The position numbers were made by a program, and so were the translations under genes. The notes beneath the pieces were generated by a model. That model saw only the letters and a program-made list of their open reading frames with translations. It made no database searches and was not told the origin of the DNA. This document shows positions 1-64,000 of a stretch of DNA of 64,000 nt, piece after piece. Source of the stretch: Burkholderiales bacterium (GTDB lineage: Bacteria > Pseudomonadota > Gammaproteobacteria > Burkholderiales > Ga0077523); NCBI GenBank assembly GCA_019745565.1, contig JAIESW010000005.1, positions 235 to 64,234 on the forward strand. Reading direction: 5' to 3'. Every line of letters begins with the position of its first letter. Within the stretch, counting starts at the first letter, position 1.

Positions 1-1709
1 GCGTCGCTGAAGGCTTCCTGTACCGCTTCAGGCAGGCCGTCCCATTCGATAGTGCTGGCCGAGGGCATCCAGCCGATCGGGCTTTCCACCGCCGGGGTCT
101 TCCCGCGGCAGCGCTCGATGACCCACTTCAGCACGCGCATGTTCTCGCCATAGCCGGGCCACAGGAAGCGGCCGTCGGACGTCTTGCGGAACCAGTTCAC
201 GCAGAACACGCGCGGCGGGTTCGCGAGCTTGCGGCCCATCGTGAGCCAGTGGTCGAAGTAGTCGGCGATGTGATAGCCGCAGAACGGCAGCATGGCGAAC
301 GGATCGCGCCGCACTTCGCCCACTTTGCCCACGGCCGCTGCCGTCGTTTCCGAGCCCATGGTCGCGGCAAGGTAGACACCATCGGTCCAGCTGAAGCTCT
401 CGACGATGAGCGGCATCGTGGTGCTGCGCCGCCCGCCGAACAGGAACGCCGAGATCGGCACGCCCGCCGGATTTTCCCACTCCGGATCGAGCGAGGGGCA
501 TTGCGAGGCCGGGACCGTGAAGCGTGCGTTCGGGTGTGCCGCCTTGCGGCCGCAGTCCGGGGTCCACTCCTGGCCCTGCCAATCGATCAGCTTCGGCGGT
601 GGCGTTTCCGTCATGCCTTCCCACCACACGTCACCATCGGGCGTGAGCGCCACGTTGGTGAAGATGCAGTTGGCCCGCAGCGTGTCCATCGCGTTCGGGT
701 TCGACTGATACGAAGTGCCCGGTGCGACGCCGAAGAAGCCGTATTCCGGATTGATCGCACGCAGCTGCCCGTCCGGTCCGGGGCGTATCCACGCGATGTC
801 GTCGCCGACGGTGGTGACCTTCCAGCCCGCAAAGGCAGGGGGTGGGATCAACATCGCGAAATTGGTCTTGCCGCACGCGCTCGGGAAGGCCGCGGCGACG
901 TAGCTCTTCTCGCCCTCGGGTGATTCCACACCGAGGATCAGCATGTGTTCGGCGAGCCAGTCCTGGTCGCGCCCCATGGTGGACGCGATGCGCAGCGCCA
1001 GACACTTCTTGCCGAGCAGCGCGTTGCCGCCGTAGCCGCTGCCGAACGACCAGATGGCGCGTTCTTCCGGGAAATGGACGATGTACTTGTGATCCGGATT
1101 GCATGGCCACGACACGTCCTTCTTGCCCGTCTCCAGCGGCATGCCGACCGAATGCAGGCAGGGGACGAATTCGCCGTCGGTGCCCAATGCATCGAGCGCC
1201 GCACGCCCCATGCGCGTCATGATGCGCATGCTGACGACCACGTAGGCCGAGTCGGTGATCTGCACGCCGATGCGCGACAGGGGCGACCCGATCGGCCCCA
1301 TGGAGAAGGGCACCACATACATGGTGCGGCCGCGCATGCAGCCGTCGAACAGGCCGGTGAGCGTGGCCTTCATCTGATCGGGCGCCATCCAGTTGTTGGT
1401 GGGCCCGGCGTCTTCGCGCCGTGCGCTGCAGATGTACGTCCGGTCTTCCACGCGGGCTACATCGCCCGGGTCCGAGCGGGCCAGGAAGCTCGCCGGCCGC
1501 TTGGCCGCGTTCAGCCGGAGGAAGGTGCCTCCGGCCACCAGGGCGTCGCACAGCGCGTCGTATTCCGCCTTAGAGCCGTCGCACCAGTGGATGCGGTCGG
1601 GTCGGGTGAGGCTCGCGACCTCGGCGACCCAGCGCTTCAGCTGGGCGTGCCGGACATGGTTGGGACTGTCCGCGTCTGTGGACGGGCCCGGAATATTCTC
1701 TATATGCAT
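1..1709 (-). CDS. pckG: Phosphoenolpyruvate carboxykinase (GTP); C-terminus runs off the window
   Basis: Not in the ORF track because no stop lies inside the window. My minus-strand translation from ATG (complement of 1707-1709) reads [19 protein letters not shown]...[12 protein letters not shown]...[13 protein letters not shown]...[26 protein letters not shown], which carries the GTP-PEPCK P-loop and nucleotide motifs. Track ORFs 28-1754 are off-frame shadows. Confidence 0.9.
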
Positions 1710-1863
1710 CAATACCCTCCGTGGCGACCCTCGGGCTTGGTCGTTTTTTTTTGATCGAAGATGCTACCACCATCCTCCGGAACCGTCAGGTTTGCCCCTG
1801 GCGCCGGTGGGCGCTTTGGCAGCCCCCTGAGATAGAATCCGCGGCTTCCCGCCCGGCTGCCGC

Positions 1864-2643
1864 ATGACCCCTACGCTCGTCTTCGATATCGAGACCGTCC
1901 CCGACGTGGCCGGCCTGCGCCGCCTGAACGGGGATGCATCGGACGTGCCCGATGCGGTGGTCGCGGAACGCGCGTTCGAGGCGCGTCGGGCGGCGACGGG
2001 TGGCAGCGACTTCCTGCCGCTGCACCTGCATCGCGTGGTCGCGATTTCGTGCGCCCTGCGCGACCGCGACAGCTTCCGCGTGTGGTCCCTGGGCGAGCCG
2101 AACGAGCCGGAGGCCCAGCTCATCCAGCGCTTCTTCGACGGCATCGAGCGCTACACGCCGCAGCTCGTCTCCTGGAACGGTGGCGGCTTCGATCTGCCGG
2201 TGCTGCATTACCGCGGACTGGTGCACGGCATCGTCGCGCGGCGGTATTGGGATCTCGGCGAGGACGACCGCGACTTCAAGTGGAACAACTACATCAGCCG
2301 CTATCACATGCGGCACCTGGATCTGATGGATCTGCTCGCCATGTATCAGCCGCGGGCCGCGGCACCGCTCGACGCGCTGGCGCAACTGATGGGCCTGCCA
2401 GGGAAGATCGGCATGGAAGGCTCGAAGGTGTGGGCGGCGTACCAGGCGGGCGAGATCGAGGCGATCCGCAACTACTGCGAGGCCGACGTCGTCAATACGC
2501 ACCTGGTCTTTCTGCGCTTCCAGCAGATGCGCGGAACGCTCGACCGCGAGGCGCATCAGCGCGAGGTGCAGTTCGTGCGCGACACGCTCGCCAGGACACC
2601 CGGGGACCACTGGAAGGAGTTCCTGAGTCTTTGGGGTCCTTGA
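1864..2643 (+). CDS. 3'-5' exonuclease, PolB-exonuclease-like family
   Basis: 259 aa ORF. N-terminal LVFDIETVPD (ExoI DxE motif), then SWNGGGFDLPVL and NYCEADVVNT (ExoIII-like). Resembles the predicted 3'-5' exonuclease family related to the PolB exonuclease domain. Confidence 0.8.
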   Translation: MTPTLVFDIETVPDVAGLRRLNGDASDVPDAVVAERAFEARRAATGGSDFLPLHLHRVVAISCALRDRDSFRVWSLGEPNEPEAQLIQRFFDGIERYTPQLVSWNGGGFDLPVLHYRGLVHGIVARRYWDLGEDDRDFKWNNYISRYHMRHLDLMDLLAMYQPRAAAPLDALAQLMGLPGKIGMEGSKVWAAYQAGEIEAIRNYCEADVVNTHLVFLRFQQMRGTLDREAHQREVQFVRDTLARTPGDHWKEFLSLWGP

Positions 2644-2658
2644 TTTGGGGTTCCTGAG

Positions 2659-3978
2659 ATGACCGCACGCGAGCCCGCGCTCGTGCGCACCGTGGCAGTG
2701 GAATCGCTCGATCACGAAGGGCAGGGCATCGCCCACGTGGACGGCAAGGTGGTTTTCATCGAAGGCGCGTTGCCGGGCGAAGTCGTCGAGATCGAGGTGC
2801 GGAGGCGCAGGCCGTCCTACGACGTTGCCACCACGACCCGCGTGATCAGTGAGAGCAGCCAGCGGGTGACGCCACGCTGTGCCCACTTCGGCGTCTGCGG
2901 CGGCTGCAGCATGCAGCACCTCGATCCGCGCGCCCAGGTCGCAGCGAAGCAGCGCGTGCTGGAGGACAACCTGCAGCGCATCGGACAGGTTCGACCGGAA
3001 AGCATGCTGCCGCCGGTGCACGGGCCGGCGTGGGGATATCGCTACCGTGCACGGCTGTCGGTGCGCGACGTGCGCAAGAAGGGTGGCGTGCTGGTCGGCT
3101 TTCACGAGAAGCGCAGCAGCTACGTGGTCGACATGCGGGAGTGCCATGTCGTGCCGCCGGCCATCTCCGCGCTGCTGGTGCCGTTGCGCGCGCTGGTGGA
3201 GTCCCTTTCCATCCGCGAACGGATGCCGCAGATCGAGCTTGCGATCGGCGACGCCGTGACGGTGCTGGTGTTCCGCAATCTCGAGCCGCTGACAGCTGCG
3301 GACGAGGCGGCGCTGCGGGCTTTCGCGGATGACCACGGCGTATGCGTCTACCTGCAGCCGAAGGGCCCGGATACCGTCGTGCGCCTGCATCCCATGGATG
3401 CGCCGGCGCTCGACTATTTGTTGCCGGAATTCGACCTGCGTCTGCCGTTCTCGCCGGCCGAATTCACACAGGTGAACCATCAGGTCAACGGCGTGCTGGT
3501 GAGGCGGGCCATGGCTCTGCTCGATCCGCAGCCCGGCGAGCGCATCGCGGACCTGTTCTGCGGGCTTGGGAATTTCTCCCTGGCGATCGCTCGCCGCGGT
3601 GCACACGTGTACGGCGTCGAAGGCAGTGCGGCGCTGGTACGGCGCGCTCAGGACAATGCCGCCGTGAACGGGTTGGCGGGCATGTCGGCGTTTGCGGTGA
3701 AGGACCTGTTCACCGTCACGCCCGAGGACATCTCCGGCTGGGGCCGGTTGGACAAGTTGCTCATCGACCCGCCGCGGGACGGCGCGATGGCCGTCGTGAA
3801 GGCGCTCGCGGAGCCCTTCCCGCAACGGATCGTCTACGTGTCCTGCAGCCCGGGGACGCTGGCCCGCGACGCTGGTGTGCTGGTCAACGTCCACGGATAT
3901 CGGCTCGCCACCGCGGGCATCGTCAACATGTTCCCGCACACCTCCCACGTGGAGTCGATCGCGCTGTTCGAGCGCTGA
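2659..3978 (+). CDS. rlmD: 23S rRNA (uracil1939-C5)-methyltransferase RlmD (RumA)
   Basis: 439 aa. N-terminal TRAM-like region, Fe-S cysteines [17 protein letters not shown] motif [11 protein letters not shown], and C-terminal [11 protein letters not shown]...MFPHTSHVE. Confidence 0.9.
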
Positions 3979-3996
3979 CGCCGGCGGCGGAAACGA

Positions 3997-4020
3997 CAAG
4001 GGCAGCCGAAGCTGCCCTTG
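3997..4020. terminator. Hairpin between convergent rlmD and yccA-like genes (no T-tract)
   Basis: caagggcagc-cgaa-gctgcccttg gives a perfect 10-bp stem with a GNRA-like loop in the 64-bp convergent gap. No U-run follows, so terminator function is uncertain. Confidence 0.3.
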
Positions 4021-4042
4021 GTCGTGCAGTCACGAAAGACTG

Positions 4043-4732
4043 TCAGTCGCGCTCGCCCGCGAAGGCCATCAGCAACTGGAGCAGGTTCGCGAAGATGTTG
4101 AACAGGCTGATGTACACGCTGGTGGCGGCCATGATGTAGTTGGTCTCGCCGCCGTTCACGATACGGCTCACGTCGTGCAGCAGGAACAGCGAGAAGACCA
4201 CGATCACCAGGGCCGAGATCGTCAGCGCCAGGGCTGGCAGCTGCAGGAACATGTTCGCGACGATGGCGACCAGCAGCACGATCATGCCCACGAACAGGAA
4301 CTTGCCCATGAAACTGAAATCGCGCTTCGTGGTGGTCGCGATGGCGCTCATCGCGATCATGATGCCGCCGGTTCCCAGGGCCGCGAGCCCCACCAGCTGC
4401 GGGCCGTTCTTGAGGGTCAGCGCGACGTTGAGCAGCGGGCCCAGGAATGCACCCAGGAGGAAGGTCATGCCGAGCAGCAGGGCCACGCCGAAGCCGCTGT
4501 TGCGATTGGCAGCGATCGCGAACTGCAGGCCAATGACGCCACCCAGCATCACCACGAACGTGATGATGGGATGCTGCATCATGACCCCGGCAAACGACAT
4601 GCCGACCATGGCACCGATGACGGTGGGCACCATCGTCAGGGCCAGCAGGAGGTAGGTGTTGCGCAGGACCTTGTTGCGTTCGGCGGACAGGGTGCCGGCG
4701 CCGCTGTTCAGGACTTGTAGATCAGGTTGCAT
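4043..4732 (-). CDS. BAX inhibitor-1 / YccA family membrane protein
   Basis: 229 aa with 7 hydrophobic segments. N-terminal NKVLRNTYLLLALTM and the C-terminal ...SLFNIFANLLQLL signature are typical of the YccA/BI-1 family. Confidence 0.85.
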   Translation of the reverse strand: MQPDLQVLNSGAGTLSAERNKVLRNTYLLLALTMVPTVIGAMVGMSFAGVMMQHPIITFVVMLGGVIGLQFAIAANRNSGFGVALLLGMTFLLGAFLGPLLNVALTLKNGPQLVGLAALGTGGIMIAMSAIATTTKRDFSFMGKFLFVGMIVLLVAIVANMFLQLPALALTISALVIVVFSLFLLHDVSRIVNGGETNYIMAATSVYISLFNIFANLLQLLMAFAGERD

Positions 4733-4864
4733 CGAGATACCCCCGAAAGGAACGTTGTTACGCGGGTAAGACTACGGAATCAAAGGCAAAGTTTCAACCC
4801 GACTCGACCGATTCCCAGGTATGTCCGTTATCATTCGTTACAAGATCGGGTAGGCCAGCCGATT

Positions 4865-4954
4865 GGAGAGGTGGCAGAGTGGTCTATTGCACCGGTCTTG
4901 AAAACCGGCAGGGGCGCAAGTCTCTCGTGGGTTCGAATCCCACCCTCTCCGCCA
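4865..4954 (+). tRNA. tRNA-Ser (anticodon UGA), CCA encoded
   Basis: Acceptor stem GGAGAGG/CCTCTCC. Anticodon arm ccggt-ctTGAaa-accgg. Long variable arm and T-arm GGTTCGAATCC. Ends GCCA. Confidence 0.9.
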
Positions 4955-4967
4955 ATCGACAAGCCGG

Positions 4968-5417
4968 TCAGGGTTCCCCGCTGACCGTATCCGCCCAGCA
5001 GTTCGGCGTCTCGTACAGCCGGACCCGCTCCAGCCTGAGATGGTTGCCGTACCGATCCTGGTATGCCGGCTCGAGCAGACGGAACGCGGTCGCGGCCAGA
5101 TGCTCCGCGGTCGGCGGGGCATCGAACAGCACGGTGCGATGGCCGGGGAGCGATGCCAGGAAGTCGACCACGGATCGGTCGCCACGGTAGACGAGAAATG
5201 CGTGGTCCCAGACGTCGACCACGATCCGCGAGGCGATCGATTTCACCTCGGAGAAGTCCATGACCATCGCCTGATTGGCGGCGCCCTCGGTCTTTATCAG
5301 GTCCCCGGAGAGGGTGACCTCGAGCGCGTAACGGTGCCCGTGTAGATGGCGGCACTGACTGTCGTGCGCGGGGATGCGGTGCCCGGCATCGAACTCCAGC
5401 CGGCGGGTGATGCGCAT
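4968..5417 (-). CDS. queD: 6-carboxy-5,6,7,8-tetrahydropterin synthase (QueD, 6-pyruvoyl-tetrahydropterin synthase family)
   Basis: 149 aa. FDAGHRIP...CRHLHGHRY zinc/catalytic motif, MVMDFSEVK, and C-terminal VRLYETPNCWA. Confidence 0.85.
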   Translation of the reverse strand: MRITRRLEFDAGHRIPAHDSQCRHLHGHRYALEVTLSGDLIKTEGAANQAMVMDFSEVKSIASRIVVDVWDHAFLVYRGDRSVVDFLASLPGHRTVLFDAPPTAEHLAATAFRLLEPAYQDRYGNHLRLERVRLYETPNCWADTVSGEP

Positions 5418-5504
5418 GACAGCGGCGGTGGCGAGAAAAAACCGTCCCAGTATACCACCCGCATTCCGGCGCTCCGCGGAGCGCCGGCATCGAGGATCAG
5501 GCGA

Positions 5505-5846
5505 TCAGGCCTGGCGCGGCAGCGAAGTCGCGCGGCGTGCGCTGTTGCGGCGGGGCGACGAGCGCGAACTGGAAGCCTGCGACTTCAGCGTGCGATAGAG
5601 CGTGGGCCGGGAGCTTTTCAGATAGGAGATGACCTCGAAATCTCCACGGGTCATGCGGCCGATGTCGATCTTGTCGATGTGCACCAGGCGCAGGAGCTGC
5701 TGCACCGGCTTCGGCATGCTGCGGCCGCTCTCGTAACGGGAACCGCCGCTCTGGGTCACGCCGATCATGCCCCAGAACTCCTGCTGGTTGAGGCCGAGCT
5801 TCTGTCGGATGTCGCGCGGATTGGGAATCTTGTCTGAGATCTTCAT
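5505..5846 (-). CDS. Small helix-turn-helix DNA-binding protein (XRE-like) with Ser/Arg-rich tail
   Basis: I take the internal ATG at 5846 of track ORF 5505-6143, because the upstream 99 codons are Arg-rich off-pattern sequence overlapping the MoxJ-like gene. MKISDKIPNPRDIRQKLGLNQQEFWGMIGVTQSGGSRYESGR is a classic HTH. Confidence 0.65.
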   Translation of the reverse strand: MKISDKIPNPRDIRQKLGLNQQEFWGMIGVTQSGGSRYESGRSMPKPVQQLLRLVHIDKIDIGRMTRGDFEVISYLKSSRPTLYRTLKSQASSSRSSPRRNSARRATSLPRQA

Positions 5847-6004
5847 GCGGGAGCCTCGATGCGTGGAGCGGCGCGGGATGCCGTCGCCATTAAACGCTTT
5901 GTCTCCCGTGATCGCCGACAAGTTCCATTGAAATGCAATTCGTCGGCAAGTCGGTGCGCCGCCCCGGGAGTACGAGGGCGGTAGCCTCCGACTTGATCCC
6001 CGCG

Positions 6005-6781
6005 TCATGGTTTGCGGTGCTCGATGCCGTATCTGGCGTAGATCGCCTTCACGGTGCCGTCGGCGATCAATTGCTCGAGAGCCTTGTTGAGTGCCGTCAC
6101 CAGCGCCTCGTCCCCGCGGCGTACGCCCACGGCAAGCGTCCATTCCATGTCGGGCTCGCCGTCGTAGGCGTGCACGAACCGGAGGCTGTGCCCCGGATGG
6201 TTGTGGATGTAGTACTGGATCGTGTTGACCGAGATGGCTGCTGCCGCGAGTTCGCCCTTCTCCAGGTCCTCCAGCATGTCGTCTTCAAAGGCATACGGCG
6301 AAGTCACCCAGCCGCGCTTGTTGAGGATCATGCTCGCCGTGGAGTTCAGCATGACGCCCATCTTCCGGCCCGGGATCACCTTGGCGAAGTCGACGATGTC
6401 GTCCTGGCCCTGCGCGATCGCGAGGGCCACGCCGCCCTTGGCATAGGGCATCGACAGTTTGACCTTGGAGTCGTCCTCGAGGCCCTGGACGATGAAGTCC
6501 ATCTTGAGGTCGCAGTCGACCACGCGCGCCCGATAGGTCGGAATGATCCACTTCGCCTCGAACCCCACGCCCAGTTGCCTGGCGATGGCCTGGCCCAGAT
6601 CCACCTGGAATCCGTGCACGTCACCGGAGCGCTTGGCGTAGGGCAACGCGTCCGGGTTGGCGCAGATCGACAGGATGTTGCGCTCCTTGATTTCGTGCAG
6701 AGGGCGCGCGAGGGACAGGCCGCTCGCGCACAGAAGGGCGCTCGCTGCTGCGAGCGCCAGGAGCCTCGCGACCGGCCTCAC
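6005..6781 (-). CDS. Quinoprotein-dehydrogenase-associated periplasmic solute-binding protein (MoxJ/XoxJ-like, SBP family 3)
   Basis: 258 aa with a signal peptide (LLALAAASALLCASG). SBP_bac_3-like body. GTG start overlaps the cytochrome stop as GTGA. Sits last in a PQQ-DH / cyt c / MoxJ order, as in xoxFGJ. Confidence 0.75.
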   Translation of the reverse strand: MRPVARLLALAAASALLCASGLSLARPLHEIKERNILSICANPDALPYAKRSGDVHGFQVDLGQAIARQLGVGFEAKWIIPTYRARVVDCDLKMDFIVQGLEDDSKVKLSMPYAKGGVALAIAQGQDDIVDFAKVIPGRKMGVMLNSTASMILNKRGWVTSPYAFEDDMLEDLEKGELAAAAISVNTIQYYIHNHPGHSLRFVHAYDGEPDMEWTLAVGVRRGDEALVTALNKALEQLIADGTVKAIYARYGIEHRKP

Positions 6782-7146
6782 GGTTCCTGATCCGGGCGGA
6801 GCGAGCGGATGAACTTCACCATGTCGCGGATCTGATCGTCGGTGAACGCTCCGCCGAAGGCTGCCATGCGGCCGGCCTTGCCATTCTTGATACGGTTGAA
6901 CAGGTATTCATCCGAGTTCGTGTTGTTCATGAGCTGCGGGCCCTTGCCGGCCTTCCGGCCATAGTCCTCGTGACAGAAGCTGCAGATGTTGCGGAAGGTG
7001 TTCTTGGCATTGAAATCGGATGCGCCGGCGGCCGCTACGGGCGCCTTTTCGTCGGCTGCAGGCGACACCGGAATGGCGGCGAAGAAGAGCAGGGCGGCCA
7101 GACAGAGGATGGGGCGGAACACGGATAGTTTCACTTTCAGATCCAA
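6778..7146 (-). CDS. Small periplasmic c-type cytochrome (candidate electron acceptor of the PQQ dehydrogenase)
   Basis: 122 aa. Signal peptide, single heme motif CSFCH, and distal Met candidate in GKAGRMAAFGG. Confidence 0.8.
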   Translation of the reverse strand: MDLKVKLSVFRPILCLAALLFFAAIPVSPAADEKAPVAAAGASDFNAKNTFRNICSFCHEDYGRKAGKGPQLMNNTNSDEYLFNRIKNGKAGRMAAFGGAFTDDQIRDMVKFIRSLRPDQEP

Positions 7147-7183
7147 TCGATGGATAGGACAAATGCGTCAACGGCTATGAGAC

Positions 7184-7216
7184 AAAAAGCGGGGACCGAA
7201 GTCCCCGCTTTTTTTT
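7184..7216. terminator. Bidirectional-looking rho-independent hairpin between the PQQ-DH and cytochrome genes
   Basis: aaaaa-gcggggac-cgaa-gtccccgc-tttttttt. Read on the minus strand it follows the dehydrogenase stop (7259) and ends in TTTTTG, so it could act as an attenuating intra-cluster terminator. Confidence 0.55.
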
Positions 7217-7258
7217 ACTGCCTGGTCGGCTGCTCCGCTCCCTCGCGGGAGCAGGCGG

Positions 7259-8992
7259 TCAATCCAGGGCGAACACCTTCAGGATGCCGCCGTCGGTCGG
7301 CATGCTCGAGTAGGGCTCGCCCCACAGGTCGCCGTAACCGTCGGTCACGAGGCTGCCCTTGCCCACTTCCACGGCGACGTACTGCTTGCCCTTCGCCATG
7401 TAGGTGATGATGCCGCCGTCGTGCAGGTTGCCGTTGTTGTGGCGCCACAGCACTTTGCCGGTGCTCGCGTCGACCGCGGACAGGTGGCCGTCGGCTTCCG
7501 GGATGAACAGCAAATTGCCGCCCGTGGACAGCAGTGAGCCGTGCGGGATGCCGTTCTTGAAGTCCATCGCCCACTTCACCTTGCCGGTGATCGGATCACG
7601 CGCACGCACGTGGCCCCAGGCCTTGTCGCTGCCCGGACCGTGCATGGTGAAGTTGGCACCGATGTTGAGCTGAGCCATCGGCTCCAGCACCGGGGTCGTC
7701 TTCACGATCTCGAGATCCATGCACCACTCGTAGCCCACGCGATAGTACAGACCGGTCTTCGGGTTGTAGGTACCCGCGTTCCAGCTGTAGCCGCCGGCGA
7801 TGGCCGGGCACAGGTTGGTGTGCTTGCCCTCGACCATGTCGCGGCGGCCGATCAGCTCGCCGGTCTTGGGATCGACACCCTTCACGAAGTTGATGTTGTC
7901 CACGCCGGCGTAGACGTTCTGCACCTTGCCGCCGCGGTCGTACACGAACACGTGGCCGCCCTTGTTCGGGTGCACCACGTACTTCTTGCCGTCGCGCTCG
8001 AGGAACACGAACTCACCCATGGACGAGTCGAAGTCCCACGCGTCGTGCGGCAGTTCCTGGTGGTAGTTCTTGAGCTCGCCCGTATCCGGGTTGAGCAGGA
8101 TCACCGCTGTCGTGTACAGGTTGGTGCCGGGCCGAGGTCCCTTCGTCTGCCATTCGGGGCCAGCCCAGTCGTACAGCGGCGCCGGATTGGCCGTGCCCCA
8201 CCAGACCGTGTCGGTTTCCGGATCGTAGGCACCCGCCATCCAGCCGCCGCCGCCACCGGTCTTCCACGAGTCGCCACCCCAGGTGTCCCGACGATCCGAA
8301 GGCGTACCTTCGTTGCCGCCGGAGGTGTTGAACGTCCAGACCAGTTGTCCGCTCTTGGCTTCGACGCCGAAGATCGGGCCGCGGCCGGGCCATTCGCCGC
8401 CTTGAGCGCCGATGATGACCTTGTCCTTCACGAACAGGGGCGCACCGGTGAAGCCCACGGTGAGTTTCTTCGAGTCGACCAGCTTGGTCTCCCAGTTGAG
8501 CTTGCCGGTCTTCATGTCGACGGCGACGAGCTTGCCGTCGAGCGTGCCCATGTAGACGTTGCCGTTGCCGAGCGCGACACCGCGGTTGTAGGGCGAGTGG
8601 GTCTGCTTCGCGACCAGGTCCTCGTCGAGCTTCTGCTTGTAGATCCACAGCACGGCGCCGGTGGCACCGTCCAGCGCGTAGAGCTGGTTGTAGGCGCTGG
8701 TGTAGTACAGCACGCCGTCGGCGGCGAGCGGGAAGCTCTGCAGGCCGCGGGTGGCGCGGGAAGGCATGTGCGACCACGCTTCCTTCAGGCCCTTCACGTT
8801 CTTGCTGTTGATCTGGTCGAGCGCACTGTAGTGCCACGACTTGAACGAACCGTGGTAGGTGGGCCAGTTGGCCGGATCGGCCTTCAGGATGCTCTCGTGC
8901 GTGACGTCGGCGCTGGCCGTTGCAGACCAGACGACGCCGGTGACGGCGGCAAATAGCACGCCCTTCACCGTGAGGCGATTTTCAAGTTTCAT
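7259..8992 (-). CDS. PQQ-dependent dehydrogenase, methanol/ethanol family (soluble, signal peptide)
   Basis: 577 aa. Signal peptide ...WSATASA. Repeated propeller W-motifs (LYALDGATGAVLW, LVAVDMKTGKLNW, LSAVDASTGKVLW), GAQGGEWPGRG, GGGGGWMAGAYDPETD, and PHDAWDFDSS around the catalytic Asp. Confidence 0.9.
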   Translation of the reverse strand: MKLENRLTVKGVLFAAVTGVVWSATASADVTHESILKADPANWPTYHGSFKSWHYSALDQINSKNVKGLKEAWSHMPSRATRGLQSFPLAADGVLYYTSAYNQLYALDGATGAVLWIYKQKLDEDLVAKQTHSPYNRGVALGNGNVYMGTLDGKLVAVDMKTGKLNWETKLVDSKKLTVGFTGAPLFVKDKVIIGAQGGEWPGRGPIFGVEAKSGQLVWTFNTSGGNEGTPSDRRDTWGGDSWKTGGGGGWMAGAYDPETDTVWWGTANPAPLYDWAGPEWQTKGPRPGTNLYTTAVILLNPDTGELKNYHQELPHDAWDFDSSMGEFVFLERDGKKYVVHPNKGGHVFVYDRGGKVQNVYAGVDNINFVKGVDPKTGELIGRRDMVEGKHTNLCPAIAGGYSWNAGTYNPKTGLYYRVGYEWCMDLEIVKTTPVLEPMAQLNIGANFTMHGPGSDKAWGHVRARDPITGKVKWAMDFKNGIPHGSLLSTGGNLLFIPEADGHLSAVDASTGKVLWRHNNGNLHDGGIITYMAKGKQYVAVEVGKGSLVTDGYGDLWGEPYSSMPTDGGILKVFALD

Positions 8993-9153
8993 TCGACATT
9001 CCTCTCGAAGTTGCGGGCGGTAGATTCAAGCGAGTTAGCGCCCAACAAGGTGGTCACCGGTTCGTTGCCGGAGCCTTCTGCCGCGCCGTCGGTGCGTTGT
9101 TCTGTCCCACGCATCGCAGCGAGCGGCTGGACTATATCAGGAGGAATTCGGTG

Positions 9154-9171
9154 TGTCACAAGATGTCACAA
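9154..9171. promoter_or_regulatory. Direct repeat TGTCACAA-GA-TGTCACAA upstream of the PQQ-DH gene
   Basis: Two identical 8-mers with 10-bp periodicity lie about 165 bp upstream of the dehydrogenase start. This geometry is typical of response-regulator half-sites. Confidence 0.25.
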
Positions 9172-9242
9172 CTGCTTGCCGCATCGTGAAATCGCGCGGA
9201 TAACCGCGCCGTTATTGCATTCGCACGCAGCGGGCAAGGTGT

Positions 9243-9271
9243 TTGCCCCCCCTCTGCGGCACGGGTATAGT
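9243..9271 (+). promoter_or_regulatory. Candidate sigma70 promoter of the tRNA Pro-Arg-His operon
   Basis: TTGCCC - 17 nt - TATAGT, ending 12 nt before the first tRNA nucleotide. Confidence 0.4.
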
Positions 9272-9283
9272 CGCGCCGGCTGT

Positions 9284-9361
<78 letters not shown>

Positions 9362-9396
9362 GATCGCGCGACCGGCGCGCAACCGAGCGCTCGAGT

Positions 9397-9473
9397 GTGC
9401 CCGTAGCTCAATTGGATAGAGCACCGGCCTTCTAAGCCGGGGGTTGCGGGTTCGATTCCTGCCGGGCACGCCA
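9397..9473 (+). tRNA. tRNA-Arg (anticodon UCU), CCA encoded
   Basis: GTGCCCG/CGGGCAC acceptor stem. Anticodon arm ccggc-ctTCTaa-gccgg. T-arm GGTTCGATTCC. Confidence 0.9.
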
Positions 9474-9566
9474 TTCCTTGATTTGAAAGCGGGAATTCTC
9501 CATACTCCGCCCCCTTCTCACGGCGGTCGGCGATGGTGAATTCCACCTCGGACGTCCGCCGTCGAT

Positions 9567-9643
9567 GGTGGCTGTAGCTCAGCTGGTAGAGTCCCGGATT
9601 GTGATTCCGGTCGTCGTGGGTTCGAGTCCCATCAGCCACCCCA
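9567..9643 (+). tRNA. tRNA-His (anticodon GUG) with G-1, CCA encoded
   Basis: An extra 5' G pairs with discriminator C. Anticodon arm ccgga-ttGTGat-tccgg. T-arm GGTTCGAGTCC. Confidence 0.9.
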
Positions 9644-9690
9644 CCACCCTCTGGCGGCCGCCCGACGCGGCGTGACCACACCGCTTGCGG

Positions 9691-10176
9691 TCAGAGGCCC
9701 GGCGCCAGCGTGAAGGCCGCCGCGGCGGCAAGTCCTGCTGCAGTGCGCACGTGGTTCCAGGCGGTCCAGGTCCGAACGTAGTCCGACCACGCGGACGCGG
9801 CGCCGGCATCCGTGCGCACGATCTTGGCCAGCACTGCGTTGCGCGGGACGTTGCACGCGATCGTCACGCCGAACGTGCCGATGAGGTAGAGCAGACCGCC
9901 CGCGATCAGCAATGGGCTGGTGCCGCCGTGCCAACGCAGCAGCGCCCCGACGATTGCTGCAACCGCGACGAGCGCGGTGCCCATGAAGACGCCCAGGAAC
10001 CAGGGGTTCAGCACCACGACGTTGATGGACTGCATCGCCGCGATTCCCTCGGCGGGTGTCAGACGCGCCAGCGCTTTCATCACGAAGGTGGAGAAGGCGA
10101 AGAACACACCGGCGACGAGACCGCTCCCGAGCGCTGCGATCAACGCCAAAGCGTCGAGCCACATCGGGGTGTCCAA
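9691..10176 (-). CDS. DUF1772 (anthrone-oxygenase-like) membrane protein
   Basis: 161 aa with 4 TM segments. GLVAGVFFAFSTFVMKAL...AAMQSINVVVLNPWF matches the DUF1772 pattern. Confidence 0.75.
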   Translation of the reverse strand: MDTPMWLDALALIAALGSGLVAGVFFAFSTFVMKALARLTPAEGIAAMQSINVVVLNPWFLGVFMGTALVAVAAIVGALLRWHGGTSPLLIAGGLLYLIGTFGVTIACNVPRNAVLAKIVRTDAGAASAWSDYVRTWTAWNHVRTAAGLAAAAAFTLAPGL

Positions 10177-10189
10177 GACCAGCCGCGTC

Positions 10190-10834
10190 TCAGGTGAGCG
10201 CCGAGATCGCCGATTGATAGACGGGCAGGGCGTTCCCGTAGTTGTTGACCGTCACCTTGAGATCGCGCAGCAGTCCGTCCTGGAGGCCGTAGGCCCACCC
10301 GTGCACGGCGAGTTCCTGCCCGCGCTCCCATGCGTCGCGCACGATCGTCGTATGACAGACGTTAGCCACCTGCTCGATCACGTTGAATTCGCACATGCGG
10401 TCCGCCTCCGCTTTCTCGTCACCGACGCTCGCGAGGGCGGCCTCGTGCTTCGCCCGCACGTCCTGCACGTGGCGCAGCCAGTTGTCGCTCAGGCCGATAC
10501 GGTGGCGACGCAGCGCTGCGTTCACCCCGCTGCAGCCGTAGTGCCCGCAGACAATGATGTGCTTGACCTTCAGCACGTCCACCGCGAACTGGAGCACCGA
10601 CAGACAGTTGAGGTCGGTGTGCACCACCAGATTGGCGACGTTGCGGTGGACGAACAACTCGCCGGGCAGCAGGCCGACGATTTCGTTCGCAGGCACGCGG
10701 CTGTCGGAGCAGCCGATCCATAGATACTCGGGCGTTTGCTGGCGTGACAGCTTGACGAAGAATTCAGGATCCTGCTGCAGGATGCGGGCAGCCCAGGCCT
10801 TGTTCTTCTCGAAGAGGTGCTCGAGGGTTTTCAT
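10190..10834 (-). CDS. can: Beta-class carbonic anhydrase
   Basis: 214 aa. Zinc ligand motifs CSDSRV and HYGCSGV, and an N-terminal NKAWA...DPEFF region typical of Can/CynT. Confidence 0.9.
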   Translation of the reverse strand: MKTLEHLFEKNKAWAARILQQDPEFFVKLSRQQTPEYLWIGCSDSRVPANEIVGLLPGELFVHRNVANLVVHTDLNCLSVLQFAVDVLKVKHIIVCGHYGCSGVNAALRRHRIGLSDNWLRHVQDVRAKHEAALASVGDEKAEADRMCEFNVIEQVANVCHTTIVRDAWERGQELAVHGWAYGLQDGLLRDLKVTVNNYGNALPVYQSAISALT

Positions 10835-10922
10835 GTCGGTCTCGATGGCTCGAGCGCGGAATGCGACTCGAACTGGAGCGTCTCACAGTAAGGTGCGATG
10901 GGAAAGCCCGGTTGTACCGTAT

Positions 10923-11237
10923 TCATCTCGCACCGATCCGGATCTCGTAGTGCTGGGAGCGCGCATCGAAGCGCGCCAGGATCGCGCGTGCGTTCGGCGG
11001 AACGACGGCGGCTTCGTAGTCGTCTCCGGCGAACTGACGGACCGCCTCGATGGAATCGAAGTGCATGATCGTCACGAACTCCACTTCCACGCCCACGTCA
11101 CGACGCAGGAGCTCGATGTGGCGGAATCCGGGGATGTGCCGGTTCTCGATGCCGACGAAGATCTCCCGGCGCAGCAGAGCCTCGTAGGCGTCCGCGTTTT
11201 CCGGTGCGGTCCAGCCGTGCCAGATGCGGGAGATCAC
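10923..11237 (-). CDS. Antibiotic-biosynthesis-monooxygenase-like (ABM/Dabb fold) protein
   Basis: I use GTG at 11237, which forms a GTGA overlap with the upstream CWC gene stop. VISRIWHGWTAPENADAYEALL...VTIMHFDSIEAVRQFAG is an ABM-like pattern. The longer track ORF N-terminus (to 11420) is Arg/Pro-rich and overlaps the CWC gene. Confidence 0.65.
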   Translation of the reverse strand: MISRIWHGWTAPENADAYEALLRREIFVGIENRHIPGFRHIELLRRDVGVEVEFVTIMHFDSIEAVRQFAGDDYEAAVVPPNARAILARFDARSQHYEIRIGAR

Positions 11238-11461
11238 CGGTCCTGGGGATCGCCGCCCGTGGCGCACCGGCGGCAGATGCAGGCAGTGCGGCGGTCGGCC
11301 TCCGGTACCCGGTCGAGGACTTTCTGCGGGATCTTCACGCTGGTGCACCAGCAGGGTGCCCCGCCGAACTGCCCGCTGGCAGCTGGTTCGCAGCCGTTTG
11401 GCCCCCCGCAGAGGGGACATGTCGACCAGGGCAGCGGCGCGGCGATCGCGGCGGGTTCCAT
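11234..11461 (-). CDS. Cysteine-rich CWC-family small protein
   Basis: CPLCGGPNGC...PCWCTSVKIP...CICRRC is the pattern of the Cys-rich CWC family. The start is ambiguous (ATG at 11461 or 11497). Confidence 0.65.
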   Translation of the reverse strand: MEPAAIAAPLPWSTCPLCGGPNGCEPAASGQFGGAPCWCTSVKIPQKVLDRVPEADRRTACICRRCATGGDPQDR

Positions 11462-11515
11462 GGCGGACAATCTAATGGCGGTCGGAGCAGGCCGCAACGG
11501 TCATCGGCGCGGCAA

Positions 11516-11905
11516 TCACGACCGGCGCCGCTGCTTCCTTTCGACGCTGCGCTCGCGGTTCTGCCGAACCCGCAGCTGCACGATCCTCTCGATCAATGCA
11601 TATGGCATGGGCTCATCCAGAGAGAAGCGGAGATTGCCCTTTTCGCCGGCATATCTCTCGAGCCGCTTCCCGAGCGCTGCGTCGCCGTGCACCGGCGGAT
11701 AAAAACCGATGTGAGTCTTGAATGCGCCGAAGTGCACCAGAACGCCTCCGAGCGTGAAGGTGGGCATCCGATAGCTGATCGTCTCCTGCGCGTCCGGGGC
11801 GGCGGCTGCGATCGTCCGCCGGATCTGCCGCAGGATCGGCTGCGCTTCGAGGGGACAACCGGCGATGTATTCGTCGATCGTCGCGGGTTTCCGCTGCACG
11901 CTCAT
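11516..11905 (-). CDS. DUF1801 (YdhG-like) domain protein
   Basis: 129 aa. TIDEYIAGCPLEAQPILRQIRRTI...ETISYRMPTFTL...FGAFKTHIGFYP is the DUF1801 pattern. Confidence 0.75.
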   Translation of the reverse strand: MSVQRKPATIDEYIAGCPLEAQPILRQIRRTIAAAAPDAQETISYRMPTFTLGGVLVHFGAFKTHIGFYPPVHGDAALGKRLERYAGEKGNLRFSLDEPMPYALIERIVQLRVRQNRERSVERKQRRRS

Positions 11906-11959
11906 CTCGTGGTGTCTCCCTTCGAATCCCGGTCCTGGATGCAGGGAAGCCGGCCGCGA

Positions 11960-12245
11960 TCAGGTGGCGGGTCTGGCGGCCGGATGCTCGGGAAGTCCGT
12001 CCGCCAGGCGTATCCACGACGGCTTGCCGTCGACGAAAATGTGGTCGTCGGGCGGCAGCCGTTCCGGGTCGTCGAGGCTGCAGGTCGCGATGTCCCCTTC
12101 ATTCGGCGTGTCGTCGTGCTCGAAAGTCAGCTGCCTGCCCCATCGCGGGCAGCTTGTCGATGTCCTGGGCCGACAGTTGACCCGAAGACCACAGCCAGTC
12201 GAAAACCTGATGCGTGTTCTCGGCATCCACGCACCCGTCACCCAC
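11960..12245 (-). pseudogene. Composite remnant: N-terminal about 35 codons of a DUF442/PTP-like phosphatase-family gene joined out of frame to an unrelated C-terminal fragment
   Basis: The frame starting at GTG 12245 reads VGDGCVDAENTHQVFDWLWSSGQLSAQDIDKLPAMG, then nonsense and a stop at 12099. GC3-rich coding then continues in another frame (LTFEHDDTPNEGDIATC...DHIFVDGKPSWIRLADGLPEHP, stop 11960). Neither piece is full length. Confidence 0.4.
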
Positions 12246-12334
12246 CCATTCGGCTCAGTCGTCGCTGCCGGAGGGCCTGGACCATGATCACCACGATCAC
12301 GAGGTTGACCGTCAGCATGGCGACGCTCAGGAAC

Positions 12335-12667
12335 TCAGACGACCAACGCCACGACACCGATCGCTGCGACGGCAAGCCCCACGAGCAGGAGCAGCGCGAC
12401 GATGGTCCGACGCAGCCCGAGGAAGATCGCAGCGGCGCCGGTGGGAATGATGGCGATCATCCCGAACAGCGCGACGAAGAGGAGCACGTCGCCGAACGCG
12501 TACATGCCGCTCGACGCATCGTATTCGGGGCCGCTCGTGAGGCGGACGTGGAGCCAGACGATGCCGGCCGGGATCAGTATTGCCAGAGCGTAACCGCCGA
12601 GCACGATGCCCCATTTGGCCGGAACGGGCAGGCGGCGCAGGTTGCGCGCAAAGGAAGAAGGACTCAC
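12335..12667 (-). CDS. Small hypothetical membrane protein (3 TM)
   Basis: The C-terminal 110 codons of track ORF 12335-12856 are hydrophobic and GC3-rich (WGIVLGGYALAILIPAGIVWL..., LLFVALFGMIAIIPTG..., ALLLLVGLAVAAIGVVALVV). I suggest GTG at 12667, but the start is uncertain. Confidence 0.5.
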   Translation of the reverse strand: MSPSSFARNLRRLPVPAKWGIVLGGYALAILIPAGIVWLHVRLTSGPEYDASSGMYAFGDVLLFVALFGMIAIIPTGAAAIFLGLRRTIVALLLLVGLAVAAIGVVALVV

Positions 12668-12741
12668 GGATGATTGCCTGTCGGTGCAGTCCTGCGAACG
12701 ATCAGCCGGTCGCGAACCGTGCTTCTGGCGGCCAGATCGCT

Positions 12742-12990
12742 CTACGCGACATTGCGTACTTCCGCCGGCAGGCGGTCGAGATTCTGCTCGTTGGCTTCGG
12801 TCACGAAGTGCGCGATCTCCTCCCGGTGATGGGCCGTGTCGAACAACTGATGCCAACCCACCAATGTCCGGGTGCCCACGGCCGTGTAAGTGATCGTCAG
12901 CACGAAGTGATGGTCTGCCGACGGATGGTCGACGACCACACGTTCGGGAGCGACGACTTCACCAAAGACATTCTCGTTCGGATAGTTCCT
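12742..12990 (-). pseudogene. C-terminal fragment of an SRPBCC / AHSA1 (Aha1-like) family gene
   Basis: GRNYPNENVFGEVVAPERVVVDHPSADHHFVLTITYTAVGTRTLVGW... matches only the C-terminal half of AHSA1-type proteins. The N-terminal half is missing, and the listed N-terminus (MSSSRSRISIG...) is out-of-frame VOC sequence. Confidence 0.45.
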
Positions 12991-13117
12991 GCCAACCGGC
13001 CCAGGGATGTTGCGGCTCGCAGAAGCGTTCCTCGATGCCGAGGCAACCGAAAAGGGCGCGATAGAAGCCCAGCGCCCGATCGAAATCCGAGACCTCGACG
13101 AAGACATGGGAGAACAA
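12959..13117 (-). pseudogene. N-terminal fragment of a VOC (glyoxalase/bleomycin-resistance fold) gene
   Basis: My translation from TTG 13117 gives (M)FSHVFVEVSDFDRALGFYRALFGCLGIEERFCEPQHPWAGWQ, then nonsense and a stop at 12959. The break with the AHSA1 fragment lies near 12989, which looks like a deletion junction. Confidence 0.45.
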
Positions 13118-13150
13118 CCGGGCCGCCGCCGATGATCGTCGGAATCGACC

Positions 13151-14452
13151 TCAGGCGGGTTGCGCAGCAGCGCTCTGCCGCGCGACGCTGCGCCCGACGA
13201 TGGTCGCCACGATCGAGCCCGTCAGCAGGCAGGCGCCGAGGAAGACGAGGCCGGCCTGGAAGCCGCCCGCATGGTCCTTGAGCCAGCCCACCATGAACGG
13301 GCCGACGAAACCGCCGAGGTTGCCCACGGAATTGATGAAGGCGATACCGCCCGCCGCGGCCACACCGGTCAGATAGGTGGCGGGCATGGCCCAGAACACG
13401 GGTTGCGAGCAATACATGCCGATGGCCGCGAACGTCAGCGCCACCATCGCGAGCACCGGCGACTGGATGAATGCGCTGCTCACCATGCCGACGGCGCCCA
13501 GCGCCAGGGCGCCCGCGCAATGAAATACGCGTTCCTTCGTCTTGTCCGAGTGGCGCGACCACAACACCATGCAGATGGTGGCGATCAGATAGGGAACCGC
13601 CATGATCAGGCCGATGTGGAAGCTGTCGGCAACGCCCATGCCCTTGATGAGCTGGGGCATCCACAGGCTGAGGCCGTAGATGCCGATGGCAAGGGCGGTG
13701 TAGACCACGGCAAACAGCAGCACCTTCGGATGAGCGAGCGTCTGCCAGAGCGTGAGGTGCTTGGTGTCGGTGCGCGACTCGGCCTCGCGATGCAGCTTGT
13801 CGCGCAGGTGCGCTTTCTCGGCGTCGGTGAGCCACGTGGCCTTGTCAGGGCTGTCGGTCACCAGACGCAGGCAAAGGTACGCCAGCAGGAGAGTCGGCAA
13901 GCCCTCGATGATGAACAGCCAGCGCCAGCCGGGAAGCCCCATGGAGCCGTCGAAGTACTTCAGGATCAGGCCGCCCAGCGGAGCGGCGATGGTGTTGTTC
14001 AACGGACTGATGATGATGAACAGCCCGAAGATGCGCCCGCGGTATTCCGCCGGGAACCACAGCGTCAGGTAGTAGATCACCCCGGGGAAGAAGCCCGCCT
14101 CGGCCACGCCGAGCAGGAAGCGGATCACGAAGAAGCTCACGTTGCCGCTGATGAAGCCCATCGCAATCGCGAAGATGCCCCAGGTGACCATGATGCGTGC
14201 GAACCAGAGGCGGGCACCGACCTTGGACAGGATCAGGTTGCTGGGCACTTCACCGAGGAAATAACCGAAGAAGAAGAGTCCGGCACCCCAGCCGTATATG
14301 GTGGCCGTGAACCCAAGCTCGGCGTTCATGGTCAGTGCCGCGAGGCCGACGTTGAGGCGGTCGATGATGCAGATCAGGTACGCAACCAAAAGGAAGGGTA
14401 GAACCCTCCACGCCATCTTGCGTACCAGCGCTCGTTCTTCCGCTGCGTTCAT
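13151..14452 (-). CDS. MFS transporter, anion:cation symporter (ACS) type (tartrate/galactonate/phthalate-permease-like)
   Basis: 433 aa with 12 TM. IDRLNVGLAAL and GWGAGLFFFGYFLGEVPSN motifs are typical of ACS-family MFS carboxylate permeases. Confidence 0.85.
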   Translation of the reverse strand: MNAAEERALVRKMAWRVLPFLLVAYLICIIDRLNVGLAALTMNAELGFTATIYGWGAGLFFFGYFLGEVPSNLILSKVGARLWFARIMVTWGIFAIAMGFISGNVSFFVIRFLLGVAEAGFFPGVIYYLTLWFPAEYRGRIFGLFIIISPLNNTIAAPLGGLILKYFDGSMGLPGWRWLFIIEGLPTLLLAYLCLRLVTDSPDKATWLTDAEKAHLRDKLHREAESRTDTKHLTLWQTLAHPKVLLFAVVYTALAIGIYGLSLWMPQLIKGMGVADSFHIGLIMAVPYLIATICMVLWSRHSDKTKERVFHCAGALALGAVGMVSSAFIQSPVLAMVALTFAAIGMYCSQPVFWAMPATYLTGVAAAGGIAFINSVGNLGGFVGPFMVGWLKDHAGGFQAGLVFLGACLLTGSIVATIVGRSVARQSAAAQPA

Positions 14453-14519
14453 GTCGTCTCTCTCCCCGTCGTGTCGTTTGTTGTCTACCGTGAGGGCTTG
14501 CCCCGAGGCCCTGAGTCAA

Positions 14520-14823
14520 TCATATAACGGCGGGGTGTCGGCGCTCCCGGGCGCTGAGCGGGATGCGCCCCTGGCGGGAAAGTGCGGCACGGTTCTTCGC
14601 GACCTCTTCCCTGCGAGCCGCGAGATACTCGGCGTTGCCGTTTCGGCACTCGGCCTCGGACGTGATCTGCGCATCGAGGGCCCAGATATAGCCGTCCTGT
14701 CGCGTTGCTCGAGGCGTCGTATCCGGAGCGGTCGCGGGCCGCGGTGGGAGACCACTTGCCCAACCGGCAGGCCCCGAACGCTGCGAGCGCCGTACCGGCG
14801 AGGATGTAGAGGAGGGTAGCCAT
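14520..14823 (-). pseudogene. Small lipoprotein-like gene with an apparent +1 frameshift
   Basis: ATG 14823 gives MATLLYILAGTALAAFGAC... (signal/lipobox-like) with high GC3 for about 41 codons. High GC3 then moves to the next frame (DGYIWALDAQITSEAECRNGNAEYLAARREEVAKNRAALSRQGR..., stop 14520). One extra base near 14697 would join the two parts. Confidence 0.3.
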
Positions 14824-14910
14824 TTCGATCGATCGGAAAGCACGTACACTCGCTCCAGGAGGCAAGCGCACGGACACGAGCGGGACCAACACGCCTGACG
14901 GAGGAGCGCC

Positions 14911-15669
14911 ATGCAGAGCCAGTCCAAAGTCGCGATCGTGACCGGCGGAGCCGGCGGGATCGGAGAGGCCGCTGCGCGGGCGATCGCCGCGCGCGGTGTG
15001 CATGTCGTGTTGGCAGATCTGCGTCCCGCGGCTGCGGAGGAGACGGCCGCACGCCTGCGAGCCGAAGGGCTCGATGTCGAGCCGGCGAGCGTGGACGTCG
15101 CCAGCGAGGCGAGTGTGCGCGCCATGGTCGAGGCGGTGCTGAACCGCAGCGGACGCGTCGACATCCTCGTGAACAATGCCGGCGTGGAGAGCTCCAAGCC
15201 GTTCCTTGAGATCGGCCTCGACGAATACGAACGCGTCATGCGCGTGAACACGACCGGCGCCTGGCTCTGCTGCCAGGCGGTCATTCCGGCCATGCTGCGC
15301 CAGGGGAGCGGTTACATCGTGAACGTGACCTCCGTGGCCGGCCAACTCGGCGGCGGATTGCTCGGGACAGTCGCCTATTCGACGTCGAAAGGTGCGGTGA
15401 ACTCGATGACGAAGGCATTGGCGCGCGAGTTCGCCAAGTCCGGCATCCGCGTAAACGCCGTGTCGCCCAGCCTCACGATGACGGACTTCGCCCAACGCCA
15501 GCTCGACCGGCTAGCACCCGGCACCCTGGACCGGGTGATCGCGCGGACACCGATAGGGCGTGTGGGCCAGGCCGAGGAGATCGCTGCCGCCATCGCTTTT
15601 CTGGTTTCCGACGAGGCTTCCTTCGTCGTCGGTCACGTGATGAACGTGGACGGCGGAACGGCGATCTGA
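14911..15669 (+). CDS. SDR-family oxidoreductase (FabG-like)
   Basis: 252 aa. TGGAGGIG cofactor motif, NNAG, and catalytic S...YSTSK. Confidence 0.9.
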   Translation: MQSQSKVAIVTGGAGGIGEAAARAIAARGVHVVLADLRPAAAEETAARLRAEGLDVEPASVDVASEASVRAMVEAVLNRSGRVDILVNNAGVESSKPFLEIGLDEYERVMRVNTTGAWLCCQAVIPAMLRQGSGYIVNVTSVAGQLGGGLLGTVAYSTSKGAVNSMTKALAREFAKSGIRVNAVSPSLTMTDFAQRQLDRLAPGTLDRVIARTPIGRVGQAEEIAAAIAFLVSDEASFVVGHVMNVDGGTAI

Positions 15670-15680
15670 ATCGCGCGCTG

Positions 15681-16448
15681 CTACCGGGCGCCCGACGCGA
15701 GAAAGCCACCGTCGATCGGCAGGGCGATCCCCGTCACGTACGCCGCGGCGTCCGAGGCGAGATAGGCGACGGCAGCGGCGATCTCCTCGGGTGTGCCATA
15801 CCGGTTCATCGGTATCGCGTCGGTGTAGCTCTGCCGGAACTCGTCCGAATGCAGTACCCGCGTCATCGGCGTGTCGACCGGACCGGGTGCCACGGCGTTC
15901 GCGGTGATGCCGTGCTCCGCGAGTTCGACGGCCATCTGGCGCGTGAGGCCGATGACCGCCGCCTTCGAGGTCCCATAGCCGGTCCGGCCCACGCCCACCG
16001 CGCGCATGCCCGCGACCGACGCGATGTTGATGATCCGGCCCCAGCGCTCGCGCATCATGCGCCGTGCACCGTACTGGGCGCACAGGAGCACGCCGGTCAC
16101 GTTGATGGCGAGATGCGCCCGCCAGCTGTCCAGCGGGAAGTCGACGAAGGGGAAGGTCTTCGCGATGCCGGCATTGTTCACCACGATGTCGCAGCGGCCG
16201 CAGCGCCGGTCGATGACGTCGAAGGCCGCCGCCACCGATGCAGGGTCGCCGACGTCGATCCGCAGCGCGGAGGCTTCAAGGCCGGCGCCCGTGAGCGCGT
16301 CGGCCTTCTCCTGCGCCTGCGTCTCGTCGATGTCGCCGATCAGCACATGCATGCCCTGCTGTGCGAGCAGATCCGCGATGGCGGCACCGATGCCCTTGGC
16401 CGCACCGGTAATGAGGGCGACGCGCTTGATTCCGTGTTTCGTTGTCAT
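15681..16448 (-). CDS. SDR-family oxidoreductase (FabG-like), last gene of the RLP/TRAP operon
   Basis: 255 aa. TGAAKGIG, NNAG, and YGTSK. Lies 50 nt downstream of the BKACE gene on the same strand. Confidence 0.9.
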   Translation of the reverse strand: MTTKHGIKRVALITGAAKGIGAAIADLLAQQGMHVLIGDIDETQAQEKADALTGAGLEASALRIDVGDPASVAAAFDVIDRRCGRCDIVVNNAGIAKTFPFVDFPLDSWRAHLAINVTGVLLCAQYGARRMMRERWGRIINIASVAGMRAVGVGRTGYGTSKAAVIGLTRQMAVELAEHGITANAVAPGPVDTPMTRVLHSDEFRQSYTDAIPMNRYGTPEEIAAAVAYLASDAAAYVTGIALPIDGGFLASGAR

Positions 16449-16498
16449 TCTTTTTTCCTACTCATTGCAGATTCCATAGGGCCCTGGCCCCGTTCGAT

Positions 16499-17545
16499 TC
16501 AAGCCGGTGCCAGAGCCTGTCGGATCTCCCGGATGCTCGCCGGCTCCTTGCCGGCGGAGCGGATCACTCGGACGGCTTCTTCCACCAGTTGCACGTTGGT
16601 CCTGGTGGCGCCGAACGGCGCATCCTCCAGCCCTACGCGGATATGGCCGCCGCGCTGGATCGCATACGCCATCAGCGGCGCGATGTTCACATCGAGGCCG
16701 GCGATCATCCAGGGGGCATACGGTGCCTCGTCCGCCAGAAGGCGCAGGAAGGCGTCGAGCGCGTAGGGCTGCGGCGGGAAGCCGAAGCTCAACCCGTCGG
16801 AGAACATGAAGCGGTAGATGCATTGCGGCACCTGCGGGTAGGCGCGCTCCAGCGCCGCCCCCAGACGCACGAAGCCCGGTTCGTAGAGCGCGTAACCGGG
16901 ATGGAAGCGATAGCGCGTCGCGAGTTCCAGGCCGAGGCGGATGTGCGATTCGGGATTTGCATACACGAAGCCCTGCTTGCCGGCGGGGATCTCGTCGAGC
17001 CGCGTGATGTTGGTGGAACCGGGATCGACCACCGCCCACTCCAGCAATCCGCGTTTCGCCAGCGTTTCCGTGTGCGTAAAGCGCTCCTGCGCGGTCATCA
17101 TGTTGGGGGCGTCCACGCTGCCGGCGAAGGGCAGGGTCGGGTAGACGACCACGTCCTCCTTGGCACGGATGCCTTCGATGATGGCCGCGTAGAGATCGGC
17201 ATCGTCCTTCTGCCGCCCGGTCTTCTCGTCGTACGCGTGCACGTGCAGGATTGCAGCGCCGGCCTGCGCACACGCAATGCCCTCTGCCACGATGTCCCGC
17301 ACCGAGATCGGAATCCCCGGCTGGCGATCGCGAGACCACGGACCGTTCAACGACACCTCGAGCCAGGTCTTGCCCGGGGTCTGCACGGGTTTCGTCCGGG
17401 TGGCGTCGCTGCGCCCTACCATCGGCACCGACGCCAGTCCGCCCGCGAGCACCGACGCACCGAGCGCGCGCACGAAGTGCCGGCGGCTCGGCCGCCGGCC
17501 GTCCGGATCGTCATCATCATTCATCGGCATGTGGCAGCGGGTCAT
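16499..17545 (-). CDS. BKACE-family (3-keto-5-aminohexanoate cleavage enzyme-like, DUF849) protein with an N-terminal twin-arginine signal
   Basis: Start chosen at ATG 17545, preceded by AGGAGAGGAAACG. MTRCHMPMNDDDDPDGRRPSRRHFVRALGASVLAGGLASVPMVG is a Tat motif (SRRxFV) plus h-region. BKACE core follows: AGAAILHVHAYD (HxH zinc ligands) and GGHIRVGLEDAP. Confidence 0.85.
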   Translation of the reverse strand: MTRCHMPMNDDDDPDGRRPSRRHFVRALGASVLAGGLASVPMVGRSDATRTKPVQTPGKTWLEVSLNGPWSRDRQPGIPISVRDIVAEGIACAQAGAAILHVHAYDEKTGRQKDDADLYAAIIEGIRAKEDVVVYPTLPFAGSVDAPNMMTAQERFTHTETLAKRGLLEWAVVDPGSTNITRLDEIPAGKQGFVYANPESHIRLGLELATRYRFHPGYALYEPGFVRLGAALERAYPQVPQCIYRFMFSDGLSFGFPPQPYALDAFLRLLADEAPYAPWMIAGLDVNIAPLMAYAIQRGGHIRVGLEDAPFGATRTNVQLVEEAVRVIRSAGKEPASIREIRQALAPA

Positions 17546-17598
17546 CGTTTCCTCTCCTGAAGCGCGGGCGTCCGCGGGTTCGCTCGTTGCACGTCGCA

Positions 17599-18645
17599 TC
17601 ACACCAGCGGCCCGGAATACTTCTCGAGCATCGCCCAGGCCTCGTCACCGAACGTCCCGCGCCACTTCTTGTAGTAGCCCGCCTGGGATATGGCCTTGCG
17701 GAACAGCTCGGGATCGGTGCGGTGGAACTCCAGGCCGAACTTCGTCAGTTCGGTCTCGACGTTCCGGTTGACCTCGACCAGGTCTTCGCGCTCCCGCATC
17801 GCGGCCTCGTTGAAGTTGCGCGCCAGGACTTCCTTCAGATTGTCCGGCAGGGCGGCCCAGACCTTGCCGTTCACCAGGGTGAACTGGCCATCCCACATGT
17901 GGTTGGTGATGGAAATGTACTTCTGCACCTCGTACAGCTTGGCGATCAGGATCAGCGACAGCGGATTCTCCTGGCCGTCGACGATGTGCGTCTGCAACGC
18001 CGAATACACCTCGGCGAAGTTGATCGAAGTCGGTGCCGCGCCCAGATGCTGGAAGAGCGATCCCCACAGCGGGCTCACCGGCACGCGGATCTTGAAGCCC
18101 TTCAGGTCCTCCGGCGTCAGGATCGGCTTGGTGCTGCTGGTGATCTGCCGGAAGCCGATGTCCCACAGCTTGTCGAAGGCGTGCAGGTTGACCCGCGCGA
18201 TCACGCCGCGCAGATATGCGCCGAGATCGCCGTCGAGGGCCGCCCAGACCTGGGAATAGTCCTTGAAGGCGAAGCCGACCCCGTACAGTGCCGTCTGCTT
18301 CACCATGGTGGACAGCACGTTGGTGCCCGACAGCACGAACATCTCCAGGGCACCGCTGCGAAGCTGCGACAGCATGTCGGAGTCGCCGCCCAGCTGGTTG
18401 TTGGGAAACATCCGTACTTCCAGCTGCCCGTTCGATTCCTCCAGGATCTTCGGCACGATCTCCTTGACCCGCACGTTGATCGGGTGGGTCATGGGCAGAT
18501 TGCCCGCGAACTTGAACCGGTACTTCGGCCGTGCCGCCTGGCTGCGACTGCTGAGGATGCCGAACAGCGGCAGCGTGGCACCGGCAACCAATGCTCGACG
18601 ACGGTTCGCGCCCTGAGGTTGAGGCTTTGCGCTGTCGGTCGTCAT
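17599..18645 (-). CDS. dctP: TRAP transporter substrate-binding protein (DctP family)
   Basis: This is the last 348 codons of track ORF 17599-20466. ATG 18645 overlaps the permease stop as ATGA. MTTDSAKPQPQGANRRRALVAGATLPLFG is a signal (RR-type). The DctP body includes FKFAGNLPMTHP...QLEVRMFPNNQLG...ALQTHIVDGQENP. Confidence 0.9.
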   Translation of the reverse strand: MTTDSAKPQPQGANRRRALVAGATLPLFGILSSRSQAARPKYRFKFAGNLPMTHPINVRVKEIVPKILEESNGQLEVRMFPNNQLGGDSDMLSQLRSGALEMFVLSGTNVLSTMVKQTALYGVGFAFKDYSQVWAALDGDLGAYLRGVIARVNLHAFDKLWDIGFRQITSSTKPILTPEDLKGFKIRVPVSPLWGSLFQHLGAAPTSINFAEVYSALQTHIVDGQENPLSLILIAKLYEVQKYISITNHMWDGQFTLVNGKVWAALPDNLKEVLARNFNEAAMREREDLVEVNRNVETELTKFGLEFHRTDPELFRKAISQAGYYKKWRGTFGDEAWAMLEKYSGPLV

Positions 18646-20537
18646 TTCTTCAGGAAGCCGATCGAGATCCACGGCACCGTCGCCACGACGATCAGGCCCA
18701 CCGTCAGGGCCAGCAGGTAGCCGAGGATGGGGCGTATGCCCTCGTTCGGGTTGGTGCGGCCGATCGCACACGCGGCGTAGTAGCCGACGCCGAAGGGCGG
18801 CGCGAACAGGCCGATGCCCATCGCGAGGATCACGATCATGGCGTAGTGCACCTGGTGTACACCCATCTGCTTGGCGATGGGGAACAGCAGCGGACCGAAC
18901 AGCACGATCGCGGGTATGCCCTCCAGCACGCTGCCCAGGATGACGAAGACCACGATCGACACCGCGATGAAGCCGACCCTGCCGCCCGGAATCGCGGCCA
19001 TCGCTTCGGCGAGGCTCTGCGAGAAACCCGACTGCGTGAGCGACCACGCCATGCCGGTGGCCGCACCGATGATGAGCAGGATGGCGCCGGACAGCGCCGC
19101 GGTCTCCACCAGCATCGGCAGCAGGCGGCGCCAGTTGAACTGGCGGTAGATCAGCAGCCCTGCGATGACCGAGTAGGCGATGCCGATGGTCGAGACTTCG
19201 GTCGCGGTCGCGATGCCCTCCACCACGGCGGCACGGATCACGAACGGCAGGGCGATGGCGGGTGCGGCGATCAGCAGCGTGCGTCCGATCTGTTTCCCGG
19301 TCGCGCGCTGCACGTGCGACAGATCCTCGTTCCGATAGCGCCACCACACGAGCGCGCACAGGGTGAGCCCGAGCACCACCGCCGGCAGCATGCCGCCGGT
19401 AAACAGGGAGGCGATCGACACACCGGTCACCGAGCCTATCGTGAGCAGCACGAGGCTCGGCGGAATGGTTTCGGTCTGTGCACCGGTTGCGGAGAGCAGG
19501 GCCACGAGATCGCCTTTCTTCGCGCCGCGCCGCTCCATTTCCGGAAACAGGACCGGCGCTACCGCCGCCATGTCCGCGGCCTTCGACCCGGAGATGCCCG
19601 AAACCAGGTACATCGAACCCACCAGCACGTAGTGCAGGCCACCGCGCACGTGGCCCAACAGCGAACCGAGGAAAGTCACCATCGCGCGCGCCATCCCGGT
19701 CATCTCGATCAACAGCCCGAGGAAGACGAACAACGGCACCGAAAGCAGGATCAGGTGGGACATGCCCTCGTCCATGCGTCCCACGATCGCGGTCATCGGA
19801 ATCAACGTCGTGATGGCTAGGTAGCCGTACGTCGCAAGCCCGAAGGCGAAGGCGATCGGCACGCCGGCAAAGACGTTGAGCGCAACGATGCCGACGAAGA
19901 AGACGAGCAGGTTCTCGTTGTCGAGCTCGAACAGGACGGGTTGCAGAAGCAGGAGAATGCCGATGACGAAGCCGATGGCCGCCAACGCACCGAGGATGTG
20001 GCGCCAGCTGCCCGTTTCCAGAAGGCGCATCAATGCGATGAACAGCATGAGTGCGCTGCCGACCGGCAACGCGGCGGCACGCCAGGCATTGGTGATCTCC
20101 AGGGCCGGCGTGGTGATCACCACCTCGTCGTGCGCGAACTCGTAGGCCGGGTAGACGATGAGTGCCAGGAAGGTGAGCGCCGCGGCGATGGCCAGCACCT
20201 CGAGGAACGCTCGCACCTGGGGAGAAACCATGCTCACGACGGCGGTCATACGCATGTGCTCGCCGCGCCGCAGCGCGACGACGGCACCCAGCATCGCCAT
20301 CCACAGGAACAGGATCGAGGCCAGCTCGTCGGACCAGAGGATCGGTCGATGGAAGACGTAGCGGGACACCACGCCCGCGAACAGGATCACCACGTCGGCC
20401 GCCACCAGGAGCGCAGCGGCATACTCGACCGCGGTTCCGACCACCGTCTCGAGAGACACCAGCCATTTGGGCACGCCGGCTGCGGGCGGCGCAGGAGCTG
20501 CGCCGGGGTCGGCAAACTCGGAATGGGGGTTCCTCAT
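18642..20537 (-). CDS. TRAP transporter fused small/large permease (DctQ-DctM)
   Basis: 631 aa. The N-terminal roughly 170 aa has a 4-TM DctQ-like part (RPILWSDELASILFLWMAMLG), followed by a 12-TM DctM-like part. Confidence 0.9.
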   Translation of the reverse strand: MRNPHSEFADPGAAPAPPAAGVPKWLVSLETVVGTAVEYAAALLVAADVVILFAGVVSRYVFHRPILWSDELASILFLWMAMLGAVVALRRGEHMRMTAVVSMVSPQVRAFLEVLAIAAALTFLALIVYPAYEFAHDEVVITTPALEITNAWRAAALPVGSALMLFIALMRLLETGSWRHILGALAAIGFVIGILLLLQPVLFELDNENLLVFFVGIVALNVFAGVPIAFAFGLATYGYLAITTLIPMTAIVGRMDEGMSHLILLSVPLFVFLGLLIEMTGMARAMVTFLGSLLGHVRGGLHYVLVGSMYLVSGISGSKAADMAAVAPVLFPEMERRGAKKGDLVALLSATGAQTETIPPSLVLLTIGSVTGVSIASLFTGGMLPAVVLGLTLCALVWWRYRNEDLSHVQRATGKQIGRTLLIAAPAIALPFVIRAAVVEGIATATEVSTIGIAYSVIAGLLIYRQFNWRRLLPMLVETAALSGAILLIIGAATGMAWSLTQSGFSQSLAEAMAAIPGGRVGFIAVSIVVFVILGSVLEGIPAIVLFGPLLFPIAKQMGVHQVHYAMIVILAMGIGLFAPPFGVGYYAACAIGRTNPNEGIRPILGYLLALTVGLIVVATVPWISIGFLKK

Positions 20538-20746
20538 CTCAGCGAGTCGAACACCTTATGTGGATGCTCTGGTAACTCGGCCTTCCGACGATGATTCTCG
20601 CGCCCGATGGGACGCATCACTCCTTCCGTGCTCAGCACGAACGGTCACGATGGGCGAAAGATGCGGGTGACCGATGGCAGACAGTTCACATCTCAAGGCC
20701 CACGCGTGTCAAGGAGAAGTGCGCACTGCACGCTCGATGCTCGGCT

Positions 20747-22111
20747 TCAGCGATCACCTCGCGCTGCACCAAAATAATCCGCCTTGCCCATCTGACCCCC
20801 TTTCAGCGCGACCTCCAGGCCGTCGAGCTCGGGGTCTTCCGAGTAACCACGGCACAGCGGCGCGCCGGGTGTCAGCTCGGCGAGCATCTCGAGGCCGTAG
20901 AGGCCGAGTTCCTGGGTTGCATAGCTCGACGTGTCGCCGCCCGCCACGACGACGCGGCGCAGACTGGTGCGGGCCAGCAGATCGCGGGCGATCCGGCCCA
21001 GCGCGCTGCCGAGCATCCTGGCGGTATTCGCCGAGCCCGCTGTCAGCGTTTCACGTGTCGCCTGGATGCTGGGGTCATCCGGACCGGCCGCGGTGTAGAT
21101 CACGACGCTGCGTCCCGCGGATAGCGAAGCCAGGGCCCGCTCGAACACATCCTTCAATGGCGCGTCCGTGGCCTGCGGCCGGCACAGCGCCTCGGTCGGC
21201 GCACGCAAGCAGTCGAAGCCGTGCGCCGACGCCCACTGGATCTGCGTCGCCGTCATCGGGGAAGCGCTGCCGGATACGACGATCAGTTGCTTCACCGGCA
21301 CCACGGGCGGGAACGTCGCCCGCGCCGCAGCGATCACGCCGCTCGCGCGCCAGTGTGCGGCGAGCGCGTACTCGACACCGGACGAGCCGATGGCGAAGTG
21401 CTGCGCGTGCCGGGCCTGCTGCCATATCAGCCGACCGACAGTGCCGAGGCTCCGATCGTCGGCCACGTCGTAGAGCAGGAGGTCGGGACGGTCGGCCAGC
21501 TTCTGTGCGTGACGCGCATCGACCTCCGCGGCCGGGCCGTCGAGTTCAGGCAGGCTCATCAACCCGATGCTGGCTCGGGTCTGATGTGAAAGGTGGATGC
21601 GCAGATCGGCCTCGTGCATGGGCGTCACCGGGTGACGCGACATGGTCGGATGCCGGTCCAGCCGGAAAACCTCGGTGCCGGCCGCGGCGAAATGATTCCC
21701 GAATACGGTGTACCGCCGCAGCGGCGGAGCGCCCGCGGCCACCGAGATCGTCGCGCCCGGATTCAGTTTGCGGCGCACCAGGTCGGCGACGTGTCCGATG
21801 CTGCCGATCTCGGGCGCCGAATCGAAAGTGGAGCAGACCTTGTAGTGCGTGAGCGGCGCCTTCAACGCCCATAGCTCGCGCAGCACCGGGTCGAGCTGCT
21901 CGTCCATTTCAGCCGGGGACATCGCTCGACTGGTACCGGCCACACCGATGCAACGCAGGTCGGGAAACCTCGCGGCGACGAACGCCGGTTCCGGTGGCTC
22001 GAGGAACAGTACCGTCCGCAATCCGGAGACGGCCAACGCCTCCATCGCATCGGTGGAGCCGGTGAAATCGTCGCCGTAGAAGGCGAGCAGCAGTTCGGAG
22101 CCGGAAGCCAT
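20747..22111 (-). CDS. Four-carbon acid-sugar kinase family protein (DUF1537; OtnK/DtnK/OiaK-like)
   Basis: Start at ATG 22111 overlaps the RLP stop by 1 nt (TGATG). MASGSELLLAFYGDDFTGSTDAMEAL is the family N-terminal motif, and VVAGGDTSSYATQELG is the C-terminal nucleotide-binding part. The longer track ORF (to 22636) is out of frame with the RLP gene. Confidence 0.85.
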   Translation of the reverse strand: MASGSELLLAFYGDDFTGSTDAMEALAVSGLRTVLFLEPPEPAFVAARFPDLRCIGVAGTSRAMSPAEMDEQLDPVLRELWALKAPLTHYKVCSTFDSAPEIGSIGHVADLVRRKLNPGATISVAAGAPPLRRYTVFGNHFAAAGTEVFRLDRHPTMSRHPVTPMHEADLRIHLSHQTRASIGLMSLPELDGPAAEVDARHAQKLADRPDLLLYDVADDRSLGTVGRLIWQQARHAQHFAIGSSGVEYALAAHWRASGVIAAARATFPPVVPVKQLIVVSGSASPMTATQIQWASAHGFDCLRAPTEALCRPQATDAPLKDVFERALASLSAGRSVVIYTAAGPDDPSIQATRETLTAGSANTARMLGSALGRIARDLLARTSLRRVVVAGGDTSSYATQELGLYGLEMLAELTPGAPLCRGYSEDPELDGLEVALKGGQMGKADYFGAARGDR

Positions 22112-23379
22112 CAGCCGCGGCCTCCGAACTTGTCGATCGCAGCGCGCAACTCCGGATGGGTTTGCGCATATGCCTCCAGTGTTGCCCCGGCCAGCGCGGC
22201 TTGCCAGCCTTGCTGCATGCTGAGTACGCCGGCGGCGGTGCCGCCCGGATGCGCGATGATGCCGCCGCCGGCCAGGTGCACGACGTCGATGGTTCTGGTG
22301 GCGGCATAGATCGGCAGCGCCGAGCCGGCCCACTGCGCGGAGGAAATGGCGGGCATGACCCGGTAGTCCCCGTACAGCGGCGTGAGGCAGTCCTTGATGG
22401 AGCGCCCCACCTCGTCGTTGCTTTCGTAGAACTTGCCGTTGAAACCGCCCACGTGCAGGTGGTCCACACCGGCCAGCCGGCACAGTTTCTGGTAGGCCGT
22501 GAATCCGATGCCCAGCAGCGGGTGACGCGACATCGCACCGAAGTTCGCGCGGTGGCCGTGGATCGGCAGCTCGCAATGGCGGCGCACGTGAGCGAGCGCG
22601 GCGAAGCCGACGCTGTTGATGTTGATCATCACGCACGTGCCGCCGGCTTTGCGGATCAGGTCGTGGCTGCGCAGCATGTGATCCACGTCGCCGGTGATGT
22701 TGAAGGCGTACATGGCCTTCTTGCCGGTGGCGTCGGCGACCCGCTGGATCTCGGCCATGACCGAGGCGACCCGCTCGGCCAGGGAGAAATAGGGCGGGTC
22801 GGCCTGCAGCTCGTCATCCTTGATGAAGTCGAGTCCGGCCGAAGCGAGGTCGCGGACGAGCTTGCACAGCGCTTCCTTGGACAGGCCGATGCTGGGTTTG
22901 ACGATCGTCCCGATCAGCGGGCGGCCCGACACCTGTGCGAGCTTGCGCGTCCCGTCAATGCCGAACGCCGGGCCCGGATAGCGTTCGGCGAACGCGGGAG
23001 GCAATTCGAGGTCTTCCAGCCGCAACCCCGACACCTCCTGCAGTTCGTAGAGGTTGCCGGCGACCGTGGAGAGCAGACTCGGCAACGACGGGCCGAAATT
23101 GTGCAGCGGAAACGAGATGGTTATGCGGCCGCGCCGATACTGGACGTTGCCGCCGGCGGAGCGGGGGGGGTTGCTGCCCGGCAGGCTCGGAGCGGCAACC
23201 GCTTCGAGAGCTTCGATACGCAGGACCTGTGCCCCGTAGCGCTGCTTCAGCTCGTTGGTCTCTCCGGGGATCGCGACGAAGGTGCCGCTCGACTGCTCCC
23301 CGGCGATCACGGCGGCAGCATGATCGAGCGGGTGCGGTGTTTCGATGAGGTAAGTCGCTAGGACACTGTCCTGAACCAT
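22111..23379 (-). CDS. RuBisCO-like protein (form IV RLP, large-subunit homologue)
   Basis: 422 aa. GTIVKPSIGLS (compare KPKLGLS), GLDFIKDDE (carbamate Lys plus metal Asp/Glu), IHGHRA, GVDHLHVGGFNGKF, and HLAGGGIIAHPGG. No small-subunit or prk gene is nearby. Confidence 0.9.
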   Translation of the reverse strand: MVQDSVLATYLIETPHPLDHAAAVIAGEQSSGTFVAIPGETNELKQRYGAQVLRIEALEAVAAPSLPGSNPPRSAGGNVQYRRGRITISFPLHNFGPSLPSLLSTVAGNLYELQEVSGLRLEDLELPPAFAERYPGPAFGIDGTRKLAQVSGRPLIGTIVKPSIGLSKEALCKLVRDLASAGLDFIKDDELQADPPYFSLAERVASVMAEIQRVADATGKKAMYAFNITGDVDHMLRSHDLIRKAGGTCVMININSVGFAALAHVRRHCELPIHGHRANFGAMSRHPLLGIGFTAYQKLCRLAGVDHLHVGGFNGKFYESNDEVGRSIKDCLTPLYGDYRVMPAISSAQWAGSALPIYAATRTIDVVHLAGGGIIAHPGGTAAGVLSMQQGWQAALAGATLEAYAQTHPELRAAIDKFGGRG

Positions 23380-23454
23380 GTTGCCTCCTGTTTCATGGTC
23401 TTGTTGTGGGATTGTGCAGCGATTTTTCGCGTGACCCCGCAGGTTGCCGAAGGA

Positions 23455-23748
23455 TCAGGGTCGTTTGCCGGTCCGAACCACCCACCAGTTGCCGCAGAGC
23501 ATCAACATGTGCGCCAGGACTTCCGTGACGAACAGCAGCAGGAACAGCGCGCCACCCCAGTACCCGACCACCATGAGGAGCTTCGGTTCGATGAAGCACG
23601 CCAGGGCCACGGCCAGCAGGATGCCGACCGCTACGACGCGACCGAGAATCCCGATGCCCTTGCCGCGCGCGAACAGCGACTGACCGAACCCCCTGCCGCT
23701 CGTGGACCAGTCGGACAGCAGGAAGAAACGCTTGAGACCGCCGATCAT
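23455..23748 (-). CDS. Hypothetical small membrane protein (2 TM)
   Basis: 97 aa with high GC3 in this frame. TM segments VVAVGILLAVALACFI and GGALFLLLFVTEVLAHMLML. No family recognised. Confidence 0.6.
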   Translation of the reverse strand: MIGGLKRFFLLSDWSTSGRGFGQSLFARGKGIGILGRVVAVGILLAVALACFIEPKLLMVVGYWGGALFLLLFVTEVLAHMLMLCGNWWVVRTGKRP

Positions 23749-23835
23749 GGGAGTCTGGCGTGGGAGAGTGCTCGCGTGCGCAGGAAACGAAGCCGATAGT
23801 AACGCGCGCAGGGATACGCAGCGCCGGGACCGATG

Positions 23836-24120
23836 TCACGCGGCGATGAACTCCCGGGCTTCGTCGAGAGTATCGAAGCGGTGGCACCGGTGGGGCGACG
23901 GACCCAGATTGTCGACCGCAGCGATCAACGCGTGAACCACCGGATGGTTCCCGACGCACGCGATCTTCGCCTTCGGATTCCGGAGCGGGGCAATGCTGGC
24001 CCGGACGGCCATGAACTCGATGTCGATCTGAGACACGATGACTTCGGTGGCGGCGTTGAAGTCATGAATGATGAAGCGCAGATCATCGAGTCGCGCGCTG
24101 CTCTGCAGTTCGACAACCAT
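23836..24120 (-). CDS. Hypothetical small cytoplasmic protein (possibly STAS-like fold)
   Basis: 94 aa. GC3 clearly favours this frame over the antisense 140-aa ORF. No confident family assignment. Confidence 0.6.
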   Translation of the reverse strand: MVVELQSSARLDDLRFIIHDFNAATEVIVSQIDIEFMAVRASIAPLRNPKAKIACVGNHPVVHALIAAVDNLGPSPHRCHRFDTLDEAREFIAA

Positions 24121-24190
24121 GGTGGATCTCTAGGCATAGAAGAACGCAATGCACGATCCCATGATCGCTATCGCACCGAAGAGGCTACGG

Positions 24191-24664
24191 CTAGAGCTTC
24201 GTCCAGTCTTCGAGCACGCAACCTGTATTCCACCGCTCGGGCGAACTGTCGCTGACGACCGCGGTGCGAATCTGATCCTGTCGCGACACCAGTCCCACGT
24301 CGATCTCGTAGGGACCGCCCGAACCGGAACCGTAGTACCGAATGCGGATGAGCGCCGAGTTGTCGCCCCCGTATCGGCCTTCACGGTCCCACGGGGTTTG
24401 CGCAACGACCGCGGTTTCGTAGCGCGCGGTGCCGTGGTAGCAGTGCAGTATGGTCTGCGCCAGATCAGCGAAGGTCTCGGGCATCCGCGTCTCACTGGAG
24501 TCCGGCGCGAACGGCGAGACGGCGCTGTGGTTTGCCGATGCCTCGGATTGGGCCGCGACGAAGCGGATCGCCTGGAAGATCTCCTTGACCGTCAGGAACT
24601 CGAGCTGAGCCGACGCTGAATGGGACAACGCGACGAGCATGAGAATGAACCAGGCGTATCGCAC
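24191..24664 (-). CDS. Hypothetical secreted protein
   Basis: 157 aa. Signal peptide MRYAWFILMLVALSHSASA-QLE. GC3-rich frame. No family recognised. Confidence 0.65.
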   Translation of the reverse strand: MRYAWFILMLVALSHSASAQLEFLTVKEIFQAIRFVAAQSEASANHSAVSPFAPDSSETRMPETFADLAQTILHCYHGTARYETAVVAQTPWDREGRYGGDNSALIRIRYYGSGSGGPYEIDVGLVSRQDQIRTAVVSDSSPERWNTGCVLEDWTKL

Positions 24665-24770
24665 GTCTTCGGCTGCCGGATCCCGGGGGGCGGGATCGAG
24701 TTCAGAGGAAAGAGGAAATGACGGCCATCGTCCGTGTCAAACAAGGAGGCCGCACTCGTATCGGACACAT

Positions 24771-25019
24771 CTATTGATTGCGACGCATCGAGTCATCCGC
24801 TAACCGCTGTCGTGCGCGTTCCCGCAACGACAGCAGAAGAGTCTGGGTTACCGACGCAACTTCCAACAGCTCCTGCAACGGCATATGGGCCACCTCGTCG
24901 ATCCCGGTCAGCCCTGCTTCGACCAACGCATGGGCAACCTGCTCATCGATGTCGAGAGACCGCATGAACATCTCGACGGCGGCTTGATCGGGATCATCCA
25001 TGTCGACCACCAAGTTCAC
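24771..25019 (-). CDS. Free-standing NusA C-terminal acidic-repeat (AR, double helix-hairpin-helix) domain protein
   Basis: 82 aa. SLDIDEQVAHALVEAGLTGIDEVAHMPLQELLEVASVTQTLLLSLRERARQRLA aligns by eye with E. coli NusA AR1 ([53 protein letters not shown]). Confidence 0.65.
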   Translation of the reverse strand: MNLVVDMDDPDQAAVEMFMRSLDIDEQVAHALVEAGLTGIDEVAHMPLQELLEVASVTQTLLLSLRERARQRLADDSMRRNQ

Positions 25020-25356
25020 GGGTCACCTGCGCTTTGGATATGGCACCTCACGTCGGCCTGACAGTATGAACACACGATCCGGCTCAGGCGCTGCAGCATC
25101 CGGGCGGAGGACGCCTGCGCGGACTGGGTTCGACGAAGGGTGTTGTATCACGGCTGCAGGCATCGGCGCGACCCCGGCGCGACGGAGGTGAAAGCCCCCG
25201 GGACTCCTATGCCGGCCCTGGGGGAGAAGCCCTGGCTGCAGCTGTATCGGAGAACGCCGCATGTCGAACCCGCTGGATCGTCTCGGCAAAGGCCGCTCGA
25301 ATAGGGTCACCACGATGAGGGCCGTCGCGCTCCGGGACGATACAATTAGCGGGCGC

Positions 25357-27315
25357 ATGAACGATCTCGACGAAGTCTTTTCCGCTGGCGGCCCGCTGGG
25401 TCGGCACATCCCCGGGTACAAGACCCGGCCGCAGCAGATCGAGATGGCCCGGGCCATCGCGGAAACCATCGAGAATCATGGAGTGCTCGTGGCCGAGGCC
25501 GGCACGGGTACGGGCAAGACGTTCGCCTACCTCGTGCCGGCTCTGCGGTCGGGCGGCAAGGTGATCGTGTCCACCGGCACCAAGACGCTGCAGGATCAGC
25601 TCTTCGATCGCGACCTGCCCGTGGTGCGCAAGGCGCTGCAGGCGTCGGTGACCACGGCGTTGCTGAAGGGGCGCGCCAACTACGTCTGTCACTACCATCT
25701 GGAGCGCGCCAAGAACGACGGCCGGTTCGCAAGCCGGGCCGATGTCGGCTATCTGGGGCTGATCGCGAGCTATGCGCGGACCAGTTCCACCGGGGACAAG
25801 AGCGCCTGCGGCGAGGTGCCGGAAGACGCCGCGATCTGGTCGCAGGTCACGTCCACCCGCGAGAACTGCCTCGGGAGCGACTGCCCCAACTTCAAGGACT
25901 GTTTCGTGATGAAGGCGCGCAAGAACGCGCTCGAGGCCGATGTGGTGGTGGTGAACCACCATCTGTTCTTTGCCGACGTGGTGTTACGCGACGAAGGCGT
26001 GTCGGAACTGCTGCCGGCGTGCAACACGGTCATCCTCGATGAAGCGCACCAGCTCGCCGAGACAGCGAGCCTGTTCTTCGGCGAGACGACTTCCACGGCG
26101 CAGCTGCTCGAACTCGCGCGCGATACGCGGTTGGAGGGGGCGGCCGCGGCCAAGGACTTCGCGGCCTTGCCCGAATCCGCTCAGGCCCTGGAGAAGGCGG
26201 CCAAGGATCTGCGCCTGGCATGGGAAGGAGAGTCCGGCCGTGCTCCGGCGCAGGCGGCGCTCGGGCGCAAGGGCTTCGTTGCCGCGCTGGATACGGTCGC
26301 GGAAAAACTCGAGGCCCTGAACGGCCTGCTCGAGTTCCAGGCCGATCGCAGCGAGGGGCTGGCCCGATGCTGGGAGCGCAGTTGCGACCAACTGGCGCGA
26401 CTCAAGCGCTGGCATGCGGAGCCCGACCCCGACTATGTGCGGTGGATCGAGGTCTTCGCCCACTCGCTGCAACTGCATGCAACGCCGTTGTCCGTCGGCG
26501 AGATCTTCGCGCGACAACTGACCGGTACGCCGCGCGCGTGGATCTTCACCTCGGCGACGCTCTCCGTGAAGGGCGATTTCTCGCACTATGCGCGCCAGCT
26601 GGGCCTCGAGCGGGCTGAGATGCGCAGCTGGGACAGCCCCTTCGACTATCCGCATCAGGCGGTGCTGTACGTGCCCGAAGCGATGCCGGATCCGAACGAT
26701 GCCGGCTACACGCAGGCGGTGGTGAACGCGGTGCTGCCGGCGATCGTCGCGAGCGGCGGACGGGCGTTCTGTCTGTTCACCAGTCTGCGCGCCATGCGCG
26801 AGGCACGCGAGAAGATCGAGGACGGTCTGCGCAAACGCGGCCTGGATTTTCCCGTGCTGCTGCAGGGCGAGGGGTCGCGCACGGATCTGCTGGAGCGTTT
26901 CCGCAAGCTCGGCAACGCGGTGCTCGTGGGCAGCCAATCGTTCTGGGAAGGCGTGGACGTGCGCGGTCCGACGTTGTCGCTGGTGATGATCGACCGCTTG
27001 CCGTTCACGCCGCCGGACGATCCGGTGCTGACGGCGCGCATCGAGCGCATCAATGCGCAGGGCGGCAACGCGTTCATGGATCACCAGTTGCCGCAGGCGG
27101 TGATCCTGTTGAAGCAGGGAGCGGGGCGGTTGATCCGCGATGAGACCGATCGTGGCGTGCTGATGATCTGCGATCCGCGGATCATCACCAAGTCATATGG
27201 AAAGCGTGTGTGGCAGAGCCTGCCGCCGATGCGGCGGACGAGAGATCTCCGGGAGGTGGAGGCGTTCTTCGAGGAGGAGGGACAGGGGACTGCTGTCGAA
27301 ACGGCGCGAGGATAG
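25357..27315 (+). CDS. ATP-dependent DNA helicase, DinG/YoaA (XPD-like Fe-S) family
   Basis: Start moved to ATG 25357 (MNDLDEVFSAGGPL...). Walker A AEAGTGTGKTFAYL, Fe-S cysteines (YVCHY, SACGE, NCLGSDCPNFKDC), DEAH box VILDEAHQL, and C-terminal helicase motifs GSQSFWEGVD...QGAGRLIR. Confidence 0.9.
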   Translation: MNDLDEVFSAGGPLGRHIPGYKTRPQQIEMARAIAETIENHGVLVAEAGTGTGKTFAYLVPALRSGGKVIVSTGTKTLQDQLFDRDLPVVRKALQASVTTALLKGRANYVCHYHLERAKNDGRFASRADVGYLGLIASYARTSSTGDKSACGEVPEDAAIWSQVTSTRENCLGSDCPNFKDCFVMKARKNALEADVVVVNHHLFFADVVLRDEGVSELLPACNTVILDEAHQLAETASLFFGETTSTAQLLELARDTRLEGAAAAKDFAALPESAQALEKAAKDLRLAWEGESGRAPAQAALGRKGFVAALDTVAEKLEALNGLLEFQADRSEGLARCWERSCDQLARLKRWHAEPDPDYVRWIEVFAHSLQLHATPLSVGEIFARQLTGTPRAWIFTSATLSVKGDFSHYARQLGLERAEMRSWDSPFDYPHQAVLYVPEAMPDPNDAGYTQAVVNAVLPAIVASGGRAFCLFTSLRAMREAREKIEDGLRKRGLDFPVLLQGEGSRTDLLERFRKLGNAVLVGSQSFWEGVDVRGPTLSLVMIDRLPFTPPDDPVLTARIERINAQGGNAFMDHQLPQAVILLKQGAGRLIRDETDRGVLMICDPRIITKSYGKRVWQSLPPMRRTRDLREVEAFFEEEGQGTAVETARG

Positions 27316-27330
27316 TTTCGTCGATGGCTT

Positions 27331-27383
27331 GCCCGCATCCCAACCTTCCCCCACCGAAGGTGGGGGAAGGTTGGGATGCGGGC
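27331..27383. repeat. Family-A repeat, minimal form: perfect 25-bp stem / 3-nt loop hairpin
   Basis: gcccgcatcccaaccttcccccacc-gaa-ggtgggggaaggttgggatgcgggc, followed by agcgg. Lies in the 79-bp gap between the convergent helicase and DUF1232 genes, so it probably also acts as a bidirectional terminator. Confidence 0.9.
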
Positions 27384-27394
27384 AGCGGCGATAG

Positions 27395-27772
27395 CTACCT
27401 CACCAACACCCAAACCCCCCACATCCCCACAACCCAGATGGCACCGATCACCGCCGCTCCCATCCAACTCCGCGGCTTGCCCCGCTTCTCTTCGAACCAC
27501 TGCTCGGTCCGAGCTCGACATTCGGCGAGCACCCTCGCAGGAATCATCTTCAGACAGAAGTAGATCCCGATCGGCAGCAGCACGATCTCGTCGAGGTATC
27601 CCAGCACCGGAATGAAATCCGGAATGAGATCGATAGGGCTCAAAGCATAGGCGGCGAGGCCCAGCGCTAACAGCTTCGCCGCCAGCGGCGTGTCCGGATG
27701 TCGCCCCGCGAACCAGAGCGTCATCACGTCGTTGCGCAGCGCCTTCGCCCAGCGTTTCAGGCGCTGCCACAT
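27395..27772 (-). CDS. DUF1232 (YkvA-like) membrane protein
   Basis: 125 aa. LSPIDLIPDFIPVLGYLDE is the DUF1232 signature. Confidence 0.8.
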   Translation of the reverse strand: MWQRLKRWAKALRNDVMTLWFAGRHPDTPLAAKLLALGLAAYALSPIDLIPDFIPVLGYLDEIVLLPIGIYFCLKMIPARVLAECRARTEQWFEEKRGKPRSWMGAAVIGAIWVVGMWGVWVLVR

Positions 27773-27773
27773 G

Positions 27774-29117
27774 TCAGGTCGTGATGACGTCCGCGAAGAG
27801 ATCGTGCTCGTCGGAGCGCGTGACGCGCACCTGCGCGAATTGTCCCGCCTTCAGCCAGCGTGCTCCGTCCACGTACACGACGCCATCGATCTCGGGCGCA
27901 TCCGCTGCGCTGCGCGCCTTGGCCCGGTTGCCGTCCACTTCATCCACCAGCACCGTGATCTCCTTGCCCACCTTACGCGCGAGGCGACGGGTGGAGATCT
28001 TCTCCTGGGTCTGCATGAAGCGGTCGCGCCGTTCCTGACGGACCTCGTCGGGAACGGCGTCGGGCAATTCGTTGGCGACCGCGCCTTCCACCGGTGAATA
28101 GGGGAAACAGCCGACGCGGTCCAGTTCCGCTTCTTCGAGGAAGGCGAGCAGTTCTTCGAACTCCGCTTCCGTCTCGCCCGGGAACCCGGCGATGAACGTG
28201 GAGCGGATGGTGATCTCCGGACAGATCTCGCGCCAGGCGCGGATGCGCGCGAGATTGTTCTCCGCGCTGGCCGGGCGCTTCATCAGCTTGAGGATGCGCG
28301 GGCTCGCGTGCTGGAACGGCACGTCGAGGTAGGGCAGGAGCTTGCCTTCGGCCATCAGCGGGATCACCTCGTCCACGTGCGGATACGGATACACGTAGTG
28401 CAGGCGTACCCACACTCCCAGTTCGCTCATCGCACGCACCATTTCGGTCATGCGCGTCTTCACCGGGCGACCCTTCCAGAAGCCGGTGCGGTATTTCACG
28501 TCGACGCCGTAGGCGCTGGTGTCCTGCGAGATGACCAGGATTTCCTTCACGCCAGCGCGGGCGAGGTGTTCGGCTTCCTGCAGCACGTCACCTACCGGGC
28601 GGCTCACGAGATCGCCGCGCATCGATGGAATGATGCAGAAGGTGCAACGATGGTTGCAGCCTTCGGAGATCTTGAGATACGCGTAGTGCTTCGGAGTGAG
28701 CTTGATGCCCTGTGCCGGTACGAGATCGGTGAACGGATCGTGCGGTTTGGGCAGATGCTGATGCACGACGTCCATCACTTCTTCGGTGGCGTGCGGGCCG
28801 GTCACGGCCAGCACCGAAGGATGCGTGTCCTTCACCACCGAGCCCTTCGCGCCGAGGCAGCCGGTGACGATCACCTTGCCGTTCTCGCTGAGTGCCTCAC
28901 CGATCGCGTCGAGCGATTCCTCCACGGCGGAATCGATGAAGCCACAGGTATTCACCACCACCAGGTCCGCATCGGAGTAGGTGGGGGAGATGTCGTAGCC
29001 CTCCGCGCGCAGGCGCGTGAGGATGTGCTCCGAGTCGACCAGCGCCTTCGGACAGCCGAGCGAGACGAAGCCGACCTTCGGCGCAGCCGCAGGGCGGGCG
29101 CGAACGCGAGCCTTCAT
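27774..29117 (-). CDS. rimO: Ribosomal protein S12 methylthiotransferase RimO
   Basis: Start at ATG 29117 ([30 protein letters not shown]). UPF0004 cysteines (GCPK, NTCGF), radical-SAM CNHRCTFC, and a C-terminal TRAM domain. The upstream 55 codons of the track ORF are Arg/Ser-rich junk. Confidence 0.9.
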
Positions 29118-29136
29118 GCGCGAGAAACTGCGGCGG

Positions 29137-29730
29137 TCAGGACTTCTTACCGCCCGACCCGGAAGGTTCGGTGGACTCGGGTTCCGCCGTCGTGCTGCCG
29201 AAGGGCGCGAAGGGAAAGCCGCTGAACATGTTGCGCGCCTGCTTCTGGAGCTGCTGCTGCATCTCGACGAAGGTGCTGGCACTCTGCTCCAGGTAGCTGC
29301 CCATCAGGCCCTGGATGGCGGGGCCCTGCATCTTGATGAACTGGCTCCACGCGTCGTTGCCGCCCATGCCGCCCTCGCCGAACTTGGCGAGCGACTGCTC
29401 CTGCAGCTTGCGCTGGATTTCCATGAAGGTCTGGATGTTCTTTTCCAGATAGTTGCCCATCATCCCCTGCATGGCGTTGCCATAGAAACGGATGATCTGC
29501 GACAGCATGTCGGAGGAGAACATCGGCGCGCCCGCCGATTCTTCCTCGAGGATGATCTGCAGCAGGATGCTGCGGGTCAGATCCTCGTTGGTCTTCGCAT
29601 CGACCACCTTGAAGGGCACTTGCTCGAGCACCAGCGCCTTTACGTCGGTCAGCGTGATGTAGCTGCTGGTCGCGGTGTCGTACAGGCGGCGGTTCGGGTA
29701 CTTCTTGATCAGCCGAAGTTCCTCAGCCAT
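29137..29730 (-). CDS. phaR: Polyhydroxyalkanoate synthesis repressor PhaR
   Basis: 197 aa. N-terminal [20 protein letters not shown] is the PhaR DNA-binding signature. Confidence 0.9.
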
Positions 29731-29804
29731 AGGGTGGGGCCTCTTTGCAGTTGGCTTTAGTGGACGGGGCGGTCCTGTTCGGGGTCTCGCCGATCCTCCG
29801 TCGG

Positions 29805-29822
29805 CAACGGTTCAAACCGTTG
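29805..29822. promoter_or_regulatory. Palindrome CAACGGTT-CA-AACCGTTG in the phaR-phaP divergent region
   Basis: Perfect 8-bp arms, located 75 bp upstream of phaR and 155 bp upstream of phaP. Candidate PhaR operator. Confidence 0.3.
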
Positions 29823-29867
29823 ATAAATAACTGTAACGGAAGAATGGTGCGCCGCGCAAAAAAATTG

Positions 29868-29896
29868 TTGACACGGGCTTTTTCGGTCCCTACCAT
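29868..29896 (+). promoter_or_regulatory. Candidate sigma70 promoter of the phasin gene
   Basis: TTGACA - 17 nt - TACCAT in an AT-richer stretch. Followed by the hairpin gcatctc-cgaaa-gagatgc (29919-29937) in the putative leader. Confidence 0.4.
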
Positions 29897-29977
29897 CGCC
29901 CTTGTGCATTGCATCAACGCATCTCCGAAAGAGATGCAGGTTCGTGGAAAGTCCCCAATCCACCAAGGGATTAACGG

Positions 29978-30532
29978 GTGAAAATCGATCAAGGTTTGGT
30001 TTCCGCAGTGAACAATACCAGTCTTGGCCTGGCCCTGGTGGCGGCGGAGGCGGGATACGCGGCGGCCGATCGATTGGTGGGATTGCAACTCGAATCAGGT
30101 AAGGCGCTGTTGCACGAGTCGTTCGATCAGGCACGCAAGCTGGCCGCGGCGAAGGACTTCGGCGAAGTGGTCGGGATGCTCACGGTATGGTCGCAGAGCA
30201 GTGTGGAGAAACTCTCCGGCTACTCGCAGAATTACGTAGCGATCGTGCAGGAAGCGCGGAACCAAGTGTTGAAGTATCTGGATGACGAGGGCGCGCCGCT
30301 TCAGCGGCAGTGGCTCGAATCGATCGAAAAGTCAGTTTTGCACGCGCCGGTGCCCGGCGGTGAGTGGTGGACGGCAGGAACGAAGACCGCGGTGACGACG
30401 ACGACCGCCATCATCGATGCCGTGCAGCAGGCAGTGACGCAGTTGACCGAATTTGCCGGGGCTGGCTTGAAGCCGGCTCCCATCAGCGCCGCCGTTGCAT
30501 CGGTGGTGCCGCGCGCGAGGCGCGTGGGCTGA
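29978..30532 (+). CDS. phaP: Phasin-family PHA granule protein
   Basis: 184 aa with a GTG start. Ala/Gln-rich amphipathic helices with ...LQLESGKALLHESFDQARKLAAAKDFGEV..., typical of phasin_2/TIGR01841-like proteins. Its position next to phaR supports the call. Confidence 0.75.
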   Translation: MKIDQGLVSAVNNTSLGLALVAAEAGYAAADRLVGLQLESGKALLHESFDQARKLAAAKDFGEVVGMLTVWSQSSVEKLSGYSQNYVAIVQEARNQVLKYLDDEGAPLQRQWLESIEKSVLHAPVPGGEWWTAGTKTAVTTTTAIIDAVQQAVTQLTEFAGAGLKPAPISAAVASVVPRARRVG

Positions 30533-30566
30533 AGTCTCCTCCCCCTTTATCGAAAGATAAGGGTTA

Positions 30567-30598
30567 AACCCCGGTAGGCAACTACCGGGGTTTTTTTT
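30567..30598 (+). terminator. Rho-independent terminator of the phasin gene
   Basis: aa-ccccggtag-gcaa-ctaccgggg-tttttttt, located 35 nt after the stop. Confidence 0.85.
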
Positions 30599-30702
30599 GT
30601 CTTCTCGGTGCCGCCGGGCCGCCCCAAGGCACTGACGCGCCCCCCTCGGTGGGCAGCGACCAAGGGGAGCGTGGGGGCTCTCCACTGTGGGCGGCGCTGC
30701 AG

Positions 30703-31446
30703 CTACTGCATGTGCTGGCCGCCGTTGATGGAGATATTGGCGCCCGTCACGAACGCGGCTTCGTCGGAAGCGAGGTAGATGATGAGGCCGGCCACTTCTT
30801 CCGGCTTGCCGAGGCGGCCGAGCGGGATCTGCGGCAGGATCTTCGTCTCGAGAATTTCCGGAGCGATCGCCGTCACCATCTTGGTGCCGATGTAGCCGGG
30901 CGAGATGGTGTTCACCGTCACGCCCTTCTTGGCCACTTCGAGGGCGAGTGCCTTGGTGAAGCCGTGCATGCCGGCCTTGGCCGCCGAGTAGTTGGTCTGG
31001 CCGAACGCGCCTTTCTGGCCGTTCACCGACGAGACGTTGATCACGCGACCCCAGCCGCGCTCCACCATACCGTCCATGACCTGCTTGGTCATGTTGAAGC
31101 AGCTGTCCAGGTTGGTGCGGATCACGGCGTCCCAGGCGGCCTTGTCCATCTTCTTGAAGGTCATGTCCTTGGTGATGCCGGCGTTGTTCACCAGCACGTC
31201 CACCGGGCCCGCTTCCTTCTCCACCCGGGCGACGGCCGCGGCACAGGAATCGTAGTCACCGACATCGCATGGGACGGCGTGGAAGGTATAGCCCCGCGCC
31301 TTCATCGCTGCCAGCCAGTCGCCCGAGGTCTTGTTGGACGGCGAATACGTGACGACGACGTGGTAACCGGCGTCGGCCATCTTGGTGCAGATCGACTCGC
31401 CGAGGCCACCCATGCCACCGGTGACCAGCACGATTCTCTTTTGCAT
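30703..31446 (-). CDS. phaB: Acetoacetyl-CoA reductase PhaB (SDR)
   Basis: 247 aa. VTGGMGGLG, NNAGIT, YSAAKAG, and C-terminal GANISINGGQHM. Lies directly downstream of phaC. Confidence 0.9.
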   Translation of the reverse strand: MQKRIVLVTGGMGGLGESICTKMADAGYHVVVTYSPSNKTSGDWLAAMKARGYTFHAVPCDVGDYDSCAAAVARVEKEAGPVDVLVNNAGITKDMTFKKMDKAAWDAVIRTNLDSCFNMTKQVMDGMVERGWGRVINVSSVNGQKGAFGQTNYSAAKAGMHGFTKALALEVAKKGVTVNTISPGYIGTKMVTAIAPEILETKILPQIPLGRLGKPEEVAGLIIYLASDEAAFVTGANISINGGQHMQ

Positions 31447-31461
31447 GTTCTCCTCCCGTCT

Positions 31462-33210
31462 TCAGGTTCGAGTTGTGTAGTTGTTCTGATGCCGCGTCGC
31501 AGTGACCGGAACCTCCGCCACAAAGCGTCCCGGCGCCGGTTCGATCACGGGATGTCGGTCGTTGCCGAGTACCACGGGTGCACGGATGCGGCGACCCGAT
31601 CGCTCGCCGATCCATGCGCCCCAATCGTGCCACCAACTGCCGCGATGGTGTTGTGCGGAATCAAACCAGGTGTCGGGCTCGTTCGACCCGTGCGAGTTGT
31701 CCCACCAGCCGCGGCGGTCGAGCTTGGCCGAATTGATCACGCCTGCCACATGGCCGCTCTCGGCCAGCACGAAGCGGCATTCCCCCGACAGAAGATTCGG
31801 TGTGCGGAATGCAGAATGCCACGGGACGATGTGGTCGTCTTTCGCCGCCAGCACGTAGCTCGGAATCTCGATGCGGCGGAGATCGATGGACTGGCCGCAC
31901 AGTTCGAGGGCACCCGGTTGCCGCAAGCGGTTCTCCAGATACATGTTGCGCAGGTACCACGCGTAGAGGCGGCCGGGCAGGTTGGCGCTGTCGCTGTTCC
32001 AGTGCAGCAGATCGAAGGCGCGCGGCGTTTCGCCGAACAGATAGTTGTGCTCGACGAAGTACCAGATGAGGTCGCGCGCGCGCAGGCTCGCGAAGGCCGA
32101 GGCGAGTTGCGAACCCGGCATCACGCCGCCGTCGGCGAACTCGCGTTCGCGCCGGGCGACGCTGGCTTCGTCGACGAAGACCGAGATCTCGCCCGGATCG
32201 GAGAAGTCGAGCAGGGTGGCGAGCAGCGTGAGGTGGGCCATGCGCTTGCCGCCGCGGGCCGCTTCGATCGCAGCGGCACACGTCGTCAGCGTGCCGCCGA
32301 CACAGAACCCGAGGACGTTGGCATCACGGGTGCCGGCGATGTCGAGGACCGCGTCGAGCGCCGAGAAGACGCCCTCCTGCAGATAATCCTCCCAGCTCGC
32401 GCCACCCAACTCGGGCGGGATGTTGCGCCACGAGACCATGAAGACCTGTTGCCCCTGCTCCAGCGCGAAGCGCACGAACGAGTTCTCCGGCCGCAGGTCG
32501 AGGATGTAGTACTTGTTGATGAACGGCGGCACGATCAGCAGCGGCCGCGCCCCCACCTTCTCCGTGAGCGGCGTGTACTGGATGAGCTGCATGATCGGTG
32601 TCTCGTGCACCACGGCGCCCGGCGTGATCGCGAGGTTGCGACCCACTTCGAAGGCACCGGCATCGCTCATGGAGATGCGCCCGCGCTCGAGGTCGGCACG
32701 GAGGTTTTTCAGACCGCGTTGCAGCGTGGTGCCGCTGCTTTCCACCGCAGCGCGGATCGCGGCGGGATTCGTGGCCAGGAAATTCGCCGGTGCCGACGCC
32801 TCGGCCCATTGGCGCAGCGCGAACGCGAGCCGCCGGCGCGCCTGCGGTTCGATCTCCAGTGCGCCGGGCAGTTGCTCCGCCCAGCGGCTCATCAGCCGGT
32901 GCTGGTCTTCCAGCAGCGCGAAGAACGGCAGCTTGCCGTTGTCATTGGACGACGACGGTGCATCCAGCGCACGCCGCCACAATCCAACCTGCTGTTCGTA
33001 GAACTCCCGCTGCAGGGCAGCGAGCTTTTCCGGTGCTTGCTGCATCGTGCGCGCCCACGCCAGGGCGAATGCCGGGCCGTCGGCGAGCGCTTCGGAAGCC
33101 GGCTGGACGAGTGCCTTCAGTGCCTCGGCGTTGGCTTCGAGGAACTGCTGCAGCGACAATGCGGAATCGGACGGCACGGGCATCGACGAACTTCGCGTGC
33201 GGTGTGCCAT
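31462..33210 (-). CDS. phaC: Class I poly(R)-hydroxyalkanoate synthase PhaC
   Basis: 582 aa. Lipase-box variant GFCVGGT, PhaC N-domain (ILDLRPENSFV, MVSWRNI), and HW...D...H catalytic region. Confidence 0.9.
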   Translation of the reverse strand: MAHRTRSSSMPVPSDSALSLQQFLEANAEALKALVQPASEALADGPAFALAWARTMQQAPEKLAALQREFYEQQVGLWRRALDAPSSSNDNGKLPFFALLEDQHRLMSRWAEQLPGALEIEPQARRRLAFALRQWAEASAPANFLATNPAAIRAAVESSGTTLQRGLKNLRADLERGRISMSDAGAFEVGRNLAITPGAVVHETPIMQLIQYTPLTEKVGARPLLIVPPFINKYYILDLRPENSFVRFALEQGQQVFMVSWRNIPPELGGASWEDYLQEGVFSALDAVLDIAGTRDANVLGFCVGGTLTTCAAAIEAARGGKRMAHLTLLATLLDFSDPGEISVFVDEASVARREREFADGGVMPGSQLASAFASLRARDLIWYFVEHNYLFGETPRAFDLLHWNSDSANLPGRLYAWYLRNMYLENRLRQPGALELCGQSIDLRRIEIPSYVLAAKDDHIVPWHSAFRTPNLLSGECRFVLAESGHVAGVINSAKLDRRGWWDNSHGSNEPDTWFDSAQHHRGSWWHDWGAWIGERSGRRIRAPVVLGNDRHPVIEPAPGRFVAEVPVTATRHQNNYTTRT

Positions 33211-33240
33211 TCTGTTGGTGCCGCCGTCGACCGGTCAAGC

Positions 33241-33474
33241 ATGTACATCGTCGCCATAGCCTGGGTTTACGTCACGCTGCTGATGGCCGCTACCGAACGC
33301 AATCTGGTGGCGGGCGTGATGACGTTCCTCACCTACGGCCTCGGGCCGCTCGCGCTGTTCCTGTGGTTGTTCGGGGGGCCGCGGCGCAAGCGGGCTGCAG
33401 CCCGCCGCCAGGCCTCAGTGTCCGGCGATGCTGCCGACGAGCCAGATGGTACCGACGCCAAGCCCGATCAGTAG
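33241..33474 (+). CDS. Hypothetical 77-aa two-TM protein divergent from phaC
   Basis: MYIVAIAWVYVTLLMAATERNLVAGVMTFLTYGLGPLALFLWLFGGPRRKR plus a charged tail. It is the only part of the 941-aa shadow ORF that does not lie antisense to a real gene. Its last 60 nt overlap the convergent ZIP gene, which lowers confidence. Confidence 0.45.
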   Translation: MYIVAIAWVYVTLLMAATERNLVAGVMTFLTYGLGPLALFLWLFGGPRRKRAAARRQASVSGDAADEPDGTDAKPDQ

Positions 33475-34185
33475 CGACTGCTGCAGGGTCGAACTCAGTT
33501 CCGCGCGCCGGTGCAACCCCGGAATGAGGTCCGCCACGGCGACGTAGAGCATGCTCGCCGCGGCCACCGCGACCAGCAGCGGCACCAGGTTCATCAGCGG
33601 CGTCAGCGCGAGGTAGCCGATCAGTCCACCCACAACCATCGCGAGCCCCGTCAGCAGGTTGTAGCCCAGCGCCTTGCGGCGCGAGTAGCCCGAGTGCAGG
33701 AGGATCACGAAGTTCGAGAGTTCCTGCGGAATCTCGTGGGTGATGATGGCGACGGCCGCGACGAGTCCCAACTGGAAGTCGGCCAGGAACGCTGCGGCGA
33801 TGAGGATGCCGTCCACGAAGTTGTGGAAGGTATCGCCGATCAGGATCAGGGCGCCGCTGCGGCCGTGGTCGTGGGCGGGGCCGGGCGGATCGTGCGCCTC
33901 GCAATCCTCCACGTGGCAATGACGCCATAGGACCAGCTTCTCCAGCACGAAGAACGCGAGGATGCCCCCGAGCACCGTGGCCGTCACCGCTTCGATGCTC
34001 GAGGCGCGTTCGAACGCGTAGGGGAGGATCTCGAGGAAAACCGCGCCGAGCAGCGCGCCCACCGCGAAGCTCACCAGCAGCGGCACGCGCGCTGCCGTCG
34101 CCCCGAGCGAGAGCAGGGCGGCCAGCAGCACCGACAGCAGGCCGCCAGCCACGCACGCGACAACGATCGCCAGGAAAGTCTGCAC
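33415..34185 (-). CDS. zupT: ZIP-family divalent metal (zinc) transporter
   Basis: 256 aa. His-rich loop HCHVEDCEAHDPPGPAHDHG, plus the ZIP motifs HNFVDG and HEIPQE. Confidence 0.85.
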   Translation of the reverse strand: MQTFLAIVVACVAGGLLSVLLAALLSLGATAARVPLLVSFAVGALLGAVFLEILPYAFERASSIEAVTATVLGGILAFFVLEKLVLWRHCHVEDCEAHDPPGPAHDHGRSGALILIGDTFHNFVDGILIAAAFLADFQLGLVAAVAIITHEIPQELSNFVILLHSGYSRRKALGYNLLTGLAMVVGGLIGYLALTPLMNLVPLLVAVAAASMLYVAVADLIPGLHRRAELSSTLQQSLLIGLGVGTIWLVGSIAGH

Positions 34186-34205
34186 GAAGCCTTACCGCCG
34201 GACCA

Positions 34206-34226
34206 AAATGCAACAGTATAGCGTTA
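34206..34226. promoter_or_regulatory. AT-rich imperfect palindrome upstream of the ZIP gene (possible Zur-type box)
   Basis: aaatgcaacagtatagcgtta lies in the 55-bp gap before the ZIP start. About 12 of 19 positions are self-complementary, with a loose resemblance to GAAATGTTATAxTATAACATTTC. Confidence 0.2.
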
Positions 34227-34240
34227 GCGCTGACCGGTGC

Positions 34241-34975
34241 CTAAGGTTCGAGCCAGAGGAATGCGCCCATGCGACCGGTCAAACGATCGCGGCGGTGGGA
34301 GAAGAACCGGGTCGGATCGGAGACGGTGCACAGGCCGCCGCCGTGGACCGCGGTCAAGCCGGCACGGGCGAGCCGTTGGCGGGCGAGGGTGAACAGATCG
34401 GCCAGCCATTTGCCGGTCTTGAGGGGGCGGAATGCATCGACAGCGGCCGGGTCGGCGGCAACGAAGGCCGCGCGGACCTCATCGCCCACTTCGAAGGTGT
34501 TCGGACCGATGGCCGGGCCAAGCCACGCGATCATCGCAGCCGGGTCCGCGCGCATCGCTTCGATGGTTCGTTCCACCACGCCGCCGGCGAGGCCGCGCCA
34601 GCCGGCGTGCGCGATGCCGATGACCGATCCGTCGCGGGTTGCGAGCAGCACCGGCATGCAGTCGGCCATCTGGATCACGCAGACCACACCGGGTGTGCGT
34701 GTGACCGATGCATCGGCTTCCACCAGCGCTGAGACCGATTCGCCCGCGACCACTGTGGCACCGTGCACCTGTTTGAGCCAGCGGGGCTCCTCCGGCAGGT
34801 GCGCACGCACTCGGGCACGATTCTCGGCAACGGCCTTCGGGTCGTCGTTGACCGCGATGCCGAGGTTGAGGCTCGCATAGGGGCCGATGCTGACGCCGCC
34901 GCTGCGCGTGGTCACCAGCGCGCGCACCCGGGGCGGGGCGGGCCAGTCGGGGGTGATCCAGTCGAACGGGGTCAC
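34241..34975 (-). CDS. pgeF: Peptidoglycan editing factor PgeF (YfiH, laccase-domain/polyphenol oxidase family)
   Basis: GTG 34975 overlaps the rluD stop as GTGA. VHGATVV...ADCMPVLL...AHAGWRG...GPAIGPNTFEVG...CT...FFSHRRD are the YfiH catalytic His/Cys/His context. Confidence 0.9.
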   Translation of the reverse strand: MTPFDWITPDWPAPPRVRALVTTRSGGVSIGPYASLNLGIAVNDDPKAVAENRARVRAHLPEEPRWLKQVHGATVVAGESVSALVEADASVTRTPGVVCVIQMADCMPVLLATRDGSVIGIAHAGWRGLAGGVVERTIEAMRADPAAMIAWLGPAIGPNTFEVGDEVRAAFVAADPAAVDAFRPLKTGKWLADLFTLARQRLARAGLTAVHGGGLCTVSDPTRFFSHRRDRLTGRMGAFLWLEP

Positions 34976-35943
34976 GGTGCTTCGAGGCGTTCGAGCAGCG
35001 CCTGGAAATCGGCCGGTGGTGGTGCCTCCCACCCCAGGGTTTCTTGCGTGGCCGGATGTACCAGCGCGAGTTTCCAGGCATGCAGCGCCTGTCGATGAAA
35101 TCCGTCGACGCGCGCGGCCAGCGATGCGGGTGGCCGTCGCGGTCCGTAGACCGGATCGCCCAGCAGCGGATGGCCGATGGCATCCATGTGCACGCGGATC
35201 TGATGCGTGCGCCCGGTTTCCAGTCGGCATTCGAGGAGCGTCCAGCCGTCGCCGCGGCGCAACGCCCGGTAGTGGGTCACGGCCGGTTTCCCCGTTGCGA
35301 CGGGCGCCATGCGCGTGCGTTGGGTGGGGTGGCGGCCGATCGCTGCCTCGACGACGTCCGATTCCGGCGCGGCGCCGAGCACGATCGCGAGGTAGCGCCG
35401 CGAGACGGTGCGGGCCTGCAGCTGACGCACCAGCGACGTCTGGGCTTCGAGCGTCTTCGCCACGACCAGCAACCCGCTCGTGTCCTTGTCGAGCCGGTGC
35501 ACGATGCCGGCGCGCGGCAGGTGGGCGACTTGCGGTGCGTGGGCGAGCAGGGCGTTCAGCAGCGTGCCGGCCCAGTTGCCGCTGCCCGGATGCACCACCA
35601 GCCCGGGCGGCTTGTTCACCACCAGCAGCGTTTCGTCTTCGTGGACCACCGTGAGCGGGATCGCCTCGGGGGCGAAGCTCGTCTCCGAGGCACTCGGTTC
35701 GGGGACGAGTTCGACGCTTTCTCCGCCCCAGACCTTGCGCCGCACCTCGGCGGCCGCGCCATCGACCGTGACGCGGCCGGCCTCGATCCACGCCTGCAAC
35801 CGCGTGCGCGAATAGTCGGGGAACAGTTTCGACAGCGCCTGGTCCAGACGGGATCCGGCGAGGTCAGCGGGAATCACGGCGGAAAGCCCGTCACGCGCGA
35901 GGGGTGGGCTATAATCCGCGCGCTTTTTTTCGGCGAACGACAT
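34972..35943 (-). CDS. rluD: 23S rRNA pseudouridine(1911/1915/1917) synthase RluD
   Basis: S4 domain (SRLDQALSKLFPDYSRTRLQAWI), HRLDKDTSGLLV catalytic Asp motif, and GRTHQIRVH. ATG 35943 overlaps the divergent bamD ATG. An alternative GTG start at 35877 would leave a 64-bp promoter region. Confidence 0.85.
   Translation of the reverse strand: MSFAEKKRADYSPPLARDGLSAVIPADLAGSRLDQALSKLFPDYSRTRLQAWIEAGRVTVDGAAAEVRRKVWGGESVELVPEPSASETSFAPEAIPLTVVHEDETLLVVNKPPGLVVHPGSGNWAGTLLNALLAHAPQVAHLPRAGIVHRLDKDTSGLLVVAKTLEAQTSLVRQLQARTVSRRYLAIVLGAAPESDVVEAAIGRHPTQRTRMAPVATGKPAVTHYRALRRGDGWTLLECRLETGRTHQIRVHMDAIGHPLLGDPVYGPRRPPASLAARVDGFHRQALHAWKLALVHPATQETLGWEAPPPADFQALLERLEAP
35910..35915 (+). promoter_or_regulatory. 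Perfect TATAAT -10 box upstream of bamD
   Basis: TATAAT ends 26 nt before the bamD ATG and is followed by a T-run. No good -35 element is seen. Confidence 0.35.
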
Positions 35944-36733
35944 GACGAGAAGTCTAGCGGCAATCCTTGTGGTCCTGCTCCTCACCGCCCTCGGGGCGTG
36001 CAAGAGCGGCCCTACGAAGGACGAGACTCGCGGCTGGTCGGTGGACAAGCTGTACACCGAAGCCAAGGGCGAGTTGAACTCCGGCAACTACAAGAAGGCC
36101 ATCAACTACTACGAGAAGCTCGAGTCGCGCTTCCCGTACGGTCGGTACGCCCAGCAGGCCCAGCTCGAGGTCGCCTACGCCTACTTCAAGGAGCGTGAGA
36201 AGGCCTCGGCCATCGCCGCGTGCGACCGCTTCATCAAGCTGTACCCGAATCATCCCAACGTCGACTACGCCTACTACCTGAAGGGGCTCGTCTCCTTCAA
36301 CGAGGATCTCGGGCTGATCGCCAAGTTCTCCAACCAGGACATGACCGAGCGCGACCCGGCGGCGATGCAGGAATCCTTCGCGGCCCTCCAGCAGCTCGTC
36401 GCCCGCTACCCGGAGAGCAAGTACGCACCGGACGCGACCAAGCGCATGCAGTACCTGGTGAACGCGCTCGCGTCCTACGAAGTGAAGGTGGCCGAGTACT
36501 ACCTGCGGCGCCGGGCATACGTGGCTGCGGTCAACCGCGCCCAGGCCGCCATCACGAACTATCCGCAGACCCCGGCGTTGGAGCGGGCCTTCGTGGTGCT
36601 GGTCAAGTCCTACCAGGCGATGGGGCTCACCGACCTGCAGAAGGATTCCGAGCGCGTGCTGCAGCTGAACTTCCCCGAGAGCAAGCTGCTGGCGGAAAGC
36701 CGCGCCAGCAAGTCCTGGTGGAACATCTTCTAG
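35942..36733 (+). CDS. bamD: Outer membrane protein assembly factor BamD (YfiO lipoprotein)
   Basis: 263 aa. Lipobox LLTALGAC and TPR-like repeats (NYKKAINYYEKLESRFPYGRYAQQAQLEVAYAYF). Conserved divergent synteny with rluD. Confidence 0.9.
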   Translation: MTRSLAAILVVLLLTALGACKSGPTKDETRGWSVDKLYTEAKGELNSGNYKKAINYYEKLESRFPYGRYAQQAQLEVAYAYFKEREKASAIAACDRFIKLYPNHPNVDYAYYLKGLVSFNEDLGLIAKFSNQDMTERDPAAMQESFAALQQLVARYPESKYAPDATKRMQYLVNALASYEVKVAEYYLRRRAYVAAVNRAQAAITNYPQTPALERAFVVLVKSYQAMGLTDLQKDSERVLQLNFPESKLLAESRASKSWWNIF

Positions 36734-36738
36734 GCTGG

Positions 36739-36832
36739 CCCCCATCCCAACCTTCTCCCGACGCTGTCGGGGGAAGGGGTGTACATCCCCTCCCCCAGCC
36801 TTGCTGGGGGAGGGTTAGGGTGGGGGCAGCGG
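36739..36832. repeat. Family-A nested-hairpin repeat, full form
   Basis: Outer arms cccccatcccaacc / ggttagggtggggg enclose two inner hairpins: ccttctcccgac-gct-gtcgggggaagg, and ccctcccccagc-ctt-gctgggggaggg. Ends with cagcgg. Lies between convergent bamD and lysR. Confidence 0.85.
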
Positions 36833-36882
36833 TCCGCGCATTTCCCCACGCCAACGACAATGCGGGGGGTGCTGACGACCGC

Positions 36883-37776
36883 TCAGCCCAGCCGCTCCCT
36901 GAGGTAGCCGAGCAGCGCCTGGTTGCGCGAGATGCGCATGCGGTCCGGCGTGGCGACCGCAGTGATCTGGTTGCCGAACTTGGTGACCGGCGTCCAGCCT
37001 TCCAGCACGCGCACCAGACGACCTTCGGAAAGATCGGGTTCGCAGACATATTCGGGCAGCAGCGCGATGCCCAGGCCACGCAGGGCCGCATCGGCCACGG
37101 CCTCGGGATTGTTCGCGCGGAAGCGGCTGCGCACCCGCACGCTCTGGGAGCGATCGCCCGACGCGAAGGTCCACACTTCGTCGGACACGTCGCGCCAGTA
37201 GCACATGCAGGGACGCCCTTCGAGGTCGCGCGGATCCTGCGGTGACCCGGCGGTTTCCAGATAGGCGGGGGAGGCGATGACGATGAGGTCGATCCGTGCC
37301 ACCGGGACCAGGACCAGATCGTGGGCCAGCGATGACGTGAACCGCATCGCGAGATCGACCCGCTCGTACGCGATGTCCATGATCCGGTCCTCGAGCAGCA
37401 GCTCGATCTCGATGCCGGGATGGGCCGCCAGGAAATCCGGCAGCAGCTTCGCCAGTACGCGCTGGCCCCAGGAAATGGGCGCCGTCACGCGGATGCGGCC
37501 GCTCAGGTTCGCCCGCAGCGACAGCAGCTGCTCGTCGGCCGACCGGACGGCACCCAACGCATTGCGCGCGAAGTCCAGGTAGATCTCGCCCGCCGGGGTC
37601 AGCGCCACCCGGCGCGTGCTGCGGCTGAACAGGGTGGCCTTGACCGCGCGTTCCAGCTGGGCGACCCGCTTGCTGACCACGCCCTTGCCCACGCCCAGTT
37701 CGTTCGCCGCCGCACTGACGCTCAGGTGGTCGGCGACCCGGACGAAGGCTTCCAGCATGTCGGTCGAGATGGGCAT
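36883..37776 (-). CDS. LysR-family transcriptional regulator
   Basis: 297 aa. N-terminal wHTH (LEAFVRVADHLSVSAAANELGVGKGVVSKRVAQLE) and a LysR substrate-binding domain. Divergent from the GST gene. Confidence 0.9.
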   Translation of the reverse strand: MPISTDMLEAFVRVADHLSVSAAANELGVGKGVVSKRVAQLERAVKATLFSRSTRRVALTPAGEIYLDFARNALGAVRSADEQLLSLRANLSGRIRVTAPISWGQRVLAKLLPDFLAAHPGIEIELLLEDRIMDIAYERVDLAMRFTSSLAHDLVLVPVARIDLIVIASPAYLETAGSPQDPRDLEGRPCMCYWRDVSDEVWTFASGDRSQSVRVRSRFRANNPEAVADAALRGLGIALLPEYVCEPDLSEGRLVRVLEGWTPVTKFGNQITAVATPDRMRISRNQALLGYLRERLG

Positions 37777-37914
37777 TGTCTACGGACTGGAAACAATCCG
37801 TTCCCATTCCATCAGATGCTCCCGCAGGGGTCAAACCGTAGACTTTTTGGGCGCAGACGCCGGGGGATTCACGAGGGGCGGGCGCCACGACAAACCATAC
37901 CGGGAGGAGACATC

Positions 37915-38559
37915 ATGAAATTGTATGCGGACCCGATCACCGTGAACTGTCGCAAGGTCATCGCCGGGCTCCAGCTCATGGGCGTGCCGTACGAGTTGGC
38001 CCATACCGATTACTTCAAGGCCGAACAGAAGTCCCCGGCCTACTGCTCGATCAATCCGAACGCATGTCTGCCTGCCCTGGCGGACGGCGACTTCGTGCTC
38101 TGGGAGTCCAATGCCATCCTCCAGTACGCCGCCGACAAGTTCGGTAAGACGTCGTACTACCCGACCGACCTCAAGACCCGGGCCGATATCAATCGCTGGC
38201 TCCTGTGGGAATCGTCGAGCTGGTTCCCGAGCTGCTACGTCTACCTGGTGGAGCACTGCGTGAAGCCGCTGCTCAACGCCCAACCCGACGCTGCGGTGAT
38301 CGCTGCCCAGGACGCGCAGTTCCACAAGCTGGCCGGCATCCTCGACGAGCGCCTGGCGAAGAGCCCCTGGCTCGCAGGCCAGAATCCCACCATCGCCGAC
38401 ATCGCGGTGGCGGCGCCGATGCATCTGCATGGCCTGCAGAAGCTGCCGCTCGATCCGCACCCGAACCTGGTCCGCTGGATGACCGAGCGGGTCGAGAAGC
38501 TCCCCGCCTGGGACAACACGTACGTGGGGCCCGGGTTCACGCTCCAGCGTGCTGCCTGA
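37915..38559 (+). CDS. Glutathione S-transferase family protein
   Basis: Start at ATG 37915, preceded by GGGAGGAGA. MKLYADPITVNCRKV...LPALADGDFVLWESNAILQY is the GST N-domain with the cis-Pro/ES motif, followed by the C-domain. Confidence 0.85.
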   Translation: MKLYADPITVNCRKVIAGLQLMGVPYELAHTDYFKAEQKSPAYCSINPNACLPALADGDFVLWESNAILQYAADKFGKTSYYPTDLKTRADINRWLLWESSSWFPSCYVYLVEHCVKPLLNAQPDAAVIAAQDAQFHKLAGILDERLAKSPWLAGQNPTIADIAVAAPMHLHGLQKLPLDPHPNLVRWMTERVEKLPAWDNTYVGPGFTLQRAA

Positions 38560-38798
38560 GATGTCACCCGCCACGAACGGGCAGCGCCCAGCACAGCTGG
38601 GGCGCACAGCCCCTCGATGCTTGTTGGGAGAGGTGGGTGAGATGTCACCCGCCACGAATGGGCGGCGCCCAGCGCAGCTGGGGCGCACAGCCCCCCGATG
38701 CTTGTTGGGAGGTGGGTGAGATGTCACCCGCCACGAATGGGCGGCGCCCAGCGCAGCTGGGGCGCACAGCCTGGCGATGCAGCCAGGCTAGTGGGTGA
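38560..38798 (+). repeat. Three tandem copies (81, 79, 79 bp) of an intergenic unit
   Basis: Unit: gatgtcacccgccacgaatgggcggcgcccagcgcagctggggcgcacagccccccgatgcttgttgggaggtgggtga. Copy 1 starts at the base after the GST stop, and copy 3 (3' third diverged) ends 7 nt before the SDR ATG. Unit junctions form the palindrome gggtga-gatg-tcaccc. Confidence 0.9.
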
Positions 38799-38805
38799 AG
38801 GCGCC

Positions 38806-39582
38806 ATGGCAGACGGACTCTTCTCCCTGGACGGGCGGGTCGCGCTGGTGACCGGGGGCAACGCCGGCATCGGCCACGCGCTCGCCCTCGCGCTGCGCGC
38901 TGCGGGTGCCAAGGTGGCCATCGGTGCGCGGCGGCCTGACCGCAACGCGAAAGTGCTGGCCGAACTCGGGTCGGACGGTGCCGCGTTCGAACTCGACGTG
39001 ACCGACGAGGCGGCGGTCGAGCGGACCGTGCAGGGCGTCGTGTCACGCTTCGGCCGCCTCGACATCCTGGTCAACAACGCCGGCACGGTGAACCGCAAGT
39101 CGGTGATGGAACTCGACCGGGCGGCGTGGGACCACGTGATGAACACCAACCTCACCGGACCGTTTCTCTGCACCAAGCATGCGGCGCGCGCCATGAAGTC
39201 TCAGGGCAGCGGCAAGATCATCAACATCGCCTCGGTCTACGGGCTGGTAGCGCCGAGCAAAGGGCTGCAGGTACCGTACTCCGTTTCGAAGAGCGGCGTG
39301 ATAGCGCTCACGCGGGTCAATGCAGTGGAACTCGCGGCGTACGGCATCCAGGTGAACGCCATCGCGCCCGGCTACTACTTCACCGAGATGACGGCGGAGC
39401 TCTCCGGCACCCAGCTCGAGCAGACACTGAAGCGCCGCACGCCGAGCGGCCGTCTGGGCGAAACGGACGATCTCACCGGCACGTGCCTGTACCTTGCCTC
39501 GAGCGCTTCGAATCACGTCACGGGTGTGTGCATACCCGTCGATGGCGGCTACCTCGCGTCCGACGGCCTCGATCGCGGCTGA
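38806..39582 (+). CDS. SDR-family oxidoreductase (gluconate 5-dehydrogenase-like)
   Basis: Start at ATG 38806 (MADGLFSLDGRVALVTGGNAGIG). NNAG and YSVSK. The 36 upstream codons of the track ORF are translated tandem repeat. Confidence 0.9.
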   Translation: MADGLFSLDGRVALVTGGNAGIGHALALALRAAGAKVAIGARRPDRNAKVLAELGSDGAAFELDVTDEAAVERTVQGVVSRFGRLDILVNNAGTVNRKSVMELDRAAWDHVMNTNLTGPFLCTKHAARAMKSQGSGKIINIASVYGLVAPSKGLQVPYSVSKSGVIALTRVNAVELAAYGIQVNAIAPGYYFTEMTAELSGTQLEQTLKRRTPSGRLGETDDLTGTCLYLASSASNHVTGVCIPVDGGYLASDGLDRG

Positions 39583-39604
39583 TTTCCGCCAAGGAGCTTT
39601 CCCC

Positions 39605-40429
39605 ATGAAACGCGAACCCTTCGTCCGCTCCACCTTCAACTACACGCTCGACAACGGCAAGGTGCCCGAGATCTATTTCTACGAGCCCGAAGAGCCGGTC
39701 GATCCGCACCAGCCGGGCGACGATCCGCGCGAGATGTCCGTGTTCGACGGCTGGTCGCGGGTCGATCGGTTCTCGCTCGATCGGGAGGGCTTCGAACTGC
39801 AGCCGTTCTCCCACACCTTCGGCCGCTGGGACGACAACTCGGCCATCGAGTCGCAGCTCTATCCGATGGTGACCGAGTTCATCCGCAAGCACGTGGGTGC
39901 CAAGCGCGTGCACATCTTCGACCATACCATCCGTTCCAAGGTGAACGAGCGCAAGCAGACCGCCGAGGACTCGACCACGCAACGGGCGCCGGTGCTGCTG
40001 GTGCACTGCGATTTCACGCCGCACTCGGGGCCGCTGCGGGTGCAACAGATCCTGCCGGACGAAGCCGACAAGCTGCTGCAGCGGCGCGTCGCCTTCTACA
40101 ACTTCTGGCTGCCGTTCAACAATCGCGTCGAAGAGATGCCGCTCGCGATGTGCGACGCGGCTACTTCGGTCGACGACGATCTCATCAAGATGATCCTGCG
40201 CTACCGCGATCGCACTGGCGAGATCTTCGTGATGCGCCACTCCGTTGCGCATCGCTGGTGGTACTTCCCGCTGATGGAGCCGAGCCAGGCGCTGCTGCTG
40301 AAGACCTATGATTCGGAAACCGACGGCCGCGCGCGCTTCATGGGGCACAGCGCCTTTACCGATCCCACCACGGCGCCGGATGCGCGCACGCGTTCGAGCA
40401 TCGAGATCCGGACGATGGCGTTTTTTTAA
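39605..40429 (+). CDS. CmcJ/NvfI-family oxidoreductase-like protein (AsaB-type hydroxylase/desaturase fold)
   Basis: Start at ATG 39605, preceded by AAGGAG. Pattern ...VHIFDHTIRS...APVLLVHCDFTPHSGP...FYNFWLP... resembles the CmcJ family. Assigned from memory of family motifs only. Confidence 0.6.
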   Translation: MKREPFVRSTFNYTLDNGKVPEIYFYEPEEPVDPHQPGDDPREMSVFDGWSRVDRFSLDREGFELQPFSHTFGRWDDNSAIESQLYPMVTEFIRKHVGAKRVHIFDHTIRSKVNERKQTAEDSTTQRAPVLLVHCDFTPHSGPLRVQQILPDEADKLLQRRVAFYNFWLPFNNRVEEMPLAMCDAATSVDDDLIKMILRYRDRTGEIFVMRHSVAHRWWYFPLMEPSQALLLKTYDSETDGRARFMGHSAFTDPTTAPDARTRSSIEIRTMAFF

Positions 40430-40442
40430 CGGCTGAGGAAGG

Positions 40443-40504
40443 GCAGGGACTAGGGGCTGGGGAAAAGCAGGGACTAGGGGCTAGGGAAAAGCAGGGGCTA
40501 GGGA
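40443..40504 (+). repeat. 2.6 tandem copies of a G-tract-rich 24-mer (gcagggactaggggctrgggaaaa)
   Basis: Directly read. Contains 8 runs of GGG/GGGG on the plus strand and is partly complementary to the heptamer array at 40529-40600. Confidence 0.9.
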
Positions 40505-40528
40505 CCTTCAAAACCCGCGACGCTCCAA

Positions 40529-40600
40529 CCCTAGCCCCTAGCCCCTAGCCCCTAGCCCCTAGCCCCTAGCCCCTAGCCCCTAGCCCCCAGCCCCTAGCCC
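40529..40600 (-). repeat. Heptanucleotide microsatellite, 10 units of CCCTAGC (GGGGCTA on the minus strand)
   Basis: 9 perfect units and one ccccagc variant. The TAG stop of the GGDEF gene (40594-40596) lies inside the last unit, and the rest forms its 3' flank. Confidence 0.95.
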
Positions 40601-42264
40601 GCGGCTCCTTCCAACGTCCCACTCCACATCACCACCTGGTTCCGGCCGCGGTGCTTCGCTTCGTACAGCGCCCGGTCGGCGGCCAGCGCCAGTTCGCGCG
40701 ATGACTTGAGGCCCGTCATCGAGGCCACGCCGGCACTGAAGGTGACGCGGATCTTGCCGCGCTCGGTGTCGTGTTCCACATGGGAGAAGTCGGCGCAGAG
40801 CTTCTCCATCACCGCGAGCGCCGACGGCCCGTCGGTGTCGGTCAGGATCACGGCGAATTCCTCGCCGCCGTAGCGGCCCACGATATCGCTCTTGCGCAAC
40901 TGCTGGCGCAGGAAGCGCGACAGTGTCTTCAGCACACGGTCGCCCACGGAGTGGCCGTATTCGTCGTTGACGCCCTTGAAGTTGTCGAGGTCGATCATCG
41001 CGAAGGCGAGCGGGTGGAACTGGCGCGCGGCCCGCAGCGCTTCGATCTCGAGGTACTGCTGCAGGCGCGAGTGGTTGAGCAGGCCGGTCAGGCTGTCCTG
41101 CTGCATGAGGCTGGAGAGCGTCCGGTAACGCTCGACCCGCGCCATGACCGTAGAGATGAGCTGCCACGATTCCACCGGTACCGGCAGCAGGGCATCGCCG
41201 CCCAGGTTCATCAGGCTGATCTGCCGCTGCAGGTCCCAGCGTTCCGAAAGGAAGACGACCGGCAGGCTCACGTAAGACGGGATCTGGTGCACCACCTGGC
41301 CGAGTTCGTCGCCGCTGCAGCCGGGCAGGGCCAGCGACATCAACAGCAGCTCCGGATTGAAGTCGTTGATGCCGAAGATGAGGTCGTCCGGGTTGTCGAT
41401 GGTTACCACGTCCATCCCGGCCTCGCGCAGCACGGCGCGGCAGAACTCGGCCCGGCCCCGGTCGGAATCCACGATCATGATGCGGTAGGGCTCGGGCGTC
41501 TCCCACGCGACCAGGCGGTCGAGCTTGTCCACCAGTTCGCCCACCCGGACCGGTTTGGTGAAGTAGGCCACTGCGCCGGTCCGTACGGCCTCCAGCCGGG
41601 CGTGCACGTCGCTGCGGGCGGACATGAAGATGATCGGCGGCTGATCGGCGGCGCCGCCCCGCAAGGTGATGATCGACTGCGCGGCGGTGAAGCCGGCGGC
41701 CGCCAGTTCGACGTCCACCAGGACGGCGTACGGCCGGTCCCGGGCGATGGCTTCGACCATGGCTTCGCCGCCGGAGATGGTCTGCACGTGATAGCCGAAG
41801 CGGCTGAGTTGGGTGGTCAGGCTGGCGGCCGATTCGTGGTCGTCCTCCAGCAGGTAGATGAGGCGCGGCTCGTCGGCCCGGACGTAGCGCGGGTGGCTCG
41901 AGGTGGCGTGGTCGAACCGGGTGGCGATGACCTCCGGTTCGGCCGACCGGTGCAGGTCGGCCAGGAGTGCTTCGATGTCGTCGATCTCCTCCTGGGTCGG
42001 TTTGCCGTCGCGCTTGACGATGGGGGCCAGGGCGCGTTCCACCAGCCGGGCCGGCTCCGACAGGACCGGAACCCCCAGCATGCTGGCGGAGACGTCGAGC
42101 CCGTGCACCAGCCGCTGCATGGCCGCCAGGGCTTCCTTGCCATGGGGACCCTCGCGCACGCTGTTCCAGACGCCCTCGATCTCGGCGAGCTTCTGCGGCA
42201 GCTCGCGCGCGTAGCGCACGGACAGGTCGCGCAGGGCTTTCTGAAAGACTTCCAGGGCGTTCAT
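40594..42264 (-). CDS. HPt-like / receiver / degenerate receiver / GGDEF diguanylate cyclase
   Basis: Start at ATG 42264 (MNALEVFQKAL...). N-terminal four-helix HPt-like part (MQRLVHGLDVSASMLG). REC1 (IYLLEDD...AVLVDVEL...FTKP). REC2 with the phospho-Asp position replaced (LLLMSLALPG). GGDEF domain (DLDNFKGVNDEYGH...RYGGEEFAV). Confidence 0.85.
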   Translation of the reverse strand: MNALEVFQKALRDLSVRYARELPQKLAEIEGVWNSVREGPHGKEALAAMQRLVHGLDVSASMLGVPVLSEPARLVERALAPIVKRDGKPTQEEIDDIEALLADLHRSAEPEVIATRFDHATSSHPRYVRADEPRLIYLLEDDHESAASLTTQLSRFGYHVQTISGGEAMVEAIARDRPYAVLVDVELAAAGFTAAQSIITLRGGAADQPPIIFMSARSDVHARLEAVRTGAVAYFTKPVRVGELVDKLDRLVAWETPEPYRIMIVDSDRGRAEFCRAVLREAGMDVVTIDNPDDLIFGINDFNPELLLMSLALPGCSGDELGQVVHQIPSYVSLPVVFLSERWDLQRQISLMNLGGDALLPVPVESWQLISTVMARVERYRTLSSLMQQDSLTGLLNHSRLQQYLEIEALRAARQFHPLAFAMIDLDNFKGVNDEYGHSVGDRVLKTLSRFLRQQLRKSDIVGRYGGEEFAVILTDTDGPSALAVMEKLCADFSHVEHDTERGKIRVTFSAGVASMTGLKSSRELALAADRALYEAKHRGRNQVVMWSGTLEGAAG

Positions 42265-42688
42265 CGGGGAAACGGCGTCGGGATTCGGGATTCCAGTGGC
42301 ATTGCGGGTCGGGTCGGGGTGCGGGTGCCACCGGCGCGGCGCCACCAGCGCCGGCCAGTGTCAAAAAAAAGCATGCTTCGGGCCAAGGGTTTATCGTTGC
42401 GCGCCGTCTCGACGGCGTCGAGGCGGGGCGAGGGGGTGCAGTGCCAGGCGCCGTATGTCGCCGGGAACCGATGGCGCGCGATTGTCGCGATGCGGCAACC
42501 ACCGATCAACAGCATTCCGGGCCGGAGCGTGCGAATCTGAAGCGGATGCAGCTCAAGTCCATGTTCCGCTTCGACCGGGGCTCGGGTGAATCTCAGCATC
42601 GGCGCAAAGGTTCCCCGCGTCGTTCGGTCCTGCGAAACTGCCCCGAGGCGTCGCCGCCCGCGATTCGTGCCAACCAGCGCCGATCGGG

Positions 42689-42895
42689 CTACGCGGGCTG
42701 ATAGCCTGCCGTCACGATGGCTTGCCGGATCTGCTCGGTACTGGTGCGGGTGGGGTCGAACTCGACGGTGGCGGCACTGTCGGCCAGGGATACATCGGCC
42801 GAGGTGACACCGGGCAGGGCCCGGACCACGCGGGTGACGCTGGCGACACATCCGTTGCAGGTCATGCCGCCGACCTTGAGGGTGATTCGGTCCAT
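42689..42895 (-). CDS. copZ: Heavy-metal-associated (HMA) domain protein, CopZ-like
   Basis: Start at ATG 42895 (MDRITLKVGGMTCNGCVASV...). Has the MxCxxC metal-binding motif in a ferredoxin-like 68-aa domain. Confidence 0.8.
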   Translation of the reverse strand: MDRITLKVGGMTCNGCVASVTRVVRALPGVTSADVSLADSAATVEFDPTRTSTEQIRQAIVTAGYQPA

Positions 42896-42994
42896 GGAGT
42901 GACTTCCGATCTGGGATTCCGGTAATCCCGGCGGATCGGCCGAATTCGTCAATCAGCTCTCAAATCCGCGCGGGTCGTGCCGTAATGATGGGCC

Positions 42995-43687
42995 ATGGAG
43001 CTTGGATGGCAAGGTGGGGGAACGGCCAGGGCAAGCGGCGAGCGACGGAAGCTTGCGGCGGCGGGTCTTTTCGTCACCTGGCTCGGGGTGACCGCTTGGC
43101 TGTTCTGGCAATGGCAGGCGACCGGGCTCGGTCCCATCGGGGCCGACGGCACGGCGGCTGACCGGTTCGCCCAGTTCGATGCGGCCGGCCTGGACCCGAG
43201 TGCAGTGGCCCGGCTCCAGTCCGCGCCAGGCGGAACGACACGGACGGTCGTCGTCCATCTGCGCGACCCGGGCTGCGCCTGCAGCCGGATCGCCGACGAA
43301 CATTTCCTCGCGCTGGTCGCCCGGCATCAGGCGGACTCCGTGATCTTCGCGGTGGCCGAGGCCCCCGGCCCCCGAGCGACGCCGGCCCGCGGCATGGAAC
43401 GTCTGCCGCATCTCACGCCTGCCGAATCGGAACTGCTGTGGCGCAACCTGCCGGCTGCGCCGGCTGCTGCCGTCTTCGATCGATCGGGGCGACCGGTGTA
43501 TCTCGGTCCCTATGCCGACATCGCCCGATGCAGCGCCGGCCGCGGTGGTCCGGTCGAAGCGGCGGTCGCCAAGTCGGCCCGCGAGATCGACCTGGCCGGG
43601 CCCCGCCCGACCGCGATGATGGGCTGCTTCTGCAACCGCGGTCAGCAGACCGCGTCGGCCTCGGAAGGCGCGGTAATGCAGCGATGA
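42995..43687 (+). CDS. Membrane-anchored thioredoxin-fold-like protein (DUF6436-like)
   Basis: 230 aa. One N-terminal TM ([16 protein letters not shown]), then [14 protein letters not shown]...[18 protein letters not shown]...CS and C-terminal MGCFC. The stop overlaps the MCP start as ATGA. Family name is from memory and is tentative. Confidence 0.6.
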
Positions 43688-45186
43688 ACCCGACCCACGA
43701 ATTCACGCTCGCCACGCTCAACGTGCACGCCGACCGCGTGATGCTGGCGGTCGTCTGGGCGCTCATGGTGCTCGCTCTCGGCCTGGCTCCGTGGCACGGC
43801 ACCTGGTGGCCGGCCTTGTTGATCGGGCTGCCGGCCGCCATCGTGCCGACGGTGCTGGTGTCCCTGGTGCCCGGCAGCGCCATCACGCGGTGCGCGATGG
43901 GCGCCGCGTTCATGATCTTCACGGCCCTGCACATCCACCAGAGCCACGGCATGCTCGAACTGCACTTCGGTGTGTTCGTGCTGCTGGCGGTGTTGCTGTA
44001 CTACCGCGACTGGCTGCCCATCGTGGTTGCCGCCGGGGTGATCGCCGTGCATCACCTGGCCTTCGATTTCCTGCAGCGCGGCGGCTCGGGTGTGTGGGTG
44101 TTCGAGCAGAACACCGGCTTTAACATCGTGCTCGTGCACGCCCTGTATGTGGTGGTGGAAAGCGCGCTGCTCGCCTACCTCGCCGACCAGTTCCGGCGCG
44201 AGGCGCGCCAGTCGGAAGAGATCCACGCCATCGGCGGTCATCTGACGGTGGTGGACGGGCAGGTGGACCTCACCTACCGTCATCCGGACGCGAAGAGCGC
44301 GTTCGCGGTCGGGTTCAATCAGTTCATGGACGCGATCGCTTCGACCATGTCCCAGGTGGTCGCGACGGCCGGTCGCCTGCGCAGCGCCACGCAGTCCCTG
44401 TCGCAGGTCGTAGCCGACGCCCGCGATCGCACCGAACGCCAGCGCAGCCAGACCGAGCACGCGGCCGAATCCATCTCCGAGCTGCGTCGTGCGGTCGACG
44501 AAGTCGCCCGCGGCGCTTCGAACGCAGCGGAAGCGGCCCATCGTGCCCGCGACAACTCCCAGGACGGCATGAGCGTCGTGGCCGGCACGCGCGAAAAGGC
44601 GCAGCAGTTGGTCACGCAGACCGGTGCGGCCGGAACGCTCGTGGCACGCCTGCAGCAGGAAGGCGAGGGGATCGGCAAGGTGCTCGACGTCATCAAGGGC
44701 GTGGCGGAGCAGACCAATCTGCTCGCGCTCAATGCGGCGATCGAGGCTGCGCGCGCGGGCGAGCAGGGTCGCGGCTTTGCCGTGGTGGCGGACGAAGTCC
44801 GAACGCTCGCGTCGCGAACCCAGGAGTCCACGCGCGAGATCGAACAGATGATCGTGCGCCTGCAGTCGGGCGTACGCGACGTTGCAACCGCCATGCAGGC
44901 GAGTGCCGGTGCCGCCAACGAAAGCGCGGACTTCGCGCATCGCATGGCCGAGGCGCTGTCGGGCATTGCCCAGGCCGTCGAGAGCATCAACGACATGAAC
45001 GGACAGATCGCTTCGGCGGCCGAGGAACAGAGCACGGCGGCCGCCGAGATCGCGTCGAACGTGGACTCGATCCGCGATGCGGCGCAGGGCACGGCAGCCG
45101 GGGCCGAGACGACGGCCCGGGCGAGCAGCGAGCTGGACGGCCTCGCGCAGGAACTGGACACCGCCGTGAGGCGCTTCCGGACGTAA
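43684..45186 (+). CDS. Methyl-accepting chemotaxis protein with an N-terminal His-rich polytopic membrane domain
   Basis: Start at ATG 43684 (MNPTHEF...). About 190 aa with 6 predicted TM helices carrying [19 protein letters not shown] and LVHALY. No periplasmic domain or HAMP recognised. The C-terminal MCP signalling domain includes [32 protein letters not shown]. Confidence 0.85.
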
Positions 45187-45230
45187 CCCTTTCCAGTGGT
45201 GAGTGACGCGCTTCGGGCGAAGCGTGCACC

Positions 45231-45264
45231 GGGCGGCCCGGCTTCTTCGGGTCGCCCTTTTTTT
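45231..45264 (+). terminator. Rho-independent terminator after the MCP gene
   Basis: gggcggcccg-gcttctt-cgggtcgccc-ttttttt (one mismatch in the stem), located 45 nt after the stop. Confidence 0.7.
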
Positions 45265-45321
45265 CGGGTGCTTGCGCGAGTCGGCTACGGTGCTCCGGCC
45301 GGTTGCCGGAACATCTTTCAA

Positions 45322-45444
45322 CACGAAGGACGTGAAGAACACGAAGGGCACGAAGAAGACCGGTGAGACCTGCAAGGGCCCGAATCCCTGGTGGTGCGTC
45401 CCGAGATGTTCCCTCAGTGCCCTTCGTGCTCCTCGTGTCTCACG
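45322..45444. repeat. Inverted arrays of CACGAAGRR / YYCTTCGTG short repeats
   Basis: Left: cacgaagga-cgtgaagaa-cacgaaggg-cacgaagaag (45322-45358). Right: gtgcccttcgtgctcctcgtgtctcacg (45417-45444). The core cacgaagggcac/gtgcccttcgtg is perfectly complementary. Lies just 3' of the acetoacetyl-CoA synthetase stop. Confidence 0.8.
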
Positions 45445-45456
45445 CTTTGCCGCGAG

Positions 45457-47409
<1,953 letters not shown>

Positions 47410-47549
47410 TGCGGACTCCAGAAAAGCGGACAGCGGCGGGGAGGCGCGGAATGTTACGCACCTCGTTGCAGTGCGGCAATCGACGCCTCGGTCCATGGGA
47501 AGGCTGGACCCCCGGGGGTGAAATGCCGCAGACCCTTCGGGGCACTCCC

Positions 47550-48359
47550 TCAGGCGGCAGCGCCGAGCCGGGTCGAGAGTTCGCGGCTCGCGGCCCGCAG
47601 CGCGCGTGCCGGTCTGCCTTCCAGGCTCGCGTCGAAGCCGCCCGAGTAACCCAGCGCACTCAGCGCCAGCACCATTTCGCCGCGATGGTCGAACACCGGC
47701 ACTGCCACCGCACTGATGCCCGGCAACAGGGTCCCTTCGGCCTGCGCGATGCCCTGGGCGCGGATCGCGGCCATCGCTGCTTCGAAGGCGCGGCGCGACG
47801 TGGGCAACCCCGGGCGGCGGGCACGGGCCGCGGCGGCCAGTTCGTCGTCGAGCAGCTTCTCCGTGCGCGAGGCCGGCATCCACGCAGCAAAGCAGCGGCC
47901 GATCGCCGAGGCGAGCAGCGGCATGACCGCACCCGCGCGCAGATAGACGATCACCGCCTGGGTCGATTCCTCCCAGCGCACGATGGTGGGGCCGCGATTG
48001 CCCCATACGGCGGCGGCCACCGTCGTGTCGAGGCGCGCGGCGAGGTCGATCATCATCGGTCCAGCGAGGCGGACGGCATCGATGCGGGCAAGGGCTGCCA
48101 GGCCGAGGCCGAGCGAGAAGCTCCCTAGGTCGTACCAACCCGTCGCCGGATCCTGTTCCACCAGACCCAGGCGGATGAAGCTCACCAGGTAGCGGTGCGC
48201 CTTGGCGGGCGGCATGCCGGCTTCCGCTGCGAGATCCTTCAGCATCGTCGGCCCGCCGCGCGCGACCAGGGCGTGCAGCAGGGCGCCGCCGGTCTCGAGC
48301 GACTGGATTCCCTGGGGCGCGCGCGGCGTGACGCGCAGGGCGGCGGAACGTTGTGCCAT
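47550..48359 (-). CDS. IclR-family transcriptional regulator
   Basis: N-terminal wHTH ([51 protein letters not shown]) and a C-terminal IclR effector domain. Start is ATG 48359 (preferred, as it keeps the palindrome intergenic) or 48398. Confidence 0.85.
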
Positions 48360-48385
48360 CGGAAATTGACCGCATGCTAGGCGCG

Positions 48386-48423
48386 GATTACGATTCATGC
48401 AATCAATTCACCTAATCGTAATC
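48386..48423. promoter_or_regulatory. Perfect 10-bp inverted repeat GATTACGATT - 18 nt - AATCGTAATC in the iclR / liv divergent region
   Basis: Directly read. It is the only AT-rich stretch of this intergenic region, so it is a candidate IclR operator overlapping the divergent promoters. Confidence 0.4.
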
Positions 48424-48500
48424 GCACTCAGGCGCGGTTGCAGACCGAGGGAGGAGTCGTCCGGGCGCCGAAGCGGCGTTCGCGACGAAGGGCGAAGCGC

Positions 48501-49373
48501 GTGGCGGAATTCCTGCAGTTCCTCTTCTCGGGGCTCACCAGCGGTTCCATCTATGCGCTGGCGGCGCTCGGCTTCGCGATCATCTACAACGCGAGCGGCG
48601 TCATCAATTTCGCCCAGGGCGAGTTCATCATGCTGGGCGGCATGGTGTCGGTGTTCCTCACGGCGTCCGGCTTTCCGCTGCCGCTCGCCGTTCTCGGTGC
48701 CGTGCTGGTTGCGGTCGTTGCCGGCGTGCTGATCGACAAGGCTGCCATCGAACCCGCGCGCGACGCCGAAGTGGTGACGCTCATCATCATCACCATCGGC
48801 GCCTCGATCCTCATCCAGGGGCTGGTGCAGGTGATCTTCGGCAAGGGCCAGCACGCGCTGAAGCCGTTCAGCGGCGACACGCCCCTGGTCATCGGCGGGG
48901 CGAGTCTCCTGCCGCAGAGCCTCTGGGTGATGGCGGTGTCGGTGCTCGTGGTGGCGGGTCTGTGGGGTTTCTTCAACCGCACGCGGTTCGGCAAGGCGAT
49001 GCTCGCCGCGTCGTACAACCGGCTCGGCGCGCAACTGGTCGGTATCGACACCCGGCGCGTGTGGCTGGTGGCGTTCGCGTTGTCGGGTGCGCTCGGCGCC
49101 ATCGCCGGCGCGCTGGCGGCGCCGATCACCATGACGTCCTACGACGCCGGACTGATGCTGGGTCTCAAGGGCTTCGTCGCGGCGACCCTGGGTGGTCTCG
49201 GCAGCGGCGTCGGCGCGGTCGCCGGCGGGTTGGTGCTGGGCCTCGCGGAGGCGATGACGGCTGGCTATGTCTCGTCTGCGTACAAGGATGCGGTGCCGTT
49301 CGTGCTGATCCTCCTCGTGCTGTTCTTTCTGCCTCGCGGCCTGTTCGGGTCGCGAGCGGTCGATCGGGTATGA
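48501..49373 (+). CDS. livH: Branched-chain amino acid-type ABC transporter permease (LivH family)
   Basis: I suggest GTG 48501 (VAEFLQFLFSGLTSGSIYALAALGF..., the typical LivH N-terminus). The 21 upstream codons are Arg-rich. The stop overlaps the livM ATG as ATGA. Confidence 0.85.
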   Translation: MAEFLQFLFSGLTSGSIYALAALGFAIIYNASGVINFAQGEFIMLGGMVSVFLTASGFPLPLAVLGAVLVAVVAGVLIDKAAIEPARDAEVVTLIIITIGASILIQGLVQVIFGKGQHALKPFSGDTPLVIGGASLLPQSLWVMAVSVLVVAGLWGFFNRTRFGKAMLAASYNRLGAQLVGIDTRRVWLVAFALSGALGAIAGALAAPITMTSYDAGLMLGLKGFVAATLGGLGSGVGAVAGGLVLGLAEAMTAGYVSSAYKDAVPFVLILLVLFFLPRGLFGSRAVDRV

Positions 49374-50296
49374 GCGTGCGCTGGAAGGGCCTGCTCGGTC
49401 TTGCGGTGCTGCTGGCAGTGCTGCCCTGGCTGCTGCCCAACACGTACGTGCTGGACGTGGTGAACCGCATCGGCATCAACGCGATCGCGGTGATCGGGCT
49501 CAATCTCGTGATGGGCTATGCCGGGCAGGTGAGTCTGGGTCACGCCGGGTTCTTCGGGCTCGGTGCCTACGCATCCGCGATCCTGACGTCGCGCTACGGT
49601 TGGCCGCCGCTCGTGGCGATGGGCGCAGGCATGGCGGGGACGGGTCTGCTCGCCTTCGCGGTCGCGCGGCCTATCCTGCGGCTGAAGGGCCACTACCTCG
49701 CGATGGCGACGCTGGGCCTCGGCATCATCGTCTCGATCGTCATCACCAACGAAAGCGCGTGGACCGGCGGTCCCGACGGCATGCCGGTGGATGCGCTCGC
49801 CGTGGCGGGAGTTGCGCCAAGCGGGGAGTTCCAGTGGTACTGGCTGATCGCGACCTGTCTCTGGGTTGCGGCGTGGCTCGCCGGCAATCTGGTGGATTCC
49901 CCCGTGGGCCGCGCGCTGCGAGCGCTGCATGGGTCGGAAGCGGCGGCACAATCGGTGGGCGTCGACATCGCCCGCTACAAAGCGCGGGTGTTCACCATCT
50001 CGGCGGTGTTCGCGAGCTTCGCAGGCTCGCTGTTCGCGCACTACGTGGGGTTCATCACGCCGCAGGTCGCGAGCTTCCTGCACTCCATCGAGCTGGTCAC
50101 GATGGTCGTGGTGGGCGGCATGGCGTCCGTGTACGGGTCGGTGTTCGGCGCAGCGTTGCTCACGACGCTGCCGCAACTGCTGGCGGAGTTCGAAGGCTGG
50201 GAGATGGTGGTGTTCGGTGCGCTGTTGATCCTGGTGATGGTGCTGCTGCCGCGCGGCCTCGTACCGACCGTGTTGCGGAGGTGGCGCGGTGCTTGA
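49370..50296 (+). CDS. livM: Branched-chain amino acid-type ABC transporter permease (LivM family)
   Basis: MSVRWKGLLGLAVLLAV...INAIAVIGLNLVMGYAGQVSLGHAGFFGLGAY is the LivM signature. Confidence 0.9.
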   Translation: MSVRWKGLLGLAVLLAVLPWLLPNTYVLDVVNRIGINAIAVIGLNLVMGYAGQVSLGHAGFFGLGAYASAILTSRYGWPPLVAMGAGMAGTGLLAFAVARPILRLKGHYLAMATLGLGIIVSIVITNESAWTGGPDGMPVDALAVAGVAPSGEFQWYWLIATCLWVAAWLAGNLVDSPVGRALRALHGSEAAAQSVGVDIARYKARVFTISAVFASFAGSLFAHYVGFITPQVASFLHSIELVTMVVVGGMASVYGSVFGAALLTTLPQLLAEFEGWEMVVFGALLILVMVLLPRGLVPTVLRRWRGA

Positions 50297-51062
50297 ACTC
50301 GCCGGCATCTCCAAGCGGTTCGGCGGTGTACAGGCACTGGCCGGCATCGACTACGCGGTGAACCCGGGCCGGGTGCACTCGGTGATCGGCCCCAACGGCG
50401 CCGGCAAGACAACGCTGTTCAACGTGATCACTGGCGTCTATCAGCCCACCGAGGGCACGGTGAAACTGCACGGCGAAGTGGTGTCGGGCCGTACGCCGGA
50501 CCAGCTCGCGCGTCGCGGCGTCGCACGCACCTTCCAGAATCTGCAGGTGTGCCAGCACATGAGCGCGCTCGAGAACGTGATGGTCGGCGCGCATCTGCGG
50601 TTGTCGCAGCGGCTGTTGCCCGCGCTCTTCCATCTGCCCGGCCTGCGGCGGGCCGACAGCGGTTGCCGGGACGAGGCGATGGAATTGATGCGCTTCGTGG
50701 GTGTGCACGACTACGCTCTGCGCCCGGCCGAAGCCTTGCCCTACGGGGTGCTGAAGCGACTGGAGATCGCGCGGGCGCTCGCGTTGAAGCCGAAACTGCT
50801 GTTCCTCGACGAACCGGCCGCTGGTTTGAATCCCACCGAGAAGGTGGCGATGCGCGAGCTGATCCGCGCCATCGCCGAGAGCGGCATCACGGTGGTATTG
50901 GTGGAACACGACATGAAGCTGGTGATGGGCGTGTCGGATCACGTGCTGGTGCTCGATTACGGCCGCAAGCTGGCCGAAGGCACCGCCGACGAGGTGCGCG
51001 AGAATCCCGCGGTGGTCGCCGCGTATCTCGGTGCCGGATCGGCCCGGGCGACGCTGCAATGA
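50289..51062 (+). CDS. livG: ABC transporter ATP-binding protein (LivG family)
   Basis: GTG start overlaps livM by 8 nt. Walker A GPNGAGKTT, signature and Walker B LLFLDEPAAGLN, and a LivG-type C-terminal extension. Confidence 0.9.
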   Translation: MLELAGISKRFGGVQALAGIDYAVNPGRVHSVIGPNGAGKTTLFNVITGVYQPTEGTVKLHGEVVSGRTPDQLARRGVARTFQNLQVCQHMSALENVMVGAHLRLSQRLLPALFHLPGLRRADSGCRDEAMELMRFVGVHDYALRPAEALPYGVLKRLEIARALALKPKLLFLDEPAAGLNPTEKVAMRELIRAIAESGITVVLVEHDMKLVMGVSDHVLVLDYGRKLAEGTADEVRENPAVVAAYLGAGSARATLQ

Positions 51063-51793
51063 ACGCGCGGCCGGAGGTTGCCGCAGCGACGCTGCTCGAC
51101 GTCCAGGGACTGGCAGCCCAGTACGGGCGCATCCGCGCGCTCGACGGTGTGTCGTTGCGCGTTGCCGAAGGTGCGCTGGTGGCCCTGATCGGCGCCAACG
51201 GGGCCGGCAAGACGACGCTGCTGTGCACGCTGTCCGGGGTGCGCCCGGCCGTGGAAGGCGCGGTTCGGTTCGGCGGCGTGGACTTCACCCGTGCGCCGAC
51301 GCAGGCGCGCGTGCGCGCCGGGCTCGCGCAGGTGCCGGAAGGCCGGCAGGTCTTCGGACCGATGAGCGTCGAGGACAATCTGCGCCTCGGCGGCTATCTG
51401 CGGCCGAAGGCGGAAGTGCAGCGCGGTCTCGACCATGCATACGAGCTGTTTCCGGTGTTGCGCGACAAGCGGGCGGAAGCCGCAGGGATGCTGTCGGGCG
51501 GCCAGCAGCAGATGCTGGCGATCGGCCGTGCGTTGATGAGCGCACCGAAGCTGCTGTTGCTCGATGAGCCCAGCATGGGGCTCGCACCGAAGCTGGTGGA
51601 GGAGGTCTTCGGCACCATCGAACGGTTGCGGCGCGACGGTGTGAGCGTGCTGCTGGTGGAACAGAACGCGACGGCGGCACTGGCCATCGCCGACTACGGT
51701 TACGTGCTCGAGACGGGACGCATCGTGCTCGAAGGTTCGGGGGCGCACCTGCGCGAGAATGCACAGGTGCGGGAAGCCTACTTGGGGTTGTGA
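51059..51793 (+). CDS. livF: ABC transporter ATP-binding protein (LivF family)
   Basis: ATG 51059 overlaps the livG stop as ATGA. GANGAGKTT, LSGGQQQMLAIGRAL, and LLLLDEPSMGLAP. Confidence 0.9.
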   Translation: MNARPEVAAATLLDVQGLAAQYGRIRALDGVSLRVAEGALVALIGANGAGKTTLLCTLSGVRPAVEGAVRFGGVDFTRAPTQARVRAGLAQVPEGRQVFGPMSVEDNLRLGGYLRPKAEVQRGLDHAYELFPVLRDKRAEAAGMLSGGQQQMLAIGRALMSAPKLLLLDEPSMGLAPKLVEEVFGTIERLRRDGVSVLLVEQNATAALAIADYGYVLETGRIVLEGSGAHLRENAQVREAYLGL

Positions 51794-51806
51794 ACGGAGA
51801 ATCGTC

Positions 51807-52763
51807 ATGGAAAAGAAATTCGCGTCGCAGGCTGATCTGGAAGAAAAGAAGGTCAGCTTTACCAGGCTTGCCGACTGTGCCTACGCCTACACGGCCGAAG
51901 GTGATCCCAACACCGGCATCGTCATCGGCGACGACGGCGTGATGGTGATCGACACCCAGGCCACGCCGGTGATGGCGCAGGACGTGATCCGGCGCATCCG
52001 CGAGGTCACCGACAAGCCGATCAAGTACGTCGTGATGTCGCACTACCACGCGGTGCGGGTGCTCGGCGCCAGCGCGTACGGTGCGCAACAGGTCATCGCG
52101 AGCCGCGGCACCTACGATCTGATCGTGGAACGCGGCGAGGCCGACATGAAATCCGAGATCGAGCGCTTTCCGCGGCTGTTCCAGGCGGTGGAGTCGATTC
52201 CCGGGCTCACCTGGCCCACCATCGTGTTCGAGGAGGCCATGACCCTCTGGATGGGCAAGCTCGAAATCCGCATCATGCATCTCGGACGCGGGCATACGAA
52301 GGGTGATACGGTCGTGTGGTTGCCGCAGCAGAAAGTGCTGTTCAGCGGCGATCTGGTGGAGTTCGCTGCCACGCCTTACACCGGGGATGCCTACCTGACC
52401 GATTGGCCGGCAACGCTGGACCGGATTGCGGCGCTGCAACCGGAAGCGCTCGTTCCCGGGCGCGGTGACGCACTGCTTGGCACGACCCAGGTGGCCAAAG
52501 GGCTGACCGACACGCGTGCCTTCGTCACCGAGATGTTCGGTGCGGTGAAGCAGGGTGCCGCTGCCGGCAGGAATCTGCGCGAGGTCTACAAGCAGACCTA
52601 CGACGCGCTGAAGCCGAAGTTCGGTCACTGGGTCATTTTCGACCATTGCATGCCGTTCGACGTGAGCCGGGCGTACGACGAAGCGACCGGCCATCGCGAT
52701 CCGCGCATCTGGACGGCGCAGCGGGACAAGGAGATGTGGGCGCAGTTGGAGGGGCATCGATAA
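51807..52763 (+). CDS. MBL-fold metallo-hydrolase with a degenerate HxHxDH motif
   Basis: ATG 51807 preceded by ACGGAGA. VIDTQATP...VVMSHYHAVRVLG has HYHAVR in place of HxHxDH. HLGRGHTKGDTVVWLP and FSGDLV are retained. Confidence 0.8.
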   Translation: MEKKFASQADLEEKKVSFTRLADCAYAYTAEGDPNTGIVIGDDGVMVIDTQATPVMAQDVIRRIREVTDKPIKYVVMSHYHAVRVLGASAYGAQQVIASRGTYDLIVERGEADMKSEIERFPRLFQAVESIPGLTWPTIVFEEAMTLWMGKLEIRIMHLGRGHTKGDTVVWLPQQKVLFSGDLVEFAATPYTGDAYLTDWPATLDRIAALQPEALVPGRGDALLGTTQVAKGLTDTRAFVTEMFGAVKQGAAAGRNLREVYKQTYDALKPKFGHWVIFDHCMPFDVSRAYDEATGHRDPRIWTAQRDKEMWAQLEGHR

Positions 52764-52779
52764 GTGAATCGCGGTTGTG

Positions 52780-52874
52780 CCCCCACCCCAACCCTCCCCC
52801 GGCGAAGCCGGGGGAGGGAGCCTTACGCCCCTTCCCCCACCTTCGGTGGGGGAAGGCGGGGATGGGGGCAGCGG
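52780..52874. repeat. Family-A nested-hairpin repeat, full form, inside a co-directional gene pair
   Basis: Outer arms cccccaccccaacc / ggcggggatggggg. Inner hairpins ccctcccccggc-gaa-gccgggggaggg and ccttcccccacc-ttc-ggtgggggaagg (both perfect 12-bp stems). Ends with cagcgg. Fills most of the 127-bp gap between the MBL and FAD-monooxygenase genes. Confidence 0.9.
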
Positions 52875-52890
52875 TGTCACCAGATTTCGC

Positions 52891-54564
52891 ATGAACACCC
52901 ATAGCCCCGCCCGCTTTCCCTATACGCCACCGCCGGAGCTTTCCGGCAACGGCGAACTGCGCGTCCCCGTCGCCATCGTCGGCGCCGGTCCGGTCGGTGT
53001 CGCGTGCGCCATCGATCTCGCATTGCAGGGCGTGAAAGCGGTGGTGCTCGACGACAACGACACCGTCAGCACCGGTTCGCGCGCCATCTGCTACGCGAAG
53101 CGCACGCTCGAAGTGCTGGACCGTCTGGGTTGCGCCGAGACCGTCGTGGGTCGCGGCGTCTGCTGGAACGTGGGCAAGGTGTTCCATCGTGACCGCCTGG
53201 CATACCAGTTCGACCTGCTGCCCGAGGGTGGTCACAAGCATCCCGCGTTCGTGAATCTGCAGCAGTACCTGCTGGAAGAGGCGATGCTCGCGCGGCTACA
53301 AGAGGTGGGTGGCGAAGTGCGCTGGAAGAACCGCGTCGCCGGCGCTGCACCCGACGGTGGGGGCGTGACGCTGTCCGTGGAGACGCCCGACGGGGCGTAT
53401 CGCGTGCGGGCCGACTGGGTCATCGCCTGCGACGGCGCGCGCAGCCCCATGCGCGACTACCTGGGCCTCGAGTGGCGGGGGCAAATCTTCCGCGACCGCT
53501 TCCTGATCGCCGACGTGCACATGGTGGGCGACTACCCCACCGAGCGCTGGTTCTGGTTCGATCCGCCGTTCCATCCGAACCAGTCGGTGCTGCTGCACCG
53601 GCAGGCCGACGACGTGTGGCGCATCGACTTCCAGTTGGGCTGGGACGCCGATCCGGAGGAGGAGCGCAAGCCGGAGCGCGTGATCCCGCGTATCCGCGCG
53701 ATGCTGGGTGACGACCGGCCGTTCGAGCTGGAATGGGTCAGCGTCTATACGTTCCAGTGCCGGCGTCTCGATCGCTTCGTGCATGGGCGGGTGATGTTCG
53801 CGGGCGATGCAGCCCATCAGGTCTCGCCCTTCGGTGCGCGCGGTGCGAACAGCGGCATCCAGGACGCCGACAACCTGTGCTGGAAGCTCGCGCGGGTGGT
53901 TCGCGGCGAAGCGGGGCCTGCGTTGCTGGAGACCTATGACAGGGAGCGTGTTGCGGCGGCAGACGAGAACATCCTCAACTCCACGCGCTCCACGGATTTC
54001 ATCACCCCGAAGAGCGCGACCAGCCGCCTGTTCCGTGACGCGGTGCTCGATCTGTCGGTGAAACATCCGTTCGCGCGCCGGCTGGTGAACAGCGGGCGGT
54101 TGTCGATGCCGACCACCTATCGCGATTCCGCGCTCGATACCCCCGACGCCGACGCATTCGTGTCGGCGCTCGTGCCCGGCTCGCCGGCAGCCGATGCGCC
54201 GGTGCGGATCGCGGGTCGAGCGAGCTGGCTGCTCGACTGTGTCGGCGGTTCTCCCGCCGTGCTGATGTTCGCCGCGCCGGAGCGAGATGCCGAGCTAGAG
54301 CAGCTCGTGGCGCTGGCGAGCGGAGCCAAGGTCGTCGTCGTGGTCCCCGCGGGTGGCGGCGCGCCGGCCAGGGACGGCATCATGGTGGCCGAAGACGTGG
54401 ACGGTCTGGCGGCACGGCGCTACGGCGCCGCACCGGGGACGATCTATCTGTTGCGTCCCGATCAGCATGTCGCCGCGCGTTGGCGCCGCTGGGATGCGCA
54501 GGCGTTCGAGCATGCGCTGGCCCGCGCGATCGGCAGGACGGAGGTGAGCGCCCATGCGGCTTGA
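52891..54564 (+). CDS. FAD-dependent aromatic-ring monooxygenase (MhpA / PheA-TfdB-like)
   Basis: ATG 52891 (MNTHSPARFPY...). GAGPVG dinucleotide fold, CDGARSPMR, GDAAHQVSPFGARGANSGIQDADNLCWKL, and a C-terminal thioredoxin-like tail. Confidence 0.85.
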   Translation: MNTHSPARFPYTPPPELSGNGELRVPVAIVGAGPVGVACAIDLALQGVKAVVLDDNDTVSTGSRAICYAKRTLEVLDRLGCAETVVGRGVCWNVGKVFHRDRLAYQFDLLPEGGHKHPAFVNLQQYLLEEAMLARLQEVGGEVRWKNRVAGAAPDGGGVTLSVETPDGAYRVRADWVIACDGARSPMRDYLGLEWRGQIFRDRFLIADVHMVGDYPTERWFWFDPPFHPNQSVLLHRQADDVWRIDFQLGWDADPEEERKPERVIPRIRAMLGDDRPFELEWVSVYTFQCRRLDRFVHGRVMFAGDAAHQVSPFGARGANSGIQDADNLCWKLARVVRGEAGPALLETYDRERVAAADENILNSTRSTDFITPKSATSRLFRDAVLDLSVKHPFARRLVNSGRLSMPTTYRDSALDTPDADAFVSALVPGSPAADAPVRIAGRASWLLDCVGGSPAVLMFAAPERDAELEQLVALASGAKVVVVVPAGGGAPARDGIMVAEDVDGLAARRYGAAPGTIYLLRPDQHVAARWRRWDAQAFEHALARAIGRTEVSAHAA

Positions 54565-54745
54565 GACCGAACCCAATATTCCGGCGCCCGACGATTTCTA
54601 TCAGGCGCTGATCGACGCGCATGCGGGCCTGGACGACCGGCGCAGCGCAGCCCTGAACGCCCGCTTGGTGCTGCTGCTCGCCAACCACGTGGGCGATCTC
54701 GAAGCGCTGCGCGAGGCCATCGCGCTGGCGCGCGACGGACTCTGA
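54554..54745 (+). CDS. DUF2783 small protein
   Basis: 63 aa, overlapping the monooxygenase end by 11 nt. PDDFYQALIDAHAGLDDRRSAALNARLVLLLANHVGD is the DUF2783 pattern as I recall it. Confidence 0.7.
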   Translation: MRLETEPNIPAPDDFYQALIDAHAGLDDRRSAALNARLVLLLANHVGDLEALREAIALARDGL

Positions 54746-54760
54746 AGGAAGGAGGTTTCG

Positions 54761-55903
54761 ATGAAACGCTGGATCCAGCTGCCCCGCAGTGAAGGGGAAT
54801 TCTCGCGGCAGGCGCACGCCGACCTGCCCGCCGGCACGTTCGAGCGCGAGATGGGCAAGGAGGGTTTCTTCGGTCCCAGCGCGCACTTCCATCATCGTCA
54901 TCCGCCGACTGCATGGCAGAGCTTCGACGGGGCACTGCAGCCCCATGCCTACGACCTCAACCTGCTGCCGGCGGTGTCGGGCAGCCCATGGGAAGCGAGG
55001 AGCTTTCTCCACAACGGCGACATGAAGCTGCGCTGGTGGCGTTGCGAACGGCCCATGGATCATCTCGCCCGCAACTCCGACGGCGACGAACTGCTGTTCG
55101 TGCACGAGGGTGCCGGCAGCCTGTTCTGCGACTGGGGCCATTTCACCTACCGCGACGGCGACTACATCATGCTGCCGCGCGGGGCGATGTGGCGGATCGA
55201 GCCGACCGAGCCCACCTCGCTGCTGCTGATCGAATGCACCGAGGGTTCCTATCAGCTGCCGGAGAAGGGTCTGGTCGGTCCGCACGCCATCTTCGATCCG
55301 GCGGTGCTGGAGACGCCGCGCATGGACGAGGTCTTCCGGCGGCAGCAGGGCGAAACGCCGACCCGCGTGGTCGTGAAGCGCCGCGGCAAGCTCTCCACCA
55401 TCGACTATCCGTTCAATCCGCTGGATGCCATCGGCTGGCATGGCGATCTCACGCCGGTGAAGCTCAACTGGCGCGACATCCGTCCGCTGATGAGTCACCG
55501 CTATCACCTGCCGCCGTCGGCCCACACTACTTTCGTCGGGAAGAACTTCGTCGTGTGCACGTTCGTGCCGCGGCCCATCGAGTCCGATCCGGGAGCGCTC
55601 AAGGTGCCGTTCTTCCACAACAACGACGACTACGACGAGATCATCTTCTATCACCGGGGGAAGTTCTTCTCGCGCGACAACATCCATCCGGGGATGGTCA
55701 CGCTGCATCCGTGCGGCTTCACCCACGGACCGCATCCGAAGGCGTTCGAAACGGGTGCCAAGGCGGGGCGGAAGGAGACCGATGAAGTGGCGGTCATGAT
55801 CGATACGCGCTTTCCCGTGGAGACAGCCAATCTGCCCGAAGGCGTGGAGCAGACCGAGTACGTCAATTCATGGAAGCGGAAGCCGGTGACTCAGGGCACG
55901 TGA
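54761..55903 (+). CDS. Homogentisate 1,2-dioxygenase-like cupin protein (short form)
   Basis: 380 aa. HGD-like segments (EGFFGPSAHFHHRHPPTAW, ELLFVHEGAGSLFCDWGHFTYRDGDYIMLPRG, FFHNNDDYDEIIFYH, HPCGFTHGPHP). Shorter than canonical HmgA. Assigned by eye. Confidence 0.6.
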   Translation: MKRWIQLPRSEGEFSRQAHADLPAGTFEREMGKEGFFGPSAHFHHRHPPTAWQSFDGALQPHAYDLNLLPAVSGSPWEARSFLHNGDMKLRWWRCERPMDHLARNSDGDELLFVHEGAGSLFCDWGHFTYRDGDYIMLPRGAMWRIEPTEPTSLLLIECTEGSYQLPEKGLVGPHAIFDPAVLETPRMDEVFRRQQGETPTRVVVKRRGKLSTIDYPFNPLDAIGWHGDLTPVKLNWRDIRPLMSHRYHLPPSAHTTFVGKNFVVCTFVPRPIESDPGALKVPFFHNNDDYDEIIFYHRGKFFSRDNIHPGMVTLHPCGFTHGPHPKAFETGAKAGRKETDEVAVMIDTRFPVETANLPEGVEQTEYVNSWKRKPVTQGT

Positions 55904-55946
55904 GCGGGTGACGCTCGAGGACACGAACGGGAATGCGGGGTACGTT

Positions 55947-55990
55947 CCCTCCCCCAGCGAAACTGGGGGAGGGTCAGGGCGGGGGCAGCG
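55947..55990. repeat. Family-A repeat, half element
   Basis: ccctcccccag-cgaaa-ctgggggaggg followed by tcagggcggggg-cagcg. This is the second inner hairpin plus the right outer arm only. Confidence 0.8.
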
Positions 55991-56016
55991 AACGCACCCA
56001 TGGCGACACCCGCTCG

Positions 56017-56117
56017 CCCCTATCCCAACCTTCCCCCACGACTGCGTCGCGGGGGAAGGGGTGTCCTGCTCCTTCCCCCAGCTTCGCTGGGGGAAGGCTG
56101 GGATGGGGGCCGCAGCG
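56017..56117. repeat. Family-A nested-hairpin repeat, full form
   Basis: Outer arms cccctatcccaacc / ggctgggatggggg. Inner hairpins ccttcccccacgac-tgc-gtcgcgggggaagg (1 mismatch) and ccttcccccagc-ttc-gctgggggaagg (perfect). Ends with ccgcagcg. Lies between the convergent HGD-like and paaY genes. Confidence 0.9.
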
Positions 56118-56163
56118 AATCGCGCCGCGCACCCTGACCCCGTGCGCCCCTCTGCAGAGCGCC

Positions 56164-56781
56164 CTACTCCGAAGACGCCTTCTTGCGCTCCACCAAAGGC
56201 ACGACGCCCTCCATCGTGAACCGCTTGCGATTCGGCTCGACCGCGGACAGCGGCAGCACCTCATGCATCGTCGACAGACACCGCCGCGTCAGTGCCTGGT
56301 ACGTGGCCGTGCCTTCGAGCTTCCAAGCCAGTTCCTGCTCGGTGAGCTCGCGCACCAGCTTCGCGGGTACGCCGGCCGCAAGAGTCCGTGCAGGGATTTC
56401 CATGCCGGCCTTCACGAAAGCGCAGGCGGCCACCATCGCGGCTTCGCCCACGATGGCGTTGTCCATGACCACCGCGTTCATGCCGACCAGCGCGTTGCGC
56501 TTGATGCGGCAGCCGTGCAGGACGGCCCCATGGCCGATGTGACCATCGATCTCCACGACGGTATCGGTACCGGGGAAGCCGTGCATCACGCAGGTGTCCT
56601 GCAGATTGGCGCCGGTTTCCAGCACCAGACGCCCGAAGTCACCGCGCAAGCTGGCGGCGGGGCCCACGTAGCACCCGGCGCCGACGATGACGTCGCCGAT
56701 CAGGATGGCGGTCGGGTGAACGAAGGCGGTGGGGTCCACCACCGGGATGACGCCGTCGATCTCGTAGCAGGGCATGGGCAC
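56164..56781 (-). CDS. paaY: Phenylacetic acid degradation protein PaaY (hexapeptide-repeat, gamma-carbonic-anhydrase-like thioesterase)
   Basis: 205 aa. Left-handed beta-helix repeats ([28 protein letters not shown]...) and a PaaY-type C-terminal helix. Divergent from paaG. Confidence 0.85.
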
Positions 56782-56832
56782 CTCCTGCGGTGGGGTGGTT
56801 GTGTTTCGATCCGGGCCAGATTACAGTTCGTC

Positions 56833-56844
56833 GACCGGCCGGTC
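56833..56844. promoter_or_regulatory. Perfect palindrome GACCGGCCGGTC in the paaY / paaG divergent region
   Basis: Directly read. Resembles the ACCG...CGGT cores reported for TetR-type PaaR operators. The cluster ends with a TetR gene. Confidence 0.35.
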
Positions 56845-56899
56845 AATGAATGGCGTTCTCGCGGTCGACGACGGCTCTGCAAGGGGGTTCGAGGACCTG

Positions 56900-57691
56900 A
56901 TGGACTACCAGCACATCCTGTTCGACCTGACCGACGGTGTGGCCACCGTCACCTTGAACCGCCCCGAGCGGCTCAACAGCTTCACCGTGGCCATGCACGG
57001 AGAGGTGCGCGATGCGCTCGCGCGCGTTCGCGATGATCCCGCGATTCGTGCACTGGTCCTGACCGGCGCGGGTCGCGGCTTCTGCGCGGGGCAGGATCTC
57101 AACGATCGCAAAGTGGCGCCGGGCGGTCAGCCTCCGGACCTGGGGGAATCGATCGAGACCTGGTACAAGCCCCTGGTGCTCGGGCTGCGCGCGTTGCCCA
57201 AGCCGGTGATCGCGGCGGTGAACGGCGTGGCGGCCGGTGCCGGGGCGAATCTCGCGCTCGCCTGCGATGTCGTCGTGGCCGCGCGTTCCGCGACCTTCAT
57301 CCAGGCGTTCTGCAAGCTGGGGCTCGTGCCCGATGCCGGCGGCACCTGGTGGTTACCCCGCATGCTGGGCGGGCCCCGGGCGCTCGGTCTCGCGCTGTTC
57401 GGCGACAAGCTGCCGGCCGAACAGGCCGCCGAGTGGGGGCTCATCTGGAAATGCGTCGACGACGCCGAACTGATGTCGACGGTTCGCGGCATGGCGGCGC
57501 AACTGGCGACGGGTCCGACGCTGGGCTACGCGCATACCAAGCAGGCCATGCAGGCCGCGGAGACCAACACGCTCGCGCAACAGCTCGATCTCGAGCGGGA
57601 TTTCCAGCGCAAGCTCGGTCACAGCGCCGACTACCGCGAAGGCGTGACGGCGTTCATGGAGAAGCGCGCCCCGCGCTTCCAGGGCGCTTGA
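56900..57691 (+). CDS. paaG: 2-(1,2-epoxy-1,2-dihydrophenyl)acetyl-CoA isomerase PaaG (crotonase family)
   Basis: ATG 56900 preceded by GAGGA. MDYQHILFDLTDGVATVTLNRPERLNSF...GAGRGFCAGQDL is the enoyl-CoA hydratase fold. Named from its position in the paa cluster. Confidence 0.85.
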   Translation: MDYQHILFDLTDGVATVTLNRPERLNSFTVAMHGEVRDALARVRDDPAIRALVLTGAGRGFCAGQDLNDRKVAPGGQPPDLGESIETWYKPLVLGLRALPKPVIAAVNGVAAGAGANLALACDVVVAARSATFIQAFCKLGLVPDAGGTWWLPRMLGGPRALGLALFGDKLPAEQAAEWGLIWKCVDDAELMSTVRGMAAQLATGPTLGYAHTKQAMQAAETNTLAQQLDLERDFQRKLGHSADYREGVTAFMEKRAPRFQGA

Positions 57692-57692
57692 G

Positions 57693-58148
57693 ATGCCGAA
57701 CGACGCCAAGCTGTCGCCGCAGCAGATCGCCGATTACGTCGGTCGCGGCATGCTCGCGGAGGACGAAGCTTCGCGTGGGCTGGGCATGCACGTGGAACGC
57801 ATGGGGCCCGGCAGCGCCGTGATTAGCATGGTGGTGCGGACGGACATGCTGAACGGGTTCAAGATCTGCCATGGCGGTTTCATCTCGTTGCTGGCCGACT
57901 CCGCCTTCGCGTTCGCATGCAACAGCTACAACGAGCTCACCGTCGCGGCAGGCTTCGCAGTCGACTTCATCGCGCCGGGCAATCTGGGCGACAAGCTCAC
58001 CGCGGAAGCGAAGGAAGTGGCGCTCACCGGGCGCACCGGCATCTACGACGTGACGGTGCACAACCAGCGCGGCGAACTGATCGCCACGTTCCGCGGCCGC
58101 TCGGCTCGCATCAAGGATCGCAAGACGGTGCCGGAGGCCAAGCCGTGA
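57693..58148 (+). CDS. paaI: Hydroxyphenylacetyl-CoA thioesterase PaaI (hotdog fold)
   Basis: 151 aa. NGFKICHGGFISLLADSAFAFACN is the PaaI motif. Confidence 0.9.
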   Translation: MPNDAKLSPQQIADYVGRGMLAEDEASRGLGMHVERMGPGSAVISMVVRTDMLNGFKICHGGFISLLADSAFAFACNSYNELTVAAGFAVDFIAPGNLGDKLTAEAKEVALTGRTGIYDVTVHNQRGELIATFRGRSARIKDRKTVPEAKP

Positions 58149-59461
58149 CGGCGAAGGCGCCCACGCCGGCGGATCTCGAACCGATCGAGCGGGCGAGCGT
58201 CGACGAACTGCGTGCGTTGCAGCTCGAACGGCTGCGCTGGTCGGTGCGGCATGCCTACGACAACGTGCCGCACTACCGCAGGAAGTTCGACGCGAAGGGC
58301 GTGCACCCCGACGATCTCAAGTCGCTCGCCGATCTCGCGAAGTTTCCCTTCACCGCGAAGCAGGACCTGCGCGAGAACTATCCGTTCGGCCTGTTTGCCG
58401 TGCCGCGCAAGAAAGTGGTGCGCATCCATGCCTCGAGCGGAACGACGGGCAAGCCCACCGTGGTCGGTTATACGCAACGCGACATCGACAACTGGGCCGA
58501 TCTGATGGCGCGGTCGATCCGGGCTTCGGGCGGTCGTCCCGGAGACATCGTGCACGTGGCCTATGGTTACGGGTTGTTCACCGGAGGCCTCGGTGCGCAC
58601 TACGGCGCGGAGCGGCTCGGCTGTACGGTCATTCCCATGTCGGGCGGCCAGACCGAGAAGCAGATCCAGCTCATCCAGGATTTCCGCCCCGACATCATCA
58701 TGGTCACGCCGTCCTACATGCTGACCCTGATCGACGAGATGGAGCGGCAGGGCATCGATGCAGCGGCCACTTCGCTCAAGATCGGCATCTTCGGCGCGGA
58801 GCCGTGGACCGAGGGGATGCGCGAGGCCATCGAGAAGCGTGCCGGCATCGATGCGGTCGATATCTACGGCCTGTCGGAAGTGATGGGGCCGGGCGTGGCC
58901 AACGAGTGCATCGAGACCAAGGACGGTCCGGTGATCTGGGAGGACCATTTCTATCCCGAGATCATCGACCCCTCCACCGGCGAAGTGCTGCCCGACGGCA
59001 GTCCGGGCGAACTGGTGTTCACCACGCTCACGAAGGAAGCGCTGCCGGTGATCCGCTATCGCACGCGGGATCTCACGCGACTGCTGCCGCCCACGGCGCG
59101 GTCCATGCGACGCATGGACAAGATCACGGGCCGCTCGGACGACATGATGATCATCCGCGGCGTGAACGTGTTCCCGTCGCAGATCGAGGAACTGATCTGC
59201 GCGCTGCCGCAGCTCGCACCGCAATACCTGCTGGTATTGGAGAAGGACGGTCACCTCGACGCGCTGACCGTGCGCGTGGAGCTGGAAGCGACCGCGGATC
59301 GCGCGGATTCGAACCGCCAGCGGTTGGCCGGCGAACTGCAGCATCGCATCAAGAACCTGATCGGCGTGACGGCGCGGGTCGAAGTGACGCAGCCCTTCGC
59401 GATCGAGCGGGTGACGGTCGGCAAGGCGAAGCGCGTGGTCGACAACCGGCCTAAAGCGTAG
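58145..59461 (+). CDS. paaK: Phenylacetate-CoA ligase PaaK
   Basis: GTG 58145 overlaps the paaI stop as GTGA. LERLRWSVRHAYDNVPHYRRKFD...IHASSGTTGKPTVVGYT...IYGLSEVMGPGVA...RGVNVFPSQIE are PaaK signatures. Confidence 0.9.
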   Translation: MTAKAPTPADLEPIERASVDELRALQLERLRWSVRHAYDNVPHYRRKFDAKGVHPDDLKSLADLAKFPFTAKQDLRENYPFGLFAVPRKKVVRIHASSGTTGKPTVVGYTQRDIDNWADLMARSIRASGGRPGDIVHVAYGYGLFTGGLGAHYGAERLGCTVIPMSGGQTEKQIQLIQDFRPDIIMVTPSYMLTLIDEMERQGIDAAATSLKIGIFGAEPWTEGMREAIEKRAGIDAVDIYGLSEVMGPGVANECIETKDGPVIWEDHFYPEIIDPSTGEVLPDGSPGELVFTTLTKEALPVIRYRTRDLTRLLPPTARSMRRMDKITGRSDDMMIIRGVNVFPSQIEELICALPQLAPQYLLVLEKDGHLDALTVRVELEATADRADSNRQRLAGELQHRIKNLIGVTARVEVTQPFAIERVTVGKAKRVVDNRPKA

Positions 59462-59470
59462 GAGATACTC

Positions 59471-60475
59471 ATGTACACCCAGGCAATGGACATCGCGGCC
59501 GCCAAGGGCGAAAAGCTCGGTGGGCCCGCGGCGGTCGAGAACGCCGACTATCAAGCCGAGTTCGACGCGAAGATCGATCGCGGCGATTTCATCGAGGCCA
59601 AGGACTGGATGCCCGAGGCGTACCGCAAGACGCTGGTGCGCCAGATCTCCCAGCATGCGCACTCGGAGATCGTCGGCATGCTGCCCGAGGGCAACTGGAT
59701 CACCCGTGCGCCGACGCTGAAGCGCAAGGCGATCCTGCTCGCCAAGGTGCAGGACGAGGGCGGTCACGGTCTCTATCTTTACGCCGCCGCGGAGACCCTG
59801 GGCGTGTCCCGCGACGCGATGATCGACGCGCTGCACGCCGGCAAGGCGAAGTACTCGTCCATCTTCAATTACCCGACGCTCACCTGGGCCGACATCGGCG
59901 TGATCGGCTGGCTGGTGGACGGGGCGGCGATCATGAACCAGATCCCCCTGCGCCGCTGTTCGTACGGCCCCTATGCGCGCGCGATGATCCGCGTGTGCAA
60001 GGAGGAGAGCTTCCATCAGCGCCAGGGGTTCGACCTGCTGCTCACCATGATGGGCGGTACGCCGGCCCAGCGCGACATGGTGCAGGACGCGGTGAACCGC
60101 TGGTGGTGGCCGTCGCTCATGATGTTCGGGCCCCACGACGGCGAATCGAAGAACAGCGGCGACAGCATGCGCTGGGGCATCAAGCGCATCTCCAACGACG
60201 AGTTGCGGCAGAAGTTCGTCGACGCGTGCGTGCCCCAGGCCCAGGTACTCGGGGTGACGTTTCCGGACCCGCACCTAAAGTGGAACGAGGCGCGCGGTCA
60301 TCACGATTTCGGCCCCATCGACTGGGACGAGTTCTGGGCGGTGGTGAACGGCAATGGACCCTGCAACCGCGATCGCCTCGCTGCCCGGATCAAGGCGCGG
60401 GACGAAGGCGCGTGGGTGCGTGATGCCGCGATCGCATACGCCGAGAAACAGGCGGCGCGGGCGCTTGCCGCCTGA
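59471..60475 (+). CDS. paaA: 1,2-phenylacetyl-CoA epoxidase subunit A
   Basis: 334 aa. Di-iron ligand regions QHAHSEIVG and ...EESFHQRQG. Confidence 0.9.
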
Positions 60476-60489
60476 AGGGGAACCGAGCC

Positions 60490-60777
60490 ATGGATCGCAA
60501 GGAATGGCCGCTGTGGGAAGTCTTCATCCGCAGCCGCAACGGACTGGATCACAAGCATTGCGGCAGCCTGCATGCGCCCGACGAACGGCTTGCGCTGCAG
60601 AACGCCCGCGACGTCTACACGCGGCGCCAGGAGGGTGTGAGCATCTGGGTGGTGCGCACCGATCACATCGTCGCGTCCGATCCGGACGCCAAGCCGGAGC
60701 TGTTCGATCCGGCCGCCGACAAGATCTATCGCCACCCCACGTTCTTCAAGCTGCCGAAGGACGTGGATCACATGTGA
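60490..60777 (+). CDS. paaB: 1,2-phenylacetyl-CoA epoxidase subunit B
   Basis: 95 aa. WPLWEVFIRSRNGLDHKHCGSLHAPD is the PaaB signature. Confidence 0.9.
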   Translation: MDRKEWPLWEVFIRSRNGLDHKHCGSLHAPDERLALQNARDVYTRRQEGVSIWVVRTDHIVASDPDAKPELFDPAADKIYRHPTFFKLPKDVDHM

Positions 60778-61526
60778 TGACGCCCCATCTCGAGTATCTG
60801 CTGCGCATCGGCGACAGCGTGCTGATCCTCGGACAGCGCCTGTCGGAATGGTGCGGCCACGCGCCGGTGCTGGAGGAGGACATCGCGCTCGCCAACGTCG
60901 CGCTGGACCTCATCGGCCAGTCGCGGCTGGTGCTGACCCATGCGGGCGCGGTCGAGGGTGCCGGGCGCGACGAAGACCAGCTCGCGTTCCTGCGCACCGA
61001 GGAACAGTTCCGCAACGTGACCCTGGTGGAATTACCGAACGGCGACTTCGGTCGCACCGTGCTGCGCAGCTTCCTGTTCTGCGCGTTTCTGCGCGAGCTG
61101 TGGACGGCACTCGCTGCCTCCTCGGACGAGGACTTGGCGGCCATCGCCGCGAAGAGCGTCAAGGAAACCCGCTATCACGTGCAGCACTCGGGCGAATGGG
61201 CCATCCGGTTGGGCGACGGCACGGAGGAATCGCACCAGCGCATGCAGCGCGCGCTCGAGGAGCTCTGGCCCTACACGGCCGAGTTGTTCGCGCCCACGGC
61301 CGTGGACGACATGGTGAGCGCGGCAGGCGTCGGGGTGGCATGGGCGGGCCTGCGCACGGCCTGGGAAACGGTTGTCCGGCCCGTGCTGGAAGAAGCCACG
61401 CTCGAAGTACCGACCGGATCGGCGTTCCTTTCGCGTGGCAAGCTCGGCGTGCACTCCGAGCACATGGGCCATCTGCTGACCGAAATGCAGTACCTGCAGC
61501 GCACCTATCCCGGGGCGACGTGGTGA
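60777..61526 (+). CDS. paaC: 1,2-phenylacetyl-CoA epoxidase subunit C
   Basis: ATG 60777 overlaps the paaB stop (TGATG). LEYLLRIGDSVLILGQRLSEWCGHAPVLEEDIALANVALDLIGQ is the PaaC signature. Confidence 0.9.
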   Translation: MTPHLEYLLRIGDSVLILGQRLSEWCGHAPVLEEDIALANVALDLIGQSRLVLTHAGAVEGAGRDEDQLAFLRTEEQFRNVTLVELPNGDFGRTVLRSFLFCAFLRELWTALAASSDEDLAAIAAKSVKETRYHVQHSGEWAIRLGDGTEESHQRMQRALEELWPYTAELFAPTAVDDMVSAAGVGVAWAGLRTAWETVVRPVLEEATLEVPTGSAFLSRGKLGVHSEHMGHLLTEMQYLQRTYPGATW

Positions 61527-62014
61527 TGCTGACGGAAGCGCAGGCTTGGCGGGTGTTGCGAACCGTGCCCGATCCGGAGATCCCGGTGATCTCGGTTTGC
61601 GAACTGGGGATCGTCCGCGAGGTGCGGGTGGACGGCGATGCGGCGACCGTCGTGGTGACCCCGACGTACTCCGGTTGTCCGGCGACGGAGGTGATCGCGC
61701 AGACGATCCGCGCCGCGCTGCACGAAGCCGGTGCGGATACGGTCTGCGTCGAGACGAAGCTGTCGCCCGCCTGGACCACGGATTGGATCGAGGCGGACGC
61801 CGCTGCACGACTCAAGGCCTACGGCATCGTGCCGCCGGGCCGCGCAGAGTCGGCTGTGGCCCAGCCGATCCGGTTCATGCCGAAGCCGCTCGAATGTCCG
61901 CGCTGCGGTTCACGCCGGACGGCTCGTCTGTCGACCTTCGGTTCCACGGCCTGCAAGGCGCTCTGGCGTTGCGAAGAGTGTCGCGAGCCGTTCGAGGAGT
62001 TCAAGCCGCTGTGA
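61526..62014 (+). CDS. paaD: 1,2-phenylacetyl-CoA epoxidase assembly/subunit D
   Basis: Start is ATG 61526 (or GTG 61523), overlapping the paaC stop. DPEIPVISVCELGIVREV (MIP18-like) and a C-terminal CPRCGS...CEEC zinc ribbon. Confidence 0.9.
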   Translation: MLTEAQAWRVLRTVPDPEIPVISVCELGIVREVRVDGDAATVVVTPTYSGCPATEVIAQTIRAALHEAGADTVCVETKLSPAWTTDWIEADAAARLKAYGIVPPGRAESAVAQPIRFMPKPLECPRCGSRRTARLSTFGSTACKALWRCEECREPFEEFKPL

Positions 62015-63078
62015 CGCCGAAGTTCCATCCTCTGCGCATCGCCGAAGTGCGGCGCGAAACACCCGAGGCCGTGAGCCTGCGGTTCGAGGTGCCCCCGGCG
62101 CTGGCGGCCGACTATGCGTTCGTACAGGGCCAGCACCTCACCTTGCGCACCGATCTCGGCGGCGAGGATGTCCGTCGCAGCTATTCCATCTGCGCCGGCG
62201 TGGATGACGGCGAGCTGCGCGTCGCCATCAAGCGAGTGGCCGGAGGCGCGTTTTCCACCTGGGCCCACGAGCGGCTCGCGCCCGGCGACACCATCGACGT
62301 GATGACGCCCCACGGCCAATTCCATACACCGCTCGATCCGGGTCACCGCAAGCACTACGTGGCCTTCGTCGCCGGCAGCGGTATCACGCCGGTGCTGTCG
62401 CTCGCGAAGACGACATTGACGCGTGAGCCCCGGAGCCGCTTCACGCTGGTCTACGGCAACCGACGCCTGCAGGACGTGATGTTCCACGAGGCGCTGGAGG
62501 ATCTGAAGGACCGCTTCGTGCAGCGCTTCACGCTCTACAACCTGTTCAGCCGCGAGTTCCAGGACGTGGATCTGTTCAACGGCCGGCTGGATGCGGCGAA
62601 GGTGAGGGCGTTCACCGACACGCTGTTGCCGGTGGCGGCGATCGACGAGGCCTTCGTCTGCGGGCCGGGCGCGATGCTCGACGACGTCGAAGCAGCGCTG
62701 CTGGCTGCCGGCATGGATGGAAGCCACGTGCACGTGGAGCGGTTCGGAGTGCCTTCCGGCAGCCCGGTGACCCACGTCGAACCCGGTGACGCGGCCGCGG
62801 CTCGTATATCCATCGTCCTCGATGGGACGCGCCGGGAGATTGAATACCGCGAGACGGATGGCGCCATCCTGGATGCTGCGCTGAAAGCCGGCATCGATCT
62901 GCCCTACTCCTGCAAGGGCGGCATGTGCTGCACCTGCCGCGCCAGGCTGCTCGAAGGCCGGGTCCGGATGGACAAGAACTACAGCCTCGAGCGGGCCGAC
63001 GTGGAAGCCGGGTTCGTGCTGACATGTCAGTCGCACCCTGTCACCGAGACGGTGGTCGTCAGCTTCGATGAGCGATAG
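62011..63078 (+). CDS. paaE: 1,2-phenylacetyl-CoA epoxidase reductase subunit E (FNR-like plus 2Fe-2S)
   Basis: GTG 62011 overlaps the paaD stop as GTGA. RSYSIC flavin motif, GSGITP NAD motif, and C-terminal plant-type ferredoxin CKGGMCCTC...C. Confidence 0.9.
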   Translation: MTPKFHPLRIAEVRRETPEAVSLRFEVPPALAADYAFVQGQHLTLRTDLGGEDVRRSYSICAGVDDGELRVAIKRVAGGAFSTWAHERLAPGDTIDVMTPHGQFHTPLDPGHRKHYVAFVAGSGITPVLSLAKTTLTREPRSRFTLVYGNRRLQDVMFHEALEDLKDRFVQRFTLYNLFSREFQDVDLFNGRLDAAKVRAFTDTLLPVAAIDEAFVCGPGAMLDDVEAALLAAGMDGSHVHVERFGVPSGSPVTHVEPGDAAAARISIVLDGTRREIEYRETDGAILDAALKAGIDLPYSCKGGMCCTCRARLLEGRVRMDKNYSLERADVEAGFVLTCQSHPVTETVVVSFDER

Positions 63079-63081
63079 GGT

Positions 63082-63678
63082 ATGGCAAGACCGAGAGCAG
63101 CGACGTTCGACCAGCAGCGCGCGACCATCGTGGATGCCGCTGCGCGACTGTTCGCCGACCACGGTTTTCCCAGCGCCTCCATGGCGCAGCTCGCCCAGGC
63201 GTGCGGTATTTCGAAGCCGCTGCTCTATCACTACTACCGCGACAAGGCGCACATCCTGTTCGACGTGGCGGACGGCTACATGAACAGCCTGATGGCGATC
63301 GTCGCGGAAGTGAAGGCGGAGGCGCTGGAACCCGAAGCGCATTTCCGGGCCTTGGTAAGCCGCTTCATGCAGGCTTACCAGCATTCCCAGGCGCAGCACA
63401 TGGTGCTGGTACAGGATGTGAAGTTTCTCGGTGAAGCGGAACGCGCCACCGTCATCGCGAAGGAACGGGCCGTGGTGGATGCGTTCGCTGCCGCGATCGC
63501 GAAGCTGAAGCCGCGCTGGACGCGCAAGGCGCTTAGGGTGCCGCTCGCCATGATCCTGTTCGGCATGATCAACTGGACCTTCACCTGGCTGCGGGCCGAC
63601 GGCCCGCTGCGCTATGAGGACATGGCCGAAGTGGTGGCCGATATCTTTCTCCACGGAGTGACCGCGCAAGCGGCTTGA
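63082..63678 (+). CDS. TetR/AcrR-family transcriptional regulator (PaaR-like by position)
   Basis: 198 aa. N-terminal HTH ATIVDAAARLFADHGFPSASMAQLAQACGISKPLLYHYY. Lies 3 nt after paaE. Confidence 0.85.
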   Translation: MARPRAATFDQQRATIVDAAARLFADHGFPSASMAQLAQACGISKPLLYHYYRDKAHILFDVADGYMNSLMAIVAEVKAEALEPEAHFRALVSRFMQAYQHSQAQHMVLVQDVKFLGEAERATVIAKERAVVDAFAAAIAKLKPRWTRKALRVPLAMILFGMINWTFTWLRADGPLRYEDMAEVVADIFLHGVTAQAA

Positions 63679-63688
63679 GGGCTCACCG

Positions 63689-64000
63689 ATGAAACTGGCG
63701 ACGTTGAGGGAAGGAGGGCGGGACGGCACACTGGTCGTCGTGAGCCGCGATCTGAAACGGGCCGTGCGCGTGGCCACGTTCGCGCCGACGCTGCAGATCG
63801 CGCTCGATGACTGGGCGGCGGCCGAGCCGATGCTGAACGCGGTGTACACGCGATTGAACGACGGGGTGCTGGACGACGTCTTCGATCTGGATCCGCGCGT
63901 CCTGGCTGCGCCGCTGCCGCGGGCTTACCAATGGGCCGACGGTTCCGCTTACGTGAACCACGTGGAGCTCGTGCGCAAGGCCCGCGGCGCGGAACTCCCG
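63689..64000 (+). CDS. Fumarylacetoacetate hydrolase (FAH) family protein, N-terminal part only (runs off the window)
   Basis: Not in the ORF track (no stop in the window). My translation from ATG 63689 gives MKLATLREGGRDGTLVVVSRDLKRAVRVATFAPTLQIALDDW...APLPRAYQWADGSAYVNHVELVRKARGAELP, a typical N-terminus of FAH-family proteins. Confidence 0.7.
   Translation, partial: MKLATLREGGRDGTLVVVSRDLKRAVRVATFAPTLQIALDDWAAAEPMLNAVYTRLNDGVLDDVFDLDPRVLAAPLPRAYQWADGSAYVNHVELVRKARGAELP

Follow-up and report, generated by a model that had tools for sequence, protein, structure and literature searches.

A PQQ dehydrogenase without the vicinal disulfide ring, most likely lanthanide-using, from a Burkholderiales clade that appears to have no characterised member

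The window, a 64,000-nucleotide stretch of a Burkholderiales genome, contains a three-gene cassette on its minus strand. We read the cassette, with a probability of about 0.6, as a periplasmic PQQ dehydrogenase, most likely lanthanide-using, with its own electron acceptor and maturation helper. The dehydrogenase is most likely a lanthanide/PQQ enzyme of a clade that appears to be uncharacterised. The genes and associated elements are as follows.

7259..8992, minus strand: PQQ-dependent dehydrogenase (577 aa; Pfam PF01011, 196.5 bits), the open reading frame being that of the original prediction
7184..7256, minus strand: two stem-loops 3' of the dehydrogenase stop codon (stems 7232-7256, then 7184-7213)
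6778..7146, minus strand: small mono-heme class-I cytochrome c (122 aa; signal peptide; Pfam PF13442, 48.7 bits)
6005..6781, minus strand: orphan periplasmic family-3 solute-binding protein (258 aa; Pfam PF00497)
9131..9171, minus strand: putative promoter-like site GTGACA-17-TATAGT, a consensus match only

The dehydrogenase starts with a Sec-type signal peptide (…SATASA/DV, recognised by inspection). Its AF2 model (pLDDT 81.7, pTM 0.87) and a Foldseek search predicted an eight-bladed PQQ propeller. TM-scores against PedH, XoxF, MxaF, qhEDH and ExaA were 0.81-0.85, and the top match was PedH (6zcw, TM 0.83/0.85). The TIGR03075 score was 428.5 bits, below the family cut-off of 480.05, which five of ten paralogues in the same genome passed. 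A secondary match to TIGR04528, 'acido-empty-quinoprotein group A', scored 289 bits where the cut-off is 650. With this score under the cut-off and pqqA, pqqC and pqqE in the genome, the protein was not assigned to that group. A truncated gene or pseudogene was ruled out, as the frame was intact and orthologues at 99-66% identity had full-length proteins.

The active site was analyzed by alignment with reference enzymes, and four regions of the gene were located.

8597..8602, minus strand: codons of Thr131-His132, in the columns that hold the vicinal Cys-Cys in MxaF, XoxF, ExaA and PedH
8186..8395, minus strand: stretch between the metal ligands Glu200 (8393-8395) and Asn269 (8186-8188)
8027..8035, minus strand: Asp320-Phe321-Asp322, with the catalytic base first and the lanthanide marker (+2) last
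7721..7810, minus strand: Cys395…Cys424, the sole cysteines of the dehydrogenase (NLCPAIAGG; YEWCMDL)

HMMER placed AKQTHSPYNRGVAL of the query opposite RPCCDVINRGVAL of PedH (6zcv), and PHDAWDFDS opposite PHDGWDFDG. A second alignment, made by MAFFT with PedH, qhEDH, MxaF and XoxF1/2/5, gave columns that agreed with those of HMMER. In both alignments Thr131-His132 occupied the ring position, in line with the original prediction that the vicinal Cys-Cys is absent and that the protein has only two, non-adjacent cysteines. In MxaF/XoxF the columns of Cys395 and Cys424 hold the second Cys pair (…CPAALG…, …HVCMDYE…). The two residues probably form a structural disulfide. The columns of D320 and D322 matched WDFD of PedH and WDYD/WDFD of XoxF, whereas the controls MxaF (WDYA) and qhEDH (WDYT) had Ala and Thr in place of the +2 Asp. 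This alignment had been proposed as a check on whether DFD is homologous to the XoxF/PedH Asp pair; the columns coincided and the Ca-type controls differed. Glu200, Asn269, Asp320, Trp251 and Arg137 were all retained in the reference columns, Trp251 (8240-8242) being the equivalent of the PQQ-stacking Trp. With the extra Asp322, the dehydrogenase has the full XoxF/PedH-type ligand set of Glu200, Asn269, Asp320 and Asp322. Peripheral PQQ-contact positions differed from those of MxaF/PedH, with Ser403 for Asn and His484 for Trp. At position 545, 90% of the clade has Trp and the window's dehydrogenase has Lys.

The same features were found throughout the relatives. None of the 120 nearest homologues had a CC pair anywhere in its sequence, all 120 had DxD, and 117 had QTH[S/G]. 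At 80 loci of species-representative GTDB genomes, any such pair was missing from 80, DxD was present in 80 and QTH in 79. This conservation indicated that the missing Cys-Cys with DxD was not due to chance. T131, H132, E200, W251, N269, D320, D322, Cys395 and Cys424 were invariant across 53 clade members. In the tree, the clade fell within a separate, well-supported branch (99% SH-aLRT) of 18 sampled members, none of which had the ring. It stood apart from every solved structure used and outside the XoxF/MxaF and ExaF/PedH clades, although an AU test did not reject a grouping of the ring-less branch with PedH (p = 0.13). In the sister clade, to which paralogue C44 and representative P0121 belong, a new CC pair follows the metal-binding Glu at a distance of 3-4 residues (GGEL[A/S]GCC). 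Some relatives in the same deep branch are short of ligands, among them representative P0123 (GMA/AAP/WGFD) and paralogue C78 (no Glu).

The clade is common among uncultured soil and freshwater Burkholderiales, and it has two cultured carriers, Ramlibacter alkalitolerans KACC 19305 and Vineibacter terrae CC-CFT640. Sequence sources name its members generically only, and a literature search for a disulfide-free lanthanide clade in Burkholderiales found no specific description. The best structure, PedH, was at 33-34% identity and TIGR03075 was below its cut-off. These results agreed with the original description of the clade as poorly characterised, and it appears to be without a characterised member.

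The missing ring, which the original prediction had singled out, was not exceptional. In a set of 74 diverse family members, the ring was absent from 35, and 31 of those 35 kept DxD; the presence or absence of the ring changed at least seven times on the tree. DxD was present in 65 of the 74 and in 10 of the 11 paralogues of this genome. Quinoproteins of heterotrophic marine Thaumarchaeota that are Cys-Cys-free and carry DYD/DXD have already been published (PMC7300363, PMC11845868). We likened them to the query by description; they belong to another domain of life and many are predicted to be membrane-anchored. The combination of no Cys-Cys with DxD is therefore real but common in environmental sequences.

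Among known enzymes, PedH/ExaF (6zcv, 6zcw) was the best match in both sequence (E = 1.8e-77) and structure. The two share the Glu/Asn/Asp/Asp ligand set, and both have Gln at the position of Glu55 in MxaF. Unlike PedH, the query has Thr-His for the ring, Lys344 for Arg, Ser403 for Asn and His484 for Trp, and it has the second Cys pair that PedH lacks. XoxF (6dam, 6oc5, 4mae) resembled the query in its eight-bladed fold (TM 0.82-0.84), DxD, second Cys pair and F-G-J-like gene order. In contrast to the XoxF/XoxG/XoxJ system, the query lies outside the XoxF/MxaF clade and has no ring, and its cytochrome and binding protein are outside the cL/XoxG and MoxJ families. The PQQ alcohol dehydrogenase of Pseudogluconobacter saccharoketogenes (PsADH, PDB 4cvb) was similar in fold (TM 0.83/0.85), but its sequence was further from the query (E = 1.1e-55, with the match split over two stretches). 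Rozeboom et al. are said to have described it in 2015 as a soluble eight-bladed enzyme with no vicinal disulfide that passes electrons to cytochrome c. It is reportedly a Ca enzyme with metal ligands that differ from those of the query. As for the marker itself, the +2 Asp separates PedH from PedE (PMC5487730), and Ln-ADHs require it for function (bioRxiv 10.1101/2020.02.25.964783); its validation comes from the XoxF and ExaF/PedH clades only.

The cytochrome has a single heme motif, CSFCH (residues 55-59), and the Met of …GRMAAF… is a candidate sixth ligand. Its translation may actually begin at the GTG at 7134. The MoxG profile TIGR03872 (cut-off 147.8) gave only 21.1 bits, far too low for the cL/XoxG class, and this identity was rejected. 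PDB searches returned weak matches only (c6, CcoP, and cL with E = 0.055). The cytochrome gene was found downstream of the dehydrogenase at 68 of the 74 GTDB loci, among the 80, that had enough flank. At 122 aa it was as small as originally predicted, but small size was not peculiar to the disulfide-free enzyme. The CC-containing paralogues C66 and C93 adjoin small cytochromes homologous to this one (E = 4e-9 and 4e-5, respectively), and XoxG of this genome has only about 136 aa. Thus, the altered electron-exit route of the original prediction is still no more than an inference.

The GTG start of the binding-protein gene overlaps the TGA stop of the cytochrome gene as GTGA, a sign of translational coupling, so that the predicted layout of three open reading frames with GTGA coupling was confirmed. 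No ABC permease or ATPase gene adjoined the binding-protein gene. The original label 'MoxJ-like' fitted the genomic context but not the family profiles, as TIGR03871 gave 59.9 bits against a cut-off of 212 and TIGR03870 gave 35.6 against 258. A comparison with XoxJ (6onp) gave E = 7.5e-6. By position, the protein is the counterpart of XoxJ/MxaJ/PedG. The cytochrome and the binding protein were both present at 58 of the 74 loci with enough flank, and the cassette was kept across differing genomic neighbourhoods. The predicted xoxFGJ-like gene order was verified, and pedE-pedF-pedG of Pseudomonas putida, with its order of dehydrogenase, cytochrome c and orphan binding protein, matches equally (PMC12997753). 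That source describes the module and a proposed XoxJ/MxaJ role.

Folding analysis supported the predicted hairpin between the dehydrogenase and cytochrome genes (-48.4 kcal/mol; z-score -4.39 versus shuffles). The stem-loop at 7184-7213, AAAAAAAAGCGGGGAC-UUCG-GUCCCCGCUUUUU, resembles an intrinsic terminator or attenuator, since its GC stem lies between an A-tract and a U-tract. It is not kept in all relatives, and Ramlibacter has a 6-nt gap at that spot. The promoter-like site and a direct repeat that overlaps it, TTGTGACA-N2-TTGTGACA, lie some 140-180 nt ahead of where the dehydrogenase gene starts.

The genome was also searched for supporting functions. PQQ biosynthesis, proposed earlier as a check, is encoded in the genome (pqqC, pqqE and the PqqA peptide). 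Away from the cassette, the genome has a true xoxFGJ locus, where a XoxF5-type enzyme (956 bits to 6dam) is followed by XoxG. A SoxYZ-like 'quinoprotein relay' gene, an association described in PMC12997753, adjoins xoxFGJ and not this cassette. A crude regular-expression scan of the genome for lanmodulin-like EF hands gave no hits.

In the mechanism that we propose, Asp320 would act as the base in the oxidation of some alcohol or aldehyde at a Ln3+-PQQ centre. The adjacent cytochrome c would then re-oxidise PQQH2 in two one-electron steps and pass the electrons to the respiratory chain, and the vicinal disulfide would not be needed. The binding protein may act in cofactor or metal insertion, like XoxJ/MxaJ/PedG. 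The terminator hairpin would keep the level of the dehydrogenase above that of the two downstream genes. Efficient electron transfer from ExaA to cytochrome c550 was reported to require the Cys-Cys ring (Mennenga 2009, cited by both PMC5487730 and PMC12997753), so ring-free transfer to a cytochrome is not self-evident. Several observations count against the proposed explanation. The metal, cofactor and substrate of the whole clade are predictions. The departures at Ser403, His484 and Lys545, the low TIGR03075 score and the patchy occurrence of the hairpin also weigh on this side, as do the two-clade validation of DxD and the empty, though crude, lanmodulin scan.

A Ca-dependent or metal-promiscuous PQQ dehydrogenase, in which the +2 Asp is ancestral or structural in a deep lineage, is an unlikely alternative on the present evidence. 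DxD is near the default of the family, by the counts for diverse members and paralogues given above, and may over-predict lanthanide use; the restricted validation of the marker points the same way. Yet all four ligands, the marker Asp included, were invariant across the clade, and characterised Ca enzymes in the alignment had Ala or Thr at +2. With a bona fide XoxF5 encoded in the genome, lanthanides presumably reach the periplasm, which also argues against this alternative. A non-catalytic or cofactor-less 'empty' homologue is very improbable. The TIGR04528 match and the ligand losses of P0123 and C78 in the same deep branch would suit it, but that match was far under its cut-off, the catalytic and metal residues were all invariant in the clade, a dedicated cytochrome c was co-conserved and PQQ biosynthesis genes were present.

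A further possibility concerns electron exit. Ring loss may be tied to a re-routed exit, with an acceptor or path unlike that of ring-containing quinoproteins; we consider this conceivable, with the odds against it. The replacement of the ring by an invariant Thr131-His132 speaks for it, as do the CC pair of the sister clade, which suggests selection near PQQ, and the presence of the relay gene at xoxFGJ but not beside the cassette. The acceptor, however, remains a small class-I cytochrome c from the adjacent gene, homologous to the neighbours of C66 and C93. PsADH (4CVB), which is said to work with cytochrome c despite having no ring, also counts against a re-routed exit. A bolder and rather doubtful proposal is that the QTH clade is a distinct Ln-PQQ dehydrogenase family. 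Thr131-His132 would replace the ring, pack on PQQ and gate one-electron transfer to the dedicated small cytochrome c, and the sister clade would have re-invented Cys-Cys beside the metal-binding Glu.

What the Cys-Cys ring does in quinoprotein alcohol dehydrogenases has been a matter of dispute for decades. The novelty of the present case is limited, as the combination is frequent in metagenomes and already in print for other lineages. A large, conserved natural ring-free clade with a dedicated cytochrome c, together with a sister clade with a relocated CC pair, would make the role of the ring directly testable. If the proposal for the QTH clade and its sister is true, the two clades would be a natural experiment on the purpose of the ring. 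If the dehydrogenase is lanthanide-dependent, an abundant group of enzymes from soil and freshwater Burkholderiales would join the lanthanide-using proteins, with 10 DxD-type paralogues in this genome.

The region 6005-8992 carries three co-directional genes on the minus strand, which we refer to as the cassette. The genes, the hairpin between two of them and the key residues of the dehydrogenase, assigned by alignment, were as follows.

7259-8992, minus strand: dehydrogenase, 577 aa, PQQ propeller domain PF01011 (196.5 bits)
6778-7146, minus strand: c-type cytochrome, 122 aa, PF13442, one CSFCH
6005-6781, minus strand: family-3 solute-binding protein, 258 aa, PF00497
7184-7213: second stem-loop, AAAAAAAAGCGGGGAC-UUCG-GUCCCCGCUUUUU, -48.4 kcal/mol, z = -4.39 versus shuffles
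Thr131-His132: at the Cys-Cys columns of the references
Asp320 and Asp322: catalytic-base Asp and lanthanide-marker Asp
Glu200 and Asn269: remaining two metal ligands
Arg137 and Trp251: conserved

The dehydrogenase contains exactly two cysteines, C395 and C424, and the GTG start of the binding-protein gene overlaps the TGA stop of the cytochrome gene (GTGA). These checks of genes, hairpin and cysteines indicated that everything the original prediction had described here (three genes, hairpin, GTGA and two cysteines) is present.

HMMER aligned the dehydrogenase over its full length with the lanthanide enzyme PedH (6zcv; E = 1.8e-77). Query AKQTHSPYNRGVAL was paired with PedH RPCCDVINRGVAL, and query PHDAWDFDS was paired with PedH PHDGWDFDG. 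Six references (PedH, qhEDH 1kb0, MxaF 4tqo, XoxF5 6dam, XoxF1 6oc5 and XoxF2 4mae) were rebuilt from PDB alignments and entered into a multiple alignment together with the near relatives of the dehydrogenase, the paralogues of its own genome and distant representatives. The columns agreed with HMMER, and the controls read as expected (MxaF WDYA, qhEDH WDYT, XoxF and PedH WD(Y/F)D). The proposed homology of DFD with the Asp pair of XoxF and PedH was thus confirmed, as both alignments placed them in the same columns.

At other positions the dehydrogenase differs from the references: Asn is replaced by Ser403 and Trp by His484. Lys344 occupies the position of an Arg in MxaF, as in qhEDH. MxaF and XoxF have their second Cys pair in the columns of Cys395 and Cys424; PedH lacks that pair. 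In MxaF this pair is a structural disulfide, and by analogy Cys395 and Cys424 probably form one too. Residue 545 (7358-7360) is Lys in the dehydrogenase and its nearest relatives, P0001 and P0002, but Trp in 90% of the clade (…TGWGSLV…); PedH and qhEDH likewise have a conserved Trp in this column.

An AlphaFold2 model was built from 53 members of the clade (mean pLDDT 81.7, pTM 0.87). Foldseek against the PDB returned PedH at the top (TM 0.83/0.85, 34% identity), followed by XoxF, MxaF, qhEDH, ExaA and PsADH (TM 0.81-0.86). The dehydrogenase is predicted to be an eight-bladed PQQ propeller.

Of 1.84 billion representatives clustered at 50% identity, 1,013 matched at E <= 1e-30, and the nearest full-length ones were only 52%, 46% and 44% identical. 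Identity to solved structures was at most about 34%, the TIGR03075 score (428.5) was below the cut-off (480.05), and source annotations of relatives were generic. A maximum-likelihood tree of 74 sequences was built with IQ-TREE (LG+G4, SH-aLRT support). The dehydrogenase and its near relatives, which carry Thr-His in place of the ring, formed a clade with 99% support (QTH clade). It adjoins the clade that contains representative P0121 and a paralogue on contig C44 of the same genome. The two clades fall within a 14-sequence group (100% support) and an 18-sequence branch (99% support), and all members of this branch lack the canonical Cys-Cys. PedH, qhEDH, MxaF and XoxF1/2/5 were all on the opposite side of this branch. 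Its deep placement is tentative, because an AU test did not reject forcing PedH onto it (p = 0.13). No sign of a characterised QTH clade member was found in the literature searched, outside which the classifications of Keltjens 2014 and Huang 2019 lay.

The ring was missing in 35 of the 74 sequences, and 31 of these 35 kept DxD (the catalytic Asp and the marker Asp at +2). The state of the ring changed at least seven times on the tree, and DxD was present in 65/74. The combination of a missing ring with DxD is thus not as unusual as it appears. A Pseudogluconobacter PQQ-ADH structure (4CVB) reportedly lacks the vicinal disulfide yet uses cytochrome c. Heterotrophic marine Thaumarchaeota have quinoproteins without Cys-Cys but with DYD or DXD, and their function there is unknown (PMC7300363; review PMC11845868). 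Lanthanide-type residues are also stated to occur in most PQQ-ADHs (PMC10848612; bioRxiv 10.64898/2026.07.10.737718).

A protein search returned thousands of relatives. The best 120 clusters among them were 68-99% identical and came mostly from Burkholderiales or 'Betaproteobacteria' MAGs; the CC dipeptide occurred in none of these 120, DxD in all and QTH[S/G]PYNRG in 117. In species-representative genomes, 517 stretches encoded a relative, and the best 80 of these loci all lacked CC and had DxD, with QTH in 79. Sampling of the order gave an orthologue (E <= 1e-230) in 23 of 301 genomes and 7 of 142 genera. The two cultured carriers seen were Ramlibacter alkalitolerans KACC 19305 and Vineibacter terrae CC-CFT640, the latter an alphaproteobacterium. 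The genome of the window is near-identical to two uncultured Burkholderiales/Betaproteobacteria MAGs (99% and 98% at the dehydrogenase gene).

Ramlibacter and three unrelated MAG neighbourhoods had the same three genes together, among different flanking genes. Where at least 1.3 kb of downstream sequence was available (n = 74), the cytochrome gene followed in 68 loci, and both cytochrome and binding-protein genes in 58. The five loci with neither partner gene include second copies, with a cassette-bearing copy in the same genome (L043/L081, L068/L051 and L112/L057). The three genes were kept together across differing neighbourhoods and therefore are a functional unit. That the relatives' cassettes occupy quite different neighbourhoods also suggests that the cassette moves as a unit. 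The interval from the dehydrogenase stop to the cytochrome start contains two stem-loops, of which the one at 7184-7213 resembles an intrinsic terminator. Not all relatives have this hairpin: in Ramlibacter the two genes are only 6 nt apart.

Upstream of the dehydrogenase gene, an exact direct repeat, TTGTGACA-N2-TTGTGACA, was found at 9154-9171. It overlaps the -35 hexamer in a promoter-like GTGACA-17-TATAGT sequence and might be bound by a response regulator. Divergently upstream of the dehydrogenase orthologue, Ramlibacter has an OmpR-type two-component pair. The minus-strand gene at 5505-5846, co-directional with the binding-protein gene and about 160 nt downstream of it, encodes a 113-aa RsaL-like HTH protein (PF22495, 89 bits) whose tail is rich in Arg and Ser; this gene was absent from the relatives' loci inspected. 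tRNA genes flank the cassette on both sides, with divergent tRNA-Pro(TGG), tRNA-Arg(TCT) and tRNA-His(GTG) upstream (9284-9643) and tRNA-Ser(TGA) downstream (4865-4954).

The solute-binding protein had been called MoxJ-like, which holds loosely: it matched XoxJ (6onp) at E = 7.5e-6, but its TIGR03871 score was 59.9 against a cut-off of 212. No ABC partner genes for it were found at the locus. Its position suggests an analogue of XoxJ/MxaJ/PedG (PMC12997753).

The 4.9-Mb genome encodes 11 full-length paralogues of PQQ dehydrogenase, ten of them with DxD and five without the ring. The one closest to the cassette dehydrogenase, at C44:13818-15821 outside the window (locus L007, 725 bits), also lacks the canonical Cys-Cys (…GTFYNPYNRG…). 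A new CC pair lies 3-4 residues past its metal-binding Glu (GGELAGCCGP), and it has a small cytochrome c of its own next to it. P0121 shares this relocated motif, and representative P0123 reads GMADCC. The paralogue at C78:61484-63247 (465 bits to the query) keeps the Asn, the Asp and the marker Asp and lacks both the metal-binding Glu (…GSTQGGIPARG…) and Cys-Cys; its site may be degenerate or differently metallated.

In ExaA, passages citing Mennenga 2009 tie the ring to efficient transfer to cytochrome c550 (PMC5487730, PMC12997753), so its absence is mechanistically interesting. The ring-free dehydrogenase still has a small class-I cytochrome, encoded next to it, as its partner. The start of the cytochrome is uncertain, because GTG 7134 would give a cleaner signal peptide (MKLSVFRPILCLAALLFFAAIPVSPAA/DE) than the listed TTG 7146. 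The cytochrome falls outside the cL/XoxG family (21 bits versus a cut-off of 147.8), and its PDB matches (c6, CcoP) were weak. Small homologues of it lie next to paralogues C66 (E = 4e-9) and C93 (E = 4e-5), which contain CC, and next to C44 (E = 2e-14), in which CC is relocated; the XoxG of this genome is only ~136 aa. The small size of the cytochrome therefore does not indicate an altered electron route. A 'quinoprotein-associated SoxYZ-like carrier' (TIGR04557) was reported with ring-containing ADHs (PMC12997753). Here its gene lies beside xoxFGJ on C89 (C89:124744-125424) and on another contig, C65, with none in the window; in this one genome, the placement hints that the ring-free cassette has a special status. 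The electron-exit path could possibly be re-engineered around His132.

A search for pqq biosynthesis elsewhere in the genome, proposed earlier, found PqqC (366 bits) encoded next to PqqE (515 bits), as well as the PqqA peptide, indicating that the cofactor is made. A XoxF5-type enzyme (C89:119949-121985, 956 bits to 6dam), followed by XoxG (a CxxCH cytochrome), implies lanthanide supply to the periplasm. We consider, at a probability of roughly 60%, that the cassette encodes a periplasmic lanthanide/PQQ alcohol- or aldehyde-type dehydrogenase of an uncharacterised disulfide-free clade, accompanied by a cytochrome c acceptor of its own and a binding protein of the maturation type. The main alternative, that the dehydrogenase uses Ca2+ despite the Asp marker, arises because the family has DxD almost by default. 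We regard Ca2+ use as rather unlikely. The finding of a ring-free DxD cassette is real, and it represents a variant of a known system that is unsurprising to specialists.

Follow-up and report, generated by a model that had tools for sequence, protein, structure and literature searches.

Six minus-strand genes in the window, the 64,000-nucleotide stretch of DNA analysed here, bring together a RuBisCO-like protein (RLP), a DUF1537 kinase, a TRAP importer, an exported protein of the BKACE family and a short-chain dehydrogenase (SDR). This raises the question as to which substrate such a set of genes could handle, by which chemistry, and whether the block works as one unit. The host is an uncultured Burkholderiales bacterium of soil or freshwater. 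All six genes of the original prediction are found where it had placed them and Pfam agrees with the family assigned to each, every match being well above the gathering score; the convergent SDR and ACS-type MFS permease said to flank the block are also present (Pfam, NCBIfam). The three small ORFs upstream of the block have no Pfam match. The features are as follows:

22111..23379, minus strand: RuBisCO-like protein (RLP, form IV), first gene of the block, 422 aa, RuBisCO_large_N and RuBisCO_large
20747..22111, minus strand: DUF1537 kinase (four-carbon acid sugar kinase family), 454 aa, Pfam SBD_N and NBD_C
20538..20746, minus strand: spacer from kinase to DctQM, 209 nt, read from the sequence
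18642..20537, minus strand: fused TRAP membrane subunit DctQM, 631 aa, Pfam DctQ and DctM
17599..18645, minus strand: TRAP solute-binding protein DctP, 348 aa, Pfam DctP
16499..17545, minus strand: BKACE-family (DUF849) TIM-barrel zinc protein, non-canonical, predicted to be Tat-exported, 348 aa, Pfam BKACE 194 bits
17402..17545, minus strand: predicted Tat signal peptide of the BKACE-family protein, about residues 1-48
15681..16448, minus strand: SDR1, classical short-chain dehydrogenase, last gene of the block, 255 aa, adh_short and adh_short_C2
14911..15669, plus strand: SDR2, second classical SDR, convergent to the block (Pfam)
13151..14452, minus strand: ACS-type MFS permease, MFS_1

The reading that we favour, at slightly better than even odds, is that the cluster serves the catabolism of a small hydroxy-carboxylate or acid sugar that would be oxidised, phosphorylated and then decarboxylated or cleaved, as in the DUF1537 acid-sugar pathways; the substrate is probably a C4-C6 compound, possibly branched at C2. 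The acid would be imported by the Tat/Sec-exported DctP and the fused DctQM, and one or both of the NAD-type SDRs would convert a secondary alcohol into a 3-oxo (beta-keto) acid, the terminal hydroxyl of which would be phosphorylated by the DUF1537 kinase. The RLP would then form an enediolate at its intact carbamyl-Lys/Mg site and either decarboxylate the 3-oxo-acid phosphate or cleave it in the manner of RuBisCO, the product being a ketose phosphate or 3-phosphoglycerate destined for central metabolism. The BKACE-family protein, as a periplasmic CoA-independent zinc enzyme and plausibly a hydrolase, would make or trim the carboxylate bound by DctP. The overall interpretation of the original prediction is partly supported.

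The RLP stop and kinase start overlap as TGATG, DctQM and DctP overlap as ATGA, and gaps of 53 nt and 50 nt separate DctP from the BKACE gene and the latter from SDR1; these four junctions are as originally described, whereas the claim that all junctions are short or overlapping omitted the 209 nt between kinase and DctQM. The same six genes with SDR2 and the MFS permease lie on independent JGI metagenome contigs (RLP identity 96% and 93%) and in a separate Logan assembly, so that the arrangement is not due to chance; the stability of the six-gene layout across independent samples favours the catabolic reading.

The same reading is favoured by the wider conservation of the core. In all 24 well-flanked clade relatives used for the neighbourhood counts, the RLP gene is immediately followed by the kinase gene, and most loci have an SDR1 or SDR2 orthologue beside this pair, NAD-type SDRs being its most constant partners. 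Orthologues of SDR1 (78-90% identity) come after RLP-kinase in 10 of the 24 relatives; those of SDR2 (65-84% identity) are present in 14, leading the RLP operon in several loci (L014, L022, L032, L037), and SDR2 probably belongs to the system. Minimal versions reduce to RLP-kinase-SDR1 or SDR2-RLP-kinase-SDR1, and an Agrobacterium plasmid carries a LysR gene with RLP, kinase and an SDR that is 64% identical to SDR1, the RLP being of another clade. The predicted order of SDR, kinase and RLP fits this constancy; it also fits a precedent published for L-threonate (PMC12994016), in which an SDR 3-dehydrogenase supplies a DUF1537 kinase and, after it, a decarboxylase. SDR1 has the TGxxxGIG and YxxxK motifs, and its second beta-strand (beta-2) ends with Asp, as read from its sequence. 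Against the catabolic reading, SDR1 and SDR2 are generic FabG-like proteins that found no specific PDB neighbour, and they could equally reduce a product.

Among the RLP, kinase, BKACE and TRAP genes, co-occurrence is invariant for the RLP-kinase pair; the TRAP genes (6/24 loci) and the BKACE-like gene (9/24) are accessory and not the core partners they had been taken for, and their absence from most clade members counts against the catabolic reading. Relatives carry a larger, conserved cluster that adds a PGDH_C oxidoreductase, a 131-aa protein, an IlvD/Edd dehydratase, RraA and a divergent LysR, none of which is present in the window, whose block is a reduced form of it. The composition, first described as fitting no known pathway, is therefore less unique than it seemed. 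No transcription factor lies in or adjoining the block, as originally described, while the relatives do have the divergent LysR.

D-apionate catabolism, as reportedly described by Carter et al. (Nat Chem Biol, 2018), proceeds through ApnO, OiaK and then OiaC or OiaX. The routes of Carter et al. are cited in PMC6302742 and PMC12994016. That the block is a plain D-apionate (or D-hamamelonate) pathway with other accessory genes, its kinase and RLP being orthologues of OiaK and OiaC/OiaX and its SDRs replacing the oxidoisomerase, is unlikely, although it is the best of the alternatives. OiaX and OiaK are the top NCBIfam matches of the RLP and the kinase, and as these enzymes act on a 3-oxo acid or on its phosphate, this also suits the catabolic reading; some 86% identical proteins are named 3-oxoisoapionate-4-phosphate transcarboxylase/hydrolase by JGI, and an RLP-kinase-PGDH_C trio is common to the relatives and the rhizobial cluster with PGAP-named OiaX. 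However, the scores (441 bits for the RLP, 509 for the kinase) lie about 200-260 bits under the equivalog cut-off of 700, whereas the rhizobial PGAP-named OiaX reaches 778; the window RLP shares 44% identity with PGAP-named OiaX, which departs from it at N123, K177, H327 and S379. Placement relative to OiaC of A. radiobacter K84 and OiaX of X. autotrophicus is by way of the NCBIfam model and PGAP-labelled proxies, and by it the RLP falls, as predicted, outside the curated OiaX equivalog, in a separate clade of Burkholderiales MAGs, Paraburkholderia and Paenibacillaceae, the kinase likewise lying outside OiaK. The Gfo/Idh/MocA enzyme and ABC system, correctly reported as missing, are present in rhizobial clusters but absent, with the lactonase, from the window and its relatives; the window further lacks the PGDH_C gene. 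Moreover, ApnO couples oxidation to hydroxymethyl migration (PMC12994016), which is not expected of a classical SDR.

Both TRAP components score above the cut-offs of their family models (DctQM, TIGR00786 275 against a cut-off of 268; DctP, TIGR00787 231 against 175), and the signal of DctP is of the twin-arginine type (NRRRALVAGATLPLFGIL). DctP is 52% identical, across the whole mature protein, to PDB 4oan (RPB_2686), the density of which was reportedly modelled as 2-acetolactate, according to the PDB title; this ligand has the carbon skeleton of 3-oxo-isoapionate, a point for a D-apionate pathway. 2-Acetolactate is a TRAP ligand (PMC5812351), and the match to 4oan also speaks for the catabolic reading. 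At 52% identity the 4oan ligand is only a hint to that of DctP, and RPB_2686 lies among TRAP genes and an AMP-binding (acyl-CoA) ligase without RLP or kinase, unlike the window; both points weigh against the catabolic reading. In its favour, homologues of DctQM (64-71% identity) adjoin RLP-kinase pairs in two other RLP clades (L040, L087). The MFS permease matches the D-galactonate transporter subfamily and HpaX best, both below cut-off, and is syntenic solely in the closest relatives (L096, L097); its part in the system is uncertain.

The predicted Tat-like motif of the BKACE-family protein is present (SRRHFVRAL): S-R-R-H-F-V-R is followed by a hydrophobic stretch and SDA/T. Among 52 BKACE homologues with an N-terminal extension, 51 have RR-x-hydrophobic and a hydrophobic region in an otherwise divergent extension; relatives of 64-76% identity begin 3-4 residues ahead of the barrel. 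Judged from these patterns, the Tat signal is genuine and conserved, which favours the catabolic reading. The protein shares its Pfam family and the zinc-site motifs HxH and R..ED with canonical BKACE but differs in the Tat signal and in Ala219, which aligns to the catalytic Glu143 of Kce, and all NCBIfam BKACE equivalogs score it far below cut-off. Its closest PDB match, cis-epoxysuccinate hydrolase (5zmu), also has Ala at this position, a further point for the catabolic reading, and is a hydrolase with no need for CoA. Given the Tat signal and the lack of Glu143, the protein probably works in the periplasm as a zinc enzyme independent of CoA; its features recall the 'G7 non-BKACE' group (10.1101/2023.02.15.528638). 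The context is known for 12 Tat-type BKACE genes: 11 lie inside RLP-kinase clusters, in line with the catabolic reading, and a single one (L099) stands alone, against it.

The 209-nt spacer bears on the question of unity. Its sequence, with a TTGACA block, is kept in L096 and L097 (mean column identity of 91% in alignment A1), and it marks the insertion point of up to three extra genes in relatives; a search of it found no Rfam match and no remnant of the missing genes, and the kinase stop is trailed by a weak hairpin only. It is possibly an internal promoter or regulatory region, and the block may be divided into two transcripts there, a point against the catabolic reading; with the spacer conserved, the single operon originally claimed is unproven. 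It is rather improbable, somewhat more so than a D-apionate pathway, that the two sides are unrelated neighbours, namely an RLP-kinase pathway and a TRAP-BKACE-SDR1 route of the deoxyribonate type in which BKACE cuts a beta-keto acid made by the SDR. The spacer, the gene content varying at its junction and the adjacency of the BKACE gene to SDR1 would fit this, as would the genetically supported deoxyribonate module of SDR, BKACE and MFS (10.1101/205583), in which BKACE stands beside an SDR as in the window. However, the conserved Tat signal and missing Glu143 make acetyl-CoA-dependent cytoplasmic cleavage unlikely; in loci that have neither TRAP nor BKACE (L015, L025, L029, L032) an SDR1 orthologue comes straight after the kinase, Tat-type BKACE genes are almost confined to RLP-kinase clusters, and the same TRAP family adjoins such pairs in other clades.

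The RLP retains the RuBisCO residues E60, T65, N123, K175, K201, D203, E204, H294, R295, H327, K334, S379, G403 and G404, among which K175, K201, D203, E204, H294, R295, H327 and K334 favour the catabolic reading, and it carries the substitutions K177S, W66F, H298F, G380S and G381A. That the RLP is a RuBisCO which fixes CO2, or else a methionine-salvage enolase/isomerase, and that its neighbours are incidental, is highly improbable: most catalytic residues, K201 and K334 included, are kept and a beta-carbonic anhydrase is encoded about 5 kb off, but K177S, H298F, G380S and G381A, form I, II, III and MtnW model scores far below cut-off, 114-210 bits to the MtnW, YkrW, C. tepidum and R. palustris RLP structures against 435 for the closest PDB match, 3nwr (51% identity), an invariant kinase partner and the lack of phosphoribulokinase among the annotated neighbours all stand against it. 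For RLPs of the superclade to which that of the window belongs, at least three reactions are reported (decarboxylation, transcarboxylation/hydrolysis, oxygenation), so that the reaction type is not readable from the sequence, which tells against the catabolic reading.

The structural-genomics RLP 3nwr has the active-site signature of the window RLP except for K177N and H298Y, but it belongs to a different clade with Azospirillum and Paracoccus RLPs, whose context (LacI, TRAP, VOC protein, RLP, kinase) lacks an SDR, unlike the window. In the D-apionate routes, the RLP gene directly precedes the DUF1537 kinase gene, as here, and the chemistry would likewise be on a 3-oxo acid phosphate; they use the oxidoisomerase, ABC system and lactonase where the window has a TRAP importer, SDRs and a BKACE-like protein that is predicted to be exported. 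The tetronate routes run from LtnD/OtnI or the SDR Ltn3D to OtnK and OtnC (Zhang et al. 2016; Watanabe et al. 2026, PMC12994016). They follow the same logic, a dehydrogenase being succeeded by a DUF1537 kinase and then by the decarboxylation of a phosphorylated 3-oxo acid; this 3-oxo acid can come directly from an SDR, and TRAP uptake is common for such acids, but their decarboxylase is the class II aldolase-like OtnC instead of an RLP, and the window kinase reaches only 197 of the 350 bits that the OtnK model requires. Kim, Lim and Lee (2018), cited in PMC8914248 and PMC10176493, reportedly described how Ochrobactrum anthropi degrades D-hamamelose by a pathway that includes an RLP oxygenase. 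In this pathway a branched plant sugar acid is reportedly acted on by a kinase, by a dehydrogenase that decarboxylates and by an RLP; the RLP-kinase-PGDH_C trio of the relatives resembles this core, whereas the window has no PGDH_C gene. The cluster resembles known plant-sugar-acid pathways, yet carries an unusual exported helper enzyme.

All six minus-strand genes predicted at 15681-23379 are present, with Pfam in agreement with the family proposed for every gene; the convergent second SDR and the ACS-type MFS permease expected on the flank were both found, and the statement that the block encodes no transcription factor holds, as no regulator gene was found nearby.

Features of the block and its flank
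22111-23379, minus strand: RuBisCO-like protein (RLP), PF02788 (47 bits) and PF00016 (219 bits), both above gathering scores
20747-22111, minus strand: DUF1537 kinase, PF07005 (SBD_N, 182 bits) and PF17042 (NBD_C, 127 bits)
20538-20746, minus strand: spacer between kinase and DctQM, 209 nt
18642-20537, minus strand: fused DctQM, Pfam DctQ and DctM, TIGR00786 above cut-off
17599-18645, minus strand: DctP, Pfam DctP, TIGR00787 above cut-off
16499-17545, minus strand: BKACE-family protein, PF05853 (194 bits)
15681-16448, minus strand: SDR1, Pfam SDR, with TGAAKGIG, VLIGD and YGTSK
14911-15669, plus strand: SDR2, converging on the block, with TGGAGGIG, VVLAD and YSTSK
13151-14452: ACS-type MFS permease, beyond SDR2

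The junctions of the block had been described as short or overlapping. This is correct for the four that were specified (overlaps as TGATG and ATGA, then intervals of 53 and 50 nt), but the description passed over the 209-nt spacer between the kinase and DctQM. The spacer has a mean column identity of 91% among the window and the contigs sharing its layout, includes a TTGACA block and has CTTCTCCTTGACACGCG as an invariant block; when the window is compared with a relative at 93% identity, the spacer is more conserved than the region upstream of the RLP. A BLAST search of the 209 nt for a deletion scar showed no trace of, or similarity to, the genes located here in relatives. The spacer could serve as an internal promoter, which is plausible, or as an operator. 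Promoter and terminator scans gave sites no more numerous than in shuffled sequence, and Rfam gave no regulatory RNA match across 13000-25500.

Directly upstream of the RLP, at 23455-24664, lie three small minus-strand ORFs (97, 94 and 157 aa) for which a Pfam search gave no match; short ORFs lacking annotation are also seen at this position in one of the two closest relatives, both JGI metagenome contigs (in L096, not in L097). The synteny common to these two contigs covers 25261-33210 of the window, with a DinG-like helicase, a MiaB-like radical-SAM/TRAM protein, a phasin/PhaR region, an acetoacetyl-CoA reductase-like SDR and the PHA synthase PhaC. A few kb past the MFS gene, at 9691-10834 and 7259-8992, are genes for a beta-carbonic anhydrase, an anthrone-oxygenase-like (DUF1772-type) protein and a PQQ-dependent dehydrogenase.

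The window proteins, together with the proteins of one relative, were compared by tblastn with 99 fetched loci, and orthologues were counted in the 24 clade loci with at least 9 kb downstream of the RLP. In these loci, co-occurrence with the RLP holds without exception for the kinase and only in part for the BKACE and TRAP genes.

Orthologues among the 24 clade loci
Kinase directly downstream of RLP: 24
SDR2 orthologue: 14
PGDH_C-domain oxidoreductase and 131-aa protein: 14
IlvD/Edd dehydratase: 11
SDR1 orthologue: 10
BKACE-like gene: 9
TRAP: 6
RraA-like gene: 6

By Pfam calls, the full version of the cluster has a divergent LysR gene followed by RLP, kinase, PGDH_C, 131-aa protein, IlvD/Edd, DctQM, DctP, BKACE, SDR and RraA, and similar clusters were found in further loci; the minimal versions are RLP-kinase-SDR1, SDR2-RLP-kinase-SDR1 and SDR2-RLP-kinase-TRAP-SDR1. 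Since none of the PGDH_C, 131-aa, IlvD/Edd, RraA and LysR genes occurs anywhere in the 64-kb window, the block constitutes a reduced form of this larger cluster. The reduced layout and its flanking synteny recur in one Logan assembly and in JGI contigs whose RLPs are 96% and 93% identical to that of the window, so that it is not an assembly artefact. One MAG contig titled 'Bordetella parapertussis' carries an environmental Burkholderiales RLP-kinase-SDR1 cluster; its species label looks doubtful.

Parts of the cluster are also shared with other RLP clades. An Agrobacterium plasmid has a LysR gene and RLP-kinase-SDR-KdgT, with an SDR 64% identical to SDR1 and an RLP 48% identical to that of the window; TRAP homologues (DctQM 64-71%, DctP 45-51% identity) adjoin RLP-kinase in Paraburkholderia fungorum and Azospirillum; and the PGDH_C gene is common to the relatives, rhizobial OiaX-type clusters and Ammoniphilus. 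The RLP-kinase pair is thus a mobile core that recruits dehydrogenases and transporters in several combinations. The PGDH_C-domain oxidoreductase, a protein of about 280 aa that combines a KARI_N-like Rossmann fold with PF16896, is found beside RLP-kinase pairs in at least three RLP clades (L085, L086, L042, L083 and other loci). It may act as decarboxylating dehydrogenase in a route of the hamamelose type. A different variant, in culture, is found in P. fungorum and P. sediminicola (L040 and L041, 10001-15289), where a PhyH-family dioxygenase gene lies between the RLP (69%) and a far more divergent kinase (39%), with two DctP genes and a LysR gene upstream.

The window belongs to a Burkholderiales MAG, and its RLP is identical to an NCBI MAG protein. 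This RLP finds its best NCBIfam match in OiaX of the D-apionate route (NF042437), at 441 bits against a curated equivalog cut-off of 700; an R. leguminosarum RLP that PGAP names OiaX reaches 778 bits, and RLPs from three further unassigned clades that are linked to a kinase have 395-425 bits. A neighbour-joining tree puts the window's RLP in one group with roughly 40 sequences from Burkholderiales MAGs (71-87% identity), those of P. fungorum and P. sediminicola (69%) and numerous sequences from Paenibacillus, Cohnella and Ammoniphilus (60-65%), separate from the PGAP-OiaX clade (44%), the Phyllobacterium/Sinorhizobium/Agrobacterium/Burkholderia clade (46-55%) and the 3nwr/Azospirillum/Paracoccus clade (48-51%). 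With a score below the cut-off and a clade of its own, the RLP falls outside the OiaX assignment; its placement relative to OiaC and OiaX rests on the curated NCBIfam model and PGAP labels, not on authentic OiaC/OiaX sequences. The kinase has the two-domain SBD_N and NBD_C architecture of the DUF1537 family, and its best NCBIfam match is OiaK (NF042436, 509 bits, cut-off 700); OtnK (NF043035) gives 197/350 bits and DtnK (NF047819) 72/450; all three scores are below cut-off, which places it outside these equivalogs. None of five other kinases tested on the OiaK model reached 700 bits.

These best matches bear on the foremost alternative, that the block is an apionate or hamamelonate pathway in disguise. 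It is unlikely: both scores stay below the OiaX and OiaK cut-offs, and the genomic context differs. The Gfo/Idh/MocA oxidoisomerase or dehydrogenase and the sugar ABC system are present in L085 (an R. leguminosarum plasmid) and L086, in contrast to the window and its relatives L083, L092, L093, L096 and L097, where these apionate genes are absent; their reported absence from the window is therefore confirmed. In L085 (8995-11594), PGAP gives the RLP the name OiaX with the description of a decarboxylase, which is the OiaC function, and the adjacent kinase scores 479 bits against the OiaK cut-off of 700; it seems that the OiaX and OiaK equivalogs were built around different organisms, or that the names have been confused. 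The closest plasmid RLP to that of the window (54%; S. meliloti pA, L088, 9001-10263) is flanked by two PGDH_C-like genes, and a search for a DUF1537 kinase gave no match within the fetched 19 kb.

The most unusual element of the cluster is the BKACE-family protein, with its predicted Tat export and no counterpart of Glu143. It carries the Pfam BKACE domain, and its HxH and R..ED motifs, LHVHA and GHIRVGLED, align with the zinc-ligand motifs of the BKACE enzyme Kce (His46, His48 and Glu230, by which the Kce numbering was checked, with an offset of 6 in chain 2y7d). Glu143, reportedly given a catalytic role in the Kce structure paper, is replaced by Ala219 (PEVEVYE in Kce, PGYALYE in the window), leaving the catalytic set incomplete; PGYA occurs in all BKACE homologues fetched. 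The best PDB match, cis-epoxysuccinate hydrolase (5zmu), likewise lacks an equivalent of Glu143. The N-terminus, SRRHFVRALGASVLAGGLASVPMVG, presents a Tat motif, a hydrophobic region and a short polar c-region, and the extension in relatives reads [ST]RRRF[LMV]xAACAPLL...A-x-A. Among 52 homologues with an N-terminal extension of at least 30 residues, 51 have RR-x-hydrophobic and a hydrophobic stretch, usually ending in A-x-A, in extensions that otherwise diverge; the single exception is a truncated gene call. In BKACE relatives at 64-76% identity, which occur in unrelated contexts, the barrel is preceded by just 3-4 residues. Of the 12 contexts known for Tat-type copies, 11 are RLP-kinase clusters, and a rule that they always do so was rejected on account of one stand-alone copy (L099, 1495-2523, 79% identical), beside a SnoaL-like gene; RLP-kinase is absent from the 10 kb downstream of it, and the contig ends 1.5 kb upstream. 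The call of a Tat-exported BKACE enzyme is sustained by the predicted signal, the domain and the zinc motifs, but not at Glu143. The conserved signal argues against a cytoplasmic acetyl-CoA-dependent BKACE reaction, as a periplasmic location would exclude acetyl-CoA. The published 'G7' BKACE group, in which catalytic residues are missing, was inactive on keto acids (10.1101/2023.02.15.528638). The protein is probably a CoA-independent periplasmic zinc enzyme.

Joining of two unrelated units, the second an SDR-BKACE module like that described for deoxyribonate (10.1101/205583), is a somewhat poorer explanation than an apionate route: although SDR1 and the BKACE gene are neighbours, the Tat signal, the missing Glu143 and the distribution of SDR1 among relatives speak against it. 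That the RLP is a carboxylase or methionine-salvage enzyme is highly improbable from its residues and model scores, and a true RuBisCO or MtnW was rejected on the same grounds: E60, T65, N123, K175, K201, D203, E204, H294, R295, H327, K334, S379, G403 and G404 are kept, so that the metal/carbamate site and loop-6 lysine are intact, yet K177S, W66F, H298F, G380S and G381A indicate that it is not a bona fide carboxylase; the RuBisCO models score below cut-off (form III 267/497 bits, form I-type 251/438, form II 146/489), and the MtnW model far below. Domains, active-site departures and failed form I/II/III models identify it, at the sequence level, as form IV of the RuBisCO superfamily. Among solved structures, 3nwr, an RLP with no assigned function, comes closest (51% identity); the structures of the MtnW, YkrW, C. 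tepidum and R. palustris RLPs do not score above archaeal form III RuBisCO.

The TRAP components DctP, DctQ and DctM are all matched by Pfam, and DctP is 52% identical to the binding protein RPB_2686 (4oan), whose density was reportedly modelled as (S)-2-acetolactate. According to a review, 2-acetolactate is among the TRAP ligands of the 4oan study (PMC5812351). By analogy, this compound, with the same carbon skeleton as 3-oxo-isoapionate, hints at small 2-hydroxy, 2-branched or keto acids as the ligand; RPB_2686 does not lie in an RLP cluster but beside TRAP and acyl-CoA ligase genes, which makes the hint a weak one. DctP starts with a twin-arginine type signal (18538-18645, ANRRRALVAGATLPLFGIL; L083 orthologue VTRRRVLSAGAALPLFGII), and with that of the BKACE-family protein, both exported proteins of the block may use the Tat pathway. 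SDR1 and SDR2 have TGxxxGIG, S...YxxxK and an Asp at the end of beta-2, which suggests a preference for NAD; PDB searches with both gave only generic FabG-like matches above 1e-40.

In the best-supported model, the TRAP system would take up an acid, an NAD-type SDR would oxidise it to a 3-oxo acid, the kinase would phosphorylate this product, and the RLP would decarboxylate or cleave the phosphorylated 3-oxo acid; the four-step order first proposed is kept, with decarboxylation or cleavage now as its last step. The role of the BKACE-family protein, possibly a hydrolase yielding the carboxylate needed by TRAP, is the weakest step. A joint reading that goes further, tentative and less likely than this model, is that this RLP clade would act on a substrate new to RLPs, and that the cluster would hold the first periplasmic CoA-independent BKACE member, in a new pathway. 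As one example, an SDR would directly produce a 3-oxo acid phosphate that is linear or bears a 2-C-methyl or 2-C-hydroxymethyl group, and the exported BKACE-family protein would generate the ligand of the TRAP system extracellularly.

What is known of the evolution of RuBisCO chemistry comes mainly from RuBisCO-like proteins, and to our knowledge only a handful have assigned reactions. This clade, with an almost full RuBisCO catalytic set and a DUF1537 kinase always paired, occurs widely among uncultured Burkholderiales of soil and freshwater; it is also common in Paenibacillus, Cohnella and Paraburkholderia, which can be cultivated and make it testable. If the joint reading is true, uncultured bacteria that abound in soil and freshwater have a new pathway of acid catabolism. 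Assigning the substrate would reveal a further route for acids derived from plants or ascorbate and show whether SDRs can replace the oxidoisomerase step, and an exported BKACE-family protein would extend its family beyond acetyl-CoA-dependent cleavage and outside the cytoplasm. The cluster is a testable enzyme-discovery lead and no major surprise for specialists.

Literature searches on DUF1537 with RuBisCO-like proteins and on 3-oxo-isoapionate returned nothing on this cluster type. A composition fitting no known pathway had been claimed; the cluster is indeed real, conserved and without assigned function, but it is a trimmed version of a larger one and, as a system, varies the known RLP/DUF1537 acid-sugar theme without being new in kind. 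The proposed pathway parallels the published tetronate route of Ltn3D, OtnK and OtnC (PMC12994016), and the apionate and hamamelose routes, where the role of the RLP is that of a decarboxylase, a transcarboxylase/hydrolase or an oxygenase (PMC6302742, PMC10176493).

Follow-up and report, generated by a model that had tools for sequence, protein, structure and literature searches.

To our knowledge, all characterized members of the DUF849 family, known as BKACEs (beta-keto acid cleavage enzymes), are cytoplasmic and need acetyl-CoA, a compound that is not available in the periplasm. A gene found in 64,000 nt of DNA from a Burkholderiales bacterium (contig JAIESW010000005.1; hereafter the window, meaning this whole stretch) raises the question of whether a protein of this family can be exported and, if so, what it could do once there. 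An earlier note on this DNA had read the gene as encoding a BKACE enzyme preceded by a twin-arginine (Tat) export signal. We therefore followed up this reading by asking what the N terminus is, whether the core is that of a functional BKACE and in which genetic context the gene occurs. The gene runs on the minus strand from an ATG at 17545 to a TGA at 16499-16501 and its product, referred to below as the enzyme, has 348 aa. The features on which our argument relies are collected in Table 1.

Table 1. Positions in the window of the enzyme gene, its sequence features and the neighboring genes
Feature	Position	Strand	Evidence or remark
CDS, 348-aa Tat-signal DUF849/BKACE-family protein	16499..17545 (stop codon included)	-	ORF and start-codon analysis; Pfam PF05853; identical nr protein
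Shine-Dalgarno (SD) sequence AGGAGAGG	17551..17558	-	5 nt 5' of ATG 17545; sequence reading
Predicted Tat signal peptide, aa 1-48	17402..17545	-	TIGR01409; GC3 0.85; AF2 pLDDT <52 for residues 1-50
Twin-arginine motif S-R-R-H-F-V-R, aa 20-26	17468..17488 (RR codons 17480-17485)	-	RR invariant in 57/57
h-region ALGASVLAGGLASVPMVG, 18 uncharged residues	17414..17467	-	Mean Kyte-Doolittle about 1.6
DUF849/BKACE TIM-barrel domain, aa 59-345	16511..17371	-	Pfam; AF2 pLDDT 87.6; Foldseek
H101-V-H103, two of three predicted Zn ligands (Kce H46, H48)	17237..17245	-	Alignment to 2Y7D; invariant
D174 (in VVDPGS, an invariant motif), counterpart in the alignment of the catalytic D115 of CESH[D]	17024..17026	-	Alignment to 5ZMU and D115A mutant 5ZMY
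A219-L-Y221-E222, A219 at catalytic-base position (Kce E143/PdKce E171)	16880..16891	-	Ungapped HMM alignment to 2Y7D, 3C6C
R303-V-G-L-E307-D308, E307 third predicted Zn ligand (Kce E230)	16622..16639	-	Alignment to 2Y7D; invariant
DctP TRAP solute-binding protein with own RR signal	17599..18645	-	53 nt upstream of enzyme gene; Pfam and NCBIfam
Fused DctQM TRAP membrane subunit	18642..20537	-	Pfam DctQ and DctM
DUF1537 acid-sugar kinase, OiaK-like	20747..22111	-	Pfam SBD_N and NBD_C; NCBIfam OiaK 509 bits vs cut-off 700
RuBisCO-like protein (RLP), OiaX-like	22111..23379	-	Pfam RuBisCO_large; NCBIfam OiaX 441 bits vs cut-off 700
Short-chain dehydrogenase (SDR), no signal peptide, conserved cluster partner	15681..16448	-	50 nt downstream; Pfam; 80% identical to L084 SDR
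Second SDR, divergent, conserved cluster	14911..15669	+	Pfam; 77% identical to SDR2 of L084

The N-terminal extension looks like a Tat signal

The Pfam BKACE domain (PF05853) begins at residue 59, which leaves a surplus of ~55 residues at the N terminus. This extension is indeed extra, as had been thought, since the domain covers residues 59-345 and sister proteins start directly at the core. In the AF2 model, residues 1-55 are disordered. The extension has the appearance of a true Tat signal, with the three parts recognized in the earlier note, i.e., an RR-type consensus, a hydrophobic h-region and a small-residue c-region. Residues 20-26, which follow a polar n-region, fit the consensus S/T-R-R-x-F-L-K, the consensus in the signal-bearing clade described below being RRRF. 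The h-region that follows has a mean Kyte-Doolittle value of 1.57, computed on two near-identical homologs (P0001 and P0002) in which it is the same as in the window protein. It is followed by S-D-A, after which signal peptidase I is likely to cleave, as predicted by the -3/-1 small-residue rule.

Profile searches give a mixed picture. The NCBIfam model TIGR01409 (TAT_signal_seq) matches residues 20-48 with 19.2 bits, against a curated cut-off of 16.7, while a Pfam scan of the window protein lists no Tat-signal family at E ≤ 0.01. TIGR01409 is a short model that reaches E ≤ 0.01 in just 3 of the 57 clade members, and clade-wide support for the signal therefore comes from a rule-based test and from conservation. 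When applied to 159 six-frame ORFs of the window, which has a GC content of 66%, a TATFIND-like rule selects three in its strict form and 11 in its loose form, so that a single match taken alone is weak evidence. Among homologs with a long N terminus, 56 of 59 satisfy the Tat rule (RR with 13 or more uncharged residues), and in the three that fail the gene call is cut short within the hydrophobic region. In an alignment of 57 sequences, R21 and R22 are the sole invariant columns upstream of T56, and the mean pairwise identity is 41% in the extension versus 86% in the mature part. A lipoprotein signal was rejected because the frequent Cys (in AACAP) lies where the h-region begins rather than where it ends, and there is no Cys in the signal of the window protein.

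The signal was found in one shallow clade only

The signal-bearing homologs form a monophyletic clade of 57 sequences. The Tat signal was added by the ancestor of this one shallow betaproteobacterial clade, which corresponds to a small group of soil betaproteobacteria. Sister proteins that are 64-75% identical have no signal and begin, with start codons of their own, at ...KTWLEVSLNG, and in a signal-less relative that is 87% identical (P0042) a separate SD and ATG are located at the core. Mature domains that are 85-87% identical occur both with and without signal, which amounts to a natural experiment in relocation. We compared the mature domain with that of the cytoplasmic sisters in search of compartment-specific substitutions, such as extra cysteines, and found no such change. 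There are only seven clade-specific positions, none of them obviously adaptive, and C242 is present in signal-less relatives too.

We then surveyed DUF849 homologs for RR signals and found none outside the clade. In a search of 1.84 billion 50%-identity representatives, where the clade is subsumed in a cluster represented by a protein without signal, the signal was present only in two fragments belonging to the clade (P0170 and P0184) and in no other lineage of DUF849. Similarly, in a scan of GTDB genomes, only L004 and L005 have the signal among the best 80 of 558 relatives, the other apparent N-terminal matches being open GC-rich frames located 5' of the normal start. The literature is in line with the initial impression that no periplasmic member of the family has been described, since our search found no paper pairing BKACE with twin-arginine, and the sole paper combining the terms DUF849 and periplasmic is unrelated. 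As far as can be tested, this is thus the only DUF849 lineage with a predicted Tat export signal, in a family known only from the cytoplasm.

How the extension is used is a separate matter. It could be a conserved tail with another role, or an unproductive signal, of an enzyme working, like its sisters that lack the signal, in the cytoplasm together with the cytoplasmic SDR, dehydratase and RraA-like enzymes. This would be consistent with the fact that all the other enzymes of the cluster are signal-less, that relatives with 85-87% identity function in the absence of a signal, that no compartment-specific substitutions were detected, and that TIGR01409 reaches E ≤ 0.01 in so few members. We nevertheless consider it unlikely. 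The combination of an invariant RR, F or L at +2, an uncharged stretch rich in Gly, Ala, Pro and Leu, small residues at its end and variability elsewhere is the pattern produced by Tat selection and is hard to explain otherwise. Moreover, the adjacent DctP, which is undoubtedly periplasmic, has the same type of signal.

Alternatively, the extension might be exported but remain uncleaved, acting as a signal anchor that attaches the enzyme to the inner membrane on its periplasmic side, possibly beside the TRAP membrane subunit. Indeed, the window protein has S-D-A only, without a classic A-x-A site, basic residues are present near the predicted cleavage region in several clade members, and conservation is seen in the stretch that follows the h-region (VETPGKTW), as could be the case for a tether. 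However, A-x-A-type sites (ALA, AAA, ARA) end the h-region in most clade members, and this region is short (13-26 uncharged residues), rich in Gly, Ala and Pro, with a mean Kyte-Doolittle value of 1.0-1.9. Short h-regions of such composition and moderate hydrophobicity are typical of cleaved Tat signals, not of stable anchors, and we regard anchoring as decidedly improbable.

Translation starts upstream of the twin arginines

Export presupposes that the start codon has been correctly assigned. The ATG at 17545 is preceded at a distance of 5 nt by a strong SD, as originally proposed, and translation from it gives an N terminus (MTRCHMPMNDDDDPDGRRPSRRHFVRALGASVLAGGLASVPMVGRSDA) that matches the previous reading. 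The NCBI nr database contains an entry identical to the 348-aa enzyme, and the same start was therefore picked by independent gene callers. Furthermore, GC3 is 0.85 in the extension, which is close to the 0.84 of the core and differs from the 0.58 of the 57 nt located 5' of the ATG, indicating that the extension is coding in the frame of the enzyme. A downstream start following an unconserved region had been named beforehand as the finding that would undo the export signal; what we found is a Tat-type signal conserved across a 57-sequence monophyletic clade.

We thus rejected, and give hardly any credence to, translation from a downstream codon such as GTG 17386 (V54) before the core, with the RR region being an untranslated leader: although in-frame GTG/ATG codons are present at 17473, 17452, 17428, 17422 and 17386, certain database gene calls within the clade are only 295-323 aa, and the Tat motif rule has a false-positive rate of 2-7% in the GC-rich DNA of the window, these internal codons have no SD, GC3 is that of coding DNA over the whole extension, the open frame and invariant RR are kept in 57 sequences differing at 59% of positions, and in relatives genuinely devoid of the signal a noncoding region lies upstream of a separate SD and ATG. 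A promoter/terminator scan of 15400-23800 found nothing above shuffle expectation.

A DUF849 barrel with alanine at the position of the catalytic base

As for the core, its assignment to the family is clear. Pfam PF05853 matches with an E value of 3.8e-57 and 194 bits (cut-off 24.8), over profile positions 1-272 of 274, and Foldseek links the AF2 model to 5ZMU, 3LOT, 9HNF, 3C6C and 2Y7D with a probability of 1.00. It had been described as a normal BKACE core with HxH and RVGLED motifs. Both motifs are present, as HVH at residues 101-103 and RVGLED at residues 303-308, but the core is not normal, since the catalytic Glu is replaced by Ala. The predicted Zn triad, composed of H101, H103 and E307, is invariant in our alignments. 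In the alignment to 2Y7D, R303 and D308 correspond to Kce residues that we take to be R226 and D231, with E230 at the position of E307, in the numbering of Bellinzoni et al. 2011. Y221, which is invariant within the clade, is aligned with Y145 of Kce and Y173 of PdKce, two residues known to be equivalent (PMC12871164). In contrast, the Glu base that deprotonates acetyl-CoA, E171 in PdKce and E143 in Kce (PMC11961710), which precedes this Tyr by two residues, is matched by Ala219, an assignment made by sequence alignment, not structural superposition. This Ala is invariant in the clade, and Glu is absent at the base position in 62 of 63 related full-length representatives.

The comparison with characterized BKACEs illustrates how much is retained and what is lost. 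The enzyme has in common with Kce of Cloacimonas acidaminovorans (2Y7D) and PdKce/BKACE15 (8RIP, 9HNF) the TIM-barrel, with target-normalized TM-scores of 0.80-0.87, the predicted Zn triad (His-x-His plus the Glu of GLED), as well as the Arg, Asp and Tyr near the metal, and its gene is paired with an SDR gene like many BKACE genes. However, it shares just 21-25% identity with these proteins, has the invariant Ala in place of their base Glu (E143/E171), has no Glu at the position of Kce E14, and bears a Tat signal, unlike characterized BKACEs, which are cytoplasmic and acetyl-CoA-requiring. Consistent with this, NCBIfam models score far below their cut-offs, with 98 bits versus 382 for Kce, 70 versus 350 for 3-oxoadipate:acetyl-CoA acetyltransferase, and 68 versus 430 for 3,5-dioxohexanoate transferase. 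The enzyme reaches about a quarter of the cut-off or less with every BKACE equivalog model, and all 57 clade members stay under the cut-offs.

The best match in the PDB, in both sequence and fold, is the cis-epoxysuccinate hydrolase CESH[D] of Bordetella sp. BK-52 (5ZMU, 5ZMY), with E values of 6e-19 for a single sequence and 5e-28 for a profile, target-normalized TM-scores of 0.87-0.89 and 27-28% identity. CESH[D] is a hydrolase that depends on a metal (Zn, Ca or Mg) but not on CoA, with D115 as a catalytic residue, which shows that this fold can bind an oxygen-rich acid via a metal and hydrolyze it CoA-free (PMC6429283). The two proteins belong to one branch of DUF849 that lacks Glu143; D115 and D174 are an invariant Asp in both, and a Glu at the start of strand 1 is also shared. 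Of the catalytic/binding residues of CESH[D], which are R11, E14 (a metal ligand), D115 and E190 (PMC6429283), R11, E14 (the third metal ligand) and E190 correspond to S65, G68 and F246, and the predicted third metal ligand of the enzyme is Kce-type (E307), not CESH[D]-type. A CESH[D]-type epoxide hydrolase was therefore rejected, because three of the four key residues differ and only D115 is matched, by D174. No signal peptide is seen in the PDB construct of CESH[D], which aligns from residue 3 in native numbering.

Because the whole of the large DUF849 branch containing CESH[D] is devoid of the Glu that deprotonates acetyl-CoA, the enzyme should not, judging from these alignments, be given the name BKACE as far as function is concerned. 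The suggestion of CoA-independent chemistry made in the earlier note is thus strengthened, both by the invariant Ala at the base position and by the CoA-independent nature of the best PDB match. Acetyl-CoA chemistry is almost certainly beyond the enzyme since the predicted base is missing and the protein is probably exported. We regard as extremely improbable the reading of an exported but otherwise canonical beta-keto acid cleavage enzyme that depends on acetyl-CoA, in view of the Ala at the catalytic base, the scores with all equivalog models and the absence of acetyl-CoA from the periplasm. Such an enzyme would account for the Pfam BKACE domain, for the conservation of the Zn triad, R303, D308 and Y221, and for the neighboring SDR gene, as genes for an SDR and a BKACE are known to be paired in catabolic modules, exemplified by deoxyribonate oxidation followed by cleavage (bioRxiv 10.1101/205583).

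DUF849 proteins missing a catalytic residue have, moreover, been reported to be inactive on keto acids. According to the NetSyn preprint, the ASMC group G7 of "non-BKACE" DUF849 proteins (Bastard et al. 2014) is missing at least one catalytic residue, and all keto acids tested in the 2014 screen of the family were left unconverted (bioRxiv 10.1101/2023.02.15.528638). With Ala aligned at the base position, the enzyme falls under the definition of G7 as given there. It differs by its RLP/DUF1537/TRAP cluster from the G7 contexts listed there (quinone oxidoreductase, taurine dioxygenase, MFS and serine hydrolase), and by its Tat signal, no export signal being mentioned in the NetSyn preprint. G7 represents a large uncharacterized part of DUF849 without a BKACE catalytic site, and the clade offers a route into this branch.

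A conserved catabolic cluster with a TRAP transporter

The enzyme gene is a fixed member of a conserved catabolic cluster. Clade-wide, this cluster encodes a decarboxylase-type RLP, an OiaK-like 3-oxo-acid kinase, a KARI_N/PGDH_C-type dehydrogenase, an IlvD/Edd dehydratase, two SDRs, an RraA-like protein and a TRAP transporter, while the copy in the window consists only of genes for the RLP, the kinase, the TRAP transporter and both SDRs. An RLP/DUF1537-type cluster is found in the window and in L001, L002, L084, L085, L086, L091 and L092. The best NCBIfam matches of the kinase and RLP are OiaK, the 3-oxo-isoapionate kinase, and OiaX, a RuBisCO-like 3-oxo-isoapionate-4-phosphate decarboxylase, both from the D-apionate pathway and both below cut-off. 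These matches point to a 2-hydroxy-3-oxo (beta-keto) acid as the putative pathway intermediate. We know of no DUF849 enzyme within the published apiose pathways. The enzyme marks a conserved catabolic cluster centered on an RLP and a DUF1537 kinase, both of which fall short of the cut-offs set for the known apionate enzymes.

Only two proteins in the cluster have export signals, DctP and the enzyme, all the other enzymes being without. The RR-type signal attributed to the adjacent DctP is there, and its RR is invariant in 31 homologs. The closest DctP relative of known structure is 4OAN (52% identity), whose ligand we take to be acetolactate; 2-acetolactate is a reported TRAP ligand. The idea that the gene might always sit beside a binding protein did not hold, since in nine contexts within the clade TRAP genes are present in five, a DctP remnant is found in one and TRAP is missing in three. 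A strict partnership between enzyme and transporter is therefore not supported.

A candidate CoA-independent enzyme for the periplasm

The most likely reading, to which we give somewhat more than an even chance, is that of a periplasmic enzyme belonging to the DUF849 superfamily that is exported by Tat, loaded with zinc and independent of CoA, CoA independence being expected because its branch, CESH[D] included, is without the Glu that deprotonates acetyl-CoA. The enzyme would fold and take up zinc in the cytoplasm, before being exported by the Tat system, with cleavage probably occurring after residue 48, and would act in the periplasm without acetyl-CoA. There, zinc may chelate an oxygen-rich acid, for example a 2-hydroxy-3-oxo acid, or its precursor in the form of a lactone or epoxide, which the enzyme might hydrolyze or isomerize to the form bound by DctP and subsequently degraded by the cytoplasmic kinase and RLP. 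Chelation and conversion are the weakest steps in this scheme. Since the other enzymes of the operon are all cytoplasmic, it would be awkward for one step midway through the pathway to take place in the periplasm.

Periplasmic enzymes that condition a substrate are encoded with uptake systems elsewhere, as is the case of the sialic acid mutarotase NanM with SiaPQM, or the periplasmic gluconolactonase. The logic would be alike, with an exported enzyme turning an external compound into the form recognized by the binding protein, which for our enzyme we infer from gene order only. In contrast to the enzyme and its Tat signal, NanM and gluconolactonase have Sec signals, and their folds are unrelated.

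A more ambitious possibility, which we put forward tentatively, is that the clade is the first periplasmic branch of DUF849 with a reaction new to the fold, feeding a Tat-exported TRAP binding protein and a new RLP/DUF1537-kinase pathway whose first step would take place in the periplasm. The candidate reaction would be a zinc-assisted, CoA-free hydrolysis or an alpha-ketol/isomerase-type conversion, making an unstable 2-hydroxy-3-oxo acid outside the cytoplasm, or correcting its stereochemistry, and the Tat-exported DctP would capture this acid at once.

Lacking the residue for the acetyl-CoA chemistry of its family, the enzyme probably does something new outside the cytoplasm. A periplasmic location of the clade would constrain the chemistry, as there would be no CoA, no NAD(P) and no ATP, and would narrow the search for the reaction of the whole branch, including that of the cytoplasmic sisters that have the same active site. 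The DctP of the cluster can be directly screened for its ligand, which makes the pathway testable.

An N-terminal extension of Tat type precedes the DUF849 barrel

The enzyme, a DUF849/BKACE-family protein of 348 residues, is encoded on the minus strand of the window (see the table), and the ATG at 17545 is the first in its frame to be preceded by a ribosome-binding site. This start had been proposed, with its Shine-Dalgarno sequence, in the earlier note, whose N-terminal sequence matches our translation exactly. The Pfam BKACE/DUF849 domain spans residues 59-345 (E=3.8e-57) and thus leaves, as had been estimated, about 55 residues ahead of the core, while an AlphaFold2 model consists of a confident barrel (mean pLDDT 87.6) with residues 1-55 devoid of structure. 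The GC3 of the extension (0.85) is like that of the core (0.84) and above that of the 57 nt 5' of the ATG (0.58), so that the extension is coding in the frame of the enzyme. Since NCBI nr holds the same 348-residue protein, other gene callers have chosen this start too.

The twin-arginine signal model TIGR01409 (NCBIfam) matches residues 20-48 with a score (19.2 bits) that exceeds the curated cut-off (16.7). Of the 159 six-frame ORFs in this 66% GC window, a TATFIND-like rule picks out 3 (strict) or 11 (loose); a single match in so GC-rich a sequence is little proof, and it is the comparative evidence that is decisive. A homologue search covering 5.8 billion proteins returned approximately 60 clusters, 335-361 residues long and 72-98% identical to the enzyme, and a second set of 64-75% identity and about 295 residues, starting a few residues before ...KTWLEVSLNGPWSRD, relative to which the extension is indeed extra. 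Two arginines and, after them, 13 or more uncharged residues are found in 56 of the 59 homologues with a long N terminus, the other three being gene calls that start within the hydrophobic stretch. In a 57-sequence alignment, both arginines are the sole invariant columns upstream of T56, and pairwise identity averages 41% for the extension versus 86% for the mature part. The consensus comprises a polar n-region, x-R-R-[RN]-F-[LIVM], and an uncharged stretch rich in Gly, Ala, Pro and Leu, which ends in small residues (e.g., ALA, AAA or ARA), often with basic residues after them. As judged from the alignment, such a pattern is what selection for a Tat signal leaves, which bears out the signal predicted earlier. 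An untranslated leader and a structural extension were also considered, and the pattern fits neither.

At the level of sequence, these data show a translated, conserved Tat-type signal on a DUF849 barrel. It is unlikely that this signal goes unused and the protein stays in the cytoplasm, and slightly less likely still that it serves as an uncleaved signal anchor. A mis-called start, contradicted by the GC3 of the extension, by the Shine-Dalgarno sequence and by the conservation just described, is most improbable.

The enzyme retains the zinc site but not the catalytic base of BKACEs

Among solved proteins, the cis-epoxysuccinate hydrolase CESH[D] ranks first in both sequence (E=6e-19, or 5e-28 when a profile is used) and fold (target-normalised TM-score of 0.87-0.89), with the true BKACEs 2Y7D, 9HNF and 8RIP close behind. 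CESH[D], from Bordetella, has the Kce fold and depends on a metal (Zn, Ca or Mg) to hydrolyse its substrate in one step, without CoA (PMC6429283). In a profile alignment, the zinc triad of Kce (H46, H48 and E230) is kept as the invariant H101, H103 and E307, including the HxH motif pointed out previously, and Kce R226, D231 and Y145 are shared as R303, D308 and Y221 (the Tyr173/Tyr145 equivalence is from PMC12871164). The key difference from BKACEs is the residue two before the conserved tyrosine, where Kce E143, equivalent to PdKce E171, is replaced by an invariant alanine, A219. Structure and mutagenesis have identified PdKce E171 as the catalytic base (PMC11961710). As for CESH[D], its D115 is shared as D174, but its R11, E14 and E190 are replaced by S65, G68 and F246. 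Moreover, the enzyme scores about one-quarter or less of the cut-offs of all curated BKACE equivalog models. The aligned residues thus show that the zinc site is retained and the BKACE base is lost, and the core, described in the earlier note as a normal BKACE core, is that of a non-BKACE DUF849 enzyme; this is the one correction to an observation that is otherwise confirmed and a reading that is supported.

The base is missing throughout most of the branch. When 63 full-length representatives (from homologues P0121-P0270), 27-61% identical, were aligned with MAFFT, Glu was absent from this position in 62, with Ala in 35 and Ser, Gly and Val also occurring. An invariant strand-1 Glu and the counterpart of CESH[D] D115, an Asp, are common to these representatives, some of which display CESH-like ENE...GLGD motifs. 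According to the NetSyn preprint, the DUF849 proteins without a catalytic residue (ASMC group G7) were inactive on every keto acid of the 2014 family screen and were annotated as non-BKACE enzymes. This branch, therefore, probably never used acetyl-CoA, in which case the paradox of a periplasmic acetyl-CoA-dependent enzyme largely dissolves; a periplasmic member is less surprising than at first because CoA-free members (CESH[D] and group G7) exist. Of the options offered previously, CoA-independent chemistry is favored by the missing base and the CoA-free nearest solved relative. Export of a canonical BKACE can be dismissed almost outright, the base being missing and the periplasm being without acetyl-CoA.

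The signal is confined to a shallow clade

Neighbor-joining trees of mature domains group the signal-bearing proteins in a single clade; according to the distance measure used, the nearest signal-less proteins, P0042 and P0051 (85-87% identical), branch at its base or just outside it. P0042 (locus L089, 1323-2210), whose mature domain is 87% identical, is truly without signal: a non-coding spacer precedes a Shine-Dalgarno sequence and an ATG of its own at the core. Its gene comes after the same 131-residue unknown gene as in the cluster described below, and it is a natural signal-less counterpart of the predicted exported enzyme. Among the best 150 representatives of 1.84 billion proteins clustered at 50% identity, the signal is seen only in two fragments from the same clade, and among the best 80 of 558 relatives from 185,579 species genomes, only in two betaproteobacterial MAGs (L004 and L005). 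The survey of RR signals suggested earlier thus finds them in the Tat clade but not in the other relatives among those 150 and 80, and the trait is confined to a shallow, almost wholly metagenomic clade. Literature searches found no paper joining BKACE with twin-arginine, and for DUF849 with periplasmic the sole match was unrelated, which agrees with the previous remark that no periplasmic member has been described. While the fold and the export route are each known, their combination is not previously described.

The enzyme belongs to a conserved catabolic cluster

Features of the window discussed in the text
Feature	Position	Strand	Remark
Enzyme CDS	16499-17545	-	open frame 17602 to 16499; ATG 17545; 348 residues
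Shine-Dalgarno AGGAGAGG	17551-17558	-	5 nt 5' of ATG 17545
RuBisCO-like protein (RLP)	22111-23379	-	best NCBIfam match OiaX, 441 bits vs 700 cut-off
DUF1537 kinase	20747-22111	-	best NCBIfam match OiaK, 509 bits vs 700 cut-off
Fused DctQM	18642-20537	-
DctP, TRAP binding protein	17599-18645	-
Short-chain dehydrogenase (SDR)	15681-16448	-	follows the enzyme gene
Second SDR	14911-15669	+	opposite strand to cluster
MFS transporter	13151-14452
PQQ-dependent dehydrogenase	7259-8992	-	beta-propeller, 577 residues
ORF with RsaL-like HTH domain	5505-6143	-	E=3e-25

The minus-strand order in the window is RLP, DUF1537 kinase, DctQM, DctP, the enzyme and SDR. OiaK and OiaX belong to the D-apionate pathway, but both matches are below the equivalog cut-offs, and the window kinase and RLP are probably a paralogous pair for a different 3-oxo acid. 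The stop and start codons of their genes overlap in an ATGA at 22111, and in L002 (13319-15961) one 880-residue ORF encodes both as a fusion.

We read nine Tat-clade contexts (the window, L001, L002, L084, L085, L086, L090, L091 and L092), eight of which have a cluster in common, L090 being an isolated copy. The shared cluster consists of LysR, RLP, kinase, a KARI_N/PGDH_C-type dehydrogenase, a conserved 131-residue protein with no Pfam match, an IlvD/Edd dehydratase, TRAP, sometimes an alpha/beta hydrolase, SDR, the enzyme, an RraA-like protein and a divergent SDR. Export signals are confined, within the clusters, to DctP and the enzyme, and the RR-type signal reported for the adjacent DctP holds, its two arginines being invariant in 31 homologues. 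The enzyme thus belongs to a catabolic cluster that is conserved and includes a TRAP binding protein with a Tat signal. The contexts of signal-less sisters vary, from an IlvD/HpcH/TRAP sugar-acid operon (L003) to neighborhoods with ADH and TctC (L087) or hydantoinase genes (L088).

The window cluster is a reduced version. Just 210 nt (20538-20746) separate the kinase gene from dctQM, where L084, L085 and L091 have the dehydrogenase, the 131-residue protein and the dehydratase; these three have no copy elsewhere in the window and have been lost from its cluster, and the RraA-like gene is absent from the window. The LysR regulator preceding the L084 cluster has no match anywhere in the window, and 23380-25200, upstream of the RLP gene, holds short ORFs only.

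The association with a binding protein raised earlier stands in part: of the nine contexts, five have TRAP genes within the cluster, three have none, and in L001 a 66-residue ORF (7767-7967) directly 5' of the enzyme gene is a C-terminal dctP remnant, so that the TRAP genes have been deleted from that cluster. A strict enzyme-transporter partnership is thus disfavored, and our finding no compartment-specific changes in the mature domain relative to cytoplasmic sisters also counts against it. In L001, the dehydratase gene is broken into two parts, and the kinase gene is a shortened one.

A possible periplasmic role

The enzyme would fold and bind zinc in the cytoplasm, be exported in this state by Tat, lose its signal near residue 48 and act in the periplasm without CoA, where it might condition the TRAP substrate. 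Among solved proteins, DctP is closest to 4OAN (RPB_2686 of R. palustris; 52% identity, target-normalised TM-score of 0.96), in which the ligand density was reportedly assigned to (S)-2-acetolactate, which is a 2-hydroxy-3-oxo acid. An intermediate of this class is indicated by the cluster kinase and RLP, and also by this presumed ligand. PMC5812351 gives 2-acetolactate as a TRAP ligand from the 4OAN study. The DUF849 metal site is suited to chelating just such oxygen-rich acids (a beta-keto acid in Kce, tartrate in CESH[D]), and a CoA-free reaction that is chemically plausible would hydrolyse a lactone or an epoxide precursor, or else isomerise or epimerise the keto acid. Export and chemistry are still predictions, and the enzyme is a useful constraint for function assignment in this orphan DUF849 branch and in the RLP/DUF1537 pathway. 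About 8 kb from the cluster lies the gene of a PQQ-dependent dehydrogenase, a type of enzyme that is normally periplasmic, and further along is the ORF with an RsaL-like domain.
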